A DNA stretch of 32,000 nt, taken from NCBI GenBank assembly GCA_963827685.1, contig CAWHBU010000004.1, positions 672,943-704,942 on the forward strand, written 5' to 3'. The number at the start of each line of letters is the position of its first letter. The stretch's first letter is position 1. This document shows, in pieces, positions 1 through 32,000 of the stretch. The notes beneath the pieces were generated by a model, which was given only the letters and a program-made list of their open reading frames with translations, did no database searches and was not told the origin of the DNA. Source of the DNA: an uncultured delta proteobacterium (GTDB lineage Bacteria > Desulfobacterota > BSN033 > UBA1163). The position numbers were made by a program, and so were the translations under genes.

Positions 1-564
1 GATCAATACCTTGGTGATCCGTTTATATTCATCACTGTCAAGGGCTTTGGCAATATCGACAATGTTGGTCGCGGTCCCTTCTGCAACGATAAGAGGACCA
101 GGCCCCACCACCACATGCCATCCTCCTGTCATCTTGATCCCCATTTTTTCCATGGTGGGAAGATGATCGTTCTTTACAAAATTCGCGTATTCATCTTCTT
201 TTCCAGGGATGATATTGAAATATTGGTTAAATTTCCATACCCTTAATTGAATATTGTACTTATCCATTTTCACCCTGCCCGTGGGTTTAAGAATCCTGCT
301 ACAATAGTTGAGGACATAACGCTGGATCTGGGCCGTTACCTTCTCATACTCTTCTGTTTCCATGGCCTTTTGAAGTTTTTGTAGCGAATCCACTGTCCCG
401 ACCGAAATGACCCTGGGACCCTCCCCAACGACCACATGGAATCCTCCTACCGGATTGATGCCAATCTTTTTCATGGTCGGAATGTAATGATTAATGGCAA
501 ACTGTGTGTATTCTTCTTCTTTCCCCGGGATGATATCCCAGTGTTGATTAAACAGAAAGATCAT
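1..564 (-). CDS. Partial CDS (N-terminal 188 aa; the 3' end lies beyond the window). Hypothetical protein built from two tandem homologous ~100-aa domains.
   Basis: Not in the ORF track because it runs off the window. My minus-strand translation from ATG 564..562 stays open to position 1: MIFLFNQHWDIIPGKEEEYTQFAINHYIPTMKKIGINPVGGFHVVVGEGPRV...WKFNQYFNIIPGKEDEYANFVKNDHLPTMEKMGIKMTGGWHVVVGPGPLIV... The SD GGGAGGAG is at 568-575 (seen as ctcctccc on the plus strand). The two halves align with each other. Confidence 0.6.
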   Translation of the reverse strand, partial: MIFLFNQHWDIIPGKEEEYTQFAINHYIPTMKKIGINPVGGFHVVVGEGPRVISVGTVDSLQKLQKAMETEEYEKVTAQIQRYVLNYCSRILKPTGRVKMDKYNIQLRVWKFNQYFNIIPGKEDEYANFVKNDHLPTMEKMGIKMTGGWHVVVGPGPLIVAEGTATNIVDIAKALDSDEYKRITKVLI

Positions 565-581
565 CTTCTCCTCCCTGGAGA

Positions 582-692
582 TTAACCCTTCGACTCCCCA
601 GCCTGAAGGCTGGGGTTTGCTCAGGGTTAACCCTGAGCGGCGCTTTCCTCCCCGCCCTAAAGGGCGGGGCTTGGCGCCGTCGAATGGGTTAA
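582..692. other. GC-rich compound palindromic element that fills the intergenic gap. Predicted four-way junction: a 13-bp outer stem plus three hairpins, each with an 8-bp stem and a 4-nt loop. Either a MITE/REP-like element or a structured intercistronic RNA.
   Basis: Outer stem ttaacccttcgac (582-594) pairs with gtcgaa(t)gggttaa (679-692). H1 is ccccagcc-tgaa-ggctgggg (596-615). H2 is gctcaggg-ttaa-ccctgagc (619-638). H3 is ccccgccc-taaa-gggcgggg (650-669), extended by ggcgc (639-643) pairing with gcgcc (674-678). Confidence 0.6.
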
Positions 693-1009
693 AATAGACG
701 AAGGATGATGGGATCGGAGCTGGCCGTGACCTCATAGGATTGGAGGACCGGTTCTGCGGCATACATATCTTTAAATTTGGCCACCAGCTTTTCGTAATCC
801 CCACTCTTCTCGTAGGCCTCGAGATCCGCCCTCGTATCCCATGCCGTGAGAGAAATTCCCTGATCTTTGTTGTCTAAAGACTCCAGGAGATGGACAAATC
901 GAATTCCCTTGTGGCCTTTGTGAGTAGAGACGACTTCTTTGTTGTAAAGCTCACGGAGCTCCTGCATCTTGCCTGATTTCAGTTTAAAAAAAGTCATTCG
1001 GACATACAT
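689..1009 (-). CDS. Small ABM-fold (antibiotic-biosynthesis-monooxygenase-like, dimeric alpha/beta barrel) protein, 106 aa.
   Basis: The true start is most likely ATG 1009..1007 (MYVRMTFFKLKSGKMQELRELYN...), preceded by GGAGGAG. The N-terminal 74 codons in the track overlap the PpsB-like gene and look non-coding. The size and the pattern ..F.HLLES.D...GISLTAWD...DLEAYEKS..Y fit the ABM family. Confidence 0.65.
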   Translation of the reverse strand: MYVRMTFFKLKSGKMQELRELYNKEVVSTHKGHKGIRFVHLLESLDNKDQGISLTAWDTRADLEAYEKSGDYEKLVAKFKDMYAAEPVLQSYEVTASSDPIILRLF

Positions 1010-1092
1010 AAGTCTCCTCCAAAGTCCCCTCTCGCCCTCCTCGGTTTCGAGTCGTACCGACTTTCTTAAAGGGGGGGAGGGAGGATACCATG

Positions 1093-2079
1093 TTACCTTC
1101 TGAAAAGCGAGGACATCATGTCGATGATGATATCGGCATCGCTCTGCCTTGGTTTGCCTGCCTTCGTGACCGGTCGGGATTGAACGAGAAAGATATTTTC
1201 GGGGTATGGAAGATCTTCGTCGATGGCCCACTCCAAATCCTGGGCAGATTGATAATGGGCTTCCGCAAGCTTGCCAAGGCGCACCAGTTCCAACAGGGCT
1301 TCATCATTGACACATTGCTGATTCTGCTTTTCGAGGGAGGGTTCGACGCAGACGACCTTGTTTCCCTCCAGCTGATAGCAGATGGTTTTTGGAGAAATCG
1401 TCCTGTCCAAAATTTCGGACGATTTCTTATCCACGAGGAAATGGTCCGGGGAAACCTCTCCCTTGACGACGCTCTCACCTAATCCCCAATTGCCCTCCAC
1501 AACGATCTTATCCTCGTCTCCGAGCACCGGGTCGATGGTGAACATAACGCCAGCACATTTCGCCTTCACCATTTTCTGGACACCCACACTAATGGTCACA
1601 TTGTCATGAGGCCATCCAATCTGATTGCGATAGGCGATGGCACGATCTGTGAATAGGCTTGCCCAACATTTCAAGATGTGGTGGATCACTTGCTCTTCGC
1701 CTCTAATCCAGAGGTAGGACTCGTGTTGTCCGGCGAAACTGGCCGTCTTCAGATCTTCGGAGGTGGCGCTGGACCTGACCGCCACAGGGAGGTCTGGAAC
1801 GCCAGACAGATCACATAATTTCTTATAGGCTTGGCCAATCTCTTTCACAATTTTTTCAGGGATGGGGGTCGATTCGATGAGATCCCGAACCGTCTGACCT
1901 GCCTTCTCTAGAGCCTGAACGTTTTCCGGGGGGATTTGAGAGAGGGTTCTCACGATCTGGTCTCGAACCCTCCCTCTTTCCACAAAGGTATCGAAGGCAT
2001 AGGTGGTGAGCGCAAATCCAGGGGGGACGCGGAGGCCTAGCCGAAGCATCTCCCCCAGGTTTGCATTTTTACCACCCAC
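1093..2079 (-). CDS. PEP/pyruvate-binding (ATP-grasp) domain protein, equivalent to the N-terminal part of PEP synthase. Phenylphosphate synthase beta (PpsB)-like. The N-terminal 22 codons appear to lie in another frame (2080..2146); see findings.
   Basis: Motifs VGGKNANLGEM..G..VPPGF and VAVRSSATSEDL..ASFAGQ are present. It sits immediately downstream of the His-domain partner (the stop TAG 2150..2148 is followed one nt later by ATG 2146). Confidence 0.85.
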   Translation of the reverse strand: MGGKNANLGEMLRLGLRVPPGFALTTYAFDTFVERGRVRDQIVRTLSQIPPENVQALEKAGQTVRDLIESTPIPEKIVKEIGQAYKKLCDLSGVPDLPVAVRSSATSEDLKTASFAGQHESYLWIRGEEQVIHHILKCWASLFTDRAIAYRNQIGWPHDNVTISVGVQKMVKAKCAGVMFTIDPVLGDEDKIVVEGNWGLGESVVKGEVSPDHFLVDKKSSEILDRTISPKTICYQLEGNKVVCVEPSLEKQNQQCVNDEALLELVRLGKLAEAHYQSAQDLEWAIDEDLPYPENIFLVQSRPVTKAGKPRQSDADIIIDMMSSLFRR

Positions 2080-2147
2080 TCGAGGGCAAGTCCTTGCCTG
2101 AACAATCCTTGAACCAGATGATATGCTTCTTTGTTTTTGAAACCATG

Positions 2148-3833
2148 CTATTTGTCCAGAATAAATACGGCACCCAAGTTTCCGTCTACCCGGATCCTTT
2201 GACCTGTTTTGATCACCTGGGTTCCGGTGAACACGTTCATGACGACGGGGATTCCATACTCCCGACCCACGATGGCGGCATGGGAAAGACTTGCCCCTCG
2301 ATCCACCACCACGCCATTGATCATGCCAAAGACAGGCGTCCAGGCAGGAGAGGTACTCATCGATACAAGGATATCTCCCTTCTGGATCTTAGGTAGATCT
2401 TCGTCTCTGAGGACAACCCTTGCAATTCCTTCCGCCACGCCTGAGGATCCACATGTTCCATAGAGGTCGGCCTTGAGCTCAGGTTTGGGTACAGGCATGC
2501 TTCCGACAACCACTTTGAGCGCGATCGGATCCAACGACTGAACCAGACCGCCTATGGCCTGATCTAAAGTGAAACCTTCTTTCATAATCGCGGGTGGATT
2601 TCCACGCTGCATCCACTCTTGCCAATCTTTTTTACGACGTTCCACCAGTGGCTTCATATTAATTTTATCCGGATTGATCCCGGCTCGCCGCACCTCATCG
2701 GGCATGAGGAAGAAGATGTCATCCGGTTGGTTGATCGCCCCGCTTTTAGCGAATCGCTTTCCCAATGCCAGGCAACTTCTTCTCATCAAGGCATGGGTAT
2801 AAAGGTCGAGATAATGATTGTGCTCCTCGCTGAAGCGGCTGCAGTTCTGGGCTACCTTCATAAGCATTGAAAACCAGCTCTTTTGCTCTGGTGCAATCTT
2901 CCCCAAAACCTCCTTCTCTGCATCCTTCCTTTCCTTCGTCAGTTTCTTTCTGTCTTCGTCCAGGTCGAATTCTCCGCCCTTCTTCAGATACATTTTGATT
3001 GTATCAAATCCAGGGGTAGGGTCCTCCTGCCAGGTCGGTACGTTGATCTCAGCCATCCTCTCCATTCTCCAACCGGCTTCTTTGTCGAGGAACTCGTTAA
3101 ACTCTTTCATAAACTTTTTCCCTTTGTCGCTACCCTCTAATTTAGTTTTGAGTTCCTTGGCGGGAGTATCGGAGAATAGTTTGTCAAGGCCCATATCCTT
3201 CGCTTTTGCGGAGAACTCCCAGAGCCTTCGATCAACCCGGAAGCTTTCGTTATCGAAACCGCTTAATAATTTATGGAAGGTAGAATGGGTATCATCAATT
3301 TTGAGCAACTGTTGGCACAGCTGTTCGAAGAGGACGTAAGGCGTATAGGTTCCGTACATCATATGCATGTGGATCTCCCACATCCTCCGGCAGGTATCGA
3401 TCGTTTCCTCGAAATTGTCCAGAAGCTGGATGTTCGTAGCAGTTTCAACGTTGAGGGTTTTCAAGTTATCATACCGTTTTAGTATTTCCTTTACATAACC
3501 TCCCCAGAGCCCATCGTAGTTCTCCACAAAGGGCCGGATGGCCTCCCTAAACTTTTTCTCCCTTTCAGCTTTTTCCTTATCTGAATCGACCATGAGGAGG
3601 CAGAGATAACCTCCTCCATCCTTGAACCGCCAGTCCCATCCTTTCACTGTGGGAAGCGAAAGGGTTTCGGCACCGTATTGCATTCCATGCCGGCAAAAGT
3701 TGATCCAAAACCATCCAAACATAGGCGTCCACGGCGGGACGGAATGAGTGGCATCAAGAAACCAAGCAGGCGACTGTTCTAAATCATACTTCTCATCAAA
3801 CTCAAATCCTGGAACAACGTCATAAATCTTCAT
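2148..3833 (-). CDS. PEP-utilising-enzyme mobile (phospho-His) domain protein, phenylphosphate synthase alpha (PpsA)-like, 561 aa.
   Basis: C-terminal ..GSSGVAEGIARVV...ILVSMSTSPAWTPVF....VVDRGASLSHAAIVGREYGIPVV carries the swivelling His motif. The N-terminus has the W..D..H..PP..P pattern shared with the 22183 paralogue. The SD AAGGAGGTGG lies before ATG 3833. Confidence 0.85.
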   Translation of the reverse strand: MKIYDVVPGFEFDEKYDLEQSPAWFLDATHSVPPWTPMFGWFWINFCRHGMQYGAETLSLPTVKGWDWRFKDGGGYLCLLMVDSDKEKAEREKKFREAIRPFVENYDGLWGGYVKEILKRYDNLKTLNVETATNIQLLDNFEETIDTCRRMWEIHMHMMYGTYTPYVLFEQLCQQLLKIDDTHSTFHKLLSGFDNESFRVDRRLWEFSAKAKDMGLDKLFSDTPAKELKTKLEGSDKGKKFMKEFNEFLDKEAGWRMERMAEINVPTWQEDPTPGFDTIKMYLKKGGEFDLDEDRKKLTKERKDAEKEVLGKIAPEQKSWFSMLMKVAQNCSRFSEEHNHYLDLYTHALMRRSCLALGKRFAKSGAINQPDDIFFLMPDEVRRAGINPDKINMKPLVERRKKDWQEWMQRGNPPAIMKEGFTLDQAIGGLVQSLDPIALKVVVGSMPVPKPELKADLYGTCGSSGVAEGIARVVLRDEDLPKIQKGDILVSMSTSPAWTPVFGMINGVVVDRGASLSHAAIVGREYGIPVVMNVFTGTQVIKTGQRIRVDGNLGAVFILDK

Positions 3834-3985
3834 CTTCCCACCTCCTTAATGTGATTTTGTTAAAATTCCCCCCGCTCTGCGGGGCAACTATGAAAGTCCT
3901 CCTTTCATAAGAACCACCTCCATTCTCTCAACCAAAAAATTTCAAATATGATTGAATCGCTTTATAATCGGGCAGGAGACACTAC

Positions 3986-4013
3986 ACTATACTACAGAAT
4001 TTTAAGAAATCAA
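3986..4013 (-). promoter_or_regulatory. Candidate sigma70-type promoter for the PpsA-like unit (TTGATT-16-TATAGT in the minus sense).
   Basis: The -35 aatcaa is at 4008-4013 and the -10 actata at 3986-3991 (plus-strand spelling). They lie in the 188-nt gap between the DUF89 stop and the PpsA-like start. Confidence 0.3.
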
Positions 4014-4021
4014 GCCCTTTC

Positions 4022-4924
4022 TCAAGTCCCAATTTCCACAATGAAGCTTCCTATGTTGGCTCCTGTTTTCCTTGCAATTGGATGACATTTTACTTTTAAC
4101 ATGTAAAGAATTGCTTTCCCGTGCACCTGATCCTTCAAGGCCTCATAATTTCCTGTCCCTTTAGCAATCACAAGGTCACTTTTCCTAAAAATGTCAGAGA
4201 GTTGGGACGTGCTTCCCCCTGGTATGAAGAATCCGTTCACCGTAAAAATATTTTCAACGAACTTATCCATAGCAAAGAAGAGGGCATCCTTCCTTGTCGC
4301 ATCCTCGAAAAAAGGATCTTCTTTCACAACTAGATTTACGGTCGCCTCCATCTCCTTGAGTGTGGCGATGAGGAGAGAATCAAATCCTATCTCTCCCGCG
4401 TTATCCGTAAGATACAAGATGCGAGTTGCCCTTTGCGCCGTTCCAAAAACATCACCGATCAAGGAAGGTAACGGATTCTTTCCCTTTAGGATATTGGTAG
4501 CTTCTTGGAATCTGAAGGCCTCACCTGGCACAGTCATTGGAGCGACATTACTTGCCGATGCCAGACGGCAGGCCCTCTTGAATCTCTCCTTGGGATTTCG
4601 TCCTTTTTCAATATATTTTTTCGCAGAGGGTAACAACTTACGCACGAGTTGATTGCTTTTGAGTTTAATGCCTCCATAGTAGTCGGCGGAATGGGATAGG
4701 TATTCATTGATGGAATTGGTAATCGTGTTGCTTAAAGACCCAATGTTGGTCTCCGAATCGAACTCTCTTGCGAGAATCCTGGATATTCGTTTGACGAGCT
4801 GAAAGCGTCCTTTTTCGTTGGCCAGGACTCCTGCTCTTTCATATACCCACTTTAGGATACAGGGAGCACATTCTAAATCAGGCCTCAGAATCGTCCTCCT
4901 TCTCCACTTCAAACAGCCTCGCAT
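4022..4924 (-). CDS. DUF89 / ARMT1-like metal-dependent (damage-control) phosphatase family protein.
   Basis: Motifs LTDNAGEIGFDSLLI and VIAKGTGNYEAL, with an N-terminal CxxC (ECAPC). The start is uncertain: ATG 4924 has no SD, while an internal AAGGAGG precedes a possible non-ATG start about 12 codons in. Confidence 0.7.
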   Translation of the reverse strand: MRGCLKWRRRTILRPDLECAPCILKWVYERAGVLANEKGRFQLVKRISRILAREFDSETNIGSLSNTITNSINEYLSHSADYYGGIKLKSNQLVRKLLPSAKKYIEKGRNPKERFKRACRLASASNVAPMTVPGEAFRFQEATNILKGKNPLPSLIGDVFGTAQRATRILYLTDNAGEIGFDSLLIATLKEMEATVNLVVKEDPFFEDATRKDALFFAMDKFVENIFTVNGFFIPGGSTSQLSDIFRKSDLVIAKGTGNYEALKDQVHGKAILYMLKVKCHPIARKTGANIGSFIVEIGT

Positions 4925-4933
4925 TGCAAAAAG

Positions 4934-7573
4934 CTATCGAGACTGCTTGATCTTTTCCGGAGTAATCGGTAGATCCCGGACACGCAAGCCACAAGCATGA
5001 TAAATAGCATTCGCAATGGCTGGCGCGGTTGGGACATCGGCATACTCCGCCATCCCAGAAGCCCCGAAGGGTCCCTTCGATTTCGGGATATCGAGAGTGA
5101 TCACCTCCATATCGGGCATATCTTTGGCCCTCGGGACCTTAAGCTTGGCGAAGGTATCGGTTTTGGTGTAGACAAAATCTTCCATGAGGGCATATCCGAG
5201 GCCCATGGCAATGCCTCCATGGAGCTGACCTTCAACATGTTGACTATTGATCACCGTTCCAAGATCATGAACGGAAGTGATCTTGAGGACATCCACCTTG
5301 CCCGTCTTCACCTCCACAGCCACCTCTGCCATCTGGATCCCAAAAGAGTAGGTTTCCCAGGGAATCCCTTGACCAGTCTTCGGATCAGGCCTTGAAGTGA
5401 CGGGTTTGTTGATTGCCTTGAAAAGAGTAGGCAAGCCTTTGGCCTTCATCTCGCTATAGGTTTTGACGCGATTTTCCTCCATGGCCTTTTTCAATTCGGC
5501 CACAGCCATCTGGACAGCTTTTCCTGAAACGTAAGTCTGTCGGCTCCCAGCTGAAAAATTCCCATCCGGTGTAATTTCTGTGTCGGTGGTACAGACTTTA
5601 ACCCTTTCCAATGGAAATCCCATTGTCTCGGCGGCGACCTGCCAGAACATCGTATCCGCACCCTGTCCCATGTCCGCCGCCCCAATCCAAACCTGTAACG
5701 TATCATCGGGCAGAAGTTCGGCCCATGCTTCGGATTGATCTGGAGCACTTCGGCCCGGACCAAACCAAACTCCTCCCAATCCCACACCCCGCTTCACTTC
5801 ATCGGTCGTTTTCCCTTTTGCCTCGTTTAATGCTTTTTCATAGAGAGGTTTTATGGTTTCCATACACTCCTGGAAACCAATCGTGTGGTCTAATACCTGG
5901 CCGCAGATCGTTGTATCGCCTTTAACAAAACCATTTTTCATCCTGAGGGCTAAAGGATCCATTTTCAGCTGGGATGCCAACTCGTCGAGGGTGGACTCAA
6001 TGGCAAAAGCTACCTGGGGTACACCAAATCCTCTCATGGCGCCTTTGAAAGCCGTAGTGGTATAAACAGCTTTCCCATAGACATGGGCATTGGGGAACCG
6101 GTAAGGCCCCTGGGCATGGATAACACCTCGCTGTGTCACACTATTGCTAAAGGACTTATAGGCTCCGCCATCCGCCGTGACATCGAAATCCAATGCCATC
6201 AACGTCCCATCCTTTTTGGCTCCCACTTTGACCTTCATGAAGAAGGGATGGCGTTTGGGAGTAGCTGCAAATGTCTCGCTCCTTGTATAGACGAGTTTCA
6301 CCGGTCTTTTGAGCTTCAAGGCCGCAAGGCCCAGAATTCCACCCACGGAGACATCGAGCTTGCCTCCAAAGGCTCCGCCGGTTGGGGTTTGAATCACTCG
6401 AACCTTTTCCAAACCGAGACCCAAGGCCTCAGCAATGGTCTTGCGATGGGCGTGAATATTCTGGCCTGCTGCCATGACCACGAGTTGTCCATTCTCGTGG
6501 ATAAAGGCAACGCCAGAGTCGTTTTCCAAATAAGCATGTTCAACAGTTTGTGTGACATAGCTTTGCTCAACGACAACATCTGACTCCGAAAAACCCTTCT
6601 TGGCGTCACCATGGATGATGGGTTGCTCAAAAAAGAGGTTTGGACGATCGTCATGGACTCTTACGGCACCCTCTTTCAAGGCTTCCTCTGGTGTCAGGAC
6701 TGGTTCGAGAGGTTCATAGGTCACCTCAATCTTTTCGAGGGCATGGGAAGCGATTTCCTCAGAAGTTGCTACTACGGCAACCACTGGATCGCCGATGAAG
6801 CGGACTTTATTACTGCATAGGATGGGCTGATCATCTCCTGCCATCTTCAAGATGTTTGTTCCTTTTACATCTTTGGCAGTGAGAACGGCCAGCACTCCAG
6901 GGATAACCTCCGCCTCTTTCGTGTCAATGTTAATGATCTTGGCGTGGTGATGGGGACTTCTGAGAACCTTGATGTGGGCGCATCCGTCCACAGCGAGATC
7001 AGCAGCGTAGAGAGTGGTCCCCGTTGCCTTCTCGAGGGCGTCCCTTCGTGGAATGGGCTGGCCGAGGGTATTTCCCCCTTTCCATTTTAATCGAATTGAT
7101 TTTGTCTCTCTCCTGAAGTAAGAGGCCGCTAGTTCCACAGCCTCAAAGATCTTCTGGTACCCCGTGCAGCGGCAGATGTGGGGCTGAAGAGCCTTCTTGA
7201 TCTCCTCTCGGGTAGGGTTAAGATTTTCATCCAAGAGGGATTTGGTCCGAATGATCATGCCCGGCGTACAGAAGCCACATTGAATGGCCCCTGTCTTTGC
7301 AAAGGCCAATTGAATGGGATGGGGGTTCTGAAGTGTTCCGATTCCCTCAATGGTCGTTATCTCTTTGCTTTGGGCTTTAGCAACCGGAATCCTGCATGCG
7401 AAGACGACGTCGCCATCCATGAACACAGCGCAGGTGCCGCAATGACCGGCAGAACATGCTTCCTTTGTACCTGTCAACCTGAGATCTTCTCGAATCACTT
7501 TCAGTAAGCTTTTTTGAGGATCAACAATCACTCTTCGAGGGGCTCCGTTCAAGATGAAATTTATCTCCTGCAT
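4934..7573 (-). CDS. Mop-type aldehyde oxidoreductase (xanthine-oxidase family). Fused 2x[2Fe-2S] and molybdopterin-binding domains with no FAD domain, 879 aa.
   Basis: N-terminal CSAGHCGTCAV...C, CGFCTPGMI and CRCTGYQKI ferredoxin-type motifs run directly into a ~700-aa Mo-cofactor domain. This architecture matches Desulfovibrio gigas MOP. The SD GGAGG lies before ATG 7573. Confidence 0.9.
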   Translation of the reverse strand: MQEINFILNGAPRRVIVDPQKSLLKVIREDLRLTGTKEACSAGHCGTCAVFMDGDVVFACRIPVAKAQSKEITTIEGIGTLQNPHPIQLAFAKTGAIQCGFCTPGMIIRTKSLLDENLNPTREEIKKALQPHICRCTGYQKIFEAVELAASYFRRETKSIRLKWKGGNTLGQPIPRRDALEKATGTTLYAADLAVDGCAHIKVLRSPHHHAKIINIDTKEAEVIPGVLAVLTAKDVKGTNILKMAGDDQPILCSNKVRFIGDPVVAVVATSEEIASHALEKIEVTYEPLEPVLTPEEALKEGAVRVHDDRPNLFFEQPIIHGDAKKGFSESDVVVEQSYVTQTVEHAYLENDSGVAFIHENGQLVVMAAGQNIHAHRKTIAEALGLGLEKVRVIQTPTGGAFGGKLDVSVGGILGLAALKLKRPVKLVYTRSETFAATPKRHPFFMKVKVGAKKDGTLMALDFDVTADGGAYKSFSNSVTQRGVIHAQGPYRFPNAHVYGKAVYTTTAFKGAMRGFGVPQVAFAIESTLDELASQLKMDPLALRMKNGFVKGDTTICGQVLDHTIGFQECMETIKPLYEKALNEAKGKTTDEVKRGVGLGGVWFGPGRSAPDQSEAWAELLPDDTLQVWIGAADMGQGADTMFWQVAAETMGFPLERVKVCTTDTEITPDGNFSAGSRQTYVSGKAVQMAVAELKKAMEENRVKTYSEMKAKGLPTLFKAINKPVTSRPDPKTGQGIPWETYSFGIQMAEVAVEVKTGKVDVLKITSVHDLGTVINSQHVEGQLHGGIAMGLGYALMEDFVYTKTDTFAKLKVPRAKDMPDMEVITLDIPKSKGPFGASGMAEYADVPTAPAIANAIYHACGLRVRDLPITPEKIKQSR

Positions 7574-7808
7574 ATCTCAAGACCTCCGATCAAAAAATTT
7601 TCCAACTCAAAGGAAACTTGTTAGGGAAAGACCCCACGAAAAGGTTCCCTGAGATATTCAGAAATTCTATATCGAGAATAGAATGGAGGAAAATTTTCAG
7701 CAGCGAAAGCTGCGTCTTTGCCAGTGATGATCGAAAAAGTCTGAACGCTTGAGTGTTCGTATTGCATTCAAGGCCACCGTGCCAAAGGCACGATGGGGAA
7801 TAAAAGGA

Positions 7809-8561
7809 TTAATGCATGGCCCTCCCGCCATCCACCAAAATGGTCTGGCCGGTGATGAAATCGCTTTCATCCGATGCAAGGAAAATAACAGCCCCAAGAA
7901 GATCATTGGGTTGCTCCAGTCGCCTCAAGGGGGTTTTAGAGACATCGTATTTTGTGACATCAGCGAGATGGCGGCTTGCTTCTGTATCCGTAAATCCTGG
8001 AGCCACGGCATTGATATTAATGTTATGAGGCCCTAATTCAATGGCAAGGGCACGGGTTAAACCGATCACCCCCCCCTTTGAAGATACGTAGTGAATAAAG
8101 CCATAAGACCCTGTAAAAAATACTTCAGAGGAAAGGTTGATAATCTTCCCTTTTCCTTGTTTTTTCATATAAGGGAATACAGCCCTTGTGCAGAGCCAGG
8201 GACCTTTGACATTCACATTCATCACTAAGTCCCATTCGTTGGGATCTATCTCCGTGAAGGATTTCCGAACCAATCCATCGTAGATGGCTGCGCAATTGAC
8301 TAAGATGTCGATCCTGCCGAAGACCTTAATTGTTTCCTCGGCCATCTTAATTGCATCCTTTTCAATGGAGACATCAGCCTGATGGGCCTTAGCCACGCCG
8401 CCCATTGCCTCAATCTCTTTTACAGTTTTTTCCAGATTGGTAATATCCTTCCGGGTTACGGCCATGATCTTGGCTCCCTCTTTTGCCATTCCAATGGCGA
8501 ATTCCCTTCCCAGGCCCTTGGCAGCTCCTGTCACGATTGTCACTTTATCTTTGAGCCTCAT
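7809..8561 (-). CDS. Short-chain dehydrogenase/reductase (FabG-like), 250 aa.
   Basis: TGAAKGLG Rossmann motif, NCAA, and catalytic S...YVSSK. Confidence 0.9.
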   Translation of the reverse strand: MRLKDKVTIVTGAAKGLGREFAIGMAKEGAKIMAVTRKDITNLEKTVKEIEAMGGVAKAHQADVSIEKDAIKMAEETIKVFGRIDILVNCAAIYDGLVRKSFTEIDPNEWDLVMNVNVKGPWLCTRAVFPYMKKQGKGKIINLSSEVFFTGSYGFIHYVSSKGGVIGLTRALAIELGPHNININAVAPGFTDTEASRHLADVTKYDVSKTPLRRLEQPNDLLGAVIFLASDESDFITGQTILVDGGRAMH

Positions 8562-8627
8562 GGTTTTCCTTTCTAATATTATTAATGATCATTGTTGATT
8601 GATCATTGGTAATTTTGCAATGTCTCG

Positions 8628-10292
8628 TTACCAGGCTCTTCCTTTCTTCTCCCAGATTTTCTCCAGCTTGAAGTCTTCTACAATGACCTTGAAACAGTTA
8701 TAACTGGACCCGCGAGCAATTCCCCCCCCGGAATGCATGTTGGAGGAACAGATATACATATTTTTGAGGAAAGGAATTCGATAACTCGAGAGGTCTGGGA
8801 TGGGTCTGAACCGGTCGTTCTGGGAAGCATCCATGGCTCCTTCCACCCATCCGCCCTCGATCATATCGGGATGCCTCATATTTGTATCATAAGGCGTGGT
8901 GATGAAGGCCTCGATGACATTGTCACGTGTCATATTGGGAGCGTAGATCTGCCATTGTTTGAGCATCAAATCCTCCACCTCTTTTTTCATCTTGAGCCAT
9001 TGTCTCTCCGTAAAGAGGTGCAAGGGGGGGGCAAATTCTTCTAACAGAATGGTGTGTTTCCCCTCCGGTGCGCGCGTTTTGTCCCAGATGCTATCCGGTG
9101 CAGCGAGGATATACCACTTTTCAGGAAATCCTTTGGTAAAGATGTCTGCCTGGTATTTCCAGGAGAGGTATTCAGGGTCTTTCTCTCCCATATAGAGTCG
9201 CGGCTGAAGGCCTATATCTGGATTTAAGGAGGCGGCTTTATAATTCGGAAGTTCATGCATGGCCATGTTTCCCCAATAGATCTGAGCGCGGTTATACCGG
9301 ATGTTTCTGATGCGCCTGGCCACTTTTGCAGTAACATAATTTTCTCCCAAGAGTCTGAATATCGTCTGGGGAACTCCCAAATCACTGATCACCAGCTGCT
9401 TTGCCTCAACTTCTATTCCATTTGAAAGTTTGACCCCTTTCGCCCTTCCATTCTCAACGATGACTTTATCTGCTTCAGTCTCCACACAGAACTCTCCTCC
9501 CATGGCACTGAAGGCTCTCTGAAGAGCATGGGTAATGGTATGGGTTCCGCCATAGACAATTGAGGCCGATTCAAAGGAAAGGGCCAGGCCGATCACGTGG
9601 ACAAAGACATACAAGCCAATCACATCCCCTGGGAAACAGCCAGTGGAGGTTTCAATGGCCCTCATGAAGAGACACTGTAGTTCAGGGCTCTCAAAAAGAT
9701 CCATAGCGATCTGGGATCCTGTCATGAATTGATAAACCGGATCGATCCCGTCTACGGGATCGTCACAGAGTTTTTCGAGGGCATTCTTGACTCCCCAGGG
9801 TGTGGGAGGACTATAACGATATTCTCGAAAGGCAGCCCGCCACTTTCTCTGATATTTTCCGAGGAGTTCGAGATAGGTCTCTGCGTCCGTTTTCGAGAAG
9901 CGGGCGATCTCATTGTAGGTCTTCTTGACGTTTTCCTCGGAGTACTGTTCTTTACCCGTTAGGGGGTCGACACGAAATGCCGAATAGCCGACAAAACAGG
10001 TTCCATCTGGATAGACCATCCCTTCATTCTGGTCTGGGAAAATATATTTTAAGCCATACTCCCTCAGGTTGAAATCGGTATAAGCAGGATGGGTCCAGAA
10101 TCGGGTGAAGTGGGCACATGTATTCTGAATAAATCCAGGCAGGGGAAGTTCTTCCCCACAGGCCCCTCCCCCTAATTCATGCTGACGTTCGAAGATCACT
10201 GTTTTAAGACCTGCATGTTGCAAATAGCAGGCAATGATCGTCCCGTGGTGTCCTCCACCAACGATAATCGCATCATAACTTGTATCTGGCAT
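8628..10292 (-). CDS. FAD-dependent oxidoreductase of the phytoene-desaturase (CrtI/COG1233) type. Limonene-dehydrogenase CtmA/B-like subunit, 554 aa.
   Basis: N-terminal YDAIIVGGGHHGTIIACYLQHAGLKTVIFERQHELGGG. Paralogous to the ORF at 10553..12169. The SD AAAGGAGG lies before ATG 10292. Confidence 0.85.
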   Translation of the reverse strand: MPDTSYDAIIVGGGHHGTIIACYLQHAGLKTVIFERQHELGGGACGEELPLPGFIQNTCAHFTRFWTHPAYTDFNLREYGLKYIFPDQNEGMVYPDGTCFVGYSAFRVDPLTGKEQYSEENVKKTYNEIARFSKTDAETYLELLGKYQRKWRAAFREYRYSPPTPWGVKNALEKLCDDPVDGIDPVYQFMTGSQIAMDLFESPELQCLFMRAIETSTGCFPGDVIGLYVFVHVIGLALSFESASIVYGGTHTITHALQRAFSAMGGEFCVETEADKVIVENGRAKGVKLSNGIEVEAKQLVISDLGVPQTIFRLLGENYVTAKVARRIRNIRYNRAQIYWGNMAMHELPNYKAASLNPDIGLQPRLYMGEKDPEYLSWKYQADIFTKGFPEKWYILAAPDSIWDKTRAPEGKHTILLEEFAPPLHLFTERQWLKMKKEVEDLMLKQWQIYAPNMTRDNVIEAFITTPYDTNMRHPDMIEGGWVEGAMDASQNDRFRPIPDLSSYRIPFLKNMYICSSNMHSGGGIARGSSYNCFKVIVEDFKLEKIWEKKGRAW

Positions 10293-10308
10293 GAGATTTC
10301 CTCCTTTT

Positions 10309-10542
10309 CTATTTCTTCTTCATCATTAACGAAAGGGCGTAATAGAGGATGGAGGGTTTAAAGAGGAGCTTGATGAAGTTCCTCAGGTCCGCTCCTTCCA
10401 AGGTGGCAGTAATAACCCAGTGGATGGGTTCGGTGGACTCGATTTTCAGTTTCAGGGTTTCCGCTCCTTCTGGATCTTTAAAGAGTTGAGTAAAGGATGC
10501 AATCATGGTGGTCTGGCCCAAACCTGTCGAATTGACTTTCAT
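10309..10542 (-). CDS. Small hypothetical protein (77 aa) encoded between the two CrtI-like genes.
   Basis: ATG 10542..10540 lies 6 nt after AGGAGG and 10 nt after the upstream stop (TAG 10555..10553). It ends 16 nt before the next gene. The longer form in the track (to 10662) would overlap the upstream CDS. Confidence 0.55.
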   Translation of the reverse strand: MKVNSTGLGQTTMIASFTQLFKDPEGAETLKLKIESTEPIHWVITATLEGADLRNFIKLLFKPSILYYALSLMMKKK

Positions 10543-10552
10543 GATGAACCTC

Positions 10553-12169
10553 CTATAGCAGACCGTTTGCTTTCGCCTTGGTGACAATCTCAGGTTCTTT
10601 CCACCATTTTTGGATCCCCAGGTCCTGAGCGATTCGGTTGGCAGCGTTATAACCTGCACCATAGGTCACTAACCCTCCGGGGAAGGTGGAAGCTCCACAA
10701 ATGTAAAGATTTTTAATCGGCGTGGCATATTGAGAACAGAGTTCGTTTGGCCTCAAGTATCCCATCTGAAGAGGATAGTAACCTCCTTGCTTAATGGATC
10801 CTTCCACCATGTCTGCAAATTTATTTTCGATGTCCAGTGGAGAGGCAATATAGGTCCAGAGAATATTATCCTCCGTCATATTAGGTGCGTGCTTCTTAAG
10901 TTTATCGATCAATCCTTTGGCATGTTCTTGGCGGATCTTATACCACCTATCAGGGCCTCCCTCCTTTAGACGGTAGGGTGCATGTTCTGATATTAAACCG
11001 GTGTGTCTCCCTGGAGGTGCTTCTGAGGGATCGAAAATGGTTGGAAAGCAGCAGTTGAACCCGGATGGCTTGAGTTCTCCATTTTTTAAGGCTTTAAAAT
11101 GATCGATCAGATTCTCTTCCGTCTCAAATCCGAGAACATAAATAAAAGCTTTATTTAAATCGGGATTCGAAGCTGCAGCAGCAAATTGGGGTACATTAAA
11201 AAGCGCAAGGTGGATATCGAAGAGGGACCACTTCTCCCATTTCCAGTCCTTCGTCCGCGTGACAAGATCTTTTGGGAGATCCTTCTCCCCGATATACTTG
11301 AGAAACGTTTGATAGGGGTCGATGCTGGAGGCAACAAACTTGGTAGCTGTGTAAACCGTTCCATCATCTAATTCAATCCCTTTTGCCGTTCCATTTTCCA
11401 CGATGATTCTCTTGATGATCTGACTTCCTAAGATCATTCCTCCATGACGATAAAGAAATTTAGACATCAAGTTGGCCATATGATGAGAGCCTCCCACGCA
11501 GAGCCGATAGTTAGAAGCTCGATTGATCATGAGTGGAACCAGGTAACCCAGCCCTTCCAGATCATAATCCAATCCCCACAGACAGGTGGCATAGAGCATT
11601 AGCGTCCTGATTTGATTATTTTCGAAAATACTATGCACGATATCGATTGGTTTCTTTTCAGAAAGGGCACTGATTTCTTGACCAAGAGGACTGGAATGGA
11701 GTTTCACGACCTGTTCGAAGGCTGGCTTGGCCATATCGTAAGTAGCGGGTCCCAAGAAGGCATCTACATATTCCTTAAACCGTTTATAGGTATCCCGATA
11801 GGCATCGGCATCTTTCTTAGAGAATTGAGCAAATGAAGCACATGTTTTTTCCACATCCGAATAGATGCAAAGGCTACGGCCATCTGCGAAAGGCATCGCC
11901 ATGACCAAATCGGGATGAATATATTGGAGATCATAAGTTTTATCCAGGTCGAGATCAGGGAATACTGGGGCATAATCCACCATGGGATGGTAGATCGCAT
12001 GGGTATTGTGAATAAACCCGGGGATCGTGACCATCTCCGAGCAAAGGCCCCCTCCCATTTCGTATCTCTTTTCTAAGATCAGGATCTTTAGCCCTGCTTT
12101 GGAAAGGTAACAACCTAAAGTGAGTCCATTGGGCCCACCACCAATGATAATGCCATCGTATTGGGGCAT
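10553..12169 (-). CDS. FAD-dependent oxidoreductase of the phytoene-desaturase (CrtI/COG1233) type. CtmA/B-like subunit, 538 aa.
   Basis: N-terminal [38 protein letters not shown]. The SD GGAAAGGAG lies before ATG 12169. Confidence 0.85.
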
Positions 12170-12227
12170 AATTCTCTCTCCTTTCCTAATGATGATTGTC
12201 CGTAGTTAAAAAGGTAGGGTTTACTAA

Positions 12228-12245
12228 AACTACATTTTCCAGTAT
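12228..12245. repeat. Left copy of the 18-bp target-site duplication (aactacattttccagtat).
   Basis: Identical 18-mer at 13785..13802, directly abutting both IS ends. Confidence 0.8.
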
Positions 12246-13784
12246 GTTTAAGCGAAGTCAATATGTCCCCTTAACTGCAACGTGAAAATGTCCCCTCCAA
12301 GGGTTTTGATCTTGACCCTTGAGTGAGTGGATGAACTTCAATTTGAGTTTCTTTTTTTTAAGTGAGCTCTCATAAGAGATCCCTATTAATGGGCAACAAG
12401 CGAAATGTGAATCGCCAGGTTGCGCTACAATCAACGATGTTCGATGAGCAGGGGGTAAGGGTCACCTTCCCTGGAGGGTGCTGAAGCGAGATAGACCCAG
12501 TGGTAATCTTTAACTCCTTTTGCATGGTGTTTCTTTCGGGGAAGAGCTCTCACCGGTTCCCGGAGGGAAGTAGGAGGATGTTTCGCAATCAACTGATCTT
12601 GAGCGTAGATTCTCCAAGATCCGTTGAGAAGCTGCCGAGCTTCCACCTTGAGCTTCGCATAGGATCTTCTTTGAGGGCCAGGGGGAATATCGAGAACCAA
12701 TCCTCCCAGCCGAGCCGTATTATCGTTGCCGACCGTAGCCGTATAGCGAAAGCTGATGATTCGATCCAGGTCCAGATGGTTTGGGACTTCTCTCCAGGCT
12801 TTTTGGGATTCTCTGGGTCTGACGGCAAAGCGACGGTTAAAGTCTTTTAAAAAGGTTGATTGTAAAAAGCGATTGGCCTCTTCCATCGTTACAATTTCTT
12901 TTAAACGGAGTTCTGCTCCCAGACGATCCTGCAGGGTGGCAAAGAGTTTTTCTATCCTTCCTTTGGCCTGAGGAGAAAGAGCCGAGATCGGCTCAATCCC
13001 CAAGGCTTCGAGAGCTAATCCGACTTGAGTCGGTTCCTGTCGGCCAGCGAGTTGCTCTTCCAAGCTCCAGTGAGGGTCATTCCGATGCAACGACCCGTGG
13101 CGATCCTGATAGATCATCATTGGGATTCCATATTTTTTAATCATCTCTTTAAGAAGCCAGAAATAGCCTGCGGAACCTTCAAAGGGAAAGAAACGGGCGG
13201 CCAGCAGTTTCCCGGTCGCATCATCGATGGCAGCCATCAGACAGCAAGGTGGAAGGTCTCGGCCAAACCAGGGGTGGGGACTCCCATCCCAGAGGACCAT
13301 CCATCCTTCTTGAGCCATTCGCTCCCGTCGCTTTCGATGCTTAGGTCCCCGACGCCTGCGCTTGGGTGCCATCCCCGCCTCCCGCCGTAACTTCCTCACC
13401 GTCTCTCGATTCAAATCGATCCCTTCGCACTCCCGAAGTTTCTCCGTAAAATGGGTATCGTTAAAGTCCCAGTAAACCTCTTCCGACAGCTTTAATACCC
13501 TTTCTCGTAAGGACTCCTTGAGCCGGTGGTTCGAAGGTCGTCCCCTGTTACCATGCACCAAGGCTTTGATCCCTCTCTCCCGGATCGCTTGCCCAATCCG
13601 CTTCGCCTGACGGTAGGACACACCTATCCTCTCTCCAGCCTCCCTCAAGGTGATCTTCCCTACCTTTACGATCTCCATCAGATGCCACCTCTTTAACTCC
13701 CTCTGCCCCATGAGTATCTTCTCCTGTTCCATGGGGACATTTTAACTTAAGCAGTTAATGGGGACATTTCTACTTTGCTAACAC
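12246..13784 (-). mobile_element. Intact insertion sequence (1539 bp) with ~50-bp imperfect terminal inverted repeats. rve/DDE transposase, IS1202/ISNCY-like or IS481-like.
   Basis: The left end is gtttaagcgaagtcaatatgtccccttaactgc..aaaatgtcccc. The reverse complement of the right end is gtgttagcaaagtagaaatgtccccattaactgc..aaaatgtcccc. Each end carries two ATGTCCCC motifs. The element is flanked by an 18-bp direct repeat. Confidence 0.85.
12431..13732 (-). CDS. Transposase with an N-terminal HTH and an rve integrase-core (DDE) domain, 433 aa.
   Basis: LWDGSPHPWF, IYQDRHGSL and SPQAKGRIEKLF form a D, D, E triad pattern. A basic KRRRRGPKHRKRRER linker is present. Confidence 0.9.
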   Translation of the reverse strand: MEQEKILMGQRELKRWHLMEIVKVGKITLREAGERIGVSYRQAKRIGQAIRERGIKALVHGNRGRPSNHRLKESLRERVLKLSEEVYWDFNDTHFTEKLRECEGIDLNRETVRKLRREAGMAPKRRRRGPKHRKRRERMAQEGWMVLWDGSPHPWFGRDLPPCCLMAAIDDATGKLLAARFFPFEGSAGYFWLLKEMIKKYGIPMMIYQDRHGSLHRNDPHWSLEEQLAGRQEPTQVGLALEALGIEPISALSPQAKGRIEKLFATLQDRLGAELRLKEIVTMEEANRFLQSTFLKDFNRRFAVRPRESQKAWREVPNHLDLDRIISFRYTATVGNDNTARLGGLVLDIPPGPQRRSYAKLKVEARQLLNGSWRIYAQDQLIAKHPPTSLREPVRALPRKKHHAKGVKDYHWVYLASAPSREGDPYPLLIEHR

Positions 13785-13802
13785 AACTACATTTTCCAGT
13801 AT
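13785..13802. repeat. Right copy of the 18-bp target-site duplication.
   Basis: Identical to 12228..12245. Confidence 0.8.
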
Positions 13803-13839
13803 TGACAAGTCAATACAATTATTCTTATAATACCATAAG
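13802..13839 (+). promoter_or_regulatory. Near-consensus sigma70 promoter (TTGACA-18-TATAAT) overlapping a CTTAT-N6-ATAAG dyad, a candidate LysR-type operator.
   Basis: ttgaca is at 13802-13807 and tataat at 13826-13831. The dyad cttataataccataag is at 13824-13839. The first T of the -35 box is the last base of the IS target duplication. Confidence 0.4.
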
Positions 13840-14014
13840 AAAAACTTATAGCAATTCATAAACAATATATATTTCAAACTATTACGCCATATCAATTTTG
13901 CGAATTCTAAGCACAATTACTCTTATTTAGTGGATTAAAGTTGACTTCTTTCCTTATTCAAAATTTGAGATTTCTTATATAGGTGGACAAGGTATTTCTC
14001 TTAAGGAGCATTTT

Positions 14015-14959
14015 TTGAATCTCAAACAATTAGAAGCTTTTTATTTGGTGGTAAAGAGGAAGAGTTTTACTCGGGCAGCAGAAGAATTGAATGTGACCCA
14101 GCCTGCTGTCACCATCCAAGTCAAATCCTTAGAGAAGTCATTGAATTTGAAACTCATCAATCAGATAGGGAAAAGAGTACAATTAAATGAAGCTGGAGAA
14201 CTCCTCTACGAATATGCGGAGAAAATCTTTGATCTTGTCAACGATGCCGATGAGAAGATGAGGGATTTCAAGAAACTGATGAGAGGGACGCTTCAGATTG
14301 GGACAACAAAGAATTATGCCCGTTACATCATGCCTTCTTTGCTCTCCGAGTTTCAGAGGAGATTTCCTCGTATCAAGGTCATTTTAGATGAAGGGAACTC
14401 CGAGGATATGGCCAAGAGTGTCTTTGAGAAGAAAAATGAACTCGCCCTCATCTCCCAACTGAACCTTGATCGAAAAATCAAATCAACCTTTTTCTCGACA
14501 GTAGAGTTTGTTCTGGTTGTTTCACCCGAACACAGGTTCTCGCAGAGGAAGAGCATCTCCCTGAGAGAATTGAATGGTGAACCGGTGATTTTGAGGGAAA
14601 AGGGATCTGGTTCAAGGGCGGCCATTTTGAGGAAATTTCAGGAATACGGGATCTGGCCATCGGTAATTACTGAGGCAAGCAGTTTGGACTTTATCGTGGG
14701 ATATGTGAAACAGAACAAAGGGGTTTCCTTCATGTTTCAGCCTGATATCGAAGAGGAATTGGAGAAGGGAACCTTGAAAGTTATCTTCATCGAAGAGGGA
14801 AACATTATTTTCTTTACTGATCTCATCTATCACAGTGAAAAATCTCTCTCACCTCCTAGCCAAGCCTTCCTAAAAATGGTGGGAGAATTAAGGGGCCAGG
14901 GTAAAGGGGAGTTTAGGGCAGGGTTCGTCCCGCCAAGTTCCGTTCTTCAAACCTACTGA
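14015..14959 (+). CDS. LysR-family transcriptional regulator (TTG start), 314 aa.
   Basis: N-terminal HTH LKQLEAFYLVVKRKSFTRAAEELNVTQPAVTIQVKSLEKSL. AAGGAG lies 6 nt before TTG 14015. Confidence 0.9.
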   Translation: MNLKQLEAFYLVVKRKSFTRAAEELNVTQPAVTIQVKSLEKSLNLKLINQIGKRVQLNEAGELLYEYAEKIFDLVNDADEKMRDFKKLMRGTLQIGTTKNYARYIMPSLLSEFQRRFPRIKVILDEGNSEDMAKSVFEKKNELALISQLNLDRKIKSTFFSTVEFVLVVSPEHRFSQRKSISLRELNGEPVILREKGSGSRAAILRKFQEYGIWPSVITEASSLDFIVGYVKQNKGVSFMFQPDIEEELEKGTLKVIFIEEGNIIFFTDLIYHSEKSLSPPSQAFLKMVGELRGQGKGEFRAGFVPPSSVLQTY

Positions 14960-14966
14960 AAATCCA

Positions 14967-15701
14967 TCAACATCTTCGTCTTTTATCCTCACTGTAGAGA
15001 TTTAGAAATTGATTGACGGCCTCCTGGGCGAATTCTCGAGTGTTAAGGTGGAGATTGAGCTCGATGATCGGGATCTTCGGATCGATATGAATCTTCAACT
15101 CGTCGAGGAAGGCGCGATCCCCCACTGGATCATAAAGAGGCATCCCTTCCTTATCGAGAGAAGACCATCCCTTCAAGGGGATGAGAATAGCCACAGGTCC
15201 TCTTGACCGATTTAATTTTCTGGCCACCTCTCCTGCAATTTCTTTCAACTCCTGAGGATTGGTGCGAGCTTGAACCCTAAAAGCATCCGGAATGAAAAGT
15301 TTTCTATTTTTGATATCCTTTGATACCCAAAGGGGATCTCCTCGATCACCTCTTTCCAATGGCCCACAACTGAGCATATCAAATCCGCAAGGCGTGATAA
15401 TTTGAGGAATGCCCAGTTTCCCGGCGGTCACCACAACATTTCTTCTCAATTGAGCAGCCAGCTTTTCTGAAATCTTTTTTACCAAGGCGTCCTCTTTATG
15501 CCCGATAAAAGTAAAATTGGAAGAGGTGGCACTCCATTTTTTCGGATTCTTTAAGCTGGGCCTCGGAATGGCGATTCCCACAGCACCGATATGAAATCGG
15601 GTTCCTCCCCAGGTGGAAATCAAGAGGTCTTGGCCCACCTCTTGAACAAAACCCTGGATCCTGAATCGACCTTTCGAAATTTCAACCAAAAATCTTTTCA
15701 T
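14967..15701 (-). CDS. Chimeric ORF. The N-terminal ~95 aa are LpdD-like (small prFMN-chaperone partner of UbiD decarboxylases), joined to the C-terminal ~150-aa domain of a UPF0261 (Tm-1-like) protein.
   Basis: Residues 1-95 (..DLLISTWGGTRFHIGAVGIAIPRPSLKNPKKWSATSSNFTFIGHKEDALVKKISEKLAAQL..VVVTAG) fit the LpdD pattern as I remember it. From GKLGIPQIITPCG...ILIPLKGWSSLDKEGMPLYDP the sequence is collinear with residues ~270-405 of the 16463..17680 product. There is no obvious SD before ATG 15701. Confidence 0.65.
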   Translation of the reverse strand: MKRFLVEISKGRFRIQGFVQEVGQDLLISTWGGTRFHIGAVGIAIPRPSLKNPKKWSATSSNFTFIGHKEDALVKKISEKLAAQLRRNVVVTAGKLGIPQIITPCGFDMLSCGPLERGDRGDPLWVSKDIKNRKLFIPDAFRVQARTNPQELKEIAGEVARKLNRSRGPVAILIPLKGWSSLDKEGMPLYDPVGDRAFLDELKIHIDPKIPIIELNLHLNTREFAQEAVNQFLNLYSEDKRRRC

Positions 15702-15830
15702 GGAATTGGTTCCAATTTTAGAAAGTCAGTGAGATTCTGTCAACCCCGATTTATCCTTTCTAGGCTACTCCCGATTCGGAATTTAGTAAAAAACTTAGTG
15801 GATGTGGTGACCAGAAACGAATGAAGAGAG

Positions 15831-16397
15831 TTAATCAGCCGCCGTCCCCCATCTTCTAAATAGGTTCGCATCGATAGAGAAAAGGTCGAGAACCTTTCCA
15901 ATGGTTTGGTTGATTAAATCTTCGATGGTCTTCGGATGATGATAAAAAGCAGGGATAGGAGGCATAACAATTCCTCCCATTCTTGTTACCTTGATCATCA
16001 GTTCAAGATGCCCCTCGTGCAAAGGTGTTTCCCTGACAAGAAGGACGAGCCTCCTCCTTTCCTTCAACATCACATCGGCCGCTCTCACAAGAAGGTTATG
16101 GCTATAGGAATTTGCAATCGCAGAAAGGGTCTTGATGGAGCAGGGAGCAACCACCATCCCATCCACCTGGAAGGAACCACTTGCCAAAGGTGCACTCAAA
16201 TCCTCCTCGTCATAAACATGGGAGGCCATGGATTCAAGTTCCACCTTGTGATAGGTGGTTTCAATTTCCAAGTTTTTCAAACCTGCCTGGGTGATGATAA
16301 AATGAGTCTCCATTCCCAATTTAGAAAGGACTTCGAGGATTCTCACGCCGTAAATCACACCGGAAGCACCGGTCATTCCTACGACTATGCTTTTCAT
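15831..16397 (-). CDS. ubiX: Flavin prenyltransferase UbiX (prFMN synthase).
   Basis: MKSIVVGMTGASGVIYGVRILEVL... plus S/T-rich loops and APCSIKTLSAIANS. ATG 16397 is preferred over the track's TTG 16421. Confidence 0.9.
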   Translation of the reverse strand: MKSIVVGMTGASGVIYGVRILEVLSKLGMETHFIITQAGLKNLEIETTYHKVELESMASHVYDEEDLSAPLASGSFQVDGMVVAPCSIKTLSAIANSYSHNLLVRAADVMLKERRRLVLLVRETPLHEGHLELMIKVTRMGGIVMPPIPAFYHHPKTIEDLINQTIGKVLDLFSIDANLFRRWGTAAD

Positions 16398-16462
16398 ATA
16401 AGGAGTAAGATCACTTGACAATCGACACAGTCTTACACACTTCTTGAAATTTCGTATGCACC

Positions 16463-17680
16463 TTATGTAAACAGCCCAATGCTTTCTTTCACAATCGTCT
16501 GGGCGAAAAGAGGTTCCTCCATGTTAGCCTCGATTTCTATGAGTTCAATACCAGATTTCAGTTCCTTTTGCAGTTCTGAAACAAATATTTTATCCTCTTG
16601 GGGGTCATAGGTCGGGCTATTTGGTAAATCCACTGATGACCATCCTTTAAGAGGGATGATGACTTTCACCGGTGCCTTTGATTTATTCAGTTTTTCTGCA
16701 AACGCATGCGCTGCTTTTACAAGTTCGTCAGGGGAAGCTCTGAGCCATGTACGAAATTTGTCGAGGTCATATTTTCTTCGACTTTTATGATCATTGGTAT
16801 ATTTAGATTTGGGAGGGGTAATATGATTCACCCCGCACGTGGAGATTATCTGAGGAATCCCTACCTTCCCTGCCGTCTCCATCCGATTGGGTCCTGCATC
16901 CCTCATACCACCAACAAGATGCTCTATGACACCTCCAGGAGCTAAATCAATTACCCCGTTGAAGAGCCCCTGCTCTATCATTTTTTCCATAGCCCTATCC
17001 CCTATCCCTGCTGCAGAAAATCCTATAACCTGGTATCCTTTCCCTTCTAAGGACGTCCTCACGTTACTAGCACACTTTTCGCAAGGACCTAACATAGTAA
17101 GAGCAATAACATTCCTCTTCTTGTAAGCGTAAACTGTTTGAAGAGTGGGCGCATCCACCATACCACAGATGGCATAAGCTCCTCTATCTATTACATTTTT
17201 AAGGATATCGCTTAGTCCTGAGATTTCTATAACAGAATGGATGAGGGCGATATCGCCTATTTCAATATACCGGGTTGACATACCAGGGAGGGCAGCGGTT
17301 GAGGAAATCATAACTTTTGGAACTCCAAATGGAAGAATCCTCATCACATCTGTAGCCATTAAAGAACCAGTAGACCCACCCATACCTATGATCCCATCAA
17401 GTTTTCCTTCTCTCCACATGTTAAGGGCAAGAGTCGCCGCACCTTTTGTCATGATCGCAGTGTTTTTTGCCCTTTCGTGGGATATAAGAATTTCCTCAAG
17501 TTTACTCCCTCCTGCCTCTGCCACCTTGTGAGCTGAAATATCAGCATTCATGCCCTCAGCCAATCTCATAGAGATGTCAAGAATCAAAGGATTTTTACCG
17601 AGTTGCCCTATTTTATCCCTTAGATAGAATGTTTCTGTTCCTTTGGTATCAAGGGTAGAGATGATCAAGATTGTTTTCAT
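16463..17680 (-). CDS. UPF0261 / Tm-1-like ATP-binding domain protein, full length (405 aa).
   Basis: N-terminal KTILIISTLDTKGTETFYLRDKI, then GMGGSTGS, ETAGKVGIPQIIS and IPLKGWSS. It starts 7 nt after the ligase stop. Confidence 0.75.
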   Translation of the reverse strand: MKTILIISTLDTKGTETFYLRDKIGQLGKNPLILDISMRLAEGMNADISAHKVAEAGGSKLEEILISHERAKNTAIMTKGAATLALNMWREGKLDGIIGMGGSTGSLMATDVMRILPFGVPKVMISSTAALPGMSTRYIEIGDIALIHSVIEISGLSDILKNVIDRGAYAICGMVDAPTLQTVYAYKKRNVIALTMLGPCEKCASNVRTSLEGKGYQVIGFSAAGIGDRAMEKMIEQGLFNGVIDLAPGGVIEHLVGGMRDAGPNRMETAGKVGIPQIISTCGVNHITPPKSKYTNDHKSRRKYDLDKFRTWLRASPDELVKAAHAFAEKLNKSKAPVKVIIPLKGWSSVDLPNSPTYDPQEDKIFVSELQKELKSGIELIEIEANMEEPLFAQTIVKESIGLFT

Positions 17681-17687
17681 TGCTATG

Positions 17688-19334
17688 TTATCCCCCAGCT
17701 ACTTTCTTTTCTAACCCTGCTTTCAGGACTTTTTTATCCACTTTGCCTGAGTCTCCCACGATAGGAAGGGATTCTAAGATTTCGAATCGCTCAGGTAGCT
17801 TATAAGCAGCCAGTTTCCTCTCCTTTAAGAAAGAGATCATCTCATCCTTCGTAAAAGTTTCCCGGGGCTTGACAACTACGAAAGCACAGGCCCGTTCCCC
17901 CATCTCCTTATCAGGATATCCGATGATGGCCACGTTTGCCACTTTTGGATGTTCGTTAAGAATCCCCTCTATCTCTGCAGGGTAAATATTTTGTCCACCC
18001 CTGATGATCATATCTTTTGCCCTACCCATGATCCAGAGAAACCCTTCTTCTGACTTCACAATGTCTCCTGTAGTTGTCCAGCCATCTTTATCAAATACCT
18101 GGGCTGTTGCCTCAGGGTCACGGTAATATCCTGCTGGTCCATGGGGACCTCTGAACCACAACGTCCCAGCCTCTCCCTCAGGCACCTCCTTTCCATCATC
18201 ATCTAATAGCCTCACTTTATTGCCTGGTAACATTCTCCCTACGGTTCTCCTCCTTATCTCTCCAGGGTCATCTACGCTGCAACCAGAAACAGACCCTACA
18301 TCCTGCGTCCCGAGGTCGCTTGTGATGATCGCCTTATATCTCTTTTCTGCCTCCTCCGCAACTTGAGGGGATAGATACCCGCCCGCTGAACGTATAAACC
18401 GTAAAGAACTCAAATCATACTTTTTCTCATCTACTTCAAGCATCCTTATCAGGTGGGTTGGCACAACCCCAATAGCAGTGACTTTCTCCTTCTCAATAAG
18501 GGCAAGTGCACCTTCAGGGTCAAACTCCTCCATCAGCACAGTTTTTGCTCCTACCAGAGGTGCTGCAAAGTAGGTAAGGGTTCCTGCTGCTCCACCTGCA
18601 TGGGGAGCAATAGCGAGTGTTACGTCGTCCTTCGTCAATTTCCAAATATCCACTCTTGCCTTAGAGGTGCAAATTCTCGGTGCGATGGGCCATTCCACCA
18701 GTTTGGGAAGACCAGTCGTCCCTGTGGTGCTGGTAAGCAATCCTACATCCGAATAGGCATTGAATCTTTTCTTATTGAGGATGGAAAGTTTTGATTTGTT
18801 CACAGGTTGATTCGCAAGCTTAATGATGGAGAATGTCCCTTCCGGGGCAGAAGCAGGAATCTCCTCCTCAAAAAGGAAAAAATATTTAAGATAAGGTGAT
18901 GTCTTTCTTAGCTCTTTATACATGTCAAGGTAATTGAATTTACGATAGATATGAGGAATGGCAACTGCAACGGCCTCTGTCCTTTCAACCATAAAGGTGA
19001 GTTCTTTTTCCCTTAAATAGGGATACACTGTTAGAGAGATCAAACCTGCTCGTTCACAGGCAATACGGGCAATGAAGCCATAGACACTGTTGGGAGCCTG
19101 GATAATCATCCGCGAATCTTTTGGAATCCCCATCTTTACCCAGACATAGGCAAGATTGTCTACCAATCGTTTTACTTGAGCCCACGTAACTCTATAGCGG
19201 GAATCAACTAGAGCCTCTCGATCACCAATCTCACGAGCATTTTTTGCCCAGAAATCATAAAAGACTTCGTCAGCCCAGTAGCCATCTCTCTTAAACTCCT
19301 TTATCATTTCGTCACCATACCTTATAGGTCTCAT
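17688..19334 (-). CDS. AMP-forming aryl/alicyclic-acid CoA ligase (adenylate-forming superfamily; EntE/DhbE/AliA-like N-terminus).
   Basis: LTSTTGTTGLPK (AMP-binding core), GYYRDPEAT, TGD...G...I.GR.KD.I..GG.NI. ATG 19334 lies 6 nt after GAGGTG, so the track's GTG 19343 is probably too long. Confidence 0.9.
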   Translation of the reverse strand: MRPIRYGDEMIKEFKRDGYWADEVFYDFWAKNAREIGDREALVDSRYRVTWAQVKRLVDNLAYVWVKMGIPKDSRMIIQAPNSVYGFIARIACERAGLISLTVYPYLREKELTFMVERTEAVAVAIPHIYRKFNYLDMYKELRKTSPYLKYFFLFEEEIPASAPEGTFSIIKLANQPVNKSKLSILNKKRFNAYSDVGLLTSTTGTTGLPKLVEWPIAPRICTSKARVDIWKLTKDDVTLAIAPHAGGAAGTLTYFAAPLVGAKTVLMEEFDPEGALALIEKEKVTAIGVVPTHLIRMLEVDEKKYDLSSLRFIRSAGGYLSPQVAEEAEKRYKAIITSDLGTQDVGSVSGCSVDDPGEIRRRTVGRMLPGNKVRLLDDDGKEVPEGEAGTLWFRGPHGPAGYYRDPEATAQVFDKDGWTTTGDIVKSEEGFLWIMGRAKDMIIRGGQNIYPAEIEGILNEHPKVANVAIIGYPDKEMGERACAFVVVKPRETFTKDEMISFLKERKLAAYKLPERFEILESLPIVGDSGKVDKKVLKAGLEKKVAGG

Positions 19335-19395
19335 TTCATTCACCTCTTGTCATGAAATTCCAATATCAACCGCAGTATCGGAGAAGGGCAGTTTT

Positions 19396-20817
19396 TTAAC
19401 CTTCAAATCCATACTCTTTCCAGCGAGCCTTAACCTTTTTCACGATCTCTTCATCCAGTTTTATTTCAACCGGTTTTCGTTCCCATTCAAATGGAATACA
19501 GGCATCCATGATGATTCGCGAAACAATTTCTCTGGCATCAACGGGAAGGGCAGGATCAAGCGGGGTGGAACGCCCTCTCTTAATGATCTCTGTGCTCCGG
19601 TAAGGATCATAACGCATGGACAAGGCCCATAAGACCCTATCAATGTCATCGGCTCTGATATCGTCATCCACTACAATGACCCCTTTCATGCCGTAGTGGC
19701 CTGTCGTGGTGGAGATGACTGCTGTGCCCACTTGCATGGAGTGGCCAGGGTACATCTGTTTGACAGATACGATTCCCCAGAATCTGCCGCCCGTTTCAGG
19801 GGGGATATATACAGACTGGATGCCCGGGACCTTCATATTCTCCAGGTCTGTCCAGAGGGTTGCTGTGCGGTTCAGAGATTGAATCATATGGGTATCGGTC
19901 ACTGGTTTCCCTACAGAGGTGGACCAAAAGACTGGATTGTTCCGGTGGAGAATCCGCTTCACGTTCAGACAGGGCTTGGGCCACTCCTCCCCGGTCTTTC
20001 CAGAATAGTAACCAGTATATTCCCCAAAGGGTCCTTCTTGCCTGAATTTTTCAGGATCGGTCTCAATCTCACCCTCCAAGATAATTTCAGCCGTACTGGG
20101 AAGGGGAAGGCCGGTCAGGTCGCTTTTGATAACTTCACAGGGGGTTCCTCTTAAGGATCCCACAATATCATATTCGCAGAGACCGGCAGAGACCAGAGTG
20201 CTCCCAGCAAGGAAGAGAAGGGGATCACCCCCAATCACCGCTGCTGCAGGCATTGTTTTTTTCATCTTCTGATATTTCTTCAACATGAAGTCAGCATGTT
20301 TCCCTTTGATGATCTGGACTCCTGCGGTCTTTTCATCCAAGACCTGCATTCGATAGGTTCCCAGATTGACCCAATCACTCTCAGGATCTTTAGTGATGAC
20401 AAAGTGGGCTGTTCCAATAAAGCGGCCACCATCCATCGGATAGAATTTGGGTACAGGGAAGTTGAGGAGGTTGATATCACGCCCTTGGATGATCTTCTCT
20501 GTAATTGGCCCGGTTTTGACCTCCACACGCGGGATTAATTTTTTGGTCGTCAGTTCCATCCATCTCTTTGCCATGTCGTACATTGAAAAATGGAGTGGCA
20601 TTCCGAGAGCAATGGCCAGACGCTTTGGTGAGGTTAAGGCGCTTGTCAGTAAAGGAATCTGGTAGTCTTTCACTTTTTCGAAGAGAAGAGCTGGGCCCTT
20701 CTTCTCCTCGTTCAACTTCGCGATGTGGGAGAGTTCGAGATTCCAGTCGACTTCAGCCTTTATCCTCTTTAGTTCTCCTTCCTCTTCACACTTTTTTATA
20801 AAATCTCGAAGATCCAT
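19396..20817 (-). CDS. UbiD-family prFMN-dependent (de)carboxylase, 473 aa. Its size class matches phenylphosphate carboxylase alpha/beta and 4-hydroxybenzoate decarboxylases.
   Basis: Signature EGPFGEYTGYYSG with family-typical N-terminal DLR.FI..C...GEL..I...VD. The SD GAAGGAGG lies before ATG 20817. Confidence 0.9.
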   Translation of the reverse strand: MDLRDFIKKCEEEGELKRIKAEVDWNLELSHIAKLNEEKKGPALLFEKVKDYQIPLLTSALTSPKRLAIALGMPLHFSMYDMAKRWMELTTKKLIPRVEVKTGPITEKIIQGRDINLLNFPVPKFYPMDGGRFIGTAHFVITKDPESDWVNLGTYRMQVLDEKTAGVQIIKGKHADFMLKKYQKMKKTMPAAAVIGGDPLLFLAGSTLVSAGLCEYDIVGSLRGTPCEVIKSDLTGLPLPSTAEIILEGEIETDPEKFRQEGPFGEYTGYYSGKTGEEWPKPCLNVKRILHRNNPVFWSTSVGKPVTDTHMIQSLNRTATLWTDLENMKVPGIQSVYIPPETGGRFWGIVSVKQMYPGHSMQVGTAVISTTTGHYGMKGVIVVDDDIRADDIDRVLWALSMRYDPYRSTEIIKRGRSTPLDPALPVDAREIVSRIIMDACIPFEWERKPVEIKLDEEIVKKVKARWKEYGFEG

Positions 20818-20849
20818 AAAAACCTCCTTCTTTCCGATATTTAGGCATC

Positions 20850-20904
20850 TTAAATTATTATTTTAATTAATCCTCTTGTCAATTCACTTATCTTTATGTA
20901 TAAA
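20850..20904. promoter_or_regulatory. Divergent promoter/operator region. Overlapping face-to-face -35 boxes (cTTGTCAAt) with TATAAA (plus) and AATAAT (minus) -10 boxes, plus a TTAAA-N7-TTTAA dyad.
   Basis: Plus strand: ttgtca 20876-81, 17 nt, tataaa 20899-904. Minus strand: ttgaca is tgtcaa 20877-82, 17 nt, then aataat. The dyad ttaaattattattttaa is at about 20850-20866. Confidence 0.4.
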
Positions 20905-20924
20905 TAACTTGAGGTTATAGGAAA

Positions 20925-21845
20925 ATGGAGAATAGAAGCCCTTTAAATACTTCGTTGAATTCTCTTCTTGTCTTCCATCAGGTAGCGAAATTTAGAAGCT
21001 TCTCCAGGGCCGCAGAGGAGTTATTTATCTCCCAACCTGCCGTGTCCAAACATATCAAAGAGCTGGAACAGAAGATAGGTATGGGTCTTATCCGAAGGGG
21101 AAGTGGGGGATTTGACCTGACTGAAGCAGGGGGGATCCTCTTCAAACATACCCATAATATTTCTTCCCATCTCCTGGAGATTGAAAATGCCCTGGGCAAT
21201 CTAAAAAAAGACCGTCACGGTGTTTTGAAGATTGGGACCACGGAGTCCTATTCGAAATGTTTGATGCCGGAACTCCTTTCTGGATTTCAGACCTTTTATC
21301 CTTCCATTAAAATCACCCTGGAAGTGGGAAACTCTGAGGAGATTGAAAAGAGCCTCCTCGATTACAAAAACGACCTCGGCTTAATCGGAGCGGTCAAGGC
21401 ATCCTCAAAATTTGAATTGGTTCCCTTCTTAAGGGAGGAACTCGTCCTCATTGTTTCGCCCAACGATCCCCTTGTCAAAAGAAAAGCAGTTTCTCTGAAG
21501 GAGATTAAAGGATATCCCTTCATCGTTCGTGCAAAGGGTTCGACAACCCGTAGAATCTTATTCCACGCCTTTAAAGAGTTCGATATTCACCCCTCTCTAT
21601 TGATTGAAGCAGGCAGCTCCGAATTTATCAAACAATGGGTTTCAGAGGGGAAGGGGGTGTCTGTTATTGTTAAAAGGTCAGGGGAAGATGAGGAGAAGAG
21701 AGGGACGATTAAGATGATCCCGTTGCTGGAGAAGCTCTACCTTGAAGTAGCCGTCCTCTATTTGAAAGAGGAACGGGCTAACCCCGTCATCAAAGCCTTC
21801 ATTCAATATATGGAAAACAAGAGGAGAGATTTTTCCCAAGTTTAA
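20925..21845 (+). CDS. LysR-family transcriptional regulator, 306 aa.
   Basis: HTH LNSLLVFHQVAKFRSFSRAAEELFISQPAVSKHIKELEQKI. Divergent from the UbiD gene. Confidence 0.9.
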   Translation: MENRSPLNTSLNSLLVFHQVAKFRSFSRAAEELFISQPAVSKHIKELEQKIGMGLIRRGSGGFDLTEAGGILFKHTHNISSHLLEIENALGNLKKDRHGVLKIGTTESYSKCLMPELLSGFQTFYPSIKITLEVGNSEEIEKSLLDYKNDLGLIGAVKASSKFELVPFLREELVLIVSPNDPLVKRKAVSLKEIKGYPFIVRAKGSTTRRILFHAFKEFDIHPSLLIEAGSSEFIKQWVSEGKGVSVIVKRSGEDEEKRGTIKMIPLLEKLYLEVAVLYLKEERANPVIKAFIQYMENKRRDFSQV

Positions 21846-21910
21846 AATAATTGCCCCCAACTTATCTAAAAGAGATAACTTAAATTTATAGCCATATAAT
21901 AAAAAATCCA

Positions 21911-21938
21911 TTGACAAAACCCTATTGAGATAGATAAT
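21911..21938 (+). promoter_or_regulatory. Candidate sigma70 promoter (TTGACA-16-GATAAT) upstream of the second PpsA-like gene, flanked by two AGCCATAT motifs.
   Basis: ttgaca is at 21911-16 and gataat at 21933-38. agccatat occurs just upstream and just downstream. Confidence 0.35.
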
Positions 21939-22182
21939 GAGCCATATGGGTTTTTAAGTACACCAATTACTGAAATTACTCCATCCATTCAAAATAACTC
22001 AAGATATTCGTTCTGTTAAAGGGAGGTCATCGCTACTTTTTTTCAGACACAAACCCGAAAGAGGAAGTAATAACACGATGGTAATGAGAAGGAGGTGATG
22101 AGGGAATTATTTGTTTTTAAAGGTATTTTTTTATTTAGACGTCGTCTTTCAATTATTAAATAGAAAGGAAGGAGGTGCAACA

Positions 22183-24030
22183 ATGGCTCAGAAGAAAGGT
22201 TTTCCAATGCCGATGGAAGTGAAGTATCCAAAAGAATTGGAAGGTTGGGAGGAGATGTATCCATCACACTATCTCTTCTCCAAGGAAAGGGCGGAATGGG
22301 AAAACAGACAATTCTGGTATCAGGACAAGATACATGACCCGGAACCTATGCCTCCTCTTGACCTGATATTCCATGAGGCGTGGCAGATATCTCTCTCCCA
22401 GTACACTACCCGGGTATTTTGTATACCCCCGGCGCAAGGTATCGCCCAGAGAATGGTCGGTTGTTACATGTTTATCGCTCCCGTGGAGCCACCGCCGCCG
22501 GAGGTCATTGAAGAGAAAGCTAAGCTGTTTGGAAAGCGGGCCTTCTACATATTCGAGCACTATGATGAGCTGTGGGAGAAATGGCTTAATAAGTTTCAGG
22601 CACTGGGCAGAGAAATGGCGGATGTGAAAGTGCCTGAAGAATTACCCAAATACGTTCCTGAAGAGCTGGTTTTGCCCGCTCCAAAAGGCTATTACGCCTC
22701 GTATGAGCTAATGGAGGCTTTCAACACGCTGGTAGATCAAATGTTTAAGGGCTGGCAGTATCACTTCGAGATGCTAAACCTGACCTACCTGGCCTACCTG
22801 ATGTTTGCTGACGTAGCCAGGAAGCTTTTTCCGGGGATAAGCGAGAGTTCTATCGGCAAGATGGTGTCTGGTGCTGAAGTATCCATGTTCCGCCCTGAGG
22901 AGGAGCTCTGCCGGCTGTCAAGGCTAGCGGCTTCCTATCGCAGTGTAGGTGACATCATTAAAAGTGATGCATCCGCTGAGCAAAAGATAGCGGGACTCAG
23001 AAAGACAGAGGATGGGAAAAAGTGGCTTGCTGAGATGGAAAAGATCAAAAACCCGTGGTTTTACATATCATGCGGAAGCGGATGGTTCTTTTACGAGGGG
23101 AGCTGGCTTACCAAAATGGACATCCCTTTTAACTATATGAAGAGCTACGTCGAGAGGCTGGGCAAGGGAGAGAAGATAGAGAGGTCACTGGAAGGGATAA
23201 GTCAGAAAAGGGATGAGATTGTTGCCGAGTACAGAAAATTGATTAAGTCCGACGAAGATAAGAAATCGTTCGAGGATGCTTATAAGACGGTCAGGGGAAT
23301 ATACCGGTTTGCTGAAGACCACCTTTTCTGGGTGGAGCACTGGTTGCATACCATATGGTGGCAGAAGATAAGGGACATCGGAAAAGTCTTCGTTAAGCAG
23401 GGAATGTTGAAGGAAGTAGATGATATATTTATGTTTAATAGATTTGAAGTGCCCGAGCTGATAGAGGAGCTGGTCATCGCATGGGCCCTGGGTGAAGGTG
23501 TCCCTCTGAGAGGCAAGTACTATATGGACAAGGCAGAGAAGCGGAAGAGGATACTTGAGGCAGCCAGGAAGTGGAACCCGACACCGGCTCTGGGCGTCCC
23601 GCCTGAAGAGGTTGCCGAACCCTTTACGGTGATGTTATGGGGAATTACAACGGAGAAAGTTCAAGAATGGCTAAAAGGGATGGCCGTTGTTCCAACAGAG
23701 GTGACCGAACTGAAAGGATTTGCTTCATCTGCAGGGGTCGTCGAAGGAAAGGTGAGGGTTGTTAAACATCTTGACGATCTCACCAAGATCGAACAGGGTG
23801 AAATACTGGTTTGCCCGACGACCAATCCGGCCTGGGCTCCTATCTTCACCAAAATCAAAGCCTCCGTCACGGACATCGGCGGTCTGACCTGCCATGCCGC
23901 TATTGTATGCAGGGAATATGGAGTCCCATCGGTGACCGGTACAGGAATCGCTACTTCCGTCCTGAAGACGGGGGATACCGTAAAGGTTGACGGTAACACT
24001 GGGATAGTAAAAATATTGAAGCGGGCATAG
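22183..24030 (+). CDS. PEP-utilising-enzyme mobile (phospho-His) domain protein, PpsA-like paralogue 2, 615 aa.
   Basis: ATG 22183 follows AAGGAAGGAGG. N-terminus FPMPMEVKYPKELEGWEEMYPSHYLFS...FWYQDKIHDPEPMPPLD. C-terminus GFASSAGVVEGKVRVV...ILVCPTTNPAWAPIF...VTDIGGLTCHAAIVCREYGVP. Confidence 0.85.
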   Translation: MAQKKGFPMPMEVKYPKELEGWEEMYPSHYLFSKERAEWENRQFWYQDKIHDPEPMPPLDLIFHEAWQISLSQYTTRVFCIPPAQGIAQRMVGCYMFIAPVEPPPPEVIEEKAKLFGKRAFYIFEHYDELWEKWLNKFQALGREMADVKVPEELPKYVPEELVLPAPKGYYASYELMEAFNTLVDQMFKGWQYHFEMLNLTYLAYLMFADVARKLFPGISESSIGKMVSGAEVSMFRPEEELCRLSRLAASYRSVGDIIKSDASAEQKIAGLRKTEDGKKWLAEMEKIKNPWFYISCGSGWFFYEGSWLTKMDIPFNYMKSYVERLGKGEKIERSLEGISQKRDEIVAEYRKLIKSDEDKKSFEDAYKTVRGIYRFAEDHLFWVEHWLHTIWWQKIRDIGKVFVKQGMLKEVDDIFMFNRFEVPELIEELVIAWALGEGVPLRGKYYMDKAEKRKRILEAARKWNPTPALGVPPEEVAEPFTVMLWGITTEKVQEWLKGMAVVPTEVTELKGFASSAGVVEGKVRVVKHLDDLTKIEQGEILVCPTTNPAWAPIFTKIKASVTDIGGLTCHAAIVCREYGVPSVTGTGIATSVLKTGDTVKVDGNTGIVKILKRA

Positions 24031-24043
24031 AAATCTGAAAATC

Positions 24044-24095
24044 GGAATGTGGAATGCGGAGTTTTTAAAAATTGAAATTCCGTATTCCGCATTCT
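24044..24095 (+). other. Intercistronic hairpin (~17-bp stem with G-U pairs) built from GGAATRYGGA units.
   Basis: ggaatgtggaatgcgga (24044-60) pairs with tccgtattccgcattc (24079-94). The loop is gtttttaaaaattgaaat. Confidence 0.5.
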
Positions 24096-24111
24096 ATAAG
24101 TGGAGTTCATT

Positions 24112-25179
24112 ATGCCATATACGGTATGGTTTGAAAAAGCTGGGAAAGAGGCTGTCGGATTAGTAGGAGGTAAGAATGCCAGCCTGGGGGAGTTGATCAA
24201 AGCCGGCATCCCAGTGCCCCCAGGCTTTTCTATCACGACAGAGGCTTATCATGATTTTTTGAGTGAAGGTGGCATGAAAGAGAAGATCCAAAAGATCTTA
24301 TCCCAAATTACCCTTGAAGATGTCGCCTCTTTGGAAGAGGCGAGCAAGACCATTTATGAACTGATCAGGATAACACCCCTATCAAAAGAGTTAGGGGAGG
24401 CCATCACTTCTAATTATCAAACCCTGGCTCAAGTGTGCGATGTCATCAATATCCCTGTTGCAGTCCGTTCCAGCGCTACCGCTGAGGATTTACCTGGAGC
24501 AAGTTTTGCTGGACAGCAAGATACCTTTCTTTGGGTGAGAGGTTGTGACGAACTTCTGAAAAAAGCTAAATCATGCATGGCGAGTCTGTTCACGTCTCGA
24601 GCCATTTCTTACCGGATCAAAATGGGGTTTCCTCATGAAAAGGTATTAATCAGCGTTGGTGTCCAGAAGATCGTGGATGCCAAAGCAGCAGGAGTGATGT
24701 TCACCCTAAATCCAACCAATGGAGATCCATCCAAAGTGGTCATTGAAGCGAATTGGGGATTAGGAGAAACGGTAGTTTCAGGGACAGTGAATCCTGATAA
24801 ATTTGTCGTGGATAAGGTCACCTCGGAGATAGAAAGAATGCTTTCCGTGAAAGAATGTGAATGTATCTACGATCCTGTGAGAGGGGGCGTGATGCATGTG
24901 GATACTCCTCCTGACCGGCGGGAAATCCCATGCATTGAAGACCAAGAAATCATTGAACTGGCGAGATATGCAAAAAGAGTAGAAGAATATTACGGGTGTC
25001 CTCAGGACATCGAATGGGCCATTGACCAGCAAAGGCCCTTTCCTTTTAACATTTTCATGGTTCAAAGCCGACCGGAAACCGTGTGGAGCCAGCGGAAAAA
25101 GGAGCCAGTCCTCGGAAAGAAAAGTGCTTACGAACTTCTGATGGAAAAGGCGTTGACCCGAATAAAAGTTAATTATTAA
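24112..25179 (+). CDS. PEP/pyruvate-binding (ATP-grasp) domain protein, PpsB-like paralogue 2, 355 aa.
   Basis: MPYTVWFEKAGKEAVGLVGGKNASLGELIKAGIPVPPGF and VAVRSSATAEDLPGASFAGQQDT. ATG 24112 lies 6-7 nt after GTGGAG. Confidence 0.9.
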   Translation: MPYTVWFEKAGKEAVGLVGGKNASLGELIKAGIPVPPGFSITTEAYHDFLSEGGMKEKIQKILSQITLEDVASLEEASKTIYELIRITPLSKELGEAITSNYQTLAQVCDVINIPVAVRSSATAEDLPGASFAGQQDTFLWVRGCDELLKKAKSCMASLFTSRAISYRIKMGFPHEKVLISVGVQKIVDAKAAGVMFTLNPTNGDPSKVVIEANWGLGETVVSGTVNPDKFVVDKVTSEIERMLSVKECECIYDPVRGGVMHVDTPPDRREIPCIEDQEIIELARYAKRVEEYYGCPQDIEWAIDQQRPFPFNIFMVQSRPETVWSQRKKEPVLGKKSAYELLMEKALTRIKVNY

Positions 25180-25304
25180 ATATATTGGTTAAGGAAGTCT
25201 AAATCGCTGTAGTTTATTTAGATAAAGGATCATTAGAAATCAATTAACCATTTTTGAAATGTTGGGGAGATAAAGTCTTTTCGACATGGAAGGAGGTAAC
25301 TTTT

Positions 25305-26417
25305 ATGGGAAATGAAAAACCACCAAAAAAGATCGGCATCGGTCCCCTCGGAAGAGGGGGAGGACTCATTCAATTCATCGTTTTCGCTATCGTCGGGATT
25401 GTCATATTCGTCTACTGCATCTCTCCAGCATCTATCGTTTTGACACTCATCCCTGCCACACTCATTATGCTCATCGTCCTCGGCCATTTAGTACTTTTGG
25501 GCGATAATTGGCCGTGGGCACCCCCAGCGGGAAATTGGACGCCTGCCAAATCGCGTTTCATTGCGGGAATTGGGATGACCATCATCTGGGCCATTTTTAC
25601 TTTCGCTGTGTTACTGTTCATGAGATTCATCTATCCCCAATGGCCAATAGGCCCACTTTATCTTTGGTTTGGGGTCATCGGGTTCTGGGCTACCCTCCTT
25701 TATGGGGTAAACTGGGGGGGATGGCCTTTTAAAGGGAAAGTCCATCCCTGGGGAATGATGGCAATCAGTTTCATTATTGTCATGGTCGTTTCTATCCTCA
25801 TCTGGAATTTCTTAACCAATCTTGATGGGACACCTCTTGCGGATACTCCGATCAATCATAAGGGGCCCCTCAATGTGAACTGGTTAACAGGATACCTGGT
25901 CTGGGCAATTGCCTGGTTCTTTGTCTTTAGCCCTGTCTTCACTACCCAAGGTTGGCCCTTTGCCAAATGGGGACATCCTGGGGCAGCCATTGGTCAGACT
26001 ATCCTTGCTCACATTTTGGGCTACATCTTCTGGAGCGGAAGTCTGGCTCTGGGTATTAGCCCAACCTTCTCGTTTGCCGCTTTGGGCTCATCCCTTATAT
26101 TTTGGCCTCTGGTTCACTCCTGGCATCTCCAGTTCTGGGGGCTCACGAAATACACCTTCTATAAAAGGGCAATTTCGGCATTCATTCTCCAGTGCATCAT
26201 CATCGCTATCTGGCTTATCATCATAAGGCCGATCCTTGGCCCTGCTGCCGAGGCCGTAGCAGCTGCGAAACTTCCAGCCGATGTAAACGTCCTCGTCATC
26301 TACCTTAACCTTTGTGTTATGGGTCCGGCACTCATTGCACACAACGCCTTCTGGTTGAGATGGCCACTGACACTTCCCAATCCACCAGGAACTCCGCCCC
26401 CTGATCAAGCTGTCTAA
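25305..26417 (+). CDS. Trp-rich polytopic membrane protein (~10 TM, 370 aa) of unknown family. Possible transporter.
   Basis: ATG 25305 lies 7 nt after GGAAGGAGG. There are about ten hydrophobic segments and, by my count, 23 Trp. The GWPF motif is repeated (NWGGWPFKG, TQGWPFAKWG). Confidence 0.7.
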   Translation: MGNEKPPKKIGIGPLGRGGGLIQFIVFAIVGIVIFVYCISPASIVLTLIPATLIMLIVLGHLVLLGDNWPWAPPAGNWTPAKSRFIAGIGMTIIWAIFTFAVLLFMRFIYPQWPIGPLYLWFGVIGFWATLLYGVNWGGWPFKGKVHPWGMMAISFIIVMVVSILIWNFLTNLDGTPLADTPINHKGPLNVNWLTGYLVWAIAWFFVFSPVFTTQGWPFAKWGHPGAAIGQTILAHILGYIFWSGSLALGISPTFSFAALGSSLIFWPLVHSWHLQFWGLTKYTFYKRAISAFILQCIIIAIWLIIIRPILGPAAEAVAAAKLPADVNVLVIYLNLCVMGPALIAHNAFWLRWPLTLPNPPGTPPPDQAV

Positions 26418-26426
26418 AAATAATGA

Positions 26427-26460
26427 GCCCTGGGAGGACCCTCCCAGGGCTTGATTTCTT
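26427..26460. terminator. Bidirectional rho-independent terminator between convergent genes.
   Basis: gccctgggag (26427-36), loop gacc, ctcccagggc (26441-50), followed by ttgatttctttt. On the other strand the stem is followed by tcattattttt. Confidence 0.75.
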
Positions 26461-26479
26461 TTAGGCAGTATTAATTGGT

Positions 26480-27698
26480 TTAAGGCCGATGGAACCGTAT
26501 CATATTATCTAAAACTTCCACTGCTCTTAGCGCAAAAGCAGGGTCACTGATATGAACGTCCATCTCTTCAATAGGGATGTTAGGGTTGATGAGCTTTCTC
26601 AATTCTTCTACAAAAATCTGGTCCGTCTTTGGATCATAAAGCTCCATTCCAGCTTTGTCAGCTTCAGACCAACCTTTCTTGGGGATCAGGACATAGGCCG
26701 GTCCCTTTGATCTGTTCAATTTTTCTCCAATGATGTAAGCAAATTTTTTCATCTCTTCAGGTCCCATACGGACACAGAATCGGATATCATGGGAATGTAT
26801 CTTTCTCCCTTTTAGTTGGTCTGGCATAGGATAAAAAGGACTGAATACGGCATTATCGAGCCCCTCCTGGCACAACCACTTGAGGGATTCCGAACTGCCC
26901 TGCGGTTTCCAACCGCATGGGACCGATCCCTTTGCAATATCCTCCAAACATTTCATCTGCTATCTCATGAGTAGTAAAATCAAGCACACCAGCAACCAGG
27001 CCTTCAGCAATGAATTCTTCCATGGCCATTCCACCGATTCCATTGGCGTGAAAAGCAATCATTTCATATCCTCTTTCTCGAAGGAGAGATTCCGCCTGCA
27101 TTGCACAAACTGAATTGATGCCGTAGGCTGTCACAGCAACCATGGGGTTTTCTTTTTTTATCACGCTTCCTTTTTCTATCATTCCGCCTATGGCATAAGC
27201 GGCTTGTCCCAGCATCAGACGCATAAATTCATTGGAACCCAAAATATCTGCTACCGAATGGAACATGACAATATCTTTCGTTCCGATATATTCCCTGATA
27301 TCTCTGGAGGCCACTGTGGAAAGTACCACCTTGGGCAGGCCGAAAGGAAGGGAACGCATAATATGGGTTACGATCGCTGTTCCTGTTCCGCCTCCCATCC
27401 CAAATACCCCATGGAGTTTGCCTTTTTCAAAGAGTTCTCTTGCCAAGATAGCCCCGCCTTCTTGGACGGCTTTAATAGCGAGAGAACGATTTTTTTCTTT
27501 GATTAAATGTTCCCAATGATACCCGGCAGCCTCCATCACCTCGACTCGATGGATATCCGGATGGGTGAGAGGTTCTCCCAAAGTTCCGATATCCATCAGG
27601 ATAGGATGTATACCGAGTTTTTGTGCGCAATCCTTTACATAAGCTGCTTCGTTTCCCTTTGTATCCAAAGTGGCAATGATGAGCAGTTGTTTTTTCAT
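26480..27698 (-). pseudogene. UPF0261 / Tm-1-like protein, second copy, interrupted by a 1-nt frameshift in a G4/C4 run at 26861-26864. Either a pseudogene or a sequencing error.
   Basis: The 281-aa ORF ends ..ETAGQFGIPQVVVPGGAR*. The 158-aa ORF continues in the other frame with GLDNAVFSPFYPMP...LIPKKGWSEADK. Removing one G restores GIPQVVVPGGLDNAVF, which is collinear with the intact copy. Confidence 0.7.
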
Positions 27699-27828
27699 TT
27701 TTATCTTTTCCCAGTATTTCCCAAACTAAAGGAGGTTACATTAATTTATCAGGACTTGCGCTATTTTTCAATTTTTTCTATTGAAATTTTTTCGGAGGGA
27801 AGATATCCTTTTGAGAGGAGGGCTGAAC

Positions 27829-28455
27829 ATGTCACAGATCATCGTCGCACAGAATGTCCACGGGATTGTTTTGGCAGGTGAGAATCGGGCGATCCAATTG
27901 GATGAAAAAGGAAATGAAATTTCATTACAAATAAATCGTCTCCTCCCGCTCACTTCTCATTGTGCTCTTCTAACAGCCGGGGCAGCAGAAGGGAAGGATA
28001 TGGGAAATGCTTTAAAGAGTTTTCTCCTCGGAGAGAAGCTCAATGACGTGCAAGACATTTATGGAGCAGCGCTCGCCTATCTTTCTACAGAATACGAACA
28101 ATTCATGAGAAAGAAGTGTGAATGGCTACCTGTTGATCCCATCCATCAGGTTTCCTTCGTCCTGGCTGGAAGAACAGAACGGGACCCAGTGATGCCCTTC
28201 CGGCTTTACTTCCTTTGGACAAAAAAGAAACTTCCCCGACTCGATGGGGATGAAATTTCTCACGCCTTTTCCCTGCCGAGGAGAATGGGTTTGGAGTTTC
28301 GGTTAAACAAGATGTGTAAAGAGAACGCTTCGTTGAAAGAGATTTTAAGAAAGATGACAGACGGAATGGAGCAATTAAAAAGTAAGGGGGAGGTAAGCGG
28401 TCCATTCTCCTTCGCCACGATCACCCAGGAGGGATTTCAATCTCTCAATCCCTGA
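27829..28455 (+). CDS. Proteasome-beta/HslV-like Ntn-hydrolase-fold protein (208 aa) with Ser directly after the initiator Met.
   Basis: MSQIIVAQNVHGIVLAGENRA...LLTAGAA...VSFVLAG...RLYFL...SGPFSFATIT follows the beta-subunit strand pattern (TTIVG..dGVVLAaDtRa). ATG 27829 follows GAGAGGAGGG. Confidence 0.5.
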   Translation: MSQIIVAQNVHGIVLAGENRAIQLDEKGNEISLQINRLLPLTSHCALLTAGAAEGKDMGNALKSFLLGEKLNDVQDIYGAALAYLSTEYEQFMRKKCEWLPVDPIHQVSFVLAGRTERDPVMPFRLYFLWTKKKLPRLDGDEISHAFSLPRRMGLEFRLNKMCKENASLKEILRKMTDGMEQLKSKGEVSGPFSFATITQEGFQSLNP

Positions 28456-29192
28456 AGGAAACTCCTCACATTTTTACCGAGAACGGAGTGGTTATAGCCT
28501 CCTTCGAGGACTCCAAATCGTCTTCCTTGGCAGCGCTCGAGAGAGGCCTCTTTGGCCCATTTTCCGATGGTGAAATAGTCCTCGGTCTTAAGCAGCCCTC
28601 CCCAGTCCTCTTCGTGGCGGTCAAATCCTGCAGAAATCGCGATGACATCATAGGGTCGTTCTGTTTGAAGAGATCGTTGGACTTCTTCTAAGAATCTCTC
28701 CCTGCGAATCCCTTCAGGATGAAAATAACTCACTGGACTTGAGCCACTGAAGGTATTGGATGTGCCGTCGCCATAATGGAGATCGAAATCGAGGATAAGA
28801 GCGCTTTTGATCTTTTCCTCACTGATGAGCCTTTTGATGGCAATGGCAATATTATTGAAGTAACAGAACCCCCAACAGGAATGGGGACTGGCATGGTGCC
28901 CTGGAGGCCGGATCAAACCGAAAGCAGGCTGGCCCTCACAGGCCATTTCCGCTGCAAGAATGGCCCCTCCAGCGGCGAGAATTCCAACTTCATAAACCTG
29001 AGGCTCCCCTTTAACAAATTGAATGTGACTCTTCCCATGAACTCTCCCCATATCCCTCTCTGAAGCAGCCTTCGGTTCAATGAATTCAAATTCTTTCTCC
29101 AGCGCCTCCACCATGGGCTCCATCCTCCCGGCAGCCGCCGCCGGATCGGAGGTGTAGACTTCATAAAATCTTGGATGAAAGACGACCTTCAA
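28437..29192 (-). CDS. Histone-deacetylase-family Zn amidohydrolase (AcuC/APAH-like), compact 251-aa form, TTG start.
   Basis: IRPPGHHA, FCYFNNIAIA, LDFDLHYGDGT and LEGGYN motifs. AAGGAGGG lies 6 nt before TTG 29192. The 3' end overlaps the convergent gene by 19 nt. Confidence 0.85.
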   Translation of the reverse strand: MKVVFHPRFYEVYTSDPAAAAGRMEPMVEALEKEFEFIEPKAASERDMGRVHGKSHIQFVKGEPQVYEVGILAAGGAILAAEMACEGQPAFGLIRPPGHHASPHSCWGFCYFNNIAIAIKRLISEEKIKSALILDFDLHYGDGTSNTFSGSSPVSYFHPEGIRRERFLEEVQRSLQTERPYDVIAISAGFDRHEEDWGGLLKTEDYFTIGKWAKEASLERCQGRRFGVLEGGYNHSVLGKNVRSFLQGLRD

Positions 29193-29239
29193 GGCTTTCC
29201 CTCCTTTAACCTAGCTATATTATCATACTCTTCCCATTG

Positions 29240-29274
29240 TTGACAATTCTTTCAGATTGATATATAGTATATAC
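29240..29274 (+). promoter_or_regulatory. Near-consensus promoter (TTGACA-17-TATAGT) with an overlapping GTATATAC palindrome, upstream of the TA pair.
   Basis: ttgaca is at 29240-45 and tatagt at 29263-68. The palindrome gtatatac is at 29267-74, a likely antitoxin operator. Confidence 0.45.
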
Positions 29275-29301
29275 AAATTATACAGTGTTGGAGGTGAATG
29301 C

Positions 29302-29550
29302 ATGACAACCCAGATGATTATTAGAATAGACCCTGAGGTTAAGCTCAAGCTCAGTAAACTTGCCAGGATGGAAGGGAAGACGACAAGCCAGATGGTAAGG
29401 GAACTGATAGAGGACTATACCAAAGAAAGGGATATTGGCACTTATATTGATGACCTGTGGGGAAGAATTGGGGGAAAATTGAGATCCAAAGGGGTAAGAC
29501 AAAGAGATATCGATAAGGCGATCAAAGAGGTAAGAAGAAGCCGAAGATGA
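29302..29550 (+). CDS. Ribbon-helix-helix (CopG-like) antitoxin, 82 aa.
   Basis: MTTQMIIRIDPEVKLKLSKLARMEGKTTSQMVRELIEDY gives a beta-strand plus two helices. GGAGGTG precedes ATG 29302. There is an ATGA overlap with the PIN gene. Confidence 0.75.
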   Translation: MTTQMIIRIDPEVKLKLSKLARMEGKTTSQMVRELIEDYTKERDIGTYIDDLWGRIGGKLRSKGVRQRDIDKAIKEVRRSRR

Positions 29551-29954
29551 GAGTCGTTATCGATACCAATATCTTTGTTTCATCCTTTTTCGGAGGTAAC
29601 CCCCGGAAGATCATTGACCTCTGGAAAAAAGGGAATATAAACCTTTGCCTATCCAATGATATCCTTGAAGAGTATGTGGATGCTTTGCGGAGAGTCGGAT
29701 TAAAAGAAGAAGAGGAGATCGAAGAACTTCTCTCTCTTTTTGCTAAGGGTTTCAATATTATCTTTACCACAAACACACCAACGATAAAGGTAGTAAAAGA
29801 TGATCCTGATGACGACAAATTTATAGAATGTGCAGTCGGCTTAAAGGCTGAAGTCATCATCACTGGAGATAAGGCTCTGAGAGCGATGGGTGAATATATG
29901 GGGATTAACATATTAACCCCTCAGGAGTTCTTAAAGATCTATGAACCTCACTGA
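29547..29954 (+). CDS. PIN-domain toxin (PIN_3-type), 135 aa.
   Basis: MRVVIDTNIFVSSFFGG...DDDKFIECAV...VIITGDK shows the acidic residues of a PIN nuclease. Confidence 0.85.
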   Translation: MRVVIDTNIFVSSFFGGNPRKIIDLWKKGNINLCLSNDILEEYVDALRRVGLKEEEEIEELLSLFAKGFNIIFTTNTPTIKVVKDDPDDDKFIECAVGLKAEVIITGDKALRAMGEYMGINILTPQEFLKIYEPH

Positions 29955-30025
29955 AATAGTGGTCCAACTGGGCAGTGTGCAGCAGATAAAGACCAATCTT
30001 GAAAAACCAACGAGCGTATTGAAAA

Positions 30026-32000
30026 TTGATAAAGACATTTATTAGCCATAGCTCCACTGATCATCCGTTTGTTGAATGGCTTAAAACAAAGCTTGAAAGA
30101 GAGAAATTAGGGTTAGATATTTTTGTCGATGATGGATCTGTTTTTGTAGGTGATGATCCGCAAAAAATGATAGATGAGGTTAAAAGGTCAATTATTTTTA
30201 TTCCAGTTTTATCGAACGAATCAGTAAGAAAAGAATTTGTCCAAAATGAACTTAAGACAGCAAATGAGAGTAAAACGACATATATTTTTCCTGTCAAACT
30301 AAAATGTGATAAAGAGAATATTCCAAAGGTAATCAAGGCAGAATTTACAGCTTTCGATAAGGTTGAGGGTAAAATTTATGAAGACTTTTCTAATGAGAAA
30401 GAGTGGGATATTCACTATGAACATTTGAGGAGGGCAATTTTTGACAAAATTGTTGAATTAGGCCTCTTTAAAGAAGATACTAAAGACTTCTATCAGGACT
30501 GTGAACATCTTGATTTAATAATTCAAAGAGAAGATCCAACAATTCTTGAAATAAAAGCGGTTATAGATGTTTATCTGAAAAAGGAACCATATCAAAGATA
30601 TTTTTTCAGCAAACTGACTAATGTAAAATGGCTTAAATATCTAAAACTGTACGGTTATTTAAAAAGTAATCCTCAACCCATTGAGGCTCAGGATTCCCCC
30701 GGCTCTTTCATCATCCCACAGTGGCATGCATTAGAGTATTTGGAGAAAGTTTCCAACCAGATTTCCAGTAACGAAGAAGCTATTGGTGACCTTCTTGAAA
30801 TAATCAAATCTGTTACCCATCTTAGAGATGCATCGGGCAAGCACATAGAAAACTACCGTACTTGGTATTACTTTACGAAGATTTTGCTTAATCTACCAAA
30901 TGCGAAGATCAGTGAAGAAATAGTCAATCTCATTCCTGTCTGGCTCGATTCAAGGTTCAGCACGTCTCTGCCGGGTGCTGAAATAGTCGGAAAGCTATTA
31001 CCCAAGTTCTTGAATAGCAGCGAACCCGAAGACTGGAAAAAAGCAGAAAGAATCATAGAAATAGTTACGGATATCAAATGGGTTGAGGTCCCCGAAAAAC
31101 AGAGGGATATCCATGGAAGAGAAAATGAACCAAGAACATTTGTCGAACCTTATTGGCTTAAGGAGGGTATTGAGAAACATTTTGAAAGAATTGGGGAGGT
31201 TTGTTCGATAAGTTCCATAGATGGGATGGCGAAGAAGATTCTTGCCATATTTTGCAGGCAATACCAACACTCATACGATGTAAACTATGAAGGTGAAGAC
31301 TACCAGATAACCCATTCACTACTAGAGAATGGCTTGCACCAAATTTCTGTTTTTTCCCTTAAATATCCCAAGAACTGGGATGGATACAGCAGAGAGAAAA
31401 TAGAGAAAACATTTGCATTGAGCTTTGTCATTTCCGAGCTTGAGAATAAATCTCAGTTTATTAGGAAAGGCAAAGAACTTCTCGCCGAGAAGTACTTCCC
31501 GGGCCTCAAAGACGAATTCGATAAGCCATTGTCATCAATTTATTCTTTATACGACTACTCATATGTTTGGTACAGCTCGTTGAGTGAAACAATCAAGCAC
31601 GTAAGTCTTGAGCATGCGGAAAGAATCCTTACATTCATTCTTAAAGAGGTTCTTGCCGCAAAGGCTCGTGCCAATAGAGATGAGACATCGGAGATCCTAG
31701 ATAGATTCCTTAGCAGAGACTATCCTTATCCTCTTTTCAAACGTCTTGTGATATTTATCGCTTCAGGAGATTGGGATAAATATAAGGAATATTTCTTCAA
31801 GTCCATTGACCTTGAAGAAATCAATGTTTTTGAAGGGGCGGATTACCAAGCTGAACTCTCTGCCTTGCTCAAAGGTAACTTCAATAAATTTAATGCGGAT
31901 GAAAAAAGAATTGTAAAGATGATCATCGAAAAGGGGCCAGAGCGGGTTTCTCCTGAGGATCCACAAGGATACAAAGCCTATTGGAAACAGAAATGGCTTT
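30026..32000 (+). CDS. Large TIR-domain protein. N-terminal ~140-aa TIR domain plus >500 aa of unrecognised, probably alpha-helical sequence. The 3' end lies beyond the window.
   Basis: Not in the ORF track. The frame is open from the stop TGA 30020-22 to position 32000 (658 codons; I translated it throughout). The first usable start is TTG 30026: (M)IKTFISHSSTDHPFVEWLKTKLEREKLGLDIFVDDGSVFVGDDPQKMIDEVKRSIIFIPVLSNESVRKEFVQNELKTA. This matches the bacterial TIR pattern (FISxSxxD, vDD, G, I.VLS..S....E). All minus-strand track ORFs here are antisense shadows. Confidence 0.75.
   Translation, partial: MIKTFISHSSTDHPFVEWLKTKLEREKLGLDIFVDDGSVFVGDDPQKMIDEVKRSIIFIPVLSNESVRKEFVQNELKTANESKTTYIFPVKLKCDKENIPKVIKAEFTAFDKVEGKIYEDFSNEKEWDIHYEHLRRAIFDKIVELGLFKEDTKDFYQDCEHLDLIIQREDPTILEIKAVIDVYLKKEPYQRYFFSKLTNVKWLKYLKLYGYLKSNPQPIEAQDSPGSFIIPQWHALEYLEKVSNQISSNEEAIGDLLEIIKSVTHLRDASGKHIENYRTWYYFTKILLNLPNAKISEEIVNLIPVWLDSRFSTSLPGAEIVGKLLPKFLNSSEPEDWKKAERIIEIVTDIKWVEVPEKQRDIHGRENEPRTFVEPYWLKEGIEKHFERIGEVCSISSIDGMAKKILAIFCRQYQHSYDVNYEGEDYQITHSLLENGLHQISVFSLKYPKNWDGYSREKIEKTFALSFVISELENKSQFIRKGKELLAEKYFPGLKDEFDKPLSSIYSLYDYSYVWYSSLSETIKHVSLEHAERILTFILKEVLAAKARANRDETSEILDRFLSRDYPYPLFKRLVIFIASGDWDKYKEYFFKSIDLEEINVFEGADYQAELSALLKGNFNKFNADEKRIVKMIIEKGPERVSPEDPQGYKAYWKQKWL

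Follow-up and report, generated by a model that had tools for sequence, protein, structure and literature searches.

What does an anaerobic bacterium oxidize with two paralogous flavoproteins whose genes are followed, on the same strand, by those of an SDR and a molybdenum-dependent aldehyde oxidoreductase (AOR)? The question is raised by a 32,000-nucleotide stretch of DNA from an uncultured delta proteobacterium, here called the window, in which a first-pass annotation had marked six genes as a candidate module for the O2-independent conversion of a methyl group into a carboxyl group, with either a terpenoid or an alkyl-aromatic compound as the substrate. Based on gene content and sequence comparison we propose, with a confidence that stays somewhat short of even, that the operon may turn a 4-alkylphenol, p-cresol being the simplest candidate, into hydroxybenzoate in the absence of O2, its phenolic oxygen being kept meanwhile as a phosphate ester. 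To our knowledge, an O2-independent oxidation of an alkylphenol methyl group that is bracketed by phosphorylation is not a described route.

Organization of the Operon and Its Neighborhood

All six genes, located between 4022 and 12169 on the minus strand, were found again, including those of the SDR, the FAD-less Mo AOR and the DUF89 phosphatase that follow the flavoproteins co-directionally. The unit itself had been drawn too small, since the co-directional string runs past 4022 through the genes of PpsA1, PpsB1, an ABM-fold protein and a NIPSNAP-like protein. The operon consists of ten minus-strand genes, from 12169 down to the window edge, and the six form its central part. The ABM-fold protein (689-1009, minus strand; 106 aa, PF03992), whose ATG at 1009 was read from the sequence, is a conserved operon member, an ABM or YdhR homolog being present in 22 of the 31 long related loci defined below. 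The last gene (1-564, minus strand), cut by the window edge, was recognized by homology as encoding a NIPSNAP-like tandem alpha/beta-barrel protein, 42% identical to a 204-aa protein of the related locus L019; short contigs whose ABM protein is identical to that of the window have, after the ABM gene, a full-length 219-aa homolog with a faint NIPSNAP match.

On the other side, a LysR-type regulator (14015-14959, plus strand; HTH_1 and LysR_substrate domains) is the divergent partner of FlvA, as in 21 of the 31 long loci, and the Bacillota loci have instead regulators bearing the aromatic-sensing domains XylR_N and V4R. Farther away are the genes of an acyl/aryl-CoA ligase (17688-19343, minus strand; AMP-binding and AMP-binding_C domains, with no NCBIfam equivalog reached), a UbiD-family phenylphosphate carboxylase beta-type subunit (19396-20817, minus strand; TIGR02724, 651 bits against a cut-off of 469) and PpsA2 (22111-24030; NF006153, 883.8 bits against a cut-off of 578) of a second dikinase pair, PpsA2B2. 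The CoA ligase and UbiD had been placed in the neighboring operon; they are indeed present, but an insertion sequence (IS) element (about 12239-13799) and the divergent LysR gene intervene. The CoA ligase, UbiD and PpsA2B2 genes adjoin the Flv operon in Desulfomonile-type loci too, and a phenol-to-4-hydroxybenzoyl-CoA module (PpsA2B2, PpcB-type UbiD, UbiX, and CoA ligase) adjoins it in both deltaproteobacterial clades, which speaks for an alkylphenol as the substrate.

The Flavoprotein Pair and the 77-Residue Protein

Limonene dehydrogenase CtmAB had been regarded as the only characterized enzyme of this kind, a view overtaken by the description in 2024 of the sterol delta-24 desaturase delta24-SD, an alpha/beta enzyme of Sterolibacterium denitrificans and the second characterized relative in the CtmAB group (PMC11061730). 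Delta24-SD is 34% and 38% identical to CtmA (CDM25290) and CtmB (CDM25289), its own subunits are 26% identical to each other, and in both enzymes the flavin is bound covalently to the His of the motif G-F-[LR]-x-[NS]-[TL]-H-A (PMC11061730); the subunits of CtmAB share 27% identity (PMC4109377). The reaction types differ, CtmAB being a hydroxylase and delta24-SD a desaturase whose radical mechanism targets the side chain of a sterol (PMC11061730).

FlvA (10553-12169, minus strand; 538 aa) and FlvB (8628-10292, minus strand; 554 aa) are confirmed as paralogs that flank a 77-aa ORF (30% identity over 554 columns, E 7e-68), with the motifs GGGPNG... and GGGHHG...FERQHELGGG, respectively. Like the subunits of delta24-SD, they are adjacent CrtI-fold flavoproteins, and they resemble CtmAB, compared here by its description, as a phytoene-dehydrogenase-like pair that is heteromeric in the known enzyme (PMC4109377; Puentes-Cala et al., 2018). 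FlvA is 36% identical to the beta subunit of delta24-SD over its full length (E 5e-114; 37.7% in a global alignment) and was assigned as the beta-type subunit. FlvB, the divergent second subunit, is 27% identical to the alpha subunit (E 7e-43; 30.0% in a global alignment) and 26-27% identical to the beta subunit, by which it appears to lean weakly toward the alpha type. His57 of FlvA, in the motif GFIHNTHA, aligns with the published flavinylated His57/His58 of delta24-SD; H54, T56, and H57 are invariant among 30 homologs, and the third motif position is Ile or Leu as against the published [LR]. The published His, expected in both subunits and present in both subunits of delta24-SD, is replaced in FlvB by an invariant Cys59 (PGFIQNTCAH). 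The pattern PGF[ILV]QN[TP]CAH was found in 31 of the 33 listed FlvB orthologs; of the other two, L013 has a divergent motif in which the Cys is still present, and for L029 the row is out of register. By these comparisons FlvA is placed in the CtmAB/delta24-SD family, its link to CtmA and CtmB running through the published identities of delta24-SD.

A biosynthetic carotenoid or isoprenoid desaturase of the CrtI, CrtN or CrtO type has the same fold: the predicted structure of FlvA is of the CrtI type (pLDDT 86.9), partial matches to CrtO and CrtI models were obtained, and public annotations read 'phytoene dehydrogenase-like.' The best PDB matches (4rep and 4dgk), however, are only 15-18% identical; the scores on TIGR02734 (78.4 bits for FlvA and 48.2 for FlvB) are far below the cut-off of 238.1, those on the CrtO model (200.8 and 152.7 bits) far below the cut-off of 1000, and carotenoid biosynthesis genes were found neither in the window nor in the related loci examined. 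Carotenoid desaturation is thus effectively refuted, and the original assignment to the CtmAB type stands, given also the match to the beta subunit and the His motif.

The 77-aa ORF (10309-10542, minus strand; MKVNSTGLG...) proved to be a real gene, conserved in place and sequence in all related loci examined but one. It separates the FlvA and FlvB genes in 30 of the 31 long loci, and its alignment spans four phyla (Thermodesulfobacteriota, Bacillota, Chloroflexota, and Thermoleophilia) with S5, T6, G7, L8, G9, T11, P39, H41, W42, G50, D52, and R54 invariant. The protein has no match in Pfam or NCBIfam, contains no cysteine, and is probably a third subunit of the flavoenzyme or an assembly factor. 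The conserved gene between the subunit genes, the beta-type gene in first place, and the aromatic/phenolic rather than steroid context set the locus apart from delta24-SD, with which it would share a role in O2-independent catabolism, proposed here from the genes.

Conservation of the Operon and the Proposed Aldehyde-Oxidizing Step

The operon is widespread in strictly anaerobic bacteria. Co-occurrence was counted in the 31 loci in which 9 kb or more of sequence lies downstream of FlvA: the small protein is present in 30, FlvB in 29, the SDR in 29, the dikinase in 25, the AOR in 25, and the phosphatase in 21, counts that are not independent because the loci mostly belong to two related clades. 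The core recurs, 88-91% identical, in a Syntrophorhabdus MAG, and the cultured S. aromaticivorans degrades p-cresol syntrophically.

The SDR gene (7809-8561, minus strand; adh_short_C2, E 1.6e-60) directly follows FlvB in 29 of the long loci. The nearest solved relatives of this classical SDR include FabG enzymes, BbsD and (S)-1-phenylethanol dehydrogenase, none of them diagnostic, and we propose that it catalyzes the alcohol dehydrogenase step. The AOR (4934-7573, minus strand) combines two [2Fe-2S] domains with Mo-cofactor domains in a single chain that has no FAD domain in Pfam (Fer2, Fer2_2, Ald_Xan_dh_C, and MoCoBD_1/2), as do the Mop enzymes of Desulfovibrio gigas and D. desulfuricans (1vlb, 1dgj). 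Its full-length matches reach 590 bits to 1dgj and 584 bits to 1sij/1vlb; in the alignment with 1dgj, which covers residues 5-877, GASGMAE stands opposite GASGVGE, presumably the place of the catalytic Glu in the Desulfovibrio enzymes. On NF045668 it scores 826 bits, under the equivalog cut-off of 1100. Unlike the Desulfovibrio enzymes, it is encoded within a catabolic operon and is interchangeable with a W-type AFOR: in otherwise syntenic operons the position is filled by a Mop-type Mo enzyme at 14 loci and by a W-type AFOR at 13, L009 included, whose FlvA is 89% identical to that of the window. An aldehyde-oxidizing role is upheld here by two unrelated enzymes, which supports the series R-CH3, R-CH2OH, R-CHO, R-COOH first suggested for this locus.

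Three other ways to read the operon were weighed. W-type and Mo-type AORs can also run reductively given low-potential donors, and in strictly anaerobic hosts the operon might serve as an electron sink, a carboxylate being reduced to the aldehyde and the alcohol, which would be phosphorylated as a leaving group and reduced to a methyl group by FlvAB. This is very improbable: the LysR- and XylR-type catabolic regulators and the linkage to phenol activation and a CoA ligase fit degradation, the phosphatase would have no need, and such a reaction is without precedent in the flavoenzyme family.

If FlvAB instead hydroxylated a benzylic methylene, as in 4-ethylphenol-type substrates, the SDR would make a 4-hydroxyacetophenone-type ketone, the dikinase would phosphorylate it as HpeHI/AcvAB do, and a carboxylase encoded elsewhere would complete, with the phosphatase, an Hpe/Xcc-like pathway. 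Secondary alcohols are the typical substrates of SDRs, and the solved relatives include (S)-1-phenylethanol dehydrogenase. HpeHI, too, is a dikinase of two components, after which a carboxylase and a phosphatase act. In two loci, Desulfosporosinus L046 and Thermoleophilia L047, the neighbors of the FlvA-small-FlvB-SDR core are a CoA ligase, DUF35, a carboxyltransferase and a biotin carboxylase, an arrangement that fits a ketone-carboxylation route. Such a pathway has no aldehyde intermediate, however, yet an AOR of two exchangeable types is kept in 25 of the 31 loci, and no biotin carboxylase gene occurs within the 32 kb of the window, which makes a secondary-carbon substrate unlikely for this operon.

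Desaturation is the reaction of the closest characterized relative of FlvA, and FlvAB could, for example, aromatize an alicyclic ketone made by the SDR to a phenol, to be phosphorylated by the dikinase for UbiD-dependent carboxylation. Genes for a UbiD enzyme, a CoA ligase and a kinase do lie next to it, and the aromatizing dehydrogenation would be expected to yield low-potential electrons and thus suit strict anaerobes. It would leave the conserved AOR unexplained, though; the window already holds a canonical phenylphosphate synthase pair in PpsA2B2, and no UbiD gene is near the kinase, AOR and phosphatase genes that the loci of Bacillota and Chloroflexi retain. We consider this improbable.

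Dikinase, Phosphatase and the Nature of the Substrate

The Pps-like pair and the DUF89 protein had been left outside the chemistry of the module, whereas both a dikinase and a phosphatase, the latter drawn from one of three unrelated families, accompany the flavoprotein core. PpsA1 (2148-3833, minus strand) is the component with the substrate-binding part and the swivel His; its C-terminal PEP-utilizers domain contains SLSHAAIV, and its orthologs carry Rph_4th and PEP-utilizers domains. PpsB1 (1093-2079, minus strand; PPDK_N, E 1e-108) is the ATP-grasp component, 48.5% identical to PpsB2, and matches 9goj (E 6e-60), a 387-residue chain deposited as 'phosphoenolpyruvate synthase' that we take to be HpeI. 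PpsA1 was also considered as a canonical phenylphosphate synthase PpsA and rejected, its score on NF006153 (240.8 bits) falling under the cut-off that PpsA2 exceeds. With only 25% identity to PpsA2 and a score below this cut-off, PpsA1 is so divergent that its substrate cannot be read from homology. Relatives in the kinase family phosphorylate non-phenolic hydroxyls as well, such as rifampin phosphotransferase.

The phosphatase (4022-4924, minus strand; PF01937, E 1.7e-44) is a DUF89/ARMT1-like metal-dependent protein, with 2ffj and 2g8l as DUF89 relatives of solved structure. Its position is filled in related operons by DUF89 or HD-domain proteins, or in L048 by a low-molecular-weight phosphotyrosine-type phosphatase. 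A fusion in L045, a locus from Chloroflexi, joins the first 428 residues of PpsA1 (58% identical) to an AFOR_C domain and so ties the substrate-binding part of the kinase to the aldehyde step.

These observations bear on the terpenoid substrate that had been left in play, where a non-phenolic allylic methyl group would be oxidized as in the conversion of limonene to perillate and the Pps-like genes and DUF89 would belong elsewhere. The family tie to CtmAB through delta24-SD and the alcohol- and aldehyde-oxidizing enzymes that come next in the same direction would suit it. Against it stand the aromatic-sensing regulators, the phenol module as a consistent neighbor, the lack of monoterpene ring-cleavage genes in the window, and the dikinase and the interchanging phosphatases conserved with the core in several phyla, which favor a phosphorylated phenolic compound over a terpene as the substrate; we hold there to be little chance of a terpenoid.

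A Proposed Pathway and Its Relation to Known Routes

In the order of steps that we infer for a 4-alkylphenol, the PpsA1/PpsB1 dikinase would first phosphorylate the phenol, spending ATP. FlvA and FlvB, putatively a heteromer and likely with the 77-aa protein as a third component, would then oxidize the benzylic methyl group with oxygen from water, a hydroxylation as in CtmAB rather than a desaturation. Two further oxidations would follow, from alcohol to aldehyde by the SDR and on to the acid by the Mop-type Mo enzyme that lacks an FAD domain. Last, the DUF89 protein is proposed to cleave off the aryl phosphate and free 4-hydroxybenzoate, which would then be activated by its proposed consumer, the CoA ligase encoded in the neighboring phenol module.

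The closest known logic, by analogy of roles, is that of the aerobic Cre pathway of Corynebacterium glutamicum for 4-cresol, where a P450 has the part proposed here for the flavoenzyme. Cresol degradation in C. glutamicum starts with the phosphorylation of the hydroxyl group, and the cre operon encodes the kinase CreHI, the P450 system CreJEF, the alcohol dehydrogenase CreG, the benzaldehyde dehydrogenase CreC, and the phosphohydrolase CreD; the intermediates were reportedly described by Du et al. in 2016. Shared by role, and in the same proposed order, are a two-component dikinase (swivel-His component PpsA1 and ATP-grasp component PpsB1), a methyl hydroxylase, an alcohol dehydrogenase, an aldehyde-oxidizing enzyme and a phosphohydrolase, here the SDR, AOR, and DUF89 genes co-directional with PpsA1B1, as well as the proposed product 4-hydroxybenzoate. 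No P450, ferredoxin or ferredoxin reductase gene was found in the 32-kb window, and the operon is therefore Cre-like in logic and not a member of the Cre type. The hydroxylase of Cre is an O2-dependent P450 system, as against a flavoenzyme of unrelated fold here, and its aldehyde step relies on an NAD-type dehydrogenase, as against a Mo or W oxidoreductase; among the kinases, CreH, HpeH, and PpsA share about 45% identity with one another, and PpsA1 stands much farther off, at about 25%.

Two O2-independent routes of p-cresol degradation are known, through p-cresol methylhydroxylase (a VAO/PCMH flavocytochrome) and through hydroxybenzylsuccinate synthase (fumarate addition). Both share the proposed substrate and the end point 4-hydroxybenzoate/4-hydroxybenzoyl-CoA, but they depend on unrelated enzyme families and have no phosphorylation step. 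More tentatively still than the pathway itself, we suggest that strict anaerobes, among them syntrophs, sulfate reducers, Bacillota and Chloroflexota, might possess a third, undescribed O2-independent attack on p-cresol-type alkylphenols, which would proceed via an aryl phosphate, hydroxylate with water through a three-component CtmAB-family flavoenzyme (one subunit with His-linked and one with Cys-linked flavin, and the 77-aa partner), and use ferredoxin- or flavodoxin-linked Mo/W AORs instead of NAD-dependent dehydrogenases.

CtmAB uses water to hydroxylate a methyl group beside a pi-system, after which the alcohol and then the aldehyde are oxidized and the acid is ligated to CoA, a sequence proposed likewise here (PMC4109377). 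In the ctm cluster, ctmB is followed by two small hypothetical genes, and CtmEF provide a ferredoxin and a ferredoxin reductase (PMC4109377); the cluster lacks the kinase, the phosphatase and the Mo/W AOR that are all present here. Its host, Castellaniella defragrans, is a denitrifier, and limonene dehydrogenase requires an acceptor of high, positive potential and has been argued to be unworkable in sulfate-reducing or methanogenic cells; this counts against water-dependent hydroxylation in the present hosts, as does the fact that no gene for the putative electron acceptor is evident in the 32-kb window. HdrBC-like CCG/Fer4 genes occur only in L045 and L048. If the proposed route is true, the Mo/W AORs would possibly provide low-potential electrons that offset the high-potential hydroxylation.

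An Insertion Sequence Upstream of FlvA

The IS element between the operon and the divergent LysR gene belongs to the ISNCY family (minus strand; transposase ORF 12431-13732, NF033594, 370 bits) and has its terminal inverted repeats at 12277-12295 and 13760-13778. The segment is missing at the equivalent site in L011, L002, L014, and L031, and in this genome the element lies about 70-110 bp upstream of FlvA, where its insertion may have changed the expression of the operon.

Gene Organization of the Flv Operon

The first-pass annotation proposed an O2-independent methyl-to-carboxyl module of six genes, and all six are present on the minus strand at the coordinates given, with Pfam agreeing for each family assignment and the quoted motifs legible. 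They encode two paralogous flavoproteins, FlvA (10553-12169) and FlvB (8628-10292), both Pfam-confirmed and with the dinucleotide-binding motif readable in translation, a small 77-aa protein between them (10309-10542), recognized by its position and sequence conservation, and, each by Pfam, an SDR (7809-8561), a FAD-less Mo/2x[2Fe-2S] oxidoreductase of the Mop type (4934-7573) and a DUF89/ARMT1-like phosphatase (4022-4924). The unit was nevertheless drawn too small, as four more genes run co-directionally downstream of DUF89, namely PpsA1 (2148-3833, minus strand), whose PEP-utilizers swivel domain contains SLSHAAIV, PpsB1 (1093-2079, minus), an ATP-grasp protein with PPDK_N, an ABM-fold protein (689-1009, minus), and a NIPSNAP-like gene (1-564, minus) interrupted at the window edge. 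For the region to the left of that edge, a look-up by exact proteins returned short contigs only. The Pps-like genes and DUF89 had been regarded as periphery; they are instead key to the pathway logic.

The Mop-type enzyme matches the Desulfovibrio aldehyde oxidoreductases with about 590 bits, and its GASGMAE aligns with GASGVGE there, which we take to be the site of the catalytic Glu. The relatives of the SDR among solved structures are unspecific, and from them it cannot be told whether the enzyme acts on a primary or a secondary alcohol. Promoter and terminator scans of the window gave no signal above shuffled sequence, and tRNA and Rfam searches of the window found none.

An ISNCY-family element (about 12239-13799) has inserted some 70-110 bp upstream of the start codon of FlvA and splits the divergent LysR-FlvA promoter region. 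It has a transposase ORF on the minus strand (12431-13732), and its terminal inverted repeats span 12277-12295 and 13760-13778. Its target is the short FlvA-LysR intergenic region of the relatives, and no element occupies this site in the closest related loci (L011, L002, L014, and L031). The insertion may have uncoupled the operon from its regulator in the window genome.

FlvA and FlvB in the CtmAB/delta24-SD Family

FlvA and FlvB are paralogues (30% identity, E 7e-68). The AlphaFold model of FlvA has a CrtI-type fold (pLDDT 86.9). A role as carotenoid desaturases is effectively ruled out, as FlvA and FlvB score 78 and 48 bits with the CrtI-family model, far under its cut-off of 238, and the solved carotenoid desaturases are only 15-18% identical to FlvA. 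The flavoprotein of a 2026 report on anaerobic benzene degradation was also considered as a relative and dropped, its enzyme being of the unrelated VAO/PCMH/GlcDEF type.

The sterol delta-24 desaturase (delta24-SD, alpha/beta) of Sterolibacterium was described in 2024 as a second characterised relative of the limonene dehydrogenase CtmAB of Castellaniella defragrans, with 34% and 38% identity to CtmA and CtmB, and carries FMN covalently bound to a His in both subunits within the motif G-F-[LR]-x-[NS]-[TL]-H-A (PMC11061730). Compared with the alpha and beta sequences printed in the supplement of that paper, FlvA shares 36% identity with the beta subunit along its whole length (E 5e-114), and in the alignment its His57, invariant in 30 homologues, falls in exact register with the flavinylated His57/His58. 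FlvB is more distant, with 27-30% identity to the alpha and 26-27% to the beta subunit, and at the column of the flavin His nearly all of the FlvB orthologues listed have Cys followed by Ala-His (PGF[ILV]QN[TP]CAH). Because of the identity of FlvA to the beta subunit, its aligned invariant His57 and the similarity of FlvB, both proteins are, as judged from sequence, members of the CtmAB/delta24-SD family, FlvB being a divergent one whose conserved Cys stands where the flavin-binding His would be. The CtmAB-like assignment made earlier was thus right in substance, with the link to CtmAB running via delta24-SD. The closest characterised relative, delta24-SD, is a desaturase and not a hydroxylase (PMC11061730). 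A search of solved structures retrieved none of the CtmAB/delta24-SD family.

Conservation of the Operon in Related Loci

FlvA homologues with 57-96% identity occur in numerous MAGs from peat, groundwater, sediments and digesters, their hosts including Thermodesulfobacteriota, Desulfomonilaceae, Thermincola, Desulfosporosinus, other Bacillota, Chloroflexota and Thermoleophilia, and bear only generic database annotations such as 'phytoene dehydrogenase-like'. Co-occurrence was counted in the 31 loci where 9 kb or more of sequence lies downstream of FlvA; dominated as they are by two deltaproteobacterial clades, these loci are not independent of each other. FlvB and the SDR were each found in 29, a PpsA1-type dikinase component and an aldehyde oxidoreductase of any type each in 25, an ABM or YdhR protein in 22, and a phosphatase of any type in 21. 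The 77-aa ORF is a real gene, since it lies between FlvA and FlvB in 30 of these 31 loci and its homologue alignment reveals invariant residues shared by Thermodesulfobacteriota, Bacillota, Chloroflexota and Thermoleophilia; the protein contains no cysteine, and family searches matched it to no known family.

At the aldehyde-oxidoreductase position, 14 loci carry the Mop-type Mo enzyme and 13 the non-homologous tungsten-type AFOR; the latter include L009, whose FlvA is 89% identical to that of the window, and the Desulfomonile-type loci L015 and L026. The phosphatase may likewise be DUF89, an HD-domain protein or, in the Bacillota locus L048, a low-molecular-weight phosphotyrosine-type phosphatase, and such swaps are seen both within and between clades. 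These non-homologous replacements speak for the oxidation of an aldehyde and the hydrolysis of a phosphate ester as true steps in the same pathway as the kinase, and the filling of one position by either Mo- or W-type enzymes strengthens the methyl-to-carboxyl idea.

In four loci of Dehalococcoidia MAGs (L033-L036), FlvA homologues of 53-55% identity are accompanied by a small-protein homologue; the nearest FlvB-like genes, only 20-34% identical, lie several kb off, and no SDR, kinase or AOR was detected there by homology. This arrangement probably represents a different subfamily with another function.

The Dikinase PpsA1/PpsB1

Among the two-component dikinases PpsA1 is strongly divergent, with only 25% identity to PpsA2 of the canonical phenylphosphate synthase pair (PpsA2/PpsB2) elsewhere in the window, and it scores 241 bits with the PpsA-type model NF006153, which PpsA2 passes with 884 bits. 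No model specific to PpsA1 was found in NCBIfam, and tblastn against plasmids gave only matches of 23-32% identity labelled 'PEP-utilizing enzyme'. With such divergence, the substrate of PpsA1 is not assignable from homology. PpsB1 and PpsB2 both match the solved structure 9goj, presumably HpeI, a match that does not tell the kinase clades apart.

The residue preceding the catalytic His is Ser in PpsA1 (2148-3833), as reported for PpsA and CreH, and Cys in the canonical-scoring PpsA2 (22111-24030), as reported for HpeH. An unusual fusion of 837 aa is encoded at 6623-9136 of L045 (Chloroflexi MAG JACQYF010000176.1), in which a PpsA1-type N-terminal part of 428 residues, 58% identical to the window PpsA1 and lacking the swivel-His domain, is joined to an AFOR_C tungsten aldehyde-oxidoreductase domain.

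A Possible O2-Independent Counterpart of the Cre Pathway

Degradation of 4-cresol by the cre operon of Corynebacterium glutamicum is started by CreHI, which phosphorylates the hydroxyl group, and further involves the P450 system CreJEF, the alcohol dehydrogenase CreG, the benzaldehyde dehydrogenase CreC and the phosphohydrolase CreD; the exact phosphorylated intermediates are reportedly those of the work of Du et al. from 2016. The roles proposed for the window operon match these: a dikinase, a C-H hydroxylase, an alcohol dehydrogenase, an aldehyde-oxidising enzyme and a phosphohydrolase. Given this match in composition, it is quite possible, if a little short of probable, that the operon is an O2-independent counterpart of Cre for a 4-alkylphenol, most simply p-cresol; which substrate is used, and whether phosphorylation comes before oxidation, we infer. 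PpsA1B1 would phosphorylate the alkylphenol, FlvA and FlvB with the small protein would carry out a water-dependent hydroxylation of the methyl group as in CtmAB, the SDR and then the Mop-type enzyme would convert the alcohol to the acid, and the DUF89 phosphatase would free 4-hydroxybenzoate. Such a pathway would be Cre-like in its working and not a member of Cre, because the defining P450 hydroxylase is absent and an unrelated enzyme takes its place. A terpenoid, the substrate class named first in the first-pass annotation, is unlikely.

The case for a Cre-like operon appears well supported by comparative genomics. The adjoining phenol module fits the Cre-like reading, under which both routes would meet at 4-hydroxybenzoate. 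It consists of the canonical phenylphosphate synthase pair, UbiX, a CoA ligase and a UbiD of the PpcB type, which scores 651 bits where the cut-off is 469, and it is linked to the Flv operon in Desulfomonile-type loci too. The core of the operon is present with 88-91% identity in a Syntrophorhabdus MAG, and cultured S. aromaticivorans degrades p-cresol syntrophically; this and the XylR_N/V4R-type regulators of the Bacillota loci are suggestive of the same reading. A literature search revealed no link between CtmAB-like enzymes and phenol kinases or anaerobic cresyl-phosphate metabolism, and nothing relevant on CtmAB-like enzymes or 'phytoene dehydrogenase' together with phenylphosphate synthase, cresol or cresyl phosphate.

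Two O2-independent routes are known for p-cresol, PCMH and fumarate addition, and the Cre route, which starts with phosphorylation, is known solely in a form that uses an O2-dependent P450. If the proposal is true, it would explain, in a way open to testing, the degradation of p-cresol by syntrophs such as Syntrophorhabdus. The CtmAB/delta24-SD family would then reach to aromatic substrates and obligate anaerobes and gain a new flavin-attachment variant (Cys) and a third subunit, and biocatalysts that oxidise the benzylic C-H bonds of alkylphenols selectively and without O2 would become available.

Alternative Substrates and Electron Flow

At L046 (1-9807, Desulfosporosinus) and L047 (15517-21053, Thermoleophilia), genes for biotin carboxylase, BCCP, an HMGL-like/PYC_OADA carboxyltransferase, a PaaK-like CoA ligase and a DUF35 protein flank the core of FlvA, small protein, FlvB and SDR, in place of a kinase and an aldehyde oxidoreductase. 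This gene set follows the same logic as the 4-ethylphenol/hydroxyphenylethanone pathways and suggests a variant of the pathway with carboxylation of a ketone, as for 4-ethylphenol or acetophenone. From this arrangement, oxidation at a secondary carbon may be the true reading in some lineages, or the core may accept differing 4-alkylphenols.

Limonene dehydrogenase requires a high-potential acceptor, and enzymes of its type have been considered unable to work in highly reduced cells such as those of sulphate reducers or methanogens. No electron-acceptor gene for the flavoenzyme is evident within the window, and only in L045 and L048 do genes of the HdrBC type come after the operon. Under the Cre-like reading, Mo/W aldehyde oxidoreductases instead of NAD-dependent enzymes may serve to help the electron balance.

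Other Features of the Window

Directly after PpsA2B2, a 387-aa protein (25254-26417, plus strand) with no match in Pfam or NCBIfam stands where T. aromatica-type systems and L019 have a CBS-domain PpsC-like protein. The stretch 30000-32000 is low in GC (35-40% against about 46% elsewhere) and holds no long ORF, tRNA or Rfam match. An overlapping ORF pair at 29257-29954 (plus) resembles, in sequence, a VapBC-type toxin-antitoxin system, its first ORF (97 aa) being ribbon-helix-helix-like and its second (135 aa) starting with MRVVIDTNIFVSS, typical of PIN domains.

UPF0261 (Tm-1-like) proteins are encoded beside the core or the phenol module in many lineages, some without UbiD; examples are 14967-15701 and 16463-17680 (both minus) in the window, and L046, L047 and L048. 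The copy next to LysR1 (244 aa) has PAC_bac and UPF0261_C and lacks the N-terminal domain found in relatives. A further UPF0261 gene (26480-27698, minus) appears to be broken into overlapping ORFs, of which one (26853-27698) covers the N-terminal domain and the beginning of the C-terminal domain and the other (26480-26956) the remainder of the latter; tblastn with a full-length homologue matched both pieces in different frames, and the gene is either a frameshifted pseudogene or an assembly error.

Follow-up and report, generated by a model that had tools for sequence, protein, structure and literature searches.

An lpdD–UPF0261 chimeric reading frame that was probably left by a recent illegitimate recombination

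LpdD of Lactobacillus plantarum (lp_0272; PDB 8P4W, 8PZH, and 8PO5) binds prFMNH2 and acts as a chaperone for UbiD enzymes (Gahloth et al. 2024, PMC10865409). Its monomer consists of a six-stranded sheet and two helices, and the loop that follows strand 6 forms part of a conserved, conformationally responsive surface (PMC10865409). The sole characterised enzyme of the UPF0261 family is MarK from Novosphingobium aromaticivorans (PDB 9MPY), an ATP-dependent aromatic kinase that phosphorylates phenolic aromatics; in both MarK and Tm-1, the N domain holds the ATP site (PMC12624787).

Here, we examined a reading frame in which parts of these two families are joined. The frame (P0001; 14967–15701, minus strand) lies in a 32,000-nucleotide stretch of DNA, hereafter the window, and encodes 244 amino acids. 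Codons 1–94 of an lpdD gene are in frame with a UPF0261 3′ end, and the C-terminal side, with its native stop, comes from the final ~150 codons of a ~425-residue UPF0261 gene. The first-pass annotation of this DNA had described residues 1–95 as LpdD-like and the rest as the C-terminal domain of a UPF0261 protein, and a separate profile match for each half supports both assignments. The reading offered there depended on the N-terminal half being LpdD-like, and in the profile search residues 10–94 match Pfam PF21758 (PAC_bac, bacterial proteasome-assembly-chaperone-like; now LpdD_chaperone) with 78.3 bits (4.6e-22), against a gathering score of 27. Residues 91–235 match PF23189 (UPF0261_C) with 108.4 bits (4e-31). 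Both matches are partial, spanning only profile positions 2–85 of 115 and 80–217 of 218, respectively, and against the NCBIfam PRK02399 (UPF0261) models the chimera gives sub-threshold matches confined to the C-terminal part. LpdD chains in the PDB (8P4W and others) align with chimera residues 10–94 through LpdD residues 8–87, and MarK and Tm-1 (3WRW) align with chimera residues 95–235 through MarK residues 269–394 and Tm-1 residues 300–428.

The two halves meet at T92-A93-G94, a tripeptide that is common to both parents, as had been proposed. Across this site, intact LpdD reads VVVTAG followed by VHWDRITSNEIK (VHWD after TAG), and intact UPF0261 reads NRLETAG followed by KLGIPQI. The predicted tryptic peptide across the joint of the chimera is NVVVTAGK, and the next is LGIPQIITPCGFDMLSCGPLER.

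We compared the window with 18 related loci (L001–L018) by blastn. The lpdD-derived part of the chimera (codons 1–94) occupies 15421–15701 (minus strand), where nucleotide homology to the lpdD genes of L009–L016 ends at 15421, and 91 of its 94 residues are identical to an intact 143-residue LpdD of related bacteria. The UPF0261-derived part (14967–15420, minus strand) corresponds to residues ~276–425 of an intact ~425-residue protein. Chimera residues ~93–244 share 80–92% amino acid identity with the C-termini of dozens of full-length ~425-residue proteins (P0002, P0004, and others), and positions 10818–11589 of a metagenome contig, L017, are 97.7% identical in nucleotide sequence to window 15433–14662. 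This contig carries an intact 427-residue UPF0261 gene.

The first-pass annotation had also noted that the C-terminal half is collinear with the intact UPF0261 protein encoded two genes upstream, a 405-residue paralog (16463–17680, minus strand) within a UbiD–ligase–UPF0261–UbiX–lpdD operon. The collinearity is readily confirmed (chimera residues 88–237 against 265–405, 38% identity, E = 3e-30), but the parentage that it implied is not. The UPF0261 half is only 37–38% identical in amino acids to the 405-residue paralog and 45% identical to the C-terminal piece of another paralog at 26480–26956, and a nucleotide alignment of 14967–15420 with both window paralogs gave no significant match. A copy of a window paralog is thus ruled out as the source of this half. 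Judged by these comparisons, it derives from a separate, strongly conserved ~425-residue subfamily and not from either paralog in the window.

This subfamily appears to be mosaic at its 3′ end when window 14967–15420 is set beside L008 and L017. L008 and the window are near-identical over ~360 nt, after which the final ~90 nt differ strongly (29–39 of 45 bases matching), and the C-terminal tail encoded in the window, NQFLNLY.EDKRRRC, is also present in L017 and P0002. The mosaic end suggests recombination among strains.

The breakpoint could be placed from both sides. In the lpdD-bearing loci (seven to eight; L009, L010, L011, L012, L013, L015, and L016), homology to the window is always lost at 15421, and in the ~425-residue UPF0261 loci (at least eight, among L001–L008, L017, and L018), homology starts at 15415–15433. 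L011 and L012 are collinear with the window over 9–10 kb at 88–90% identity, a stretch that takes in a 387-residue gene, PPDK_N, PEP-utilizer, LysR, UbiD, CoA ligase, the 405-residue UPF0261, UbiX, and lpdD up to codon 94. Past this codon, both continue into the rest of an intact 143-residue lpdD and then into a convergent NTP-transferase gene. We mapped the crossover by a three-way alignment of the window, L011/L012, and L017/L008. The window equals L011/L012 up to GTGGTGACCGCCGG and equals L017/L008 from GGGAAACTGGGC on, with the informative sites placing the switch of parent between 15423 and 15420. In the crossover zone (15421–15434, minus strand), lpdD has TGGTGACCGCCGG and UPF0261 has TGGAGACCGCTGG. 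These form an imperfect 14-nt microhomology in which the parents have TGG(T/A)GACCGC(C/T)GG in common, or 12 of 14 bases; the number of exact bases at the crossover is 2 to 9, depending on the parental allele. The breakpoint together with this shared stretch is a signature of illegitimate, microhomology-associated recombination. A microhomology-mediated rearrangement was one of the two origins that the first-pass annotation had put forward, and the exact breakpoint, the 14-nt imperfect microhomology, the truncated domains, and the unique architecture described below all speak for it.

A junction known from one record only could instead be a chimeric join made during assembly of a metagenome-derived genome and present in no cell. 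A nearby gene has a +1 frameshift in a G-run that is typical of consensus errors (para3, discussed below), and many genes are split on related contigs from similar projects. However, the join lies inside an 881-kb contig, both flanks otherwise follow real loci with perfect collinearity over >10 kb, and the exact bases common at the crossover, at most 9 and possibly 2, are far below assembler k-mer or overlap lengths. We therefore regard an assembly artefact as quite improbable.

Upstream of the joint, the window has the native surroundings of lpdD. Its native upstream neighbour is the gene for a UbiX flavin prenyltransferase (15831–16421, minus strand), and the same operon includes, besides the 405-residue UPF0261, an AMP-forming acyl/aryl-CoA ligase (17688–19343, minus strand) and a UbiD-family enzyme (19396–20817, minus strand). 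The latter matches TIGR02724 (phenylphosphate carboxylase subunit beta) with 650.8 bits against a cutoff of 469 and is likely the client of UbiX and LpdD. On the other side of the chimera lies a convergent gene for a 314-residue LysR-family regulator (14015–14959, plus strand), the native downstream partner of the ~425-residue UPF0261 gene, and the gap of 7 nt between the two is as found for the ~425-residue gene in relatives. Beyond LysR are FAD oxidoreductases of 538 and 554 residues, an SDR, a Mo-hydroxylase, an ARMT1-like gene, and a PEP-utilizer. This downstream gene order agrees with that of L006, L007, L008, and L018, the sole difference being an ISNCY insertion in the window.

The inserted element is an ISNCY-family insertion sequence of 1.54 kb (12228–13802) between the LysR and 538-residue FAD oxidoreductase genes. 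It encodes a transposase (12431–13732, minus strand; NF033594, 370 bits) and has imperfect inverted repeats at 12245–12270 and 13760–13785, and the 18-nt direct repeat AACTACATTTTCCAGTAT is found on both sides of it. The site is empty in L006, L007, L008, and L018. Elsewhere in the window, a conserved 387-residue ORF (25254–26417, plus strand) adjoins phenylphosphate-synthase-like genes; it is syntenic in L009, L010, and L011, is absent at the matching place in L013, L015, and L016, and has no match in Pfam or NCBIfam. An Rfam scan across the whole window gave no matches.

Both origins considered in the first-pass annotation were taken to imply that lpdD and the UPF0261 gene had been neighbours, a claim that the related loci do not uphold. 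The gene after lpdD is a convergent NTP-transferase gene in seven loci (L009 and L011–L016), a divergent 189-residue gene precedes the ~425-residue UPF0261 gene in another seven (L001, L002, L006, L007, L008, L017, and L018), and in none of the sampled relatives does lpdD directly adjoin the ~425-residue gene. A separate junction between the same two loci is present at 5960–6065 of L003 and also in L004 and L005. There, the decayed first ~72 nt of para3, a third UPF0261 paralog, are joined 25 nt upstream of an intact ~425-residue gene; the remnant has AGG in place of ATG and a 5-nt deletion. This rearrangement puts the ~425-residue gene behind the para3 upstream region, with its usual 189-residue neighbour gone. 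Two independent joints between the loci suggest one ancestral replicon and the same orientation, in which case deletion would be the simplest mechanism. The lpdD and ~425-residue UPF0261 loci may thus have shared one replicon.

L003 had prompted a different idea, namely that the UbiD/LpdD cluster was inserted into a UPF0261 gene flanked by HDAC and a 208-residue gene. This was revised, as HDAC and the 208-residue gene are the native flank of para3, and the 189-residue gene is the native upstream neighbour of the ~425-residue gene. In the window, para3 (26480–27698, minus strand) is split into ORFs of 281 and 158 residues by one extra G in a G-run near 26858–26862, a +1 frameshift relative to the intact orthologs in L015, L013, L007, and L010; either the gene is truly a pseudogene or the extra base is a consensus error in the homopolymer. 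The split gene was also considered as the missing 5′ part or reciprocal product of the fusion and was ruled out, since it is a separate paralog with orthologs in L007, L010, L013, and L015.

Overall, we consider it quite likely that a recent illegitimate recombination left the chimera behind as an in-frame scar, with deletion as the simplest form of the event. In the proposed event, lpdD would have been cut after codon 94 and its frame continued from about codon 275 of a ~425-residue UPF0261 (MarK/Tm-1-like) gene, with the crossover occurring via the short imperfect microhomology GACCGC(C/T)GG. The lpdD gene closes a phenylphosphate-carboxylase-like UbiD/CoA ligase/UPF0261/UbiX/LpdD operon, and the UPF0261 gene opens a second aromatic-catabolism cluster (UPF0261, LysR, two FAD oxidoreductases, SDR, Mo-hydroxylase, and others). 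LpdD function would then probably be supplied by P0121, an intact 143-residue copy that is recorded on a contig of the same length as that of the chimera, 881,707 bp, and is taken to lie elsewhere on it. A simple deletion does not predict P0121, and a deletion therefore requires a pre-existing second lpdD copy.

The record, on a contig of this length, of an intact lpdD that is 97% identical to the lpdD half could also point to a segmental or tandem duplication. In such a case, the duplicated segment would extend from UPF0261 codon ~275 to lpdD codon 94, with the chimera as its novel joint and both parents intact at the outer ends, and the 3′-end-to-5′-end polarity would be as expected if the UPF0261 cluster (cluster B) lay upstream of the lpdD cluster (cluster A). 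This origin is unlikely on two counts. The first 94 residues of P0121 are identical to those of the L011 lpdD and agree with the chimera at 91 of 94 positions, which is no closer than the 92 of 94 of P0250, an lpdD from an unrelated metagenome; P0121 thus looks like an ordinary paralog or ortholog and not a fresh duplicate. In addition, no intact ~425-residue UPF0261 or 5′ fragment of it from the contig was seen among the best hits or nearest 90% clusters, and in a search with residues 1–274 of the nearest intact ortholog, no protein from the 881,707-bp contig was among the best hits. This outcome favours a deletion together with a second lpdD over a duplication junction. Within the window, neither the 5′ part of the ~425-residue UPF0261 gene nor the lpdD 3′ end was found.

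The other origin that had been envisaged was a natural Rosetta-stone fusion, for which no second protein containing both halves was present in the database hits examined. Among hits in a clustered collection of 5.8 billion proteins, the two domains occur together in the query P0001 alone, a single sequence on one 881,707-bp contig. A word-index homology search with residues 1–94 missed P0001 itself (100% identical over the query), indicating that its negatives are not exhaustive, and given this miss, uniqueness was additionally tested across 1.84 billion representative sequences with an exhaustive HMMER search. It gave 1,755 hits; of the best 150, each covers residues 1–95 or ~90–240 of the chimera, and none spans both halves. 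A few long LpdD-containing hits carry extensions that are unrelated to UPF0261. A degenerate DNA pattern for N-V-V-V-T-A-G-K-(L/M)-G-I-P-Q-I had no match in 241 million JGI metagenome records. The recurrence expected of a Rosetta-stone LpdD–UPF0261 fusion was thus not observed.

The first-pass annotation had held that a unique architecture with clear signs of decay would speak against its reading; the architecture is indeed unique, but decay is not detectable in either half. The lpdD half has two synonymous and two nonsynonymous window-specific changes relative to L011, and the UPF0261 half has two synonymous and no nonsynonymous changes relative to L017. The lpdD half shows no deviation at the 42 positions with at least 98% conservation in LpdD, and its only unusual residue is T30, which is Ile in 88 of 98 homologs. 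Branch-specific substitution counts and rare-residue counts, which are underpowered at 2–4 changes per branch, revealed neither decay nor selection. The small number of window-specific changes indicates that the fusion event was very recent, and the substitution data fit a gene that is too young to decay and a gene that is still selected equally well. The unbroken frame and undetectable decay count against a dead remnant and are equally in keeping with a very young event.

As had been noted, no GGAGG-type Shine–Dalgarno sequence precedes the ATG of the chimera. A sigma-70-like promoter match, TTGACA-17-TAAAAT (15715–15743, minus strand; 11 of 12 positions), ends 13 nt before this ATG. The ~40-nt segment that bears it (15702–15745, minus strand) is present in the window, L011, and L012 and absent from L013 and L009; L011 and L012 have an intact lpdD. 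On this distribution, the putative promoter is native to lpdD in the closest relatives, and in this clade lpdD may be transcribed from a promoter of its own into an almost leaderless mRNA. Because the upstream segment is common to L011 and L012 with their intact lpdD, the missing Shine–Dalgarno sequence is native to lpdD in the clade and not a product of decay, and it possibly reflects a very short leader. From these sequence features, it is probable that the promoter of lpdD still drives transcription of the chimera and that the product is translated.

To locate the cuts, we used AF2 models of the intact parents P0121 (pLDDT 82.6) and P0004 (pLDDT 82.1). The P0121 model has strands at 3–10, 13–22, 25–33, 40–48, 56–64, and 89–96 and helices at 69–85 and 102–123. 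Of the six strands, the lpdD half retains five and most of strand 6, together with helix 1, and the cut falls at the end of strand 89–96. It lacks the 22-residue second helix (102–123), and by this model the complete LpdD fold of six strands and two helices is absent from the chimera. The metal-site residues H37, H68, and E70/D71 are kept, but the conserved H96, W97, and E104 are lost, as are L111 and I119; all five of the lost residues are invariant. The UPF0261 half has no PF06792 match in Pfam and thus no ATP-binding N domain; two features of that domain, the STLDTKG motif and the lysine that corresponds to MarK K16, are missing, as the alignment starts at MarK residue 269 and P0004 residue ~276. 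The C-terminal domain is itself incomplete, with the first 79 profile positions of PF23189 absent and, relative to the P0004 model, strands 195–200, 221–226, and 246–249 and their helices gone. Since the cuts fall inside folds and not in linkers, the product is unlikely to fold or act as either parent. Lacking the H96-W97 loop and second helix of LpdD, as well as the ATP domain and half the substrate domain of UPF0261, the chimera probably has neither LpdD chaperone nor kinase activity.

These losses bear directly on whether the chimera could be a functional, selected fusion in which an LpdD module for prFMNH2 delivery is physically coupled, through the UPF0261 C-terminal module, to the UPF0261 and UbiD machinery. 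The undamaged open frame, the promoter-like site still in place, the retained metal-site residues, and the undetectable decay are all compatible with such a role, and UPF0261 genes are truly co-operonic with UbiD, UbiX, and LpdD in relatives. Nevertheless, it is very unlikely, as the architecture occurs once among billions of proteins, both modules are cut within secondary-structure cores rather than at domain linkers, the invariant H96-W97 pair is gone, and the relative with 97.7% identity still has an unfused UPF0261 gene, which leaves no time for selection to be demonstrated. We would give equally little credence to a newborn gene, expressed from the lpdD promoter, whose LpdD fragment still binds prFMNH2 and whose UPF0261 C-terminal fragment docks on full-length paralogs, thereby tethering cofactor delivery to a kinase–carboxylase complex. 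In a weaker version of this idea, the chimera would be a dominant-negative subunit poisoning LpdD or UPF0261 dimers. We conclude that the chimera most likely represents a broken remnant and not a natural fusion with biological meaning. As a single, very recent rearrangement scar, it is of little importance in itself, but it would mislead automated Rosetta-stone inference and should not be used as fusion evidence for UPF0261 in prFMN/UbiD biology.

Gene order gives better support than the chimera does to a functional link of UPF0261 with UbiD biology. The operon UbiD–[CoA ligase]–UPF0261–UbiX–LpdD is conserved between the window (15831–20817, minus strand) and L009–L016, with a LysR gene and the phenylphosphate-synthase-like pair PEP-utilizer/PPDK_N encoded divergently from it. 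Intact UPF0261 genes lie inside UbiD/CoA ligase/UbiX/LpdD operons in several Thermodesulfobacteriota contigs. Taken together with the aromatic kinase activity of MarK, the operon order suggests a route in anaerobes that proceeds through a kinase, then a UbiD carboxylase, and then a CoA ligase. Within the literature collection searched, no paper names UPF0261 together with UbiD. This kinase–carboxylase–ligase hypothesis rests on gene neighbourhood, is independent of the chimera, and is testable.

Finally, we compared the chimera with the known systems. Like LpdD, it has counterparts of the Mn-site residues, with H37, H68, and E70 being the equivalents of H35, H61, and D63 of LpdD, and its gene directly follows ubiX in a UbiD operon. 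Unlike LpdD, it lacks the last third of the protein (the end of strand 6, the H-W loop, and the second helix), and unrelated UPF0261 sequence stands in its place; the lost H-W loop is the equivalent of the conserved loop 89–95 of the L. plantarum protein. Residues 95–244 resemble the UPF0261 family in being 80–92% identical to the C-termini of full-length members. In contrast to MarK and tomato Tm-1, the chimera has no PF06792 N domain, and with the absent first part of the C domain it has lost the residues that correspond to the MarK substrate ligands G195, T196, and H219. It has M, S, P, and L at the positions aligned to MarK F283, I285, H304, and H348, suggesting that even the UPF0261 parent may not share MarK's substrate.

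Microhomology-associated deletion, a form of illegitimate recombination, leaves chimeric or fused ORFs in bacterial genomes. The chimera shares with such deletion products a short imperfect microhomology, parents truncated inside domains, a single occurrence, and intact genes in close relatives. It differs from them in being in frame, for which the chance is one in three, and in being too young for measurable decay. These comparisons highlight that the chimera is a further instance of a familiar object, an in-frame deletion chimera.

Follow-up and report, generated by a model that had tools for sequence, protein, structure and literature searches.

A UbiD-family enzyme, an aromatic CoA ligase and UbiX form the triad seen in the proposed benzene carboxylase cluster (abcDA-bzlA-ubiX) and in phthaloyl-CoA decarboxylase clusters. 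Elsewhere, aryl-phosphate groups are removed hydrolytically, by PpcD in Thauera and by HpeD/AcvF in acetovanillone pathways. The UPF0261 family has a single member with demonstrated activity, MarK, described in 2025, which transfers phosphate from ATP to a phenolic hydroxyl group and releases ADP and an aryl phosphate (PMC12624787). Its substrate lies in the C-terminal subdomain and is held by Gly195, His219 and His304, of which the two histidines contact the oxygen of the phenol and stack against its ring (PMC12624787). The original prediction for the locus described here, which called the biochemical role of UPF0261 unknown, is outdated in this respect.

Desulfatiglans anilini carries a phe cluster (H567DRAFT_02049–02059) and an ani cluster (03866–03876) for phenol and aniline, respectively (PMC6114531, PMC7500099). 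Each contains one UPF0261 gene, which the main text of neither paper mentions. The ligase H567DRAFT_02058 is phenol-induced, and the authors stated its function to be unknown (PMC6114531, PMC7500099). In the authors' own similarity search, Thauera cluster proteins used as queries matched five D. anilini cluster genes; UPF0261 and the DhbE-like ligase were not among them. A D. anilini carboxylase assay with neither nucleotide nor CoA failed, and the authors flagged an unexplained cost of four ATP equivalents, an energy problem for sulfate reducers (PMC6114531).

The window, the whole 32,000-nucleotide stretch of DNA analysed here, comes from an uncultured delta proteobacterium. Its ORF map and Pfam matches give five minus-strand genes at 14967–20817 and, divergent from them, a LysR gene. 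The features of this part of the window are:

14967–15701, minus strand: chimeric ORF (244 aa), an LpdD domain followed by the second half of UPF0261_C
15831–16421, minus strand: ubiX, flavin prenyltransferase, 196 aa from a TTG, though the ATG at 16397 is the probable start and gives 188 aa (Pfam Flavoprotein)
16463–17680, minus strand: full-length UPF0261 protein, "U405 type", 405 aa (Pfam PF06792 and PF23189)
17688–19343, minus strand: aryl-acid adenylating/CoA ligase of 551 aa, or of 548 aa if it starts at the ATG at 19334 (Pfam AMP-binding and AMP-binding_C)
19396–20817, minus strand: ppcB, UbiD-family phenylphosphate carboxylase beta subunit, 473 aa (Pfam UbiD_N/UbiD/UbiD_C; motif EGPFGEYTGYY)
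20882–20854, minus strand: ppcB promoter-like site TTGACA-17-AATAAT (promoter scan, sigma-70-like, 11/12 match)
20904–20918: candidate palindromic T-N11-A LysR box, ATAAC-N5-GTTAT, read directly from the sequence, with a putative function
20925–21845, plus strand: divergent LysR-type regulator of the ppcB operon, 306 aa (Pfam HTH_1 and LysR_substrate)
22111–24030, plus strand: PpsA-like subunit (His-swivel domain) of a phenylphosphate-synthase-type dikinase (Pfam PEP-utilizers; NCBIfam NF006153, 883.8 bits against a cutoff of 578)
24100–25179, plus strand: PpsB-like ATP-binding dikinase subunit (Pfam PPDK_N, E=8e-115), 80% identical to the PpsB-like gene in L007/L008
25254–26417, plus strand: conserved polytopic membrane protein, 387 aa, 3' of ppsB, without a Pfam hit

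The five co-directional genes, the gaps between them (52, 7, 41 and 129 nt) and the divergent LysR gene are all present as originally described. Two of the gaps widen to 61 and 65 nt if the ligase and UbiX are taken to start where they do in the closest relatives; ubiX is 188 aa long in L093/L094. UbiX scores above the cutoff of both NCBIfam NF004685 and TIGR00421, and the solved structures nearest to the ligase are DhbE (PDB id: 1MD9, 2.5e-75) and salicylate-AMP ligase. The UbiD protein matches the NCBIfam phenyl_P_beta equivalog TIGR02724 with 650.8 bits (cutoff 468.95) and falls below the cutoff of the PpcA, VdcC and UbiD models; it is a PpcB equivalog. Together with the adjacent PpsA/PpsB-like genes, this score marks the locus, by its gene content, as the phenol (phenylphosphate) catabolic cluster in the form found in strict anaerobes. 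This identification replaces the earlier view of a prFMN (de)carboxylase system whose substrate was left open. The membrane-protein gene has a counterpart of 89% identity in an equal position in L007/L008, and a 370-aa gene without a Pfam hit takes its place after ppsB in L093. Genes for PpcA, PpcC, PpcD and PpsC are absent from the compact 12.35-kb module by ORF map and Pfam, and a PEP-hydrolase-like TIM-barrel gene is absent from the scanned window ORFs, the latter in agreement with what had been predicted.

The spacer between the LysR gene and ppcB is 107 nt long. The same divergent LysR gene occurs in L093/L094, and a LysR gene stands upstream of the cluster in most related loci. The predicted start of ppcB is about 64 nt downstream of the candidate LysR box. 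Besides TTGACA-17-AATAAT, the promoter scan found no strong sigma-70-like site in the spacer, and the total of promoter-like matches in this region is not above that of shuffled sequence. Thus, the divergent arrangement proposed at the outset stands, but the overlapping face-to-face promoters proposed with it are not supported.

UPF0261 belongs to this cluster far beyond the window. There are 349 related loci in species-representative genomes, and the counts of loci given here refer to the best 80 of the 349. Of 68 evaluable loci, 67 have the aryl-acid ligase gene directly upstream of a U405-type UPF0261 gene. A PpcB gene occurs no more than 4.5 kb away in 57 of 59, and 62 of 67 loci contain UbiX. 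In 44/65 loci, the next gene after UPF0261 is lpdD or ubiX, and a PpsA homolog accompanies PpsB and PpcB in 48/80. The spacing between the ligase and UPF0261 genes is 7 nt in the window, and in L010 the two overlap by 1 nt. The pair is found in Desulfobacterota, two Bacillota MAGs and one Ferroglobus MAG, and UPF0261 orthologs in the conserved position are 60–98% identical across several phyla. The ligase–UPF0261 pair is therefore an almost invariant, tightly spaced module of the cluster, and the tightest partner of UPF0261 is the ligase, not UbiX or LpdD. This very strong co-occurrence of UPF0261 with prFMN genes bears out the original prediction, as does the literature searched, in which the association of UPF0261 with the UbiD/ligase/UbiX/LpdD cluster is not discussed. 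An arrangement that recurs in dozens of genomes is far from chance.

The operon UPF0261 protein has the MarK/Tm-1 fold. It matches MarK (PDB id: 9MPY) with E=3.6e-47 over residues 3–397 and Tm-1 with E=8e-43, and a Foldseek search with its AF2 model (pLDDT 86.6) retrieves Tm-1 at a TM-score of 0.83 (range 0.78–0.83) and MarK at 0.63. The nucleotide motif D11/T12/K13 is conserved, and the D-T-K and GGSTGS motifs are invariant across orthologs. The acceptor pocket is systematically remodelled relative to that of MarK. The position of MarK His219 is Ser in 117/117 orthologs (Ser222 here), whereas 117 of 130 diverse representatives of the wider family (~90%) carry His. The position of MarK His304 (Leu306 here) is Leu, Ile or Val in orthologs, whereas ~73% of the wider family keep His. 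Ser222, His254, Lys291, Tyr304, Trp312 and Cys203 are invariant pocket residues across the 117 orthologs, and Lys291 is rare in the family at large.

Two further stretches of UPF0261-derived sequence lie in the window, which makes three in all, as had been noted from the start:

12431–13732, minus strand: transposase-like gene, 433 aa, a putative assignment from weak matches to HTH_29, HTH_28 and HTH_21, which are typical N-terminal domains of IS transposases
14015–14959, plus strand: LysR-type regulator, 314 aa, which travels with the 425-aa UPF0261 paralog (Pfam HTH_1 and LysR_substrate)
14967–15428, minus strand: 3' remnant (codons ~268–424) of a UPF0261 paralog of 425 aa that continues the lpdD reading frame (homology to 425-aa proteins)
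15421–15701, minus strand: truncated lpdD (PF21758), codons 1–94 of about 143, the 5' part of the chimera, 97% identical to the intact 143-aa LpdD P0241
26480–27698, minus strand: UPF0261 paralog, "U3/U409 type", with an extra G at 26861–26864 that shifts the frame by +1 (two overlapping ORFs with complementary Pfam coverage)

In the chimera, residues 10–94 match profile positions 2–85 of the 115 in PF21758, and residues 91–235 match positions 80–217 of UPF0261_C; residues 88–244 are 88–92% identical to residues 268–424 of 425-aa UPF0261 proteins. Window positions 13997–15428 share 80% DNA identity with L002/L003, and collinearity with L093 stops exactly at 15421. The fusion junction falls inside an 8-nt microhomology, AC[C/A]GCCGG, and the C-terminal LpdD segment, VHWDRITSNEIK..., is absent from the window. 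The transposase-like gene adjoins the left limit of the L002 homology (13997). In L002–L005, a LysR gene whose product is 77% identical to the 314-aa protein is convergent with, and 7 nt from, the 425-aa UPF0261 gene, and this paralog sits between a Hist_deacetyl (histone-deacetylase-family) gene and a LysR gene, with no aromatic-catabolism genes near it. LpdD is intact (143 aa) in the closest relatives, intact homologs are stand-alone proteins of 122–157 aa, and a search of 5.8 billion proteins returned no second LpdD–UPF0261 fusion. The chimera is a strain-specific scar of illegitimate recombination that joined codon 94 of lpdD to an unrelated UPF0261 paralog of 425 aa. It is no part of the mechanism, and the functional link that had been read into the covalent fusion falls away.

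The third copy is one gene with an extra G in a G-run (GGGG in the window, GGG in its relative L093). When corrected, it encodes 405 aa; in the Syntrophorhabdaceae-type loci L014–L028 and L038, the UPF0261 paralog located after PpsB is 59–70% identical to it. The window's copy keeps the phenol-binding Gly195, His219 and His304 of MarK, and its pocket residues are conserved in 11–12 of 12. Because the MarK histidines are kept, this copy, although frameshifted here, would be the better candidate for a MarK-like phenol kinase.

Supplementary proteome tables for D. anilini (replicate 1, partly replicates 2–3) show that both UPF0261 products are substrate-induced. In replicate 1, UPF0261 02057 reaches 2.5e9 on phenol and at most 5e7 on other substrates; the phenol values are 1.3e10 for ligase 02058, the counterpart of the window's ligase by cluster position, 1.8e10 for PpcB and 3.9e7 for UbiX. 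UPF0261 is thus ~65-fold more abundant than UbiX, a ratio more in keeping with a catabolic enzyme than with a factor that matures a cofactor. In the ani cluster, which has no UbiX gene, UPF0261 03869 lies beside acyl-CoA synthetase 03870, and both are made only on aniline and 4-aminobenzoate. The UbiX-like protein was detected only on phenol, not on aniline.

In the mechanism that we prefer, the LysR regulator would control ppcB, the aryl-acid ligase, UPF0261, ubiX and lpdD, with ppsA, ppsB and the membrane-protein gene on its opposite side. UPF0261 would act with the ligase on a para-substituted benzoate intermediate. Its preferred step would be to strip the aryl-phosphate group and pass the phosphate to a nucleotide instead of water, after which the free hydroxy-acid would be handed to the ligase. 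We give an even chance to the operon UPF0261 being such an ATP/ADP-linked, ligase-coupled phosphotransferase, with a place in the catabolic route itself and no part in making or maturing prFMN. UPF0261 may then explain how energy-poor strict anaerobes afford phenol activation. MarK runs towards aryl phosphate at the expense of ATP; on general thermodynamic grounds, passing the phosphate of phenylphosphate back to ADP may therefore be uphill unless later steps pull the reaction. HAD-type hydrolase genes lie near 6–9 of the 80 best clusters, which was counted against the phosphotransferase reading, as was the carboxylation of phenylphosphoamidate without UPF0261 by refolded recombinant D. anilini PpcB-type subunits (PMC7500099).

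The ATP-dependent accessory factor of the original prediction holds as far as cluster membership is concerned, but its role as a prFMN helper is now the weaker reading. Such a helper would supply or mature the PpcB cofactor, for instance by converting prenol to dimethylallyl phosphate for UbiX or, in a variant, by ATP-driven cofactor loading or oxidation without O2; taken jointly, these two forms are rather unlikely. The gene map fits a prFMN-related role too: lpdD or ubiX immediately follows UPF0261 in those 44/65 loci, the other UPF0261 paralog sits directly before lpdD–ubiX where hcr genes intervene (Syntrophorhabdaceae-type loci), and the closest relatives have the order UPF0261–ubiX–riboflavin kinase. 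However, ligase adjacency is stricter, the excess over UbiX and the expression of the ani UPF0261 on aniline with no detectable UbiX-like protein speak for another role, and the LpdD fusion on which the idea relied is a recombination scar. To our knowledge, well-studied UbiX/UbiD systems also function without UPF0261. In L096, a Ser-type UPF0261 (41% identical) lies amid PpsAB-like, PYC_OADA carboxyltransferase, AMP-ligase and ECH genes, with no UbiD, UbiX, LpdD or phosphatase gene in the locus, and L097 has its own NUDIX gene beside lpdD–ubiX, whose product would be a more usual candidate source of dimethylallyl phosphate. In favour of a helper, the family member MarK carries out O-phosphorylation (PMC12624787), and how strict anaerobes mature prFMN oxidatively is acknowledged to be an open question (PMC10865409).

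Loss of both histidines could instead mean loss of catalysis, leaving a nucleotide-binding partner that would sense ATP/ADP and regulate, or serve as a scaffold for, the ligase or a PpcB–ligase complex. Tight spacing or overlap with the ligase gene would suit this role, and Tm-1 acts through binding a partner protein (helicase complex, PDB ids: 3WRX/3WRY), but the invariance of the remodelled pocket points to selection for a specific ligand, not decay, and the catalytic-type D-T-K and GGSTGS motifs are invariant as well, which makes the proposal distinctly unlikely. The operon protein is very unlikely to be a kinase that, like MarK, phosphorylates phenol with ATP in the forward direction and so replaces or supplements the AMP-forming PpsAB dikinase at lower cost. 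It is a MarK homolog with an intact ATP motif, its phenylphosphate product would be the substrate of the adjacent PpcB, and one-ATP activation would ease the energy problem of sulfate reducers; yet the subfamily has invariably replaced the MarK histidines, the same clusters retain PpsAB genes, and the third copy with its MarK pocket is the better candidate. The broad UPF0261 family occurs mostly in other contexts, as the 425-aa paralog does, but the synteny statistics (position kept in 67/68 loci, at 60–98% identity across several phyla) effectively refute a passenger gene present by chance, to which co-induction with the pathway in D. anilini leaves practically no room.

Compared with known systems, the operon UPF0261 shares with MarK (Saro_1862 of Novosphingobium aromaticivorans) its family, the two-subdomain fold and the D-T-K motif, and both occur in aromatic "phosphorylate, then carboxylate" clusters. 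They differ in that the His219/His304 pair of MarK is invariably Ser/Leu here. Furthermore, MarK replaces the AcvAB/HpeHI dikinase and works in an aerobe with a biotin carboxylase and a phosphatase, whereas the window's cluster keeps a PpsAB-type dikinase and belongs to strict anaerobes with a UbiD-type carboxylase. The D. anilini phe cluster has the same core order, ppcB (02059), "2,3-DHB-AMP ligase" (02058), UPF0261 (02057) and UbiX-like (02056), with ppsA/B nearby, and its proteins are induced by phenol, but it includes hcr-like subunit genes, whereas the window has none beside the operon and its lpdD is truncated. The PpsABC/PpcABCD system of Thauera aromatica likewise uses a PpsA/PpsB-type dikinase, then the UbiD-family PpcB, then a CoA ligase (PMC6114531); its PpcA, PpcC, PpcD and PpsC have no genes in the window's module. 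The LpdBCD gallate decarboxylase, with its prFMNH2-binding chaperone LpdD (PMC10865409), resembles the window in combining a UbiD enzyme and ubiX with a gene of the LpdD family. In an alignment by eye, the metal-site region of LpdD has its His residues within the 94 N-terminal residues retained here, but the window's LpdD ends at residue 94, where foreign sequence has been joined to it. The N-terminal region of tomato Tm-1 (PDB ids: 3WRV–3WRY), an ATP-binding UPF0261 fold, is the best structural match to the model; Tm-1 binds a viral helicase and continues into a C-terminal TIM-barrel domain, a partner that the window lacks. The benzene carboxylase and phthaloyl-CoA decarboxylase clusters have the UbiD, CoA ligase and UbiX triad in common with the window, whose UbiD scores as PpcB and not as a member of another clade.

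The operon runs along the minus strand from 14967 to 20817 and consists of five co-directional ORFs separated by gaps of 52, 7, 41 and 129 nt, with a divergent LysR gene beyond them. This layout had been read from the sequence in the original prediction and is confirmed by the ORF map and Pfam:

19396–20817, minus strand: UbiD, with all three UbiD domains (Pfam)
17688–19343, minus strand: AMP-binding ligase (Pfam)
16463–17680, minus strand: full-length UPF0261 protein, N- and C-terminal domains (Pfam)
15831–16421, minus strand: UbiX-type flavoprotein (Pfam)
14967–15701, minus strand: 244-aa ORF, an incomplete LpdD (residues 10–94; profile positions 2–85 of 115) joined to UPF0261_C (Pfam)
20925–21845, plus strand: LysR regulator with HTH_1 and LysR_substrate domains, divergent from the operon across a 107-nt spacer

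The N-terminal position of HTH_1, the LysR_substrate domain and the divergent transcription from the target operon are features of a LysR-type regulator. Within the spacer the promoter scan places a near-consensus promoter-like site that would serve the operon (TTGACA-17-AATAAT, 20882–20854). A palindrome read by eye at 20904–20918 contains a T-N11-A box (20905–20917) and precedes the predicted transcription start by about 64 nt, where LysR recognition sites classically lie. The scan detected no plus-strand promoter for the LysR gene and hence no second, facing one in the spacer; the overlapping face-to-face promoters proposed earlier are the one part of the layout that is not borne out. Another near-consensus promoter-like site (TTGACA-17-TAAAAT, 15715–15743) falls within the 129 nt that precede the lpdD-derived ORF, and lpdD may thus be transcribed separately from ppcB–ubiX. 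The ppcB–ligase–UPF0261–ubiX part of the operon is confirmed by an independent assembly (L001 317–1736, Logan assembly of ERR10755942), which is 99.7–100% identical over these genes; it has a frameshift of its own that splits ppcB, and ends before the lpdD junction.

The UbiD protein matches the PpcB equivalog model TIGR02724 with 650.8 bits (cutoff 468.95) over positions 1–471 of 472, and falls below the NCBIfam cutoffs of the PpcA, VdcC, UbiD-proper and MqnL-type models (189 versus 564.6 for PpcA, TIGR02723). Three further genes follow beyond the LysR gene:

22111–24030: PpsA-like protein, PEP-utilizers (His-swivel) domain PF00391 (Pfam)
24100–25179: PpsB-like protein, PPDK_N (ATP-grasp) domain PF01326 (Pfam)
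25254–26417: conserved membrane protein, after the PpsB-like gene

The dikinase is split into two separate neighbouring proteins, as in PpsA/PpsB, and is predicted to be of the phenylphosphate synthase type. The ligase is nearest to DhbE, EntE and salicylate-adenylating enzymes, UbiX exceeds the cutoffs of NF004685 (264.6 versus 188) and TIGR00421 (260.7 versus 108.9), and no intergenic gap in the 12.35-kb module exceeds 265 nt. Taken together, the PpcB equivalog, the adjacent split dikinase and the DhbE-like ligase mark the locus as a predicted strict-anaerobe phenol (phenylphosphate) catabolic cluster. What had been presented as a prFMN system of unknown substrate therefore belongs to the known phenylphosphate pathway. 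The Thauera-type four-subunit PpcABCD signature is not found within the window: there is one UbiD gene and no second UbiD-like subunit (PpcA) among the window ORFs, the operon contains neither the gamma subunit nor the HAD-type phosphatase delta subunit, and no window ORF of at least 150 aa has a HAD domain. The polytopic membrane protein, 370–387 aa long and without a Pfam family, is always encoded after ppsB in the closest relatives (L007 2101–3213, 89% identical; L093 1245–2357); it is a candidate for phenol transport or another role in the pathway.

The UPF0261 gene is a conserved and previously unremarked component of this known pathway, and the association is robust. The best 120 protein matches are all orthologs at 64–98% identity, those with names coming from Syntrophorhabdaceae, Syntrophus and other Deltaproteobacteria MAGs. 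Scanning one genome per species with a profile turned up 349 related loci. The best 80, among them Desulfobacterales, Desulfatiglandales, Desulfobacula, Syntrophobacteraceae, two Bacillota MAGs and a Ferroglobus MAG, were kept and searched with the window proteins by tblastn. The genome-neighbourhood enrichment proposed in the original prediction holds, since synteny is kept across these best 80 of 349: the ligase is immediately 5′ of UPF0261 at 67 of the 68 loci with enough sequence, PpcB lies no more than 4.5 kb upstream in 57 of 59, UbiX is present at 62 of 67, and the next gene 3′ is ubiX (24), lpdD (20) or hcrB (16) in 60 of 65. The most constant partner is the ligase, separated from UPF0261 by 7 nt in the window and overlapping it in L010. 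Two loci (L064 and L077) have the ligase–UPF0261 pair with no PpcB upstream, and L077 looks degraded. In the closest named relative the order is ppsB–ppsA, then divergently ppcB–ligase–UPF0261–ubiX–riboflavin kinase. In Syntrophorhabdaceae-type loci (L010–L012) a LysR gene is divergent from ppcB–ligase–UPF0261–hcrBCA–ppsA–ppsB–UPF0261 (paralog)–lpdD–ubiX–Phenol_MetA_deg family gene. The best 150 of the 3286 family representatives, mostly 380–440 aa long, include no fusion of UPF0261 to ligase, UbiD or UbiX.

Accessory genes around UPF0261–ubiX differ by lineage (L007–L009 11964–12350; L097 1747–2975; 10 of loci L013–L092). In the closest named relative ubiX is followed by a CTP-dependent riboflavin kinase gene; other accessory genes encode a NUDIX hydrolase, a HAD hydrolase (6–9 of 80 loci) and, directly 3′ of UPF0261 in 10 of 80, a PpsC-like CBS-domain protein.

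A counterpart of the protein has already been published for Desulfatiglans anilini but overlooked. The phenol cluster of this organism (H567DRAFT_02049–02059) contains ppcB (02059), a “2,3-dihydroxybenzoate-AMP ligase” (02058), whose role the authors called unknown, and a UbiX-like gene (02056) (PMC6114531). The intervening 02057 product is named “Uncharacterized protein, UPF0261 family” (403 aa) in a supplementary proteome table, with replicate 1 signals of 0 on 4-aminobenzoate, 5.0e7 on aniline, 5.3e7 on benzoate and 2.5e9 on phenol (PMC7500099). In the same table the phenol signals of the ligase, PpcB and UbiX are 1.3e10, 1.8e10 and 3.9e7, the UbiX-like protein being found on phenol only (PMC7500099). 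UPF0261 is thus abundant and substrate-induced, at about 65 times the UbiX level on phenol. The aniline cluster carries a UPF0261 gene of its own (03869, 411 aa) between dikinase subunit 03868 and acyl-CoA synthetase 03870, and its product was detected on 4-aminobenzoate and aniline only (PMC7500099). The published order of H567DRAFT_03868–03872 is PasB–UPF0261–acyl-CoA synthetase–PasA–PpcB, and the replicate 1 signal of this UPF0261 is higher on 4-aminobenzoate than on aniline. The string “UPF” is absent from the whole main text of PMC7500099.

The operon UPF0261 protein matches PF06792 (N-terminal, 170.3 bits) and PF23189 (C-terminal, 221.9 bits; cutoffs 27) over its full length and NF002674 with 375.5 against a cutoff of 335. 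Among proteins of known structure it matches MarK, the UPF0261 kinase of Novosphingobium aromaticivorans (9MPY, E=3.6e-47), and tomato Tm-1 (8e-43). An AF2 model (pLDDT 86.6) has the two alpha/beta/alpha subdomains of Tm-1 and MarK, and Foldseek aligns it with Tm-1 (3WRX, TM 0.83) and MarK (9MPY, TM 0.63), each at E ~1e-33. The family's biochemical role, described as unknown in the original prediction, has a precedent: MarK adds phosphate to acetovanillone and related compounds at their phenolic hydroxyl, converting ATP to ADP (PMC12624787). In its crystal structure Asp14-Thr15-Lys16 form the nucleotide site of the N-terminal subdomain, and the aromatic substrate is held in the C-terminal subdomain by Gly195, His219 and His304, which are >90% conserved among MarK homologs (PMC12624787). 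The MarK paper was the one relevant study in a literature search on UPF0261, and no work linking UPF0261 with UbiD, or Tm-1-like proteins with a carboxylase, was found.

Compared with this single characterised family member, the operon copy has the nucleotide motif (D11-T12-K13; T and K invariant, D in 112 of 117 orthologs) and lacks the phenol-binding signature, with Gly198, Ser222 and Leu306 at the corresponding positions. The MarK-219 position is Ser, and the MarK-304 position Leu, Ile or Val, in all 117 orthologs; Lys291, Trp312 and Cys203 do not vary among them, and His254 and Tyr304 hardly do. Across 130 diverse family representatives the MarK-219 position is His in 117 and Ser in 4, and the MarK-304 position is His in 95. 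Since the Ser is invariant in the orthologs and rare family-wide, the protein is assigned to a distinct Ser-type subfamily in which, judging from these alignments, the nucleotide site is intact and the acceptor site is remodelled relative to that of MarK and under selection.

The lpdD-derived ORF is, on comparison of the sequences, a recombination scar whose junction is known from a single assembly. Its residues 91–235 correspond to the second half of UPF0261_C (profile positions 80–217), and it departs from intact LpdD homologs after “VVVTAG” (residue 94). The best 120 of 601 LpdD homologs are all stand-alone, LpdD-only proteins of 122–157 aa, and among 5.8 billion proteins the LpdD–UPF0261_C combination occurs once, in the window itself. 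Positions 15421–27661 are collinear with metagenome contig L093 (88.6% DNA identity), where the operon ends in an intact 143-aa lpdD followed by unrelated genes, and positions 13997–15428 are 80% identical to the region of LysR and the 3′ part of a 425-aa UPF0261 gene in the related loci L002/L003. The two homologies join, with the frame kept (“...VVVTAG|KLGIPQ...”), at a common octamer, AC[C/A]GCCGG. The covalent fusion had been offered as a functional link; as a singleton scar it carries no information on a connection between UPF0261 and prFMN. A transposase-like gene (12431–13732) adjoins the rearranged fragment. This 433-aa ORF, with weak HTH_29, HTH_28 and HTH_21 matches, is at the left edge of the LysR314–UPF0261-remnant fragment and between two aromatic clusters, which suggests IS-mediated shuffling. 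A second, intact LpdD (P0241, 143 aa, 97% identical over the first 94 residues) is encoded outside the window on an 881,707-bp contig taken as the source contig, which implies a recent lpdD duplication.

Three occurrences of UPF0261 sequence are indeed present, as originally counted, but they represent different paralogs, one of them frameshifted and one a rearrangement remnant. The third copy (26480–27698) is one MarK-like gene broken into two overlapping ORFs by an extra G: positions 26861–26864 read GGGG in the window and GGG in L093, the closest relative contig, which has an intact 405-aa gene. The extra G could be a real pseudogene mutation or an assembly error; if real, it may leave the copy inactive in this genome. 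When corrected, the protein is 59–70% identical to the paralog 3′ of ppsB in Syntrophorhabdaceae-type loci and keeps the Gly, His and His of MarK, which makes it a better candidate, by sequence, for a MarK-like phenol kinase than the operon copy. The LpdD-fused sequence belongs to yet another family, of 425-aa proteins (88–92% identical); in relatives the gene is flanked by Hist_deacetyl (histone-deacetylase-family) and 208-aa genes at one end and, after 7 nt, by a convergent LysR gene at the other. The 281-aa ORF at 26853–27698 was considered as the 5′ part of the fused gene and rejected, being only 41–44% identical to the 425-aa family; it is part of the frameshifted paralog instead. The idea that the 425-aa paralog and LysR314 regularly accompany phenol clusters is not supported: extra UPF0261 proteins near Desulfobacterales clusters are only 36–43% identical to either paralog. 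LysR genes near Desulfobacterales clusters are ~35–40% identical to both window regulators.

A second aromatic-looking cluster occupies 689–12169 on the minus strand and ends at the transposase-like gene. It also encodes an ABM-domain protein, an SDR and two FAD oxidoreductases:

1093–3833, minus strand: second PpsB/PpsA-like dikinase pair
4022–4924, minus strand: ARMT1/DUF89-type phosphatase
4934–7573, minus strand: MOP-like Mo aldehyde oxidoreductase with a fused 2Fe-2S domain

Its FAD protein, SDR and PpsA-like protein are 54%, 53% and 38% identical to those of GCA_002067445.1 (L096 1–13200), where a Ser-type UPF0261, a PYC_OADA carboxyltransferase, an AMP-ligase and an ECH protein come next in the cluster. 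The ARMT1-like phosphatase was dismissed as an HpeD counterpart, as the closest characterised homolog of HpeD is NagD. At the other end of the window (29257–29954 and 30000–32000) a ribbon-helix-helix and PIN-domain toxin–antitoxin pair is found beside a low-GC stretch (0.35–0.40 versus ~0.46 elsewhere) with short ORFs only and no family match.

The window locus and its ~80 relatives thus place a conserved ATP-binding protein, undiscussed in the literature, between the carboxylase/ligase and cofactor genes. Its sole characterised relative moves phosphate between ATP and phenolic oxygens, and the protein is a concrete candidate for the missing step, which could be recovery of phosphate, delivery of substrate to the ligase, or activation of the cofactor. 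The last of these, service to the prFMN system, fits the frequent adjacency to lpdD and ubiX and the O-kinase chemistry of the family. However, the pairing with the ligase is stricter, and the place after the ligase is kept by a 53%-identical Ser-type relative that NUDIX and CBS genes separate from lpdD–ubiX. A 41%-identical Ser-type protein, moreover, occurs in L096 in a locus without UbiD, UbiX and LpdD, among genes for a PpsAB-like dikinase, SDRs, a PYC_OADA carboxyltransferase, an AMP-ligase and an enoyl-CoA hydratase-family protein. The D. anilini aniline cluster has UPF0261 and no UbiX, and in the phenol cluster the protein stands at the level of catabolic enzymes rather than that of UbiX.

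We favour a phosphotransferase of the catabolic pathway itself, to which we give roughly an even chance. Less confidently, this phosphotransferase would move the aryl phosphate onto a nucleotide and supply the ligase with the hydroxy-acid; its smaller Ser222 and conserved Lys291 would then make room for a phosphate ester and a carboxylate. Its most specific form, which we consider rather unlikely, is an energy-conserving aryl-phosphate:nucleotide phosphotransferase that would replace, in strict anaerobes, the hydrolytic step of PpcD in Thauera and of HpeD/AcvF in acetovanillone pathways. ADP or AMP would receive the phosphoryl group from either phenylphosphate or the carboxylated aryl phosphate, and the ligase, tightly coupled to the enzyme, would receive 4-hydroxybenzoate. 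Moving the group back onto ADP may be thermodynamically uphill unless later steps pull. Two stated problems of anaerobic phenol and aniline degradation would be addressed: the route costs up to four ATP equivalents on paper, too much for sulfate reducers, iron reducers and syntrophs, and the carboxylase lacks the Thauera gamma and delta subunits and was unmeasurable in D. anilini extracts, in assays that contained no nucleotide or CoA (PMC6114531). If true, such a transfer would lower this cost for sulfate reducers and syntrophs and explain the failed phenylphosphate carboxylase assays. The finding itself bears on bioremediation of phenolics and on the engineering of reversible UbiD carboxylases.

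The preference for a pathway phosphotransferase comes from a comparison across pathways. In the Thauera phenol pathway the kinase PpsABC and the carboxylase PpcABC are followed by the phosphatase PpcD and a CoA ligase, and the Hpe/Acv acetovanillone pathway has the same sequence of kinase (HpeHI), carboxylase (HpeCBA), phosphatase (HpeD) and ligase (HpeE). The clusters described here encode a PpsAB-like dikinase, PpcB (PYC_OADA in L096) and an AMP-forming ligase, but in place of a phosphatase they carry UPF0261, which by this analogy fills the slot of the otherwise missing enzyme.

Follow-up and report, generated by a model that had tools for sequence, protein, structure and literature searches.

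A TIR domain in place of SIR2 on a Dsr1-type sensor in an uncharacterised Thermodesulfobacteriota gene

Defence-associated sirtuin 1 (Dsr1), reportedly the work of Gao et al. in 2020 and Garb et al. in 2022, is a single polypeptide in which an N-terminal NAD+-targeting effector, a SIR2 domain of ~300 aa, is joined by a helical linker to an alpha-solenoid sensor of ~1000 aa, with no NTPase. NAD+ is depleted by DSR1 upon infection (bioRxiv 10.1101/2021.12.14.472415). The Dsr1 sensor is homologous to that of Avs7, whose two lobes clamp the major capsid protein of phages (PMC13581612), and for the sensors of both EcDsr1 and SeAvs7 the major capsid protein is the unique trigger (PMC13581612, PMC12803255). 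The same sensor also occurs on "NADases, nucleases and protein kinases" that lack a STAND NTPase (PMC13581612, PMC12803255), interchangeable N-terminal effectors being a hallmark of both Avs7 and Dsr1. TIR domains are not named among these effectors in the main text of Lee et al. (Nature 2026; PMC13581612, PMC12803255), and a literature search combining DSR1, TIR domain and domain swap returned nothing relevant.

In a stretch of 32,000 nucleotides (the window), we identified a gene whose product shares with Dsr1 the single chain, the N-terminal NAD+-targeting effector, the helical linker, the lack of an NTPase, the occurrence of homologs in defence islands, and a sensor homologous over its full length. 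It differs in that a TIR domain of ~135 aa replaces SIR2, so that the feature which gave the Dsr1 family its name is missing. The window protein is an effector-swapped (TIR for SIR2) relative of Dsr1, and its sensor is of a known kind. Its features, all on the plus strand, are as follows.

30026-32000, plus strand: gene for the TIR and Dsr1-type sensor protein (the first 658 of 1211 codons; the gene leaves the window at its end)
30026-30028, plus strand: TTG start codon (TTG, GTG or ATG at the same position in relatives)
30026-30430, plus strand: TIR effector domain, aa 1-135 (Pfam TIR_2, PDB profile search, Foldseek, AF2)
30167-30169, plus strand: internal ATG (Met48), the start in the public annotation, which drops 47 TIR residues
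30248-30250, plus strand: GAA codon of Glu75, the predicted catalytic glutamate (FxxxE replacing WxxxE)
30431-30541, plus strand: helical linker between TIR and sensor, aa 136-172 (AF2 helices 124-144 and 151-167)
30542-32000, plus strand: N-terminal part of the Dsr1/Avs7-type alpha-solenoid sensor, aa 173-658, the sensor ending at aa 1211 (PADLOC, P0124)
31268-31432, plus strand: four-stranded beta insertion, aa 415-469 (AF2 strands 415-421, 424-432, 438-446 and 460-469)

No stop codon interrupts the frame between 30023 and the window end at 32000 (659 codons), as a preliminary description of this DNA had reported, and a TGA at 30020-30022 bounds it upstream; the probability of so long an open frame is ~1.5e-22 under the local base composition. 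TTG at 30026 is the sole start codon ahead of the TIR beta-A strand, and a TTG start is the norm among relatives of the gene. Extension of the frame beyond the window, proposed in the preliminary description as a check, found it unbroken: an independent contig (L004; 100% identity, 0 mismatches in 3129 bp) lengthens it to 899 codons, and a database protein (P0131), equal to the window protein from Met48 through the stop, brings the total to 1211 aa. Stops are expected at 7% per codon, and the whole 1211-codon frame is intact. Furthermore, dN/dS lies between 0.08 and 0.28 in every segment of the gene, and the 1211-aa protein is, as judged from codon comparisons, under purifying selection. The public gene call, P0131, opens at Met48 with "MIDEVKRS..." and bears no Pfam domain. 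Since the call from Met48 leaves the beta-A strand ("KTFISHS") upstream and outside it, the TIR domain is hidden, and automated defence-system finders would overlook the TIR effector.

By homology, residues ~154-1211 are the sensor of Dsr1, the second half of the linker (from residue 154) already aligning with it. The PADLOC Dsr1 model (PDLC04166) was matched at E=1.4e-40 by the window fragment and at E=1.6e-153 by the full protein, over model positions ~305-1225 only, with the SIR2 positions ~1-300 unmatched. A metagenomic protein (P0124) that bears SIR2_2 and aligns with the Dsr1 model over its whole length (E=1e-264) is 66% identical to the window sensor over 473 aa. Also, a "SIR2 family protein" from a Bacillus mycoides plasmid, which itself scores E=6.5e-159 against PADLOC Dsr1, aligns end-to-end with the sensor (28% identity over 1082 aa, E=7e-118), and this alignment begins with "DFYQDCEHLD" at Dsr1 residue 314, immediately past the SIR2 domain. 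AF2 models (pLDDT 91 and 86) depict an all-helical sensor save for the one beta insertion. The preliminary description had seen no P-loop, SIR2, STING or SAVED, and a Pfam scan of the window protein likewise found none of these domains. It had further held that the >500 C-terminal residues match nothing and form a novel sensor domain, so that the gene would be a stand-alone TIR system whose sensor lies outside all described families. In keeping with such a reading, the sensor region is without any Pfam model, and PDB Foldseek and profile searches returned generic HEAT/ARM solenoids only, from a set that contained no Avs7 or Dsr1 structure. Against it stand the PADLOC match of the full protein, the identity to a SIR2-bearing Dsr1, the Bacillus alignment, and the description of this sensor in 2026. 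Because the C-terminal region matches a described defence family, the novel-sensor reading falls, and we rejected it as having next to no probability.

Two other sensor systems compare as follows. Homology of the window sensor to Dsr1 is direct, and its link to Avs7 rests on Lee et al. 2026. Avs7 contains a STAND NTPase/oligomerisation module, whereas Pfam and AF2 place none in the window protein, so that the ATP-driven tetramerisation of Avs7 cannot apply. [quoted passage not shown]

Across the clade of the window sensor, N-termini comprise a fused TIR (68 proteins), a fused SIR2 (17), the sensor only (191), or another domain (25); the four N-terminal domains of ~260-320 aa that were scanned are all PIN_12. 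For the two sensor-only proteins whose surroundings were checked, the gene immediately upstream encodes SIR2_2. Effectors on this one sensor clade are hence of four kinds: TIR or SIR2 fused to the sensor, SIR2 encoded by its own gene upstream, and a PIN_12 nuclease, again fused. Within this diversity the window gene arose by recombination, its TIR module resembling one lineage and its sensor resembling the split (two-gene) SIR2 form. Another fusion of TIR to a Dsr1-type sensor is WP_277057262.1.

For the effector itself, Pfam TIR_2 was matched by residues 5-132 (E=3e-16), as expected from the textbook TIR N-terminus noted earlier, and a PDB profile search recovered AbTIR, PdTIR, BtpA and Cat1 at E values of 1e-8 to 1e-12. 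Foldseek aligned the TIR part with the TIR domains of MyD88, SARM1 and AbTir (TM 0.6-0.75), and TIR is the sole alpha/beta domain in the AF2 model (pLDDT 91 for the model that includes it). The glutamate of "QNEL", already put forward as catalytic, is Glu75; in the PDB profile search it lines up with PdTIR and with the WxxxE glutamate ("WTNYE") of AbTIR, which we take to be AbTir E208, and all 37 of the 37 TIR-bearing homologs retain it. The TIR domain was matched best, in PADLOC and the PDB, by SPARTA TIR-APAZ, AbTir, Cat1 and TIR-STING, with the Aga_TIR models leading in PADLOC (E~1e-9). In SPARTA and other effector TIRs, sensor-driven oligomerisation switches on the NADase; the sensing partners of these systems (pAgo/APAZ, CRISPR cOA, STING) differ from that of the window protein, only the ~100-aa TIR core being common. 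The chemistry of NAD+ cleavage would also differ between the window protein and Dsr1, and activity of the window TIR probably needs TIR-TIR assembly. Although we infer that this domain is an NADase, homology by itself cannot separate a NAD+-depleting TIR from one that produces a signal. Nor did a TIR-only homology search help to separate the two, since it yielded fragments and short TIR ORFs alone, the one match inspected (L026) appearing to be a frameshifted or fragmented copy.

Genomic context bears on this distinction. Homologs were found directly behind type I hsdRMS genes or, at other loci, with MmeI-like restriction-modification genes before and a PLD-helicase gene after, and no conserved partner gene was found beside them across the loci examined. 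At a syntenic locus (L002), taken as a proxy for the genes downstream of the window, the island ends past one DUF5615 gene and is followed by housekeeping genes. With homologs located in defence islands and no partner conserved, the window gene seems to work alone, in line with the single-gene defence proposed in the preliminary description. A different arrangement would resemble Thoeris ThsB, the TIR domain generating, on sensing phage, a cyclic ADPR-type or other ADPR-derived nucleotide to switch on a separate effector whose gene lies elsewhere. The nearest solved TIRs by sequence are AbTIR and PdTIR, which produce cADPR isomers, and PADLOC returned a weak ThsB match (E=0.0067). We nevertheless regard a signalling role as improbable: homologs have no conserved neighbour, the L002 island stops after its DUF5615 gene, and no ThsA-like gene (SLOG, Macro or SIR2) lies beside homologs at the loci examined. 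Moreover, the TIR occupies the exact position of the SIR2 or PIN effector on near-identical sensors, which fits the role of a terminal effector.

The TIR gene lies in an AT-rich patch that adjoins a toxin-antitoxin pair, and the following features were located upstream of it.

29240-29268, plus strand: promoter-like site TTGACA-17-TATAGT upstream of the RHH gene (consensus scan, 11/12 matches)
29302-29550, plus strand: RHH antitoxin gene, optional neighbour (Pfam RHH_1)
29547-29954, plus strand: PIN_3 toxin gene, optional neighbour (Pfam PIN_3, E=5e-22)
29967-30022, plus strand: conserved leader with a Shine-Dalgarno site, a decayed 3' relic of an MmeI-like restriction-modification gene (leader alignment)

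The RHH-PIN pair was considered as a component of the system and rejected, since both flanks are present in L010 and L013 but the toxin-antitoxin cassette is missing there. Three unrelated RHH/PIN families occupy the same position at other loci, no repeats were found flanking the cassette, and scans of the locus found no tRNA and no Rfam family. A frameshift interrupts a UPF0261 gene nearby. The promoter-like site could drive the RHH, PIN and TIR genes jointly, and no terminator-like site was found between the latter two. G+C content is 37% for the TIR gene and 32% for its TIR part, against 47% for positions 1-29200, with no 1-kb interval above 52.4%; the low G+C reported previously is real, but its contrast with genes of 48-57% was overstated. 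The horizontal acquisition that had been proposed holds only in part: the same chromosomal site carries the gene in related Syntrophaceae-like genomes (72-84% nucleotide identity), so that it did not reach this genome recently, although recombination has made it a mosaic. No homolog of the window protein was found in phage genomes.

The leader translates as "...VYWAVCELVKNRLQKARSV*" in L007 and L012, is a relic in L001, and reads "WSNWAVCSR*RPILKNQRAY*" in the window. Its Shine-Dalgarno site, AAGGAG in relatives, is weakened to AACGAG, and together with the TTG start this suggests that expression may be low. The gene could accordingly be a poorly expressed or decaying passenger that has lost its defence function in the window genome, a reading to which the two substitutions of the Shine-Dalgarno relative to relatives, the frameshifted UPF0261 gene and the fragmented copy at the related locus L026 would lend some weight. 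Set against these, however, are the intact frame, the low dN/dS and the retained catalytic glutamate, and a TTG start is usual in the family; we consider such decay very improbable.

Comparison among homologs revealed where the sensor varies. Its identity ranges from 43 to 77% while that of the TIR ranges from 72 to 97%, the sensor diverging faster, and dS varies several-fold along the gene. Between proteins that are 86-96% identical N-terminally, residues ~350-700 show 0-32% identity and differ in length by ~100 aa. This central cassette, which contains the beta insertion and continues past the window, is missing or replaced in L002 and P0007, though the N-terminal 250 residues are 86-96% identical. 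As these alignments indicate, the cassette is hypervariable and swapped by recombination; with its beta insertion, it distinguishes the window sensor from Dsr1, and the specificity of the trigger may differ in consequence. The same architecture might, for example, recognise another phage protein or a host-phage complex, especially through the swapped cassette. The cassette divergence, the unevenness of dS and the faster evolution of the sensor would all be compatible with a different trigger, and SeAvs7 engages EF-Tu as well (PMC13581612). Conversely, EcDsr1 and SeAvs7, the two family sensors with experimental data, respond uniquely to the major capsid protein, and capsids are themselves diverse, so that cassette swaps may retarget the receptor among capsids rather than among protein classes. 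A change of trigger is, on balance, doubtful.

We favour as probable a single-chain antiphage receptor in which a TIR effector and a Dsr1-type sensor bring about capsid-triggered NAD+ depletion. Given that Dsr1/Avs7-type sensors bind the major capsid protein (Lee et al. 2026), this is the most likely function. The capsid trigger is carried over by analogy from E. coli Dsr1 and Salmonella Avs7, the only annotated Dsr1 that was aligned being 28% identical, and would probably hold here. In the resting state of this 1211-aa receptor, the ~1040-aa alpha-solenoid sensor would hold the TIR domain inactive across the helical linker. During infection, it would bind a freshly synthesised structural protein of the phage, the major capsid protein being the likeliest candidate, and a conformational change or self-association would allow TIR domains to meet. 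The assembled TIR domains could then hydrolyse NAD+, and the resulting depletion would block phage replication.

Together, these findings provide a so far uncharacterised gene of Thermodesulfobacteriota with a specific function that can be tested, the depletion of NAD+ via Glu75 of the TIR domain in response to capsid, and remove a false lead, in that the "unknown" region of 1000 residues is a Dsr1/Avs7-type sensor whose trigger was published in 2026. The locus also shows, in a clean natural case, how effectors are shuffled. That sensors 62-94% identical drive a TIR, a SIR2, a separate SIR2 or a PIN domain without an NTPase suggests, tentatively, that ligand-induced assembly is a property of the Dsr1-type sensor itself, making it a platform able to switch on any effector, with the cassette as a plug-in specificity module. 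As TIR domains are active only on self-association, the TIR variant represents a natural test case for such a platform. Were this true, a cassette with or without the beta insertion would redirect the receptor from one phage capsid to another, or towards phage proteins of other kinds.

The protein read from TTG 30026 on the plus strand combines an N-terminal TIR domain with a sensor of the Dsr1 type. Against the PADLOC Dsr1 model (PDLC04166) the window fragment scored E=1.4e-40; the full protein scored E=1.6e-153, covering model positions ~305-1225, i.e. everything past the SIR2 domain. A sensor-only profile search retrieved proteins bearing Pfam SIR2_2 on the same sensor, and the window sensor shares 66% identity over 473 aa with P0124, a SIR2-bearing protein matched by the whole Dsr1 model (E=1e-264). 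Furthermore, 117 of the 119 annotated plasmid records matched by the window protein are Bacillus plasmids, with 14 of the 15 plasmid matches listed annotated as 'SIR2 family protein'. WP_235713404.1 from B. mycoides (PADLOC Dsr1 E=6.5e-159) can be aligned at 28% identity (1082 aa, E=7e-118) all the way from the linker, where 'DFYQDCEHLD' corresponds to Dsr1 residue 314, to the final residues. Because the Dsr1 model, P0124 and WP_235713404.1 all match, the C-terminal region is that of an already described defence family, and not the novel sensor domain suggested by the preliminary description.

DSR1 causes NAD+ depletion upon infection (Garb et al., bioRxiv 10.1101/2021.12.14.472415). According to Lee et al. 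(Nature 2026, PMC13581612; preprint PMC12803255), a bilobed helical-repeat sensor is common to Avs7, a STAND protein, and Dsr1, both EcDsr1 and SeAvs7 respond to one unique trigger, the phage major capsid protein, and the same sensor without the STAND NTPase occurs on 'NADases, nucleases and protein kinases'; TIR is not among the effectors named in the accessible main text. Judged from its domains, the window protein is not Dsr1 in the strict sense, because the name-giving sirtuin domain is absent, nor is it Avs7, because it is without the STAND NTPase. It belongs to the published defence group that joins an Avs7/Dsr1-type sensor to interchangeable effectors.

Residues 5-132 match Pfam TIR_2 (E=3e-16), and a Pfam scan of the window protein found no NTPase, SIR2, STING or SAVED domain, in agreement with the textbook TIR N-terminus and the absence of such motifs described from the raw sequence. 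The putative catalytic glutamate also held up: Glu75 (GAA 30248-30250) is invariant in 37/37 TIR-bearing homologs and, in the family profile alignment, is aligned with the glutamate in 'WTNYE' of AbTIR, which is the catalytic E208 of its WxxxE motif, the window protein having FxxxE where AbTIR has WxxxE. A family-built profile matches the solved bacterial TIR NADases AbTIR, PdTIR, BtpA/TcpB and Cat1 (E 1e-8 to 7e-12), and the AF2 model (pLDDT 91) of the protein's 658 residues inside the window has canonical TIR topology, with Foldseek TM 0.6-0.75 against the TIR domains of MyD88, SARM1 and AbTir. A Thoeris-like signalling TIR would be a rival, less likely reading of such a domain.

The frame is open from 30023, preceded by TGA at 30020-30022, to the window end (659 codons); with stop codons expected at 7.3% of codons under the local base composition, the chance of an open frame that long is ~1.5e-22. 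The open frame noted previously is thus real, and its proposed extension beyond the window is unbroken. The Logan contig L004, which covers window 28872-32000 (3129 bp) without a single mismatch, lengthens it to 899 codons, and P0131, a 1164-aa protein encoded together with the window's neighbouring proteins on an 881,707-bp NCBI/ENA contig, matches the window protein exactly from Met48 to the stop. Counted from TTG 30026, with P0131 supplying the remainder, the full protein is 1211 aa, and the gene is complete and intact elsewhere. No other start codon precedes the first TIR strand 'KTFISHS', and this TTG is supported by the aligned start codons of relatives (TTG, GTG or ATG) and by the structure model. 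The public gene call begins further downstream:

30167-30169, plus strand: internal ATG (Met48), the start used in P0131

This start drops 47 TIR residues, comprising strands beta-A and beta-B and the BB loop, which leaves P0131 without any Pfam domain annotation and therefore renders the effector invisible in precomputed annotation.

The window gene is a recombinant. Compared in 50-residue steps, its residues 1-250 share 86-96% identity with the L002/P0007/P0127 lineage (L002 being a Syntrophaceae MAG locus), and residues 250-1211 are closest, at 62-94%, to P0003, a sensor from a split SIR2 system, with 86% DNA identity between window 30841-32000 and the P0003 gene. Across residues ~350-700, a variable central cassette containing a four-stranded beta insertion (aa 415-469), identity to L002 and P0007 falls to 0-32%, with a length difference of ~100 aa. 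Synonymous divergence (dS) varies along the gene too: the TIR segment has a dS of 0.11 against L002; that of the central cassette is saturated against L002 and 0.39 against the split SIR2 locus L023. Identity across relatives is 72-97% for the TIR domain and 43-77% for the sensor, as would fit diversifying pressure on the sensor and conservation of the effector it is paired with.

The window at ~20.6-31 kb is syntenic with L002 and L017 at 72-84% nucleotide identity (common genes: LysR, PPDK-like, UPF0261, deacetylase-like, RHH, PIN and TIR), and the window proteins' cluster mates are named Thermodesulfobacteriota. From this synteny and these cluster mates, the TIR gene is a long-standing resident of the site and no recent insertion, so the horizontal acquisition proposed earlier holds only in part, the gene being a recombinant but no newcomer. 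Likewise, the AT-rich segment is genuine, at 37% G+C for the gene (32% in the TIR part) versus 47% in the rest of the window, but the contrast is smaller than spot counts implied, because no 1-kb window exceeds 52.4%. Upstream of the gene lie:

29240-29268, upstream of the RHH gene: promoter-like site, near-consensus sigma-70-like (TTGACA-17-TATAGT)
29302-29550, plus strand: RHH antitoxin gene, within cassette 29208-29996
29547-29954, plus strand: PIN_3 toxin gene, within the same cassette
29967-30022, upstream of the TIR gene: conserved ~60-nt leader containing a Shine-Dalgarno site

The RHH-PIN toxin-antitoxin pair is an optional neighbour, since loci L010 and L013 keep both flanks with ~130 bp in its place, and three unrelated RHH/PIN families (28-29% identity) precede Dsr1-type genes elsewhere, including L023. 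Their recurrence may be a coincidence, may mark a shared hotspot of insertion or may have a functional basis. As no terminator-like site was found between the PIN and TIR genes, the RHH, PIN and TIR genes may be co-transcribed.

The leader is the decayed remnant of an MmeI-like type IIG restriction-modification gene, of which the 3' end is left. L007 and L012 have this gene intact, ending '...VYWAVCELVKNRLQKARSV*' 3 nt ahead of the TIR start; L001 retains the relic translation 'VYWAVCELVNYRLDKARSV*', and the window reads 'WSNWAVCSR*RPILKNQRAY*'. The Shine-Dalgarno site of the TIR gene falls inside this relic and is weakened in the window, from AAGGAG to AACGAG. A rival reading, to be set beside this site, is that the gene is a weakly expressed relic; dN/dS is 0.08-0.28 wherever measurable along it, which places it under purifying selection.

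No conserved partner gene was found beside homologs in the loci examined. In L002 the island stops after one DUF5615 gene, followed by housekeeping genes; more distant TIR-type homologs directly follow type I hsdRMS genes, or lie between an MmeI-like RM gene and a PLD-helicase gene. A DUF3800 gene or fragment directly follows the Dsr1-type gene in L001 (4752-5231), L005 (9332-9970) and L024 (4975-5175), one of the three being a split SIR2 locus; its absence from L002, L006 and L007 rules it out as a conserved partner. Elsewhere in the window, the UPF0261 (Tm-1-like) gene (26480-27698, minus strand) is represented by two overlapping ORFs of 281 and 158 aa, compared with a single 404-aa ORF in the syntenic L002, and is thus split by a frameshift (pseudogene or assembly error). 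Window 27712-28436 (ORF 27781-28455, plus strand, 224 aa, no Pfam match found) is present in L013 and missing from L002 and L017, and is another small indel beside the island.

Among 1.84 billion cluster representatives, 4554 proteins match the sensor profile at E<=1e-3, 1813 of them at E<=1e-30. Purpose-built HMMs assigned effector classes among 323 collected family members: 68 fused TIR, 17 fused SIR2, 25 with another N-terminal domain, 22 fragments, and 191 sensor only, the majority form of the sampled clade. Both sensor-only members inspected, P0003 and P0024, are split two-gene Dsr1 systems, because a separate SIR2_2 gene lies directly upstream of each; at L023 (4030-8225) and L024 (672-4978) this gene (320 or 390 aa) stops 0-9 nt short of the sensor gene. 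Judging by these two loci, many effector-less sensors of ~1045-1065 aa sit in such split systems. All four N-terminal domains of ~260-320 aa scanned against Pfam were PIN_12, and a PIN_12 nuclease is fused to the same sensor in a ~1275-1345-aa subgroup (P0185, P0265, P0303, P0316, P0324). On a 55-kb contig, L026 (817-4303) has a 154-aa TIR ORF followed by ORFs of 257, 357 and 291 aa, and resembles a TIR-Dsr1-type gene copy broken by frameshifts (pseudogene or long-read error).

Beyond the architecture, homology, conservation, selection and context observed here, we infer enzymatic activity, trigger and mode of activation. By analogy, the mode of action is most likely like that of Dsr1: in a single-chain receptor, binding of a structural protein of the phage (the major capsid protein being the likeliest) to the sensor would release or assemble the TIR domains, whose Glu75 would then mediate NAD+ hydrolysis, starving the phage. 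A trigger other than the major capsid protein is the rival reading, with the capsid recognition by EcDsr1 and SeAvs7 on one side and the divergence of the sensor on the other. These findings are of value for assigning a function to the window gene, for showing effector and cassette shuffling cleanly, and for exposing the Met48 annotation pitfall.
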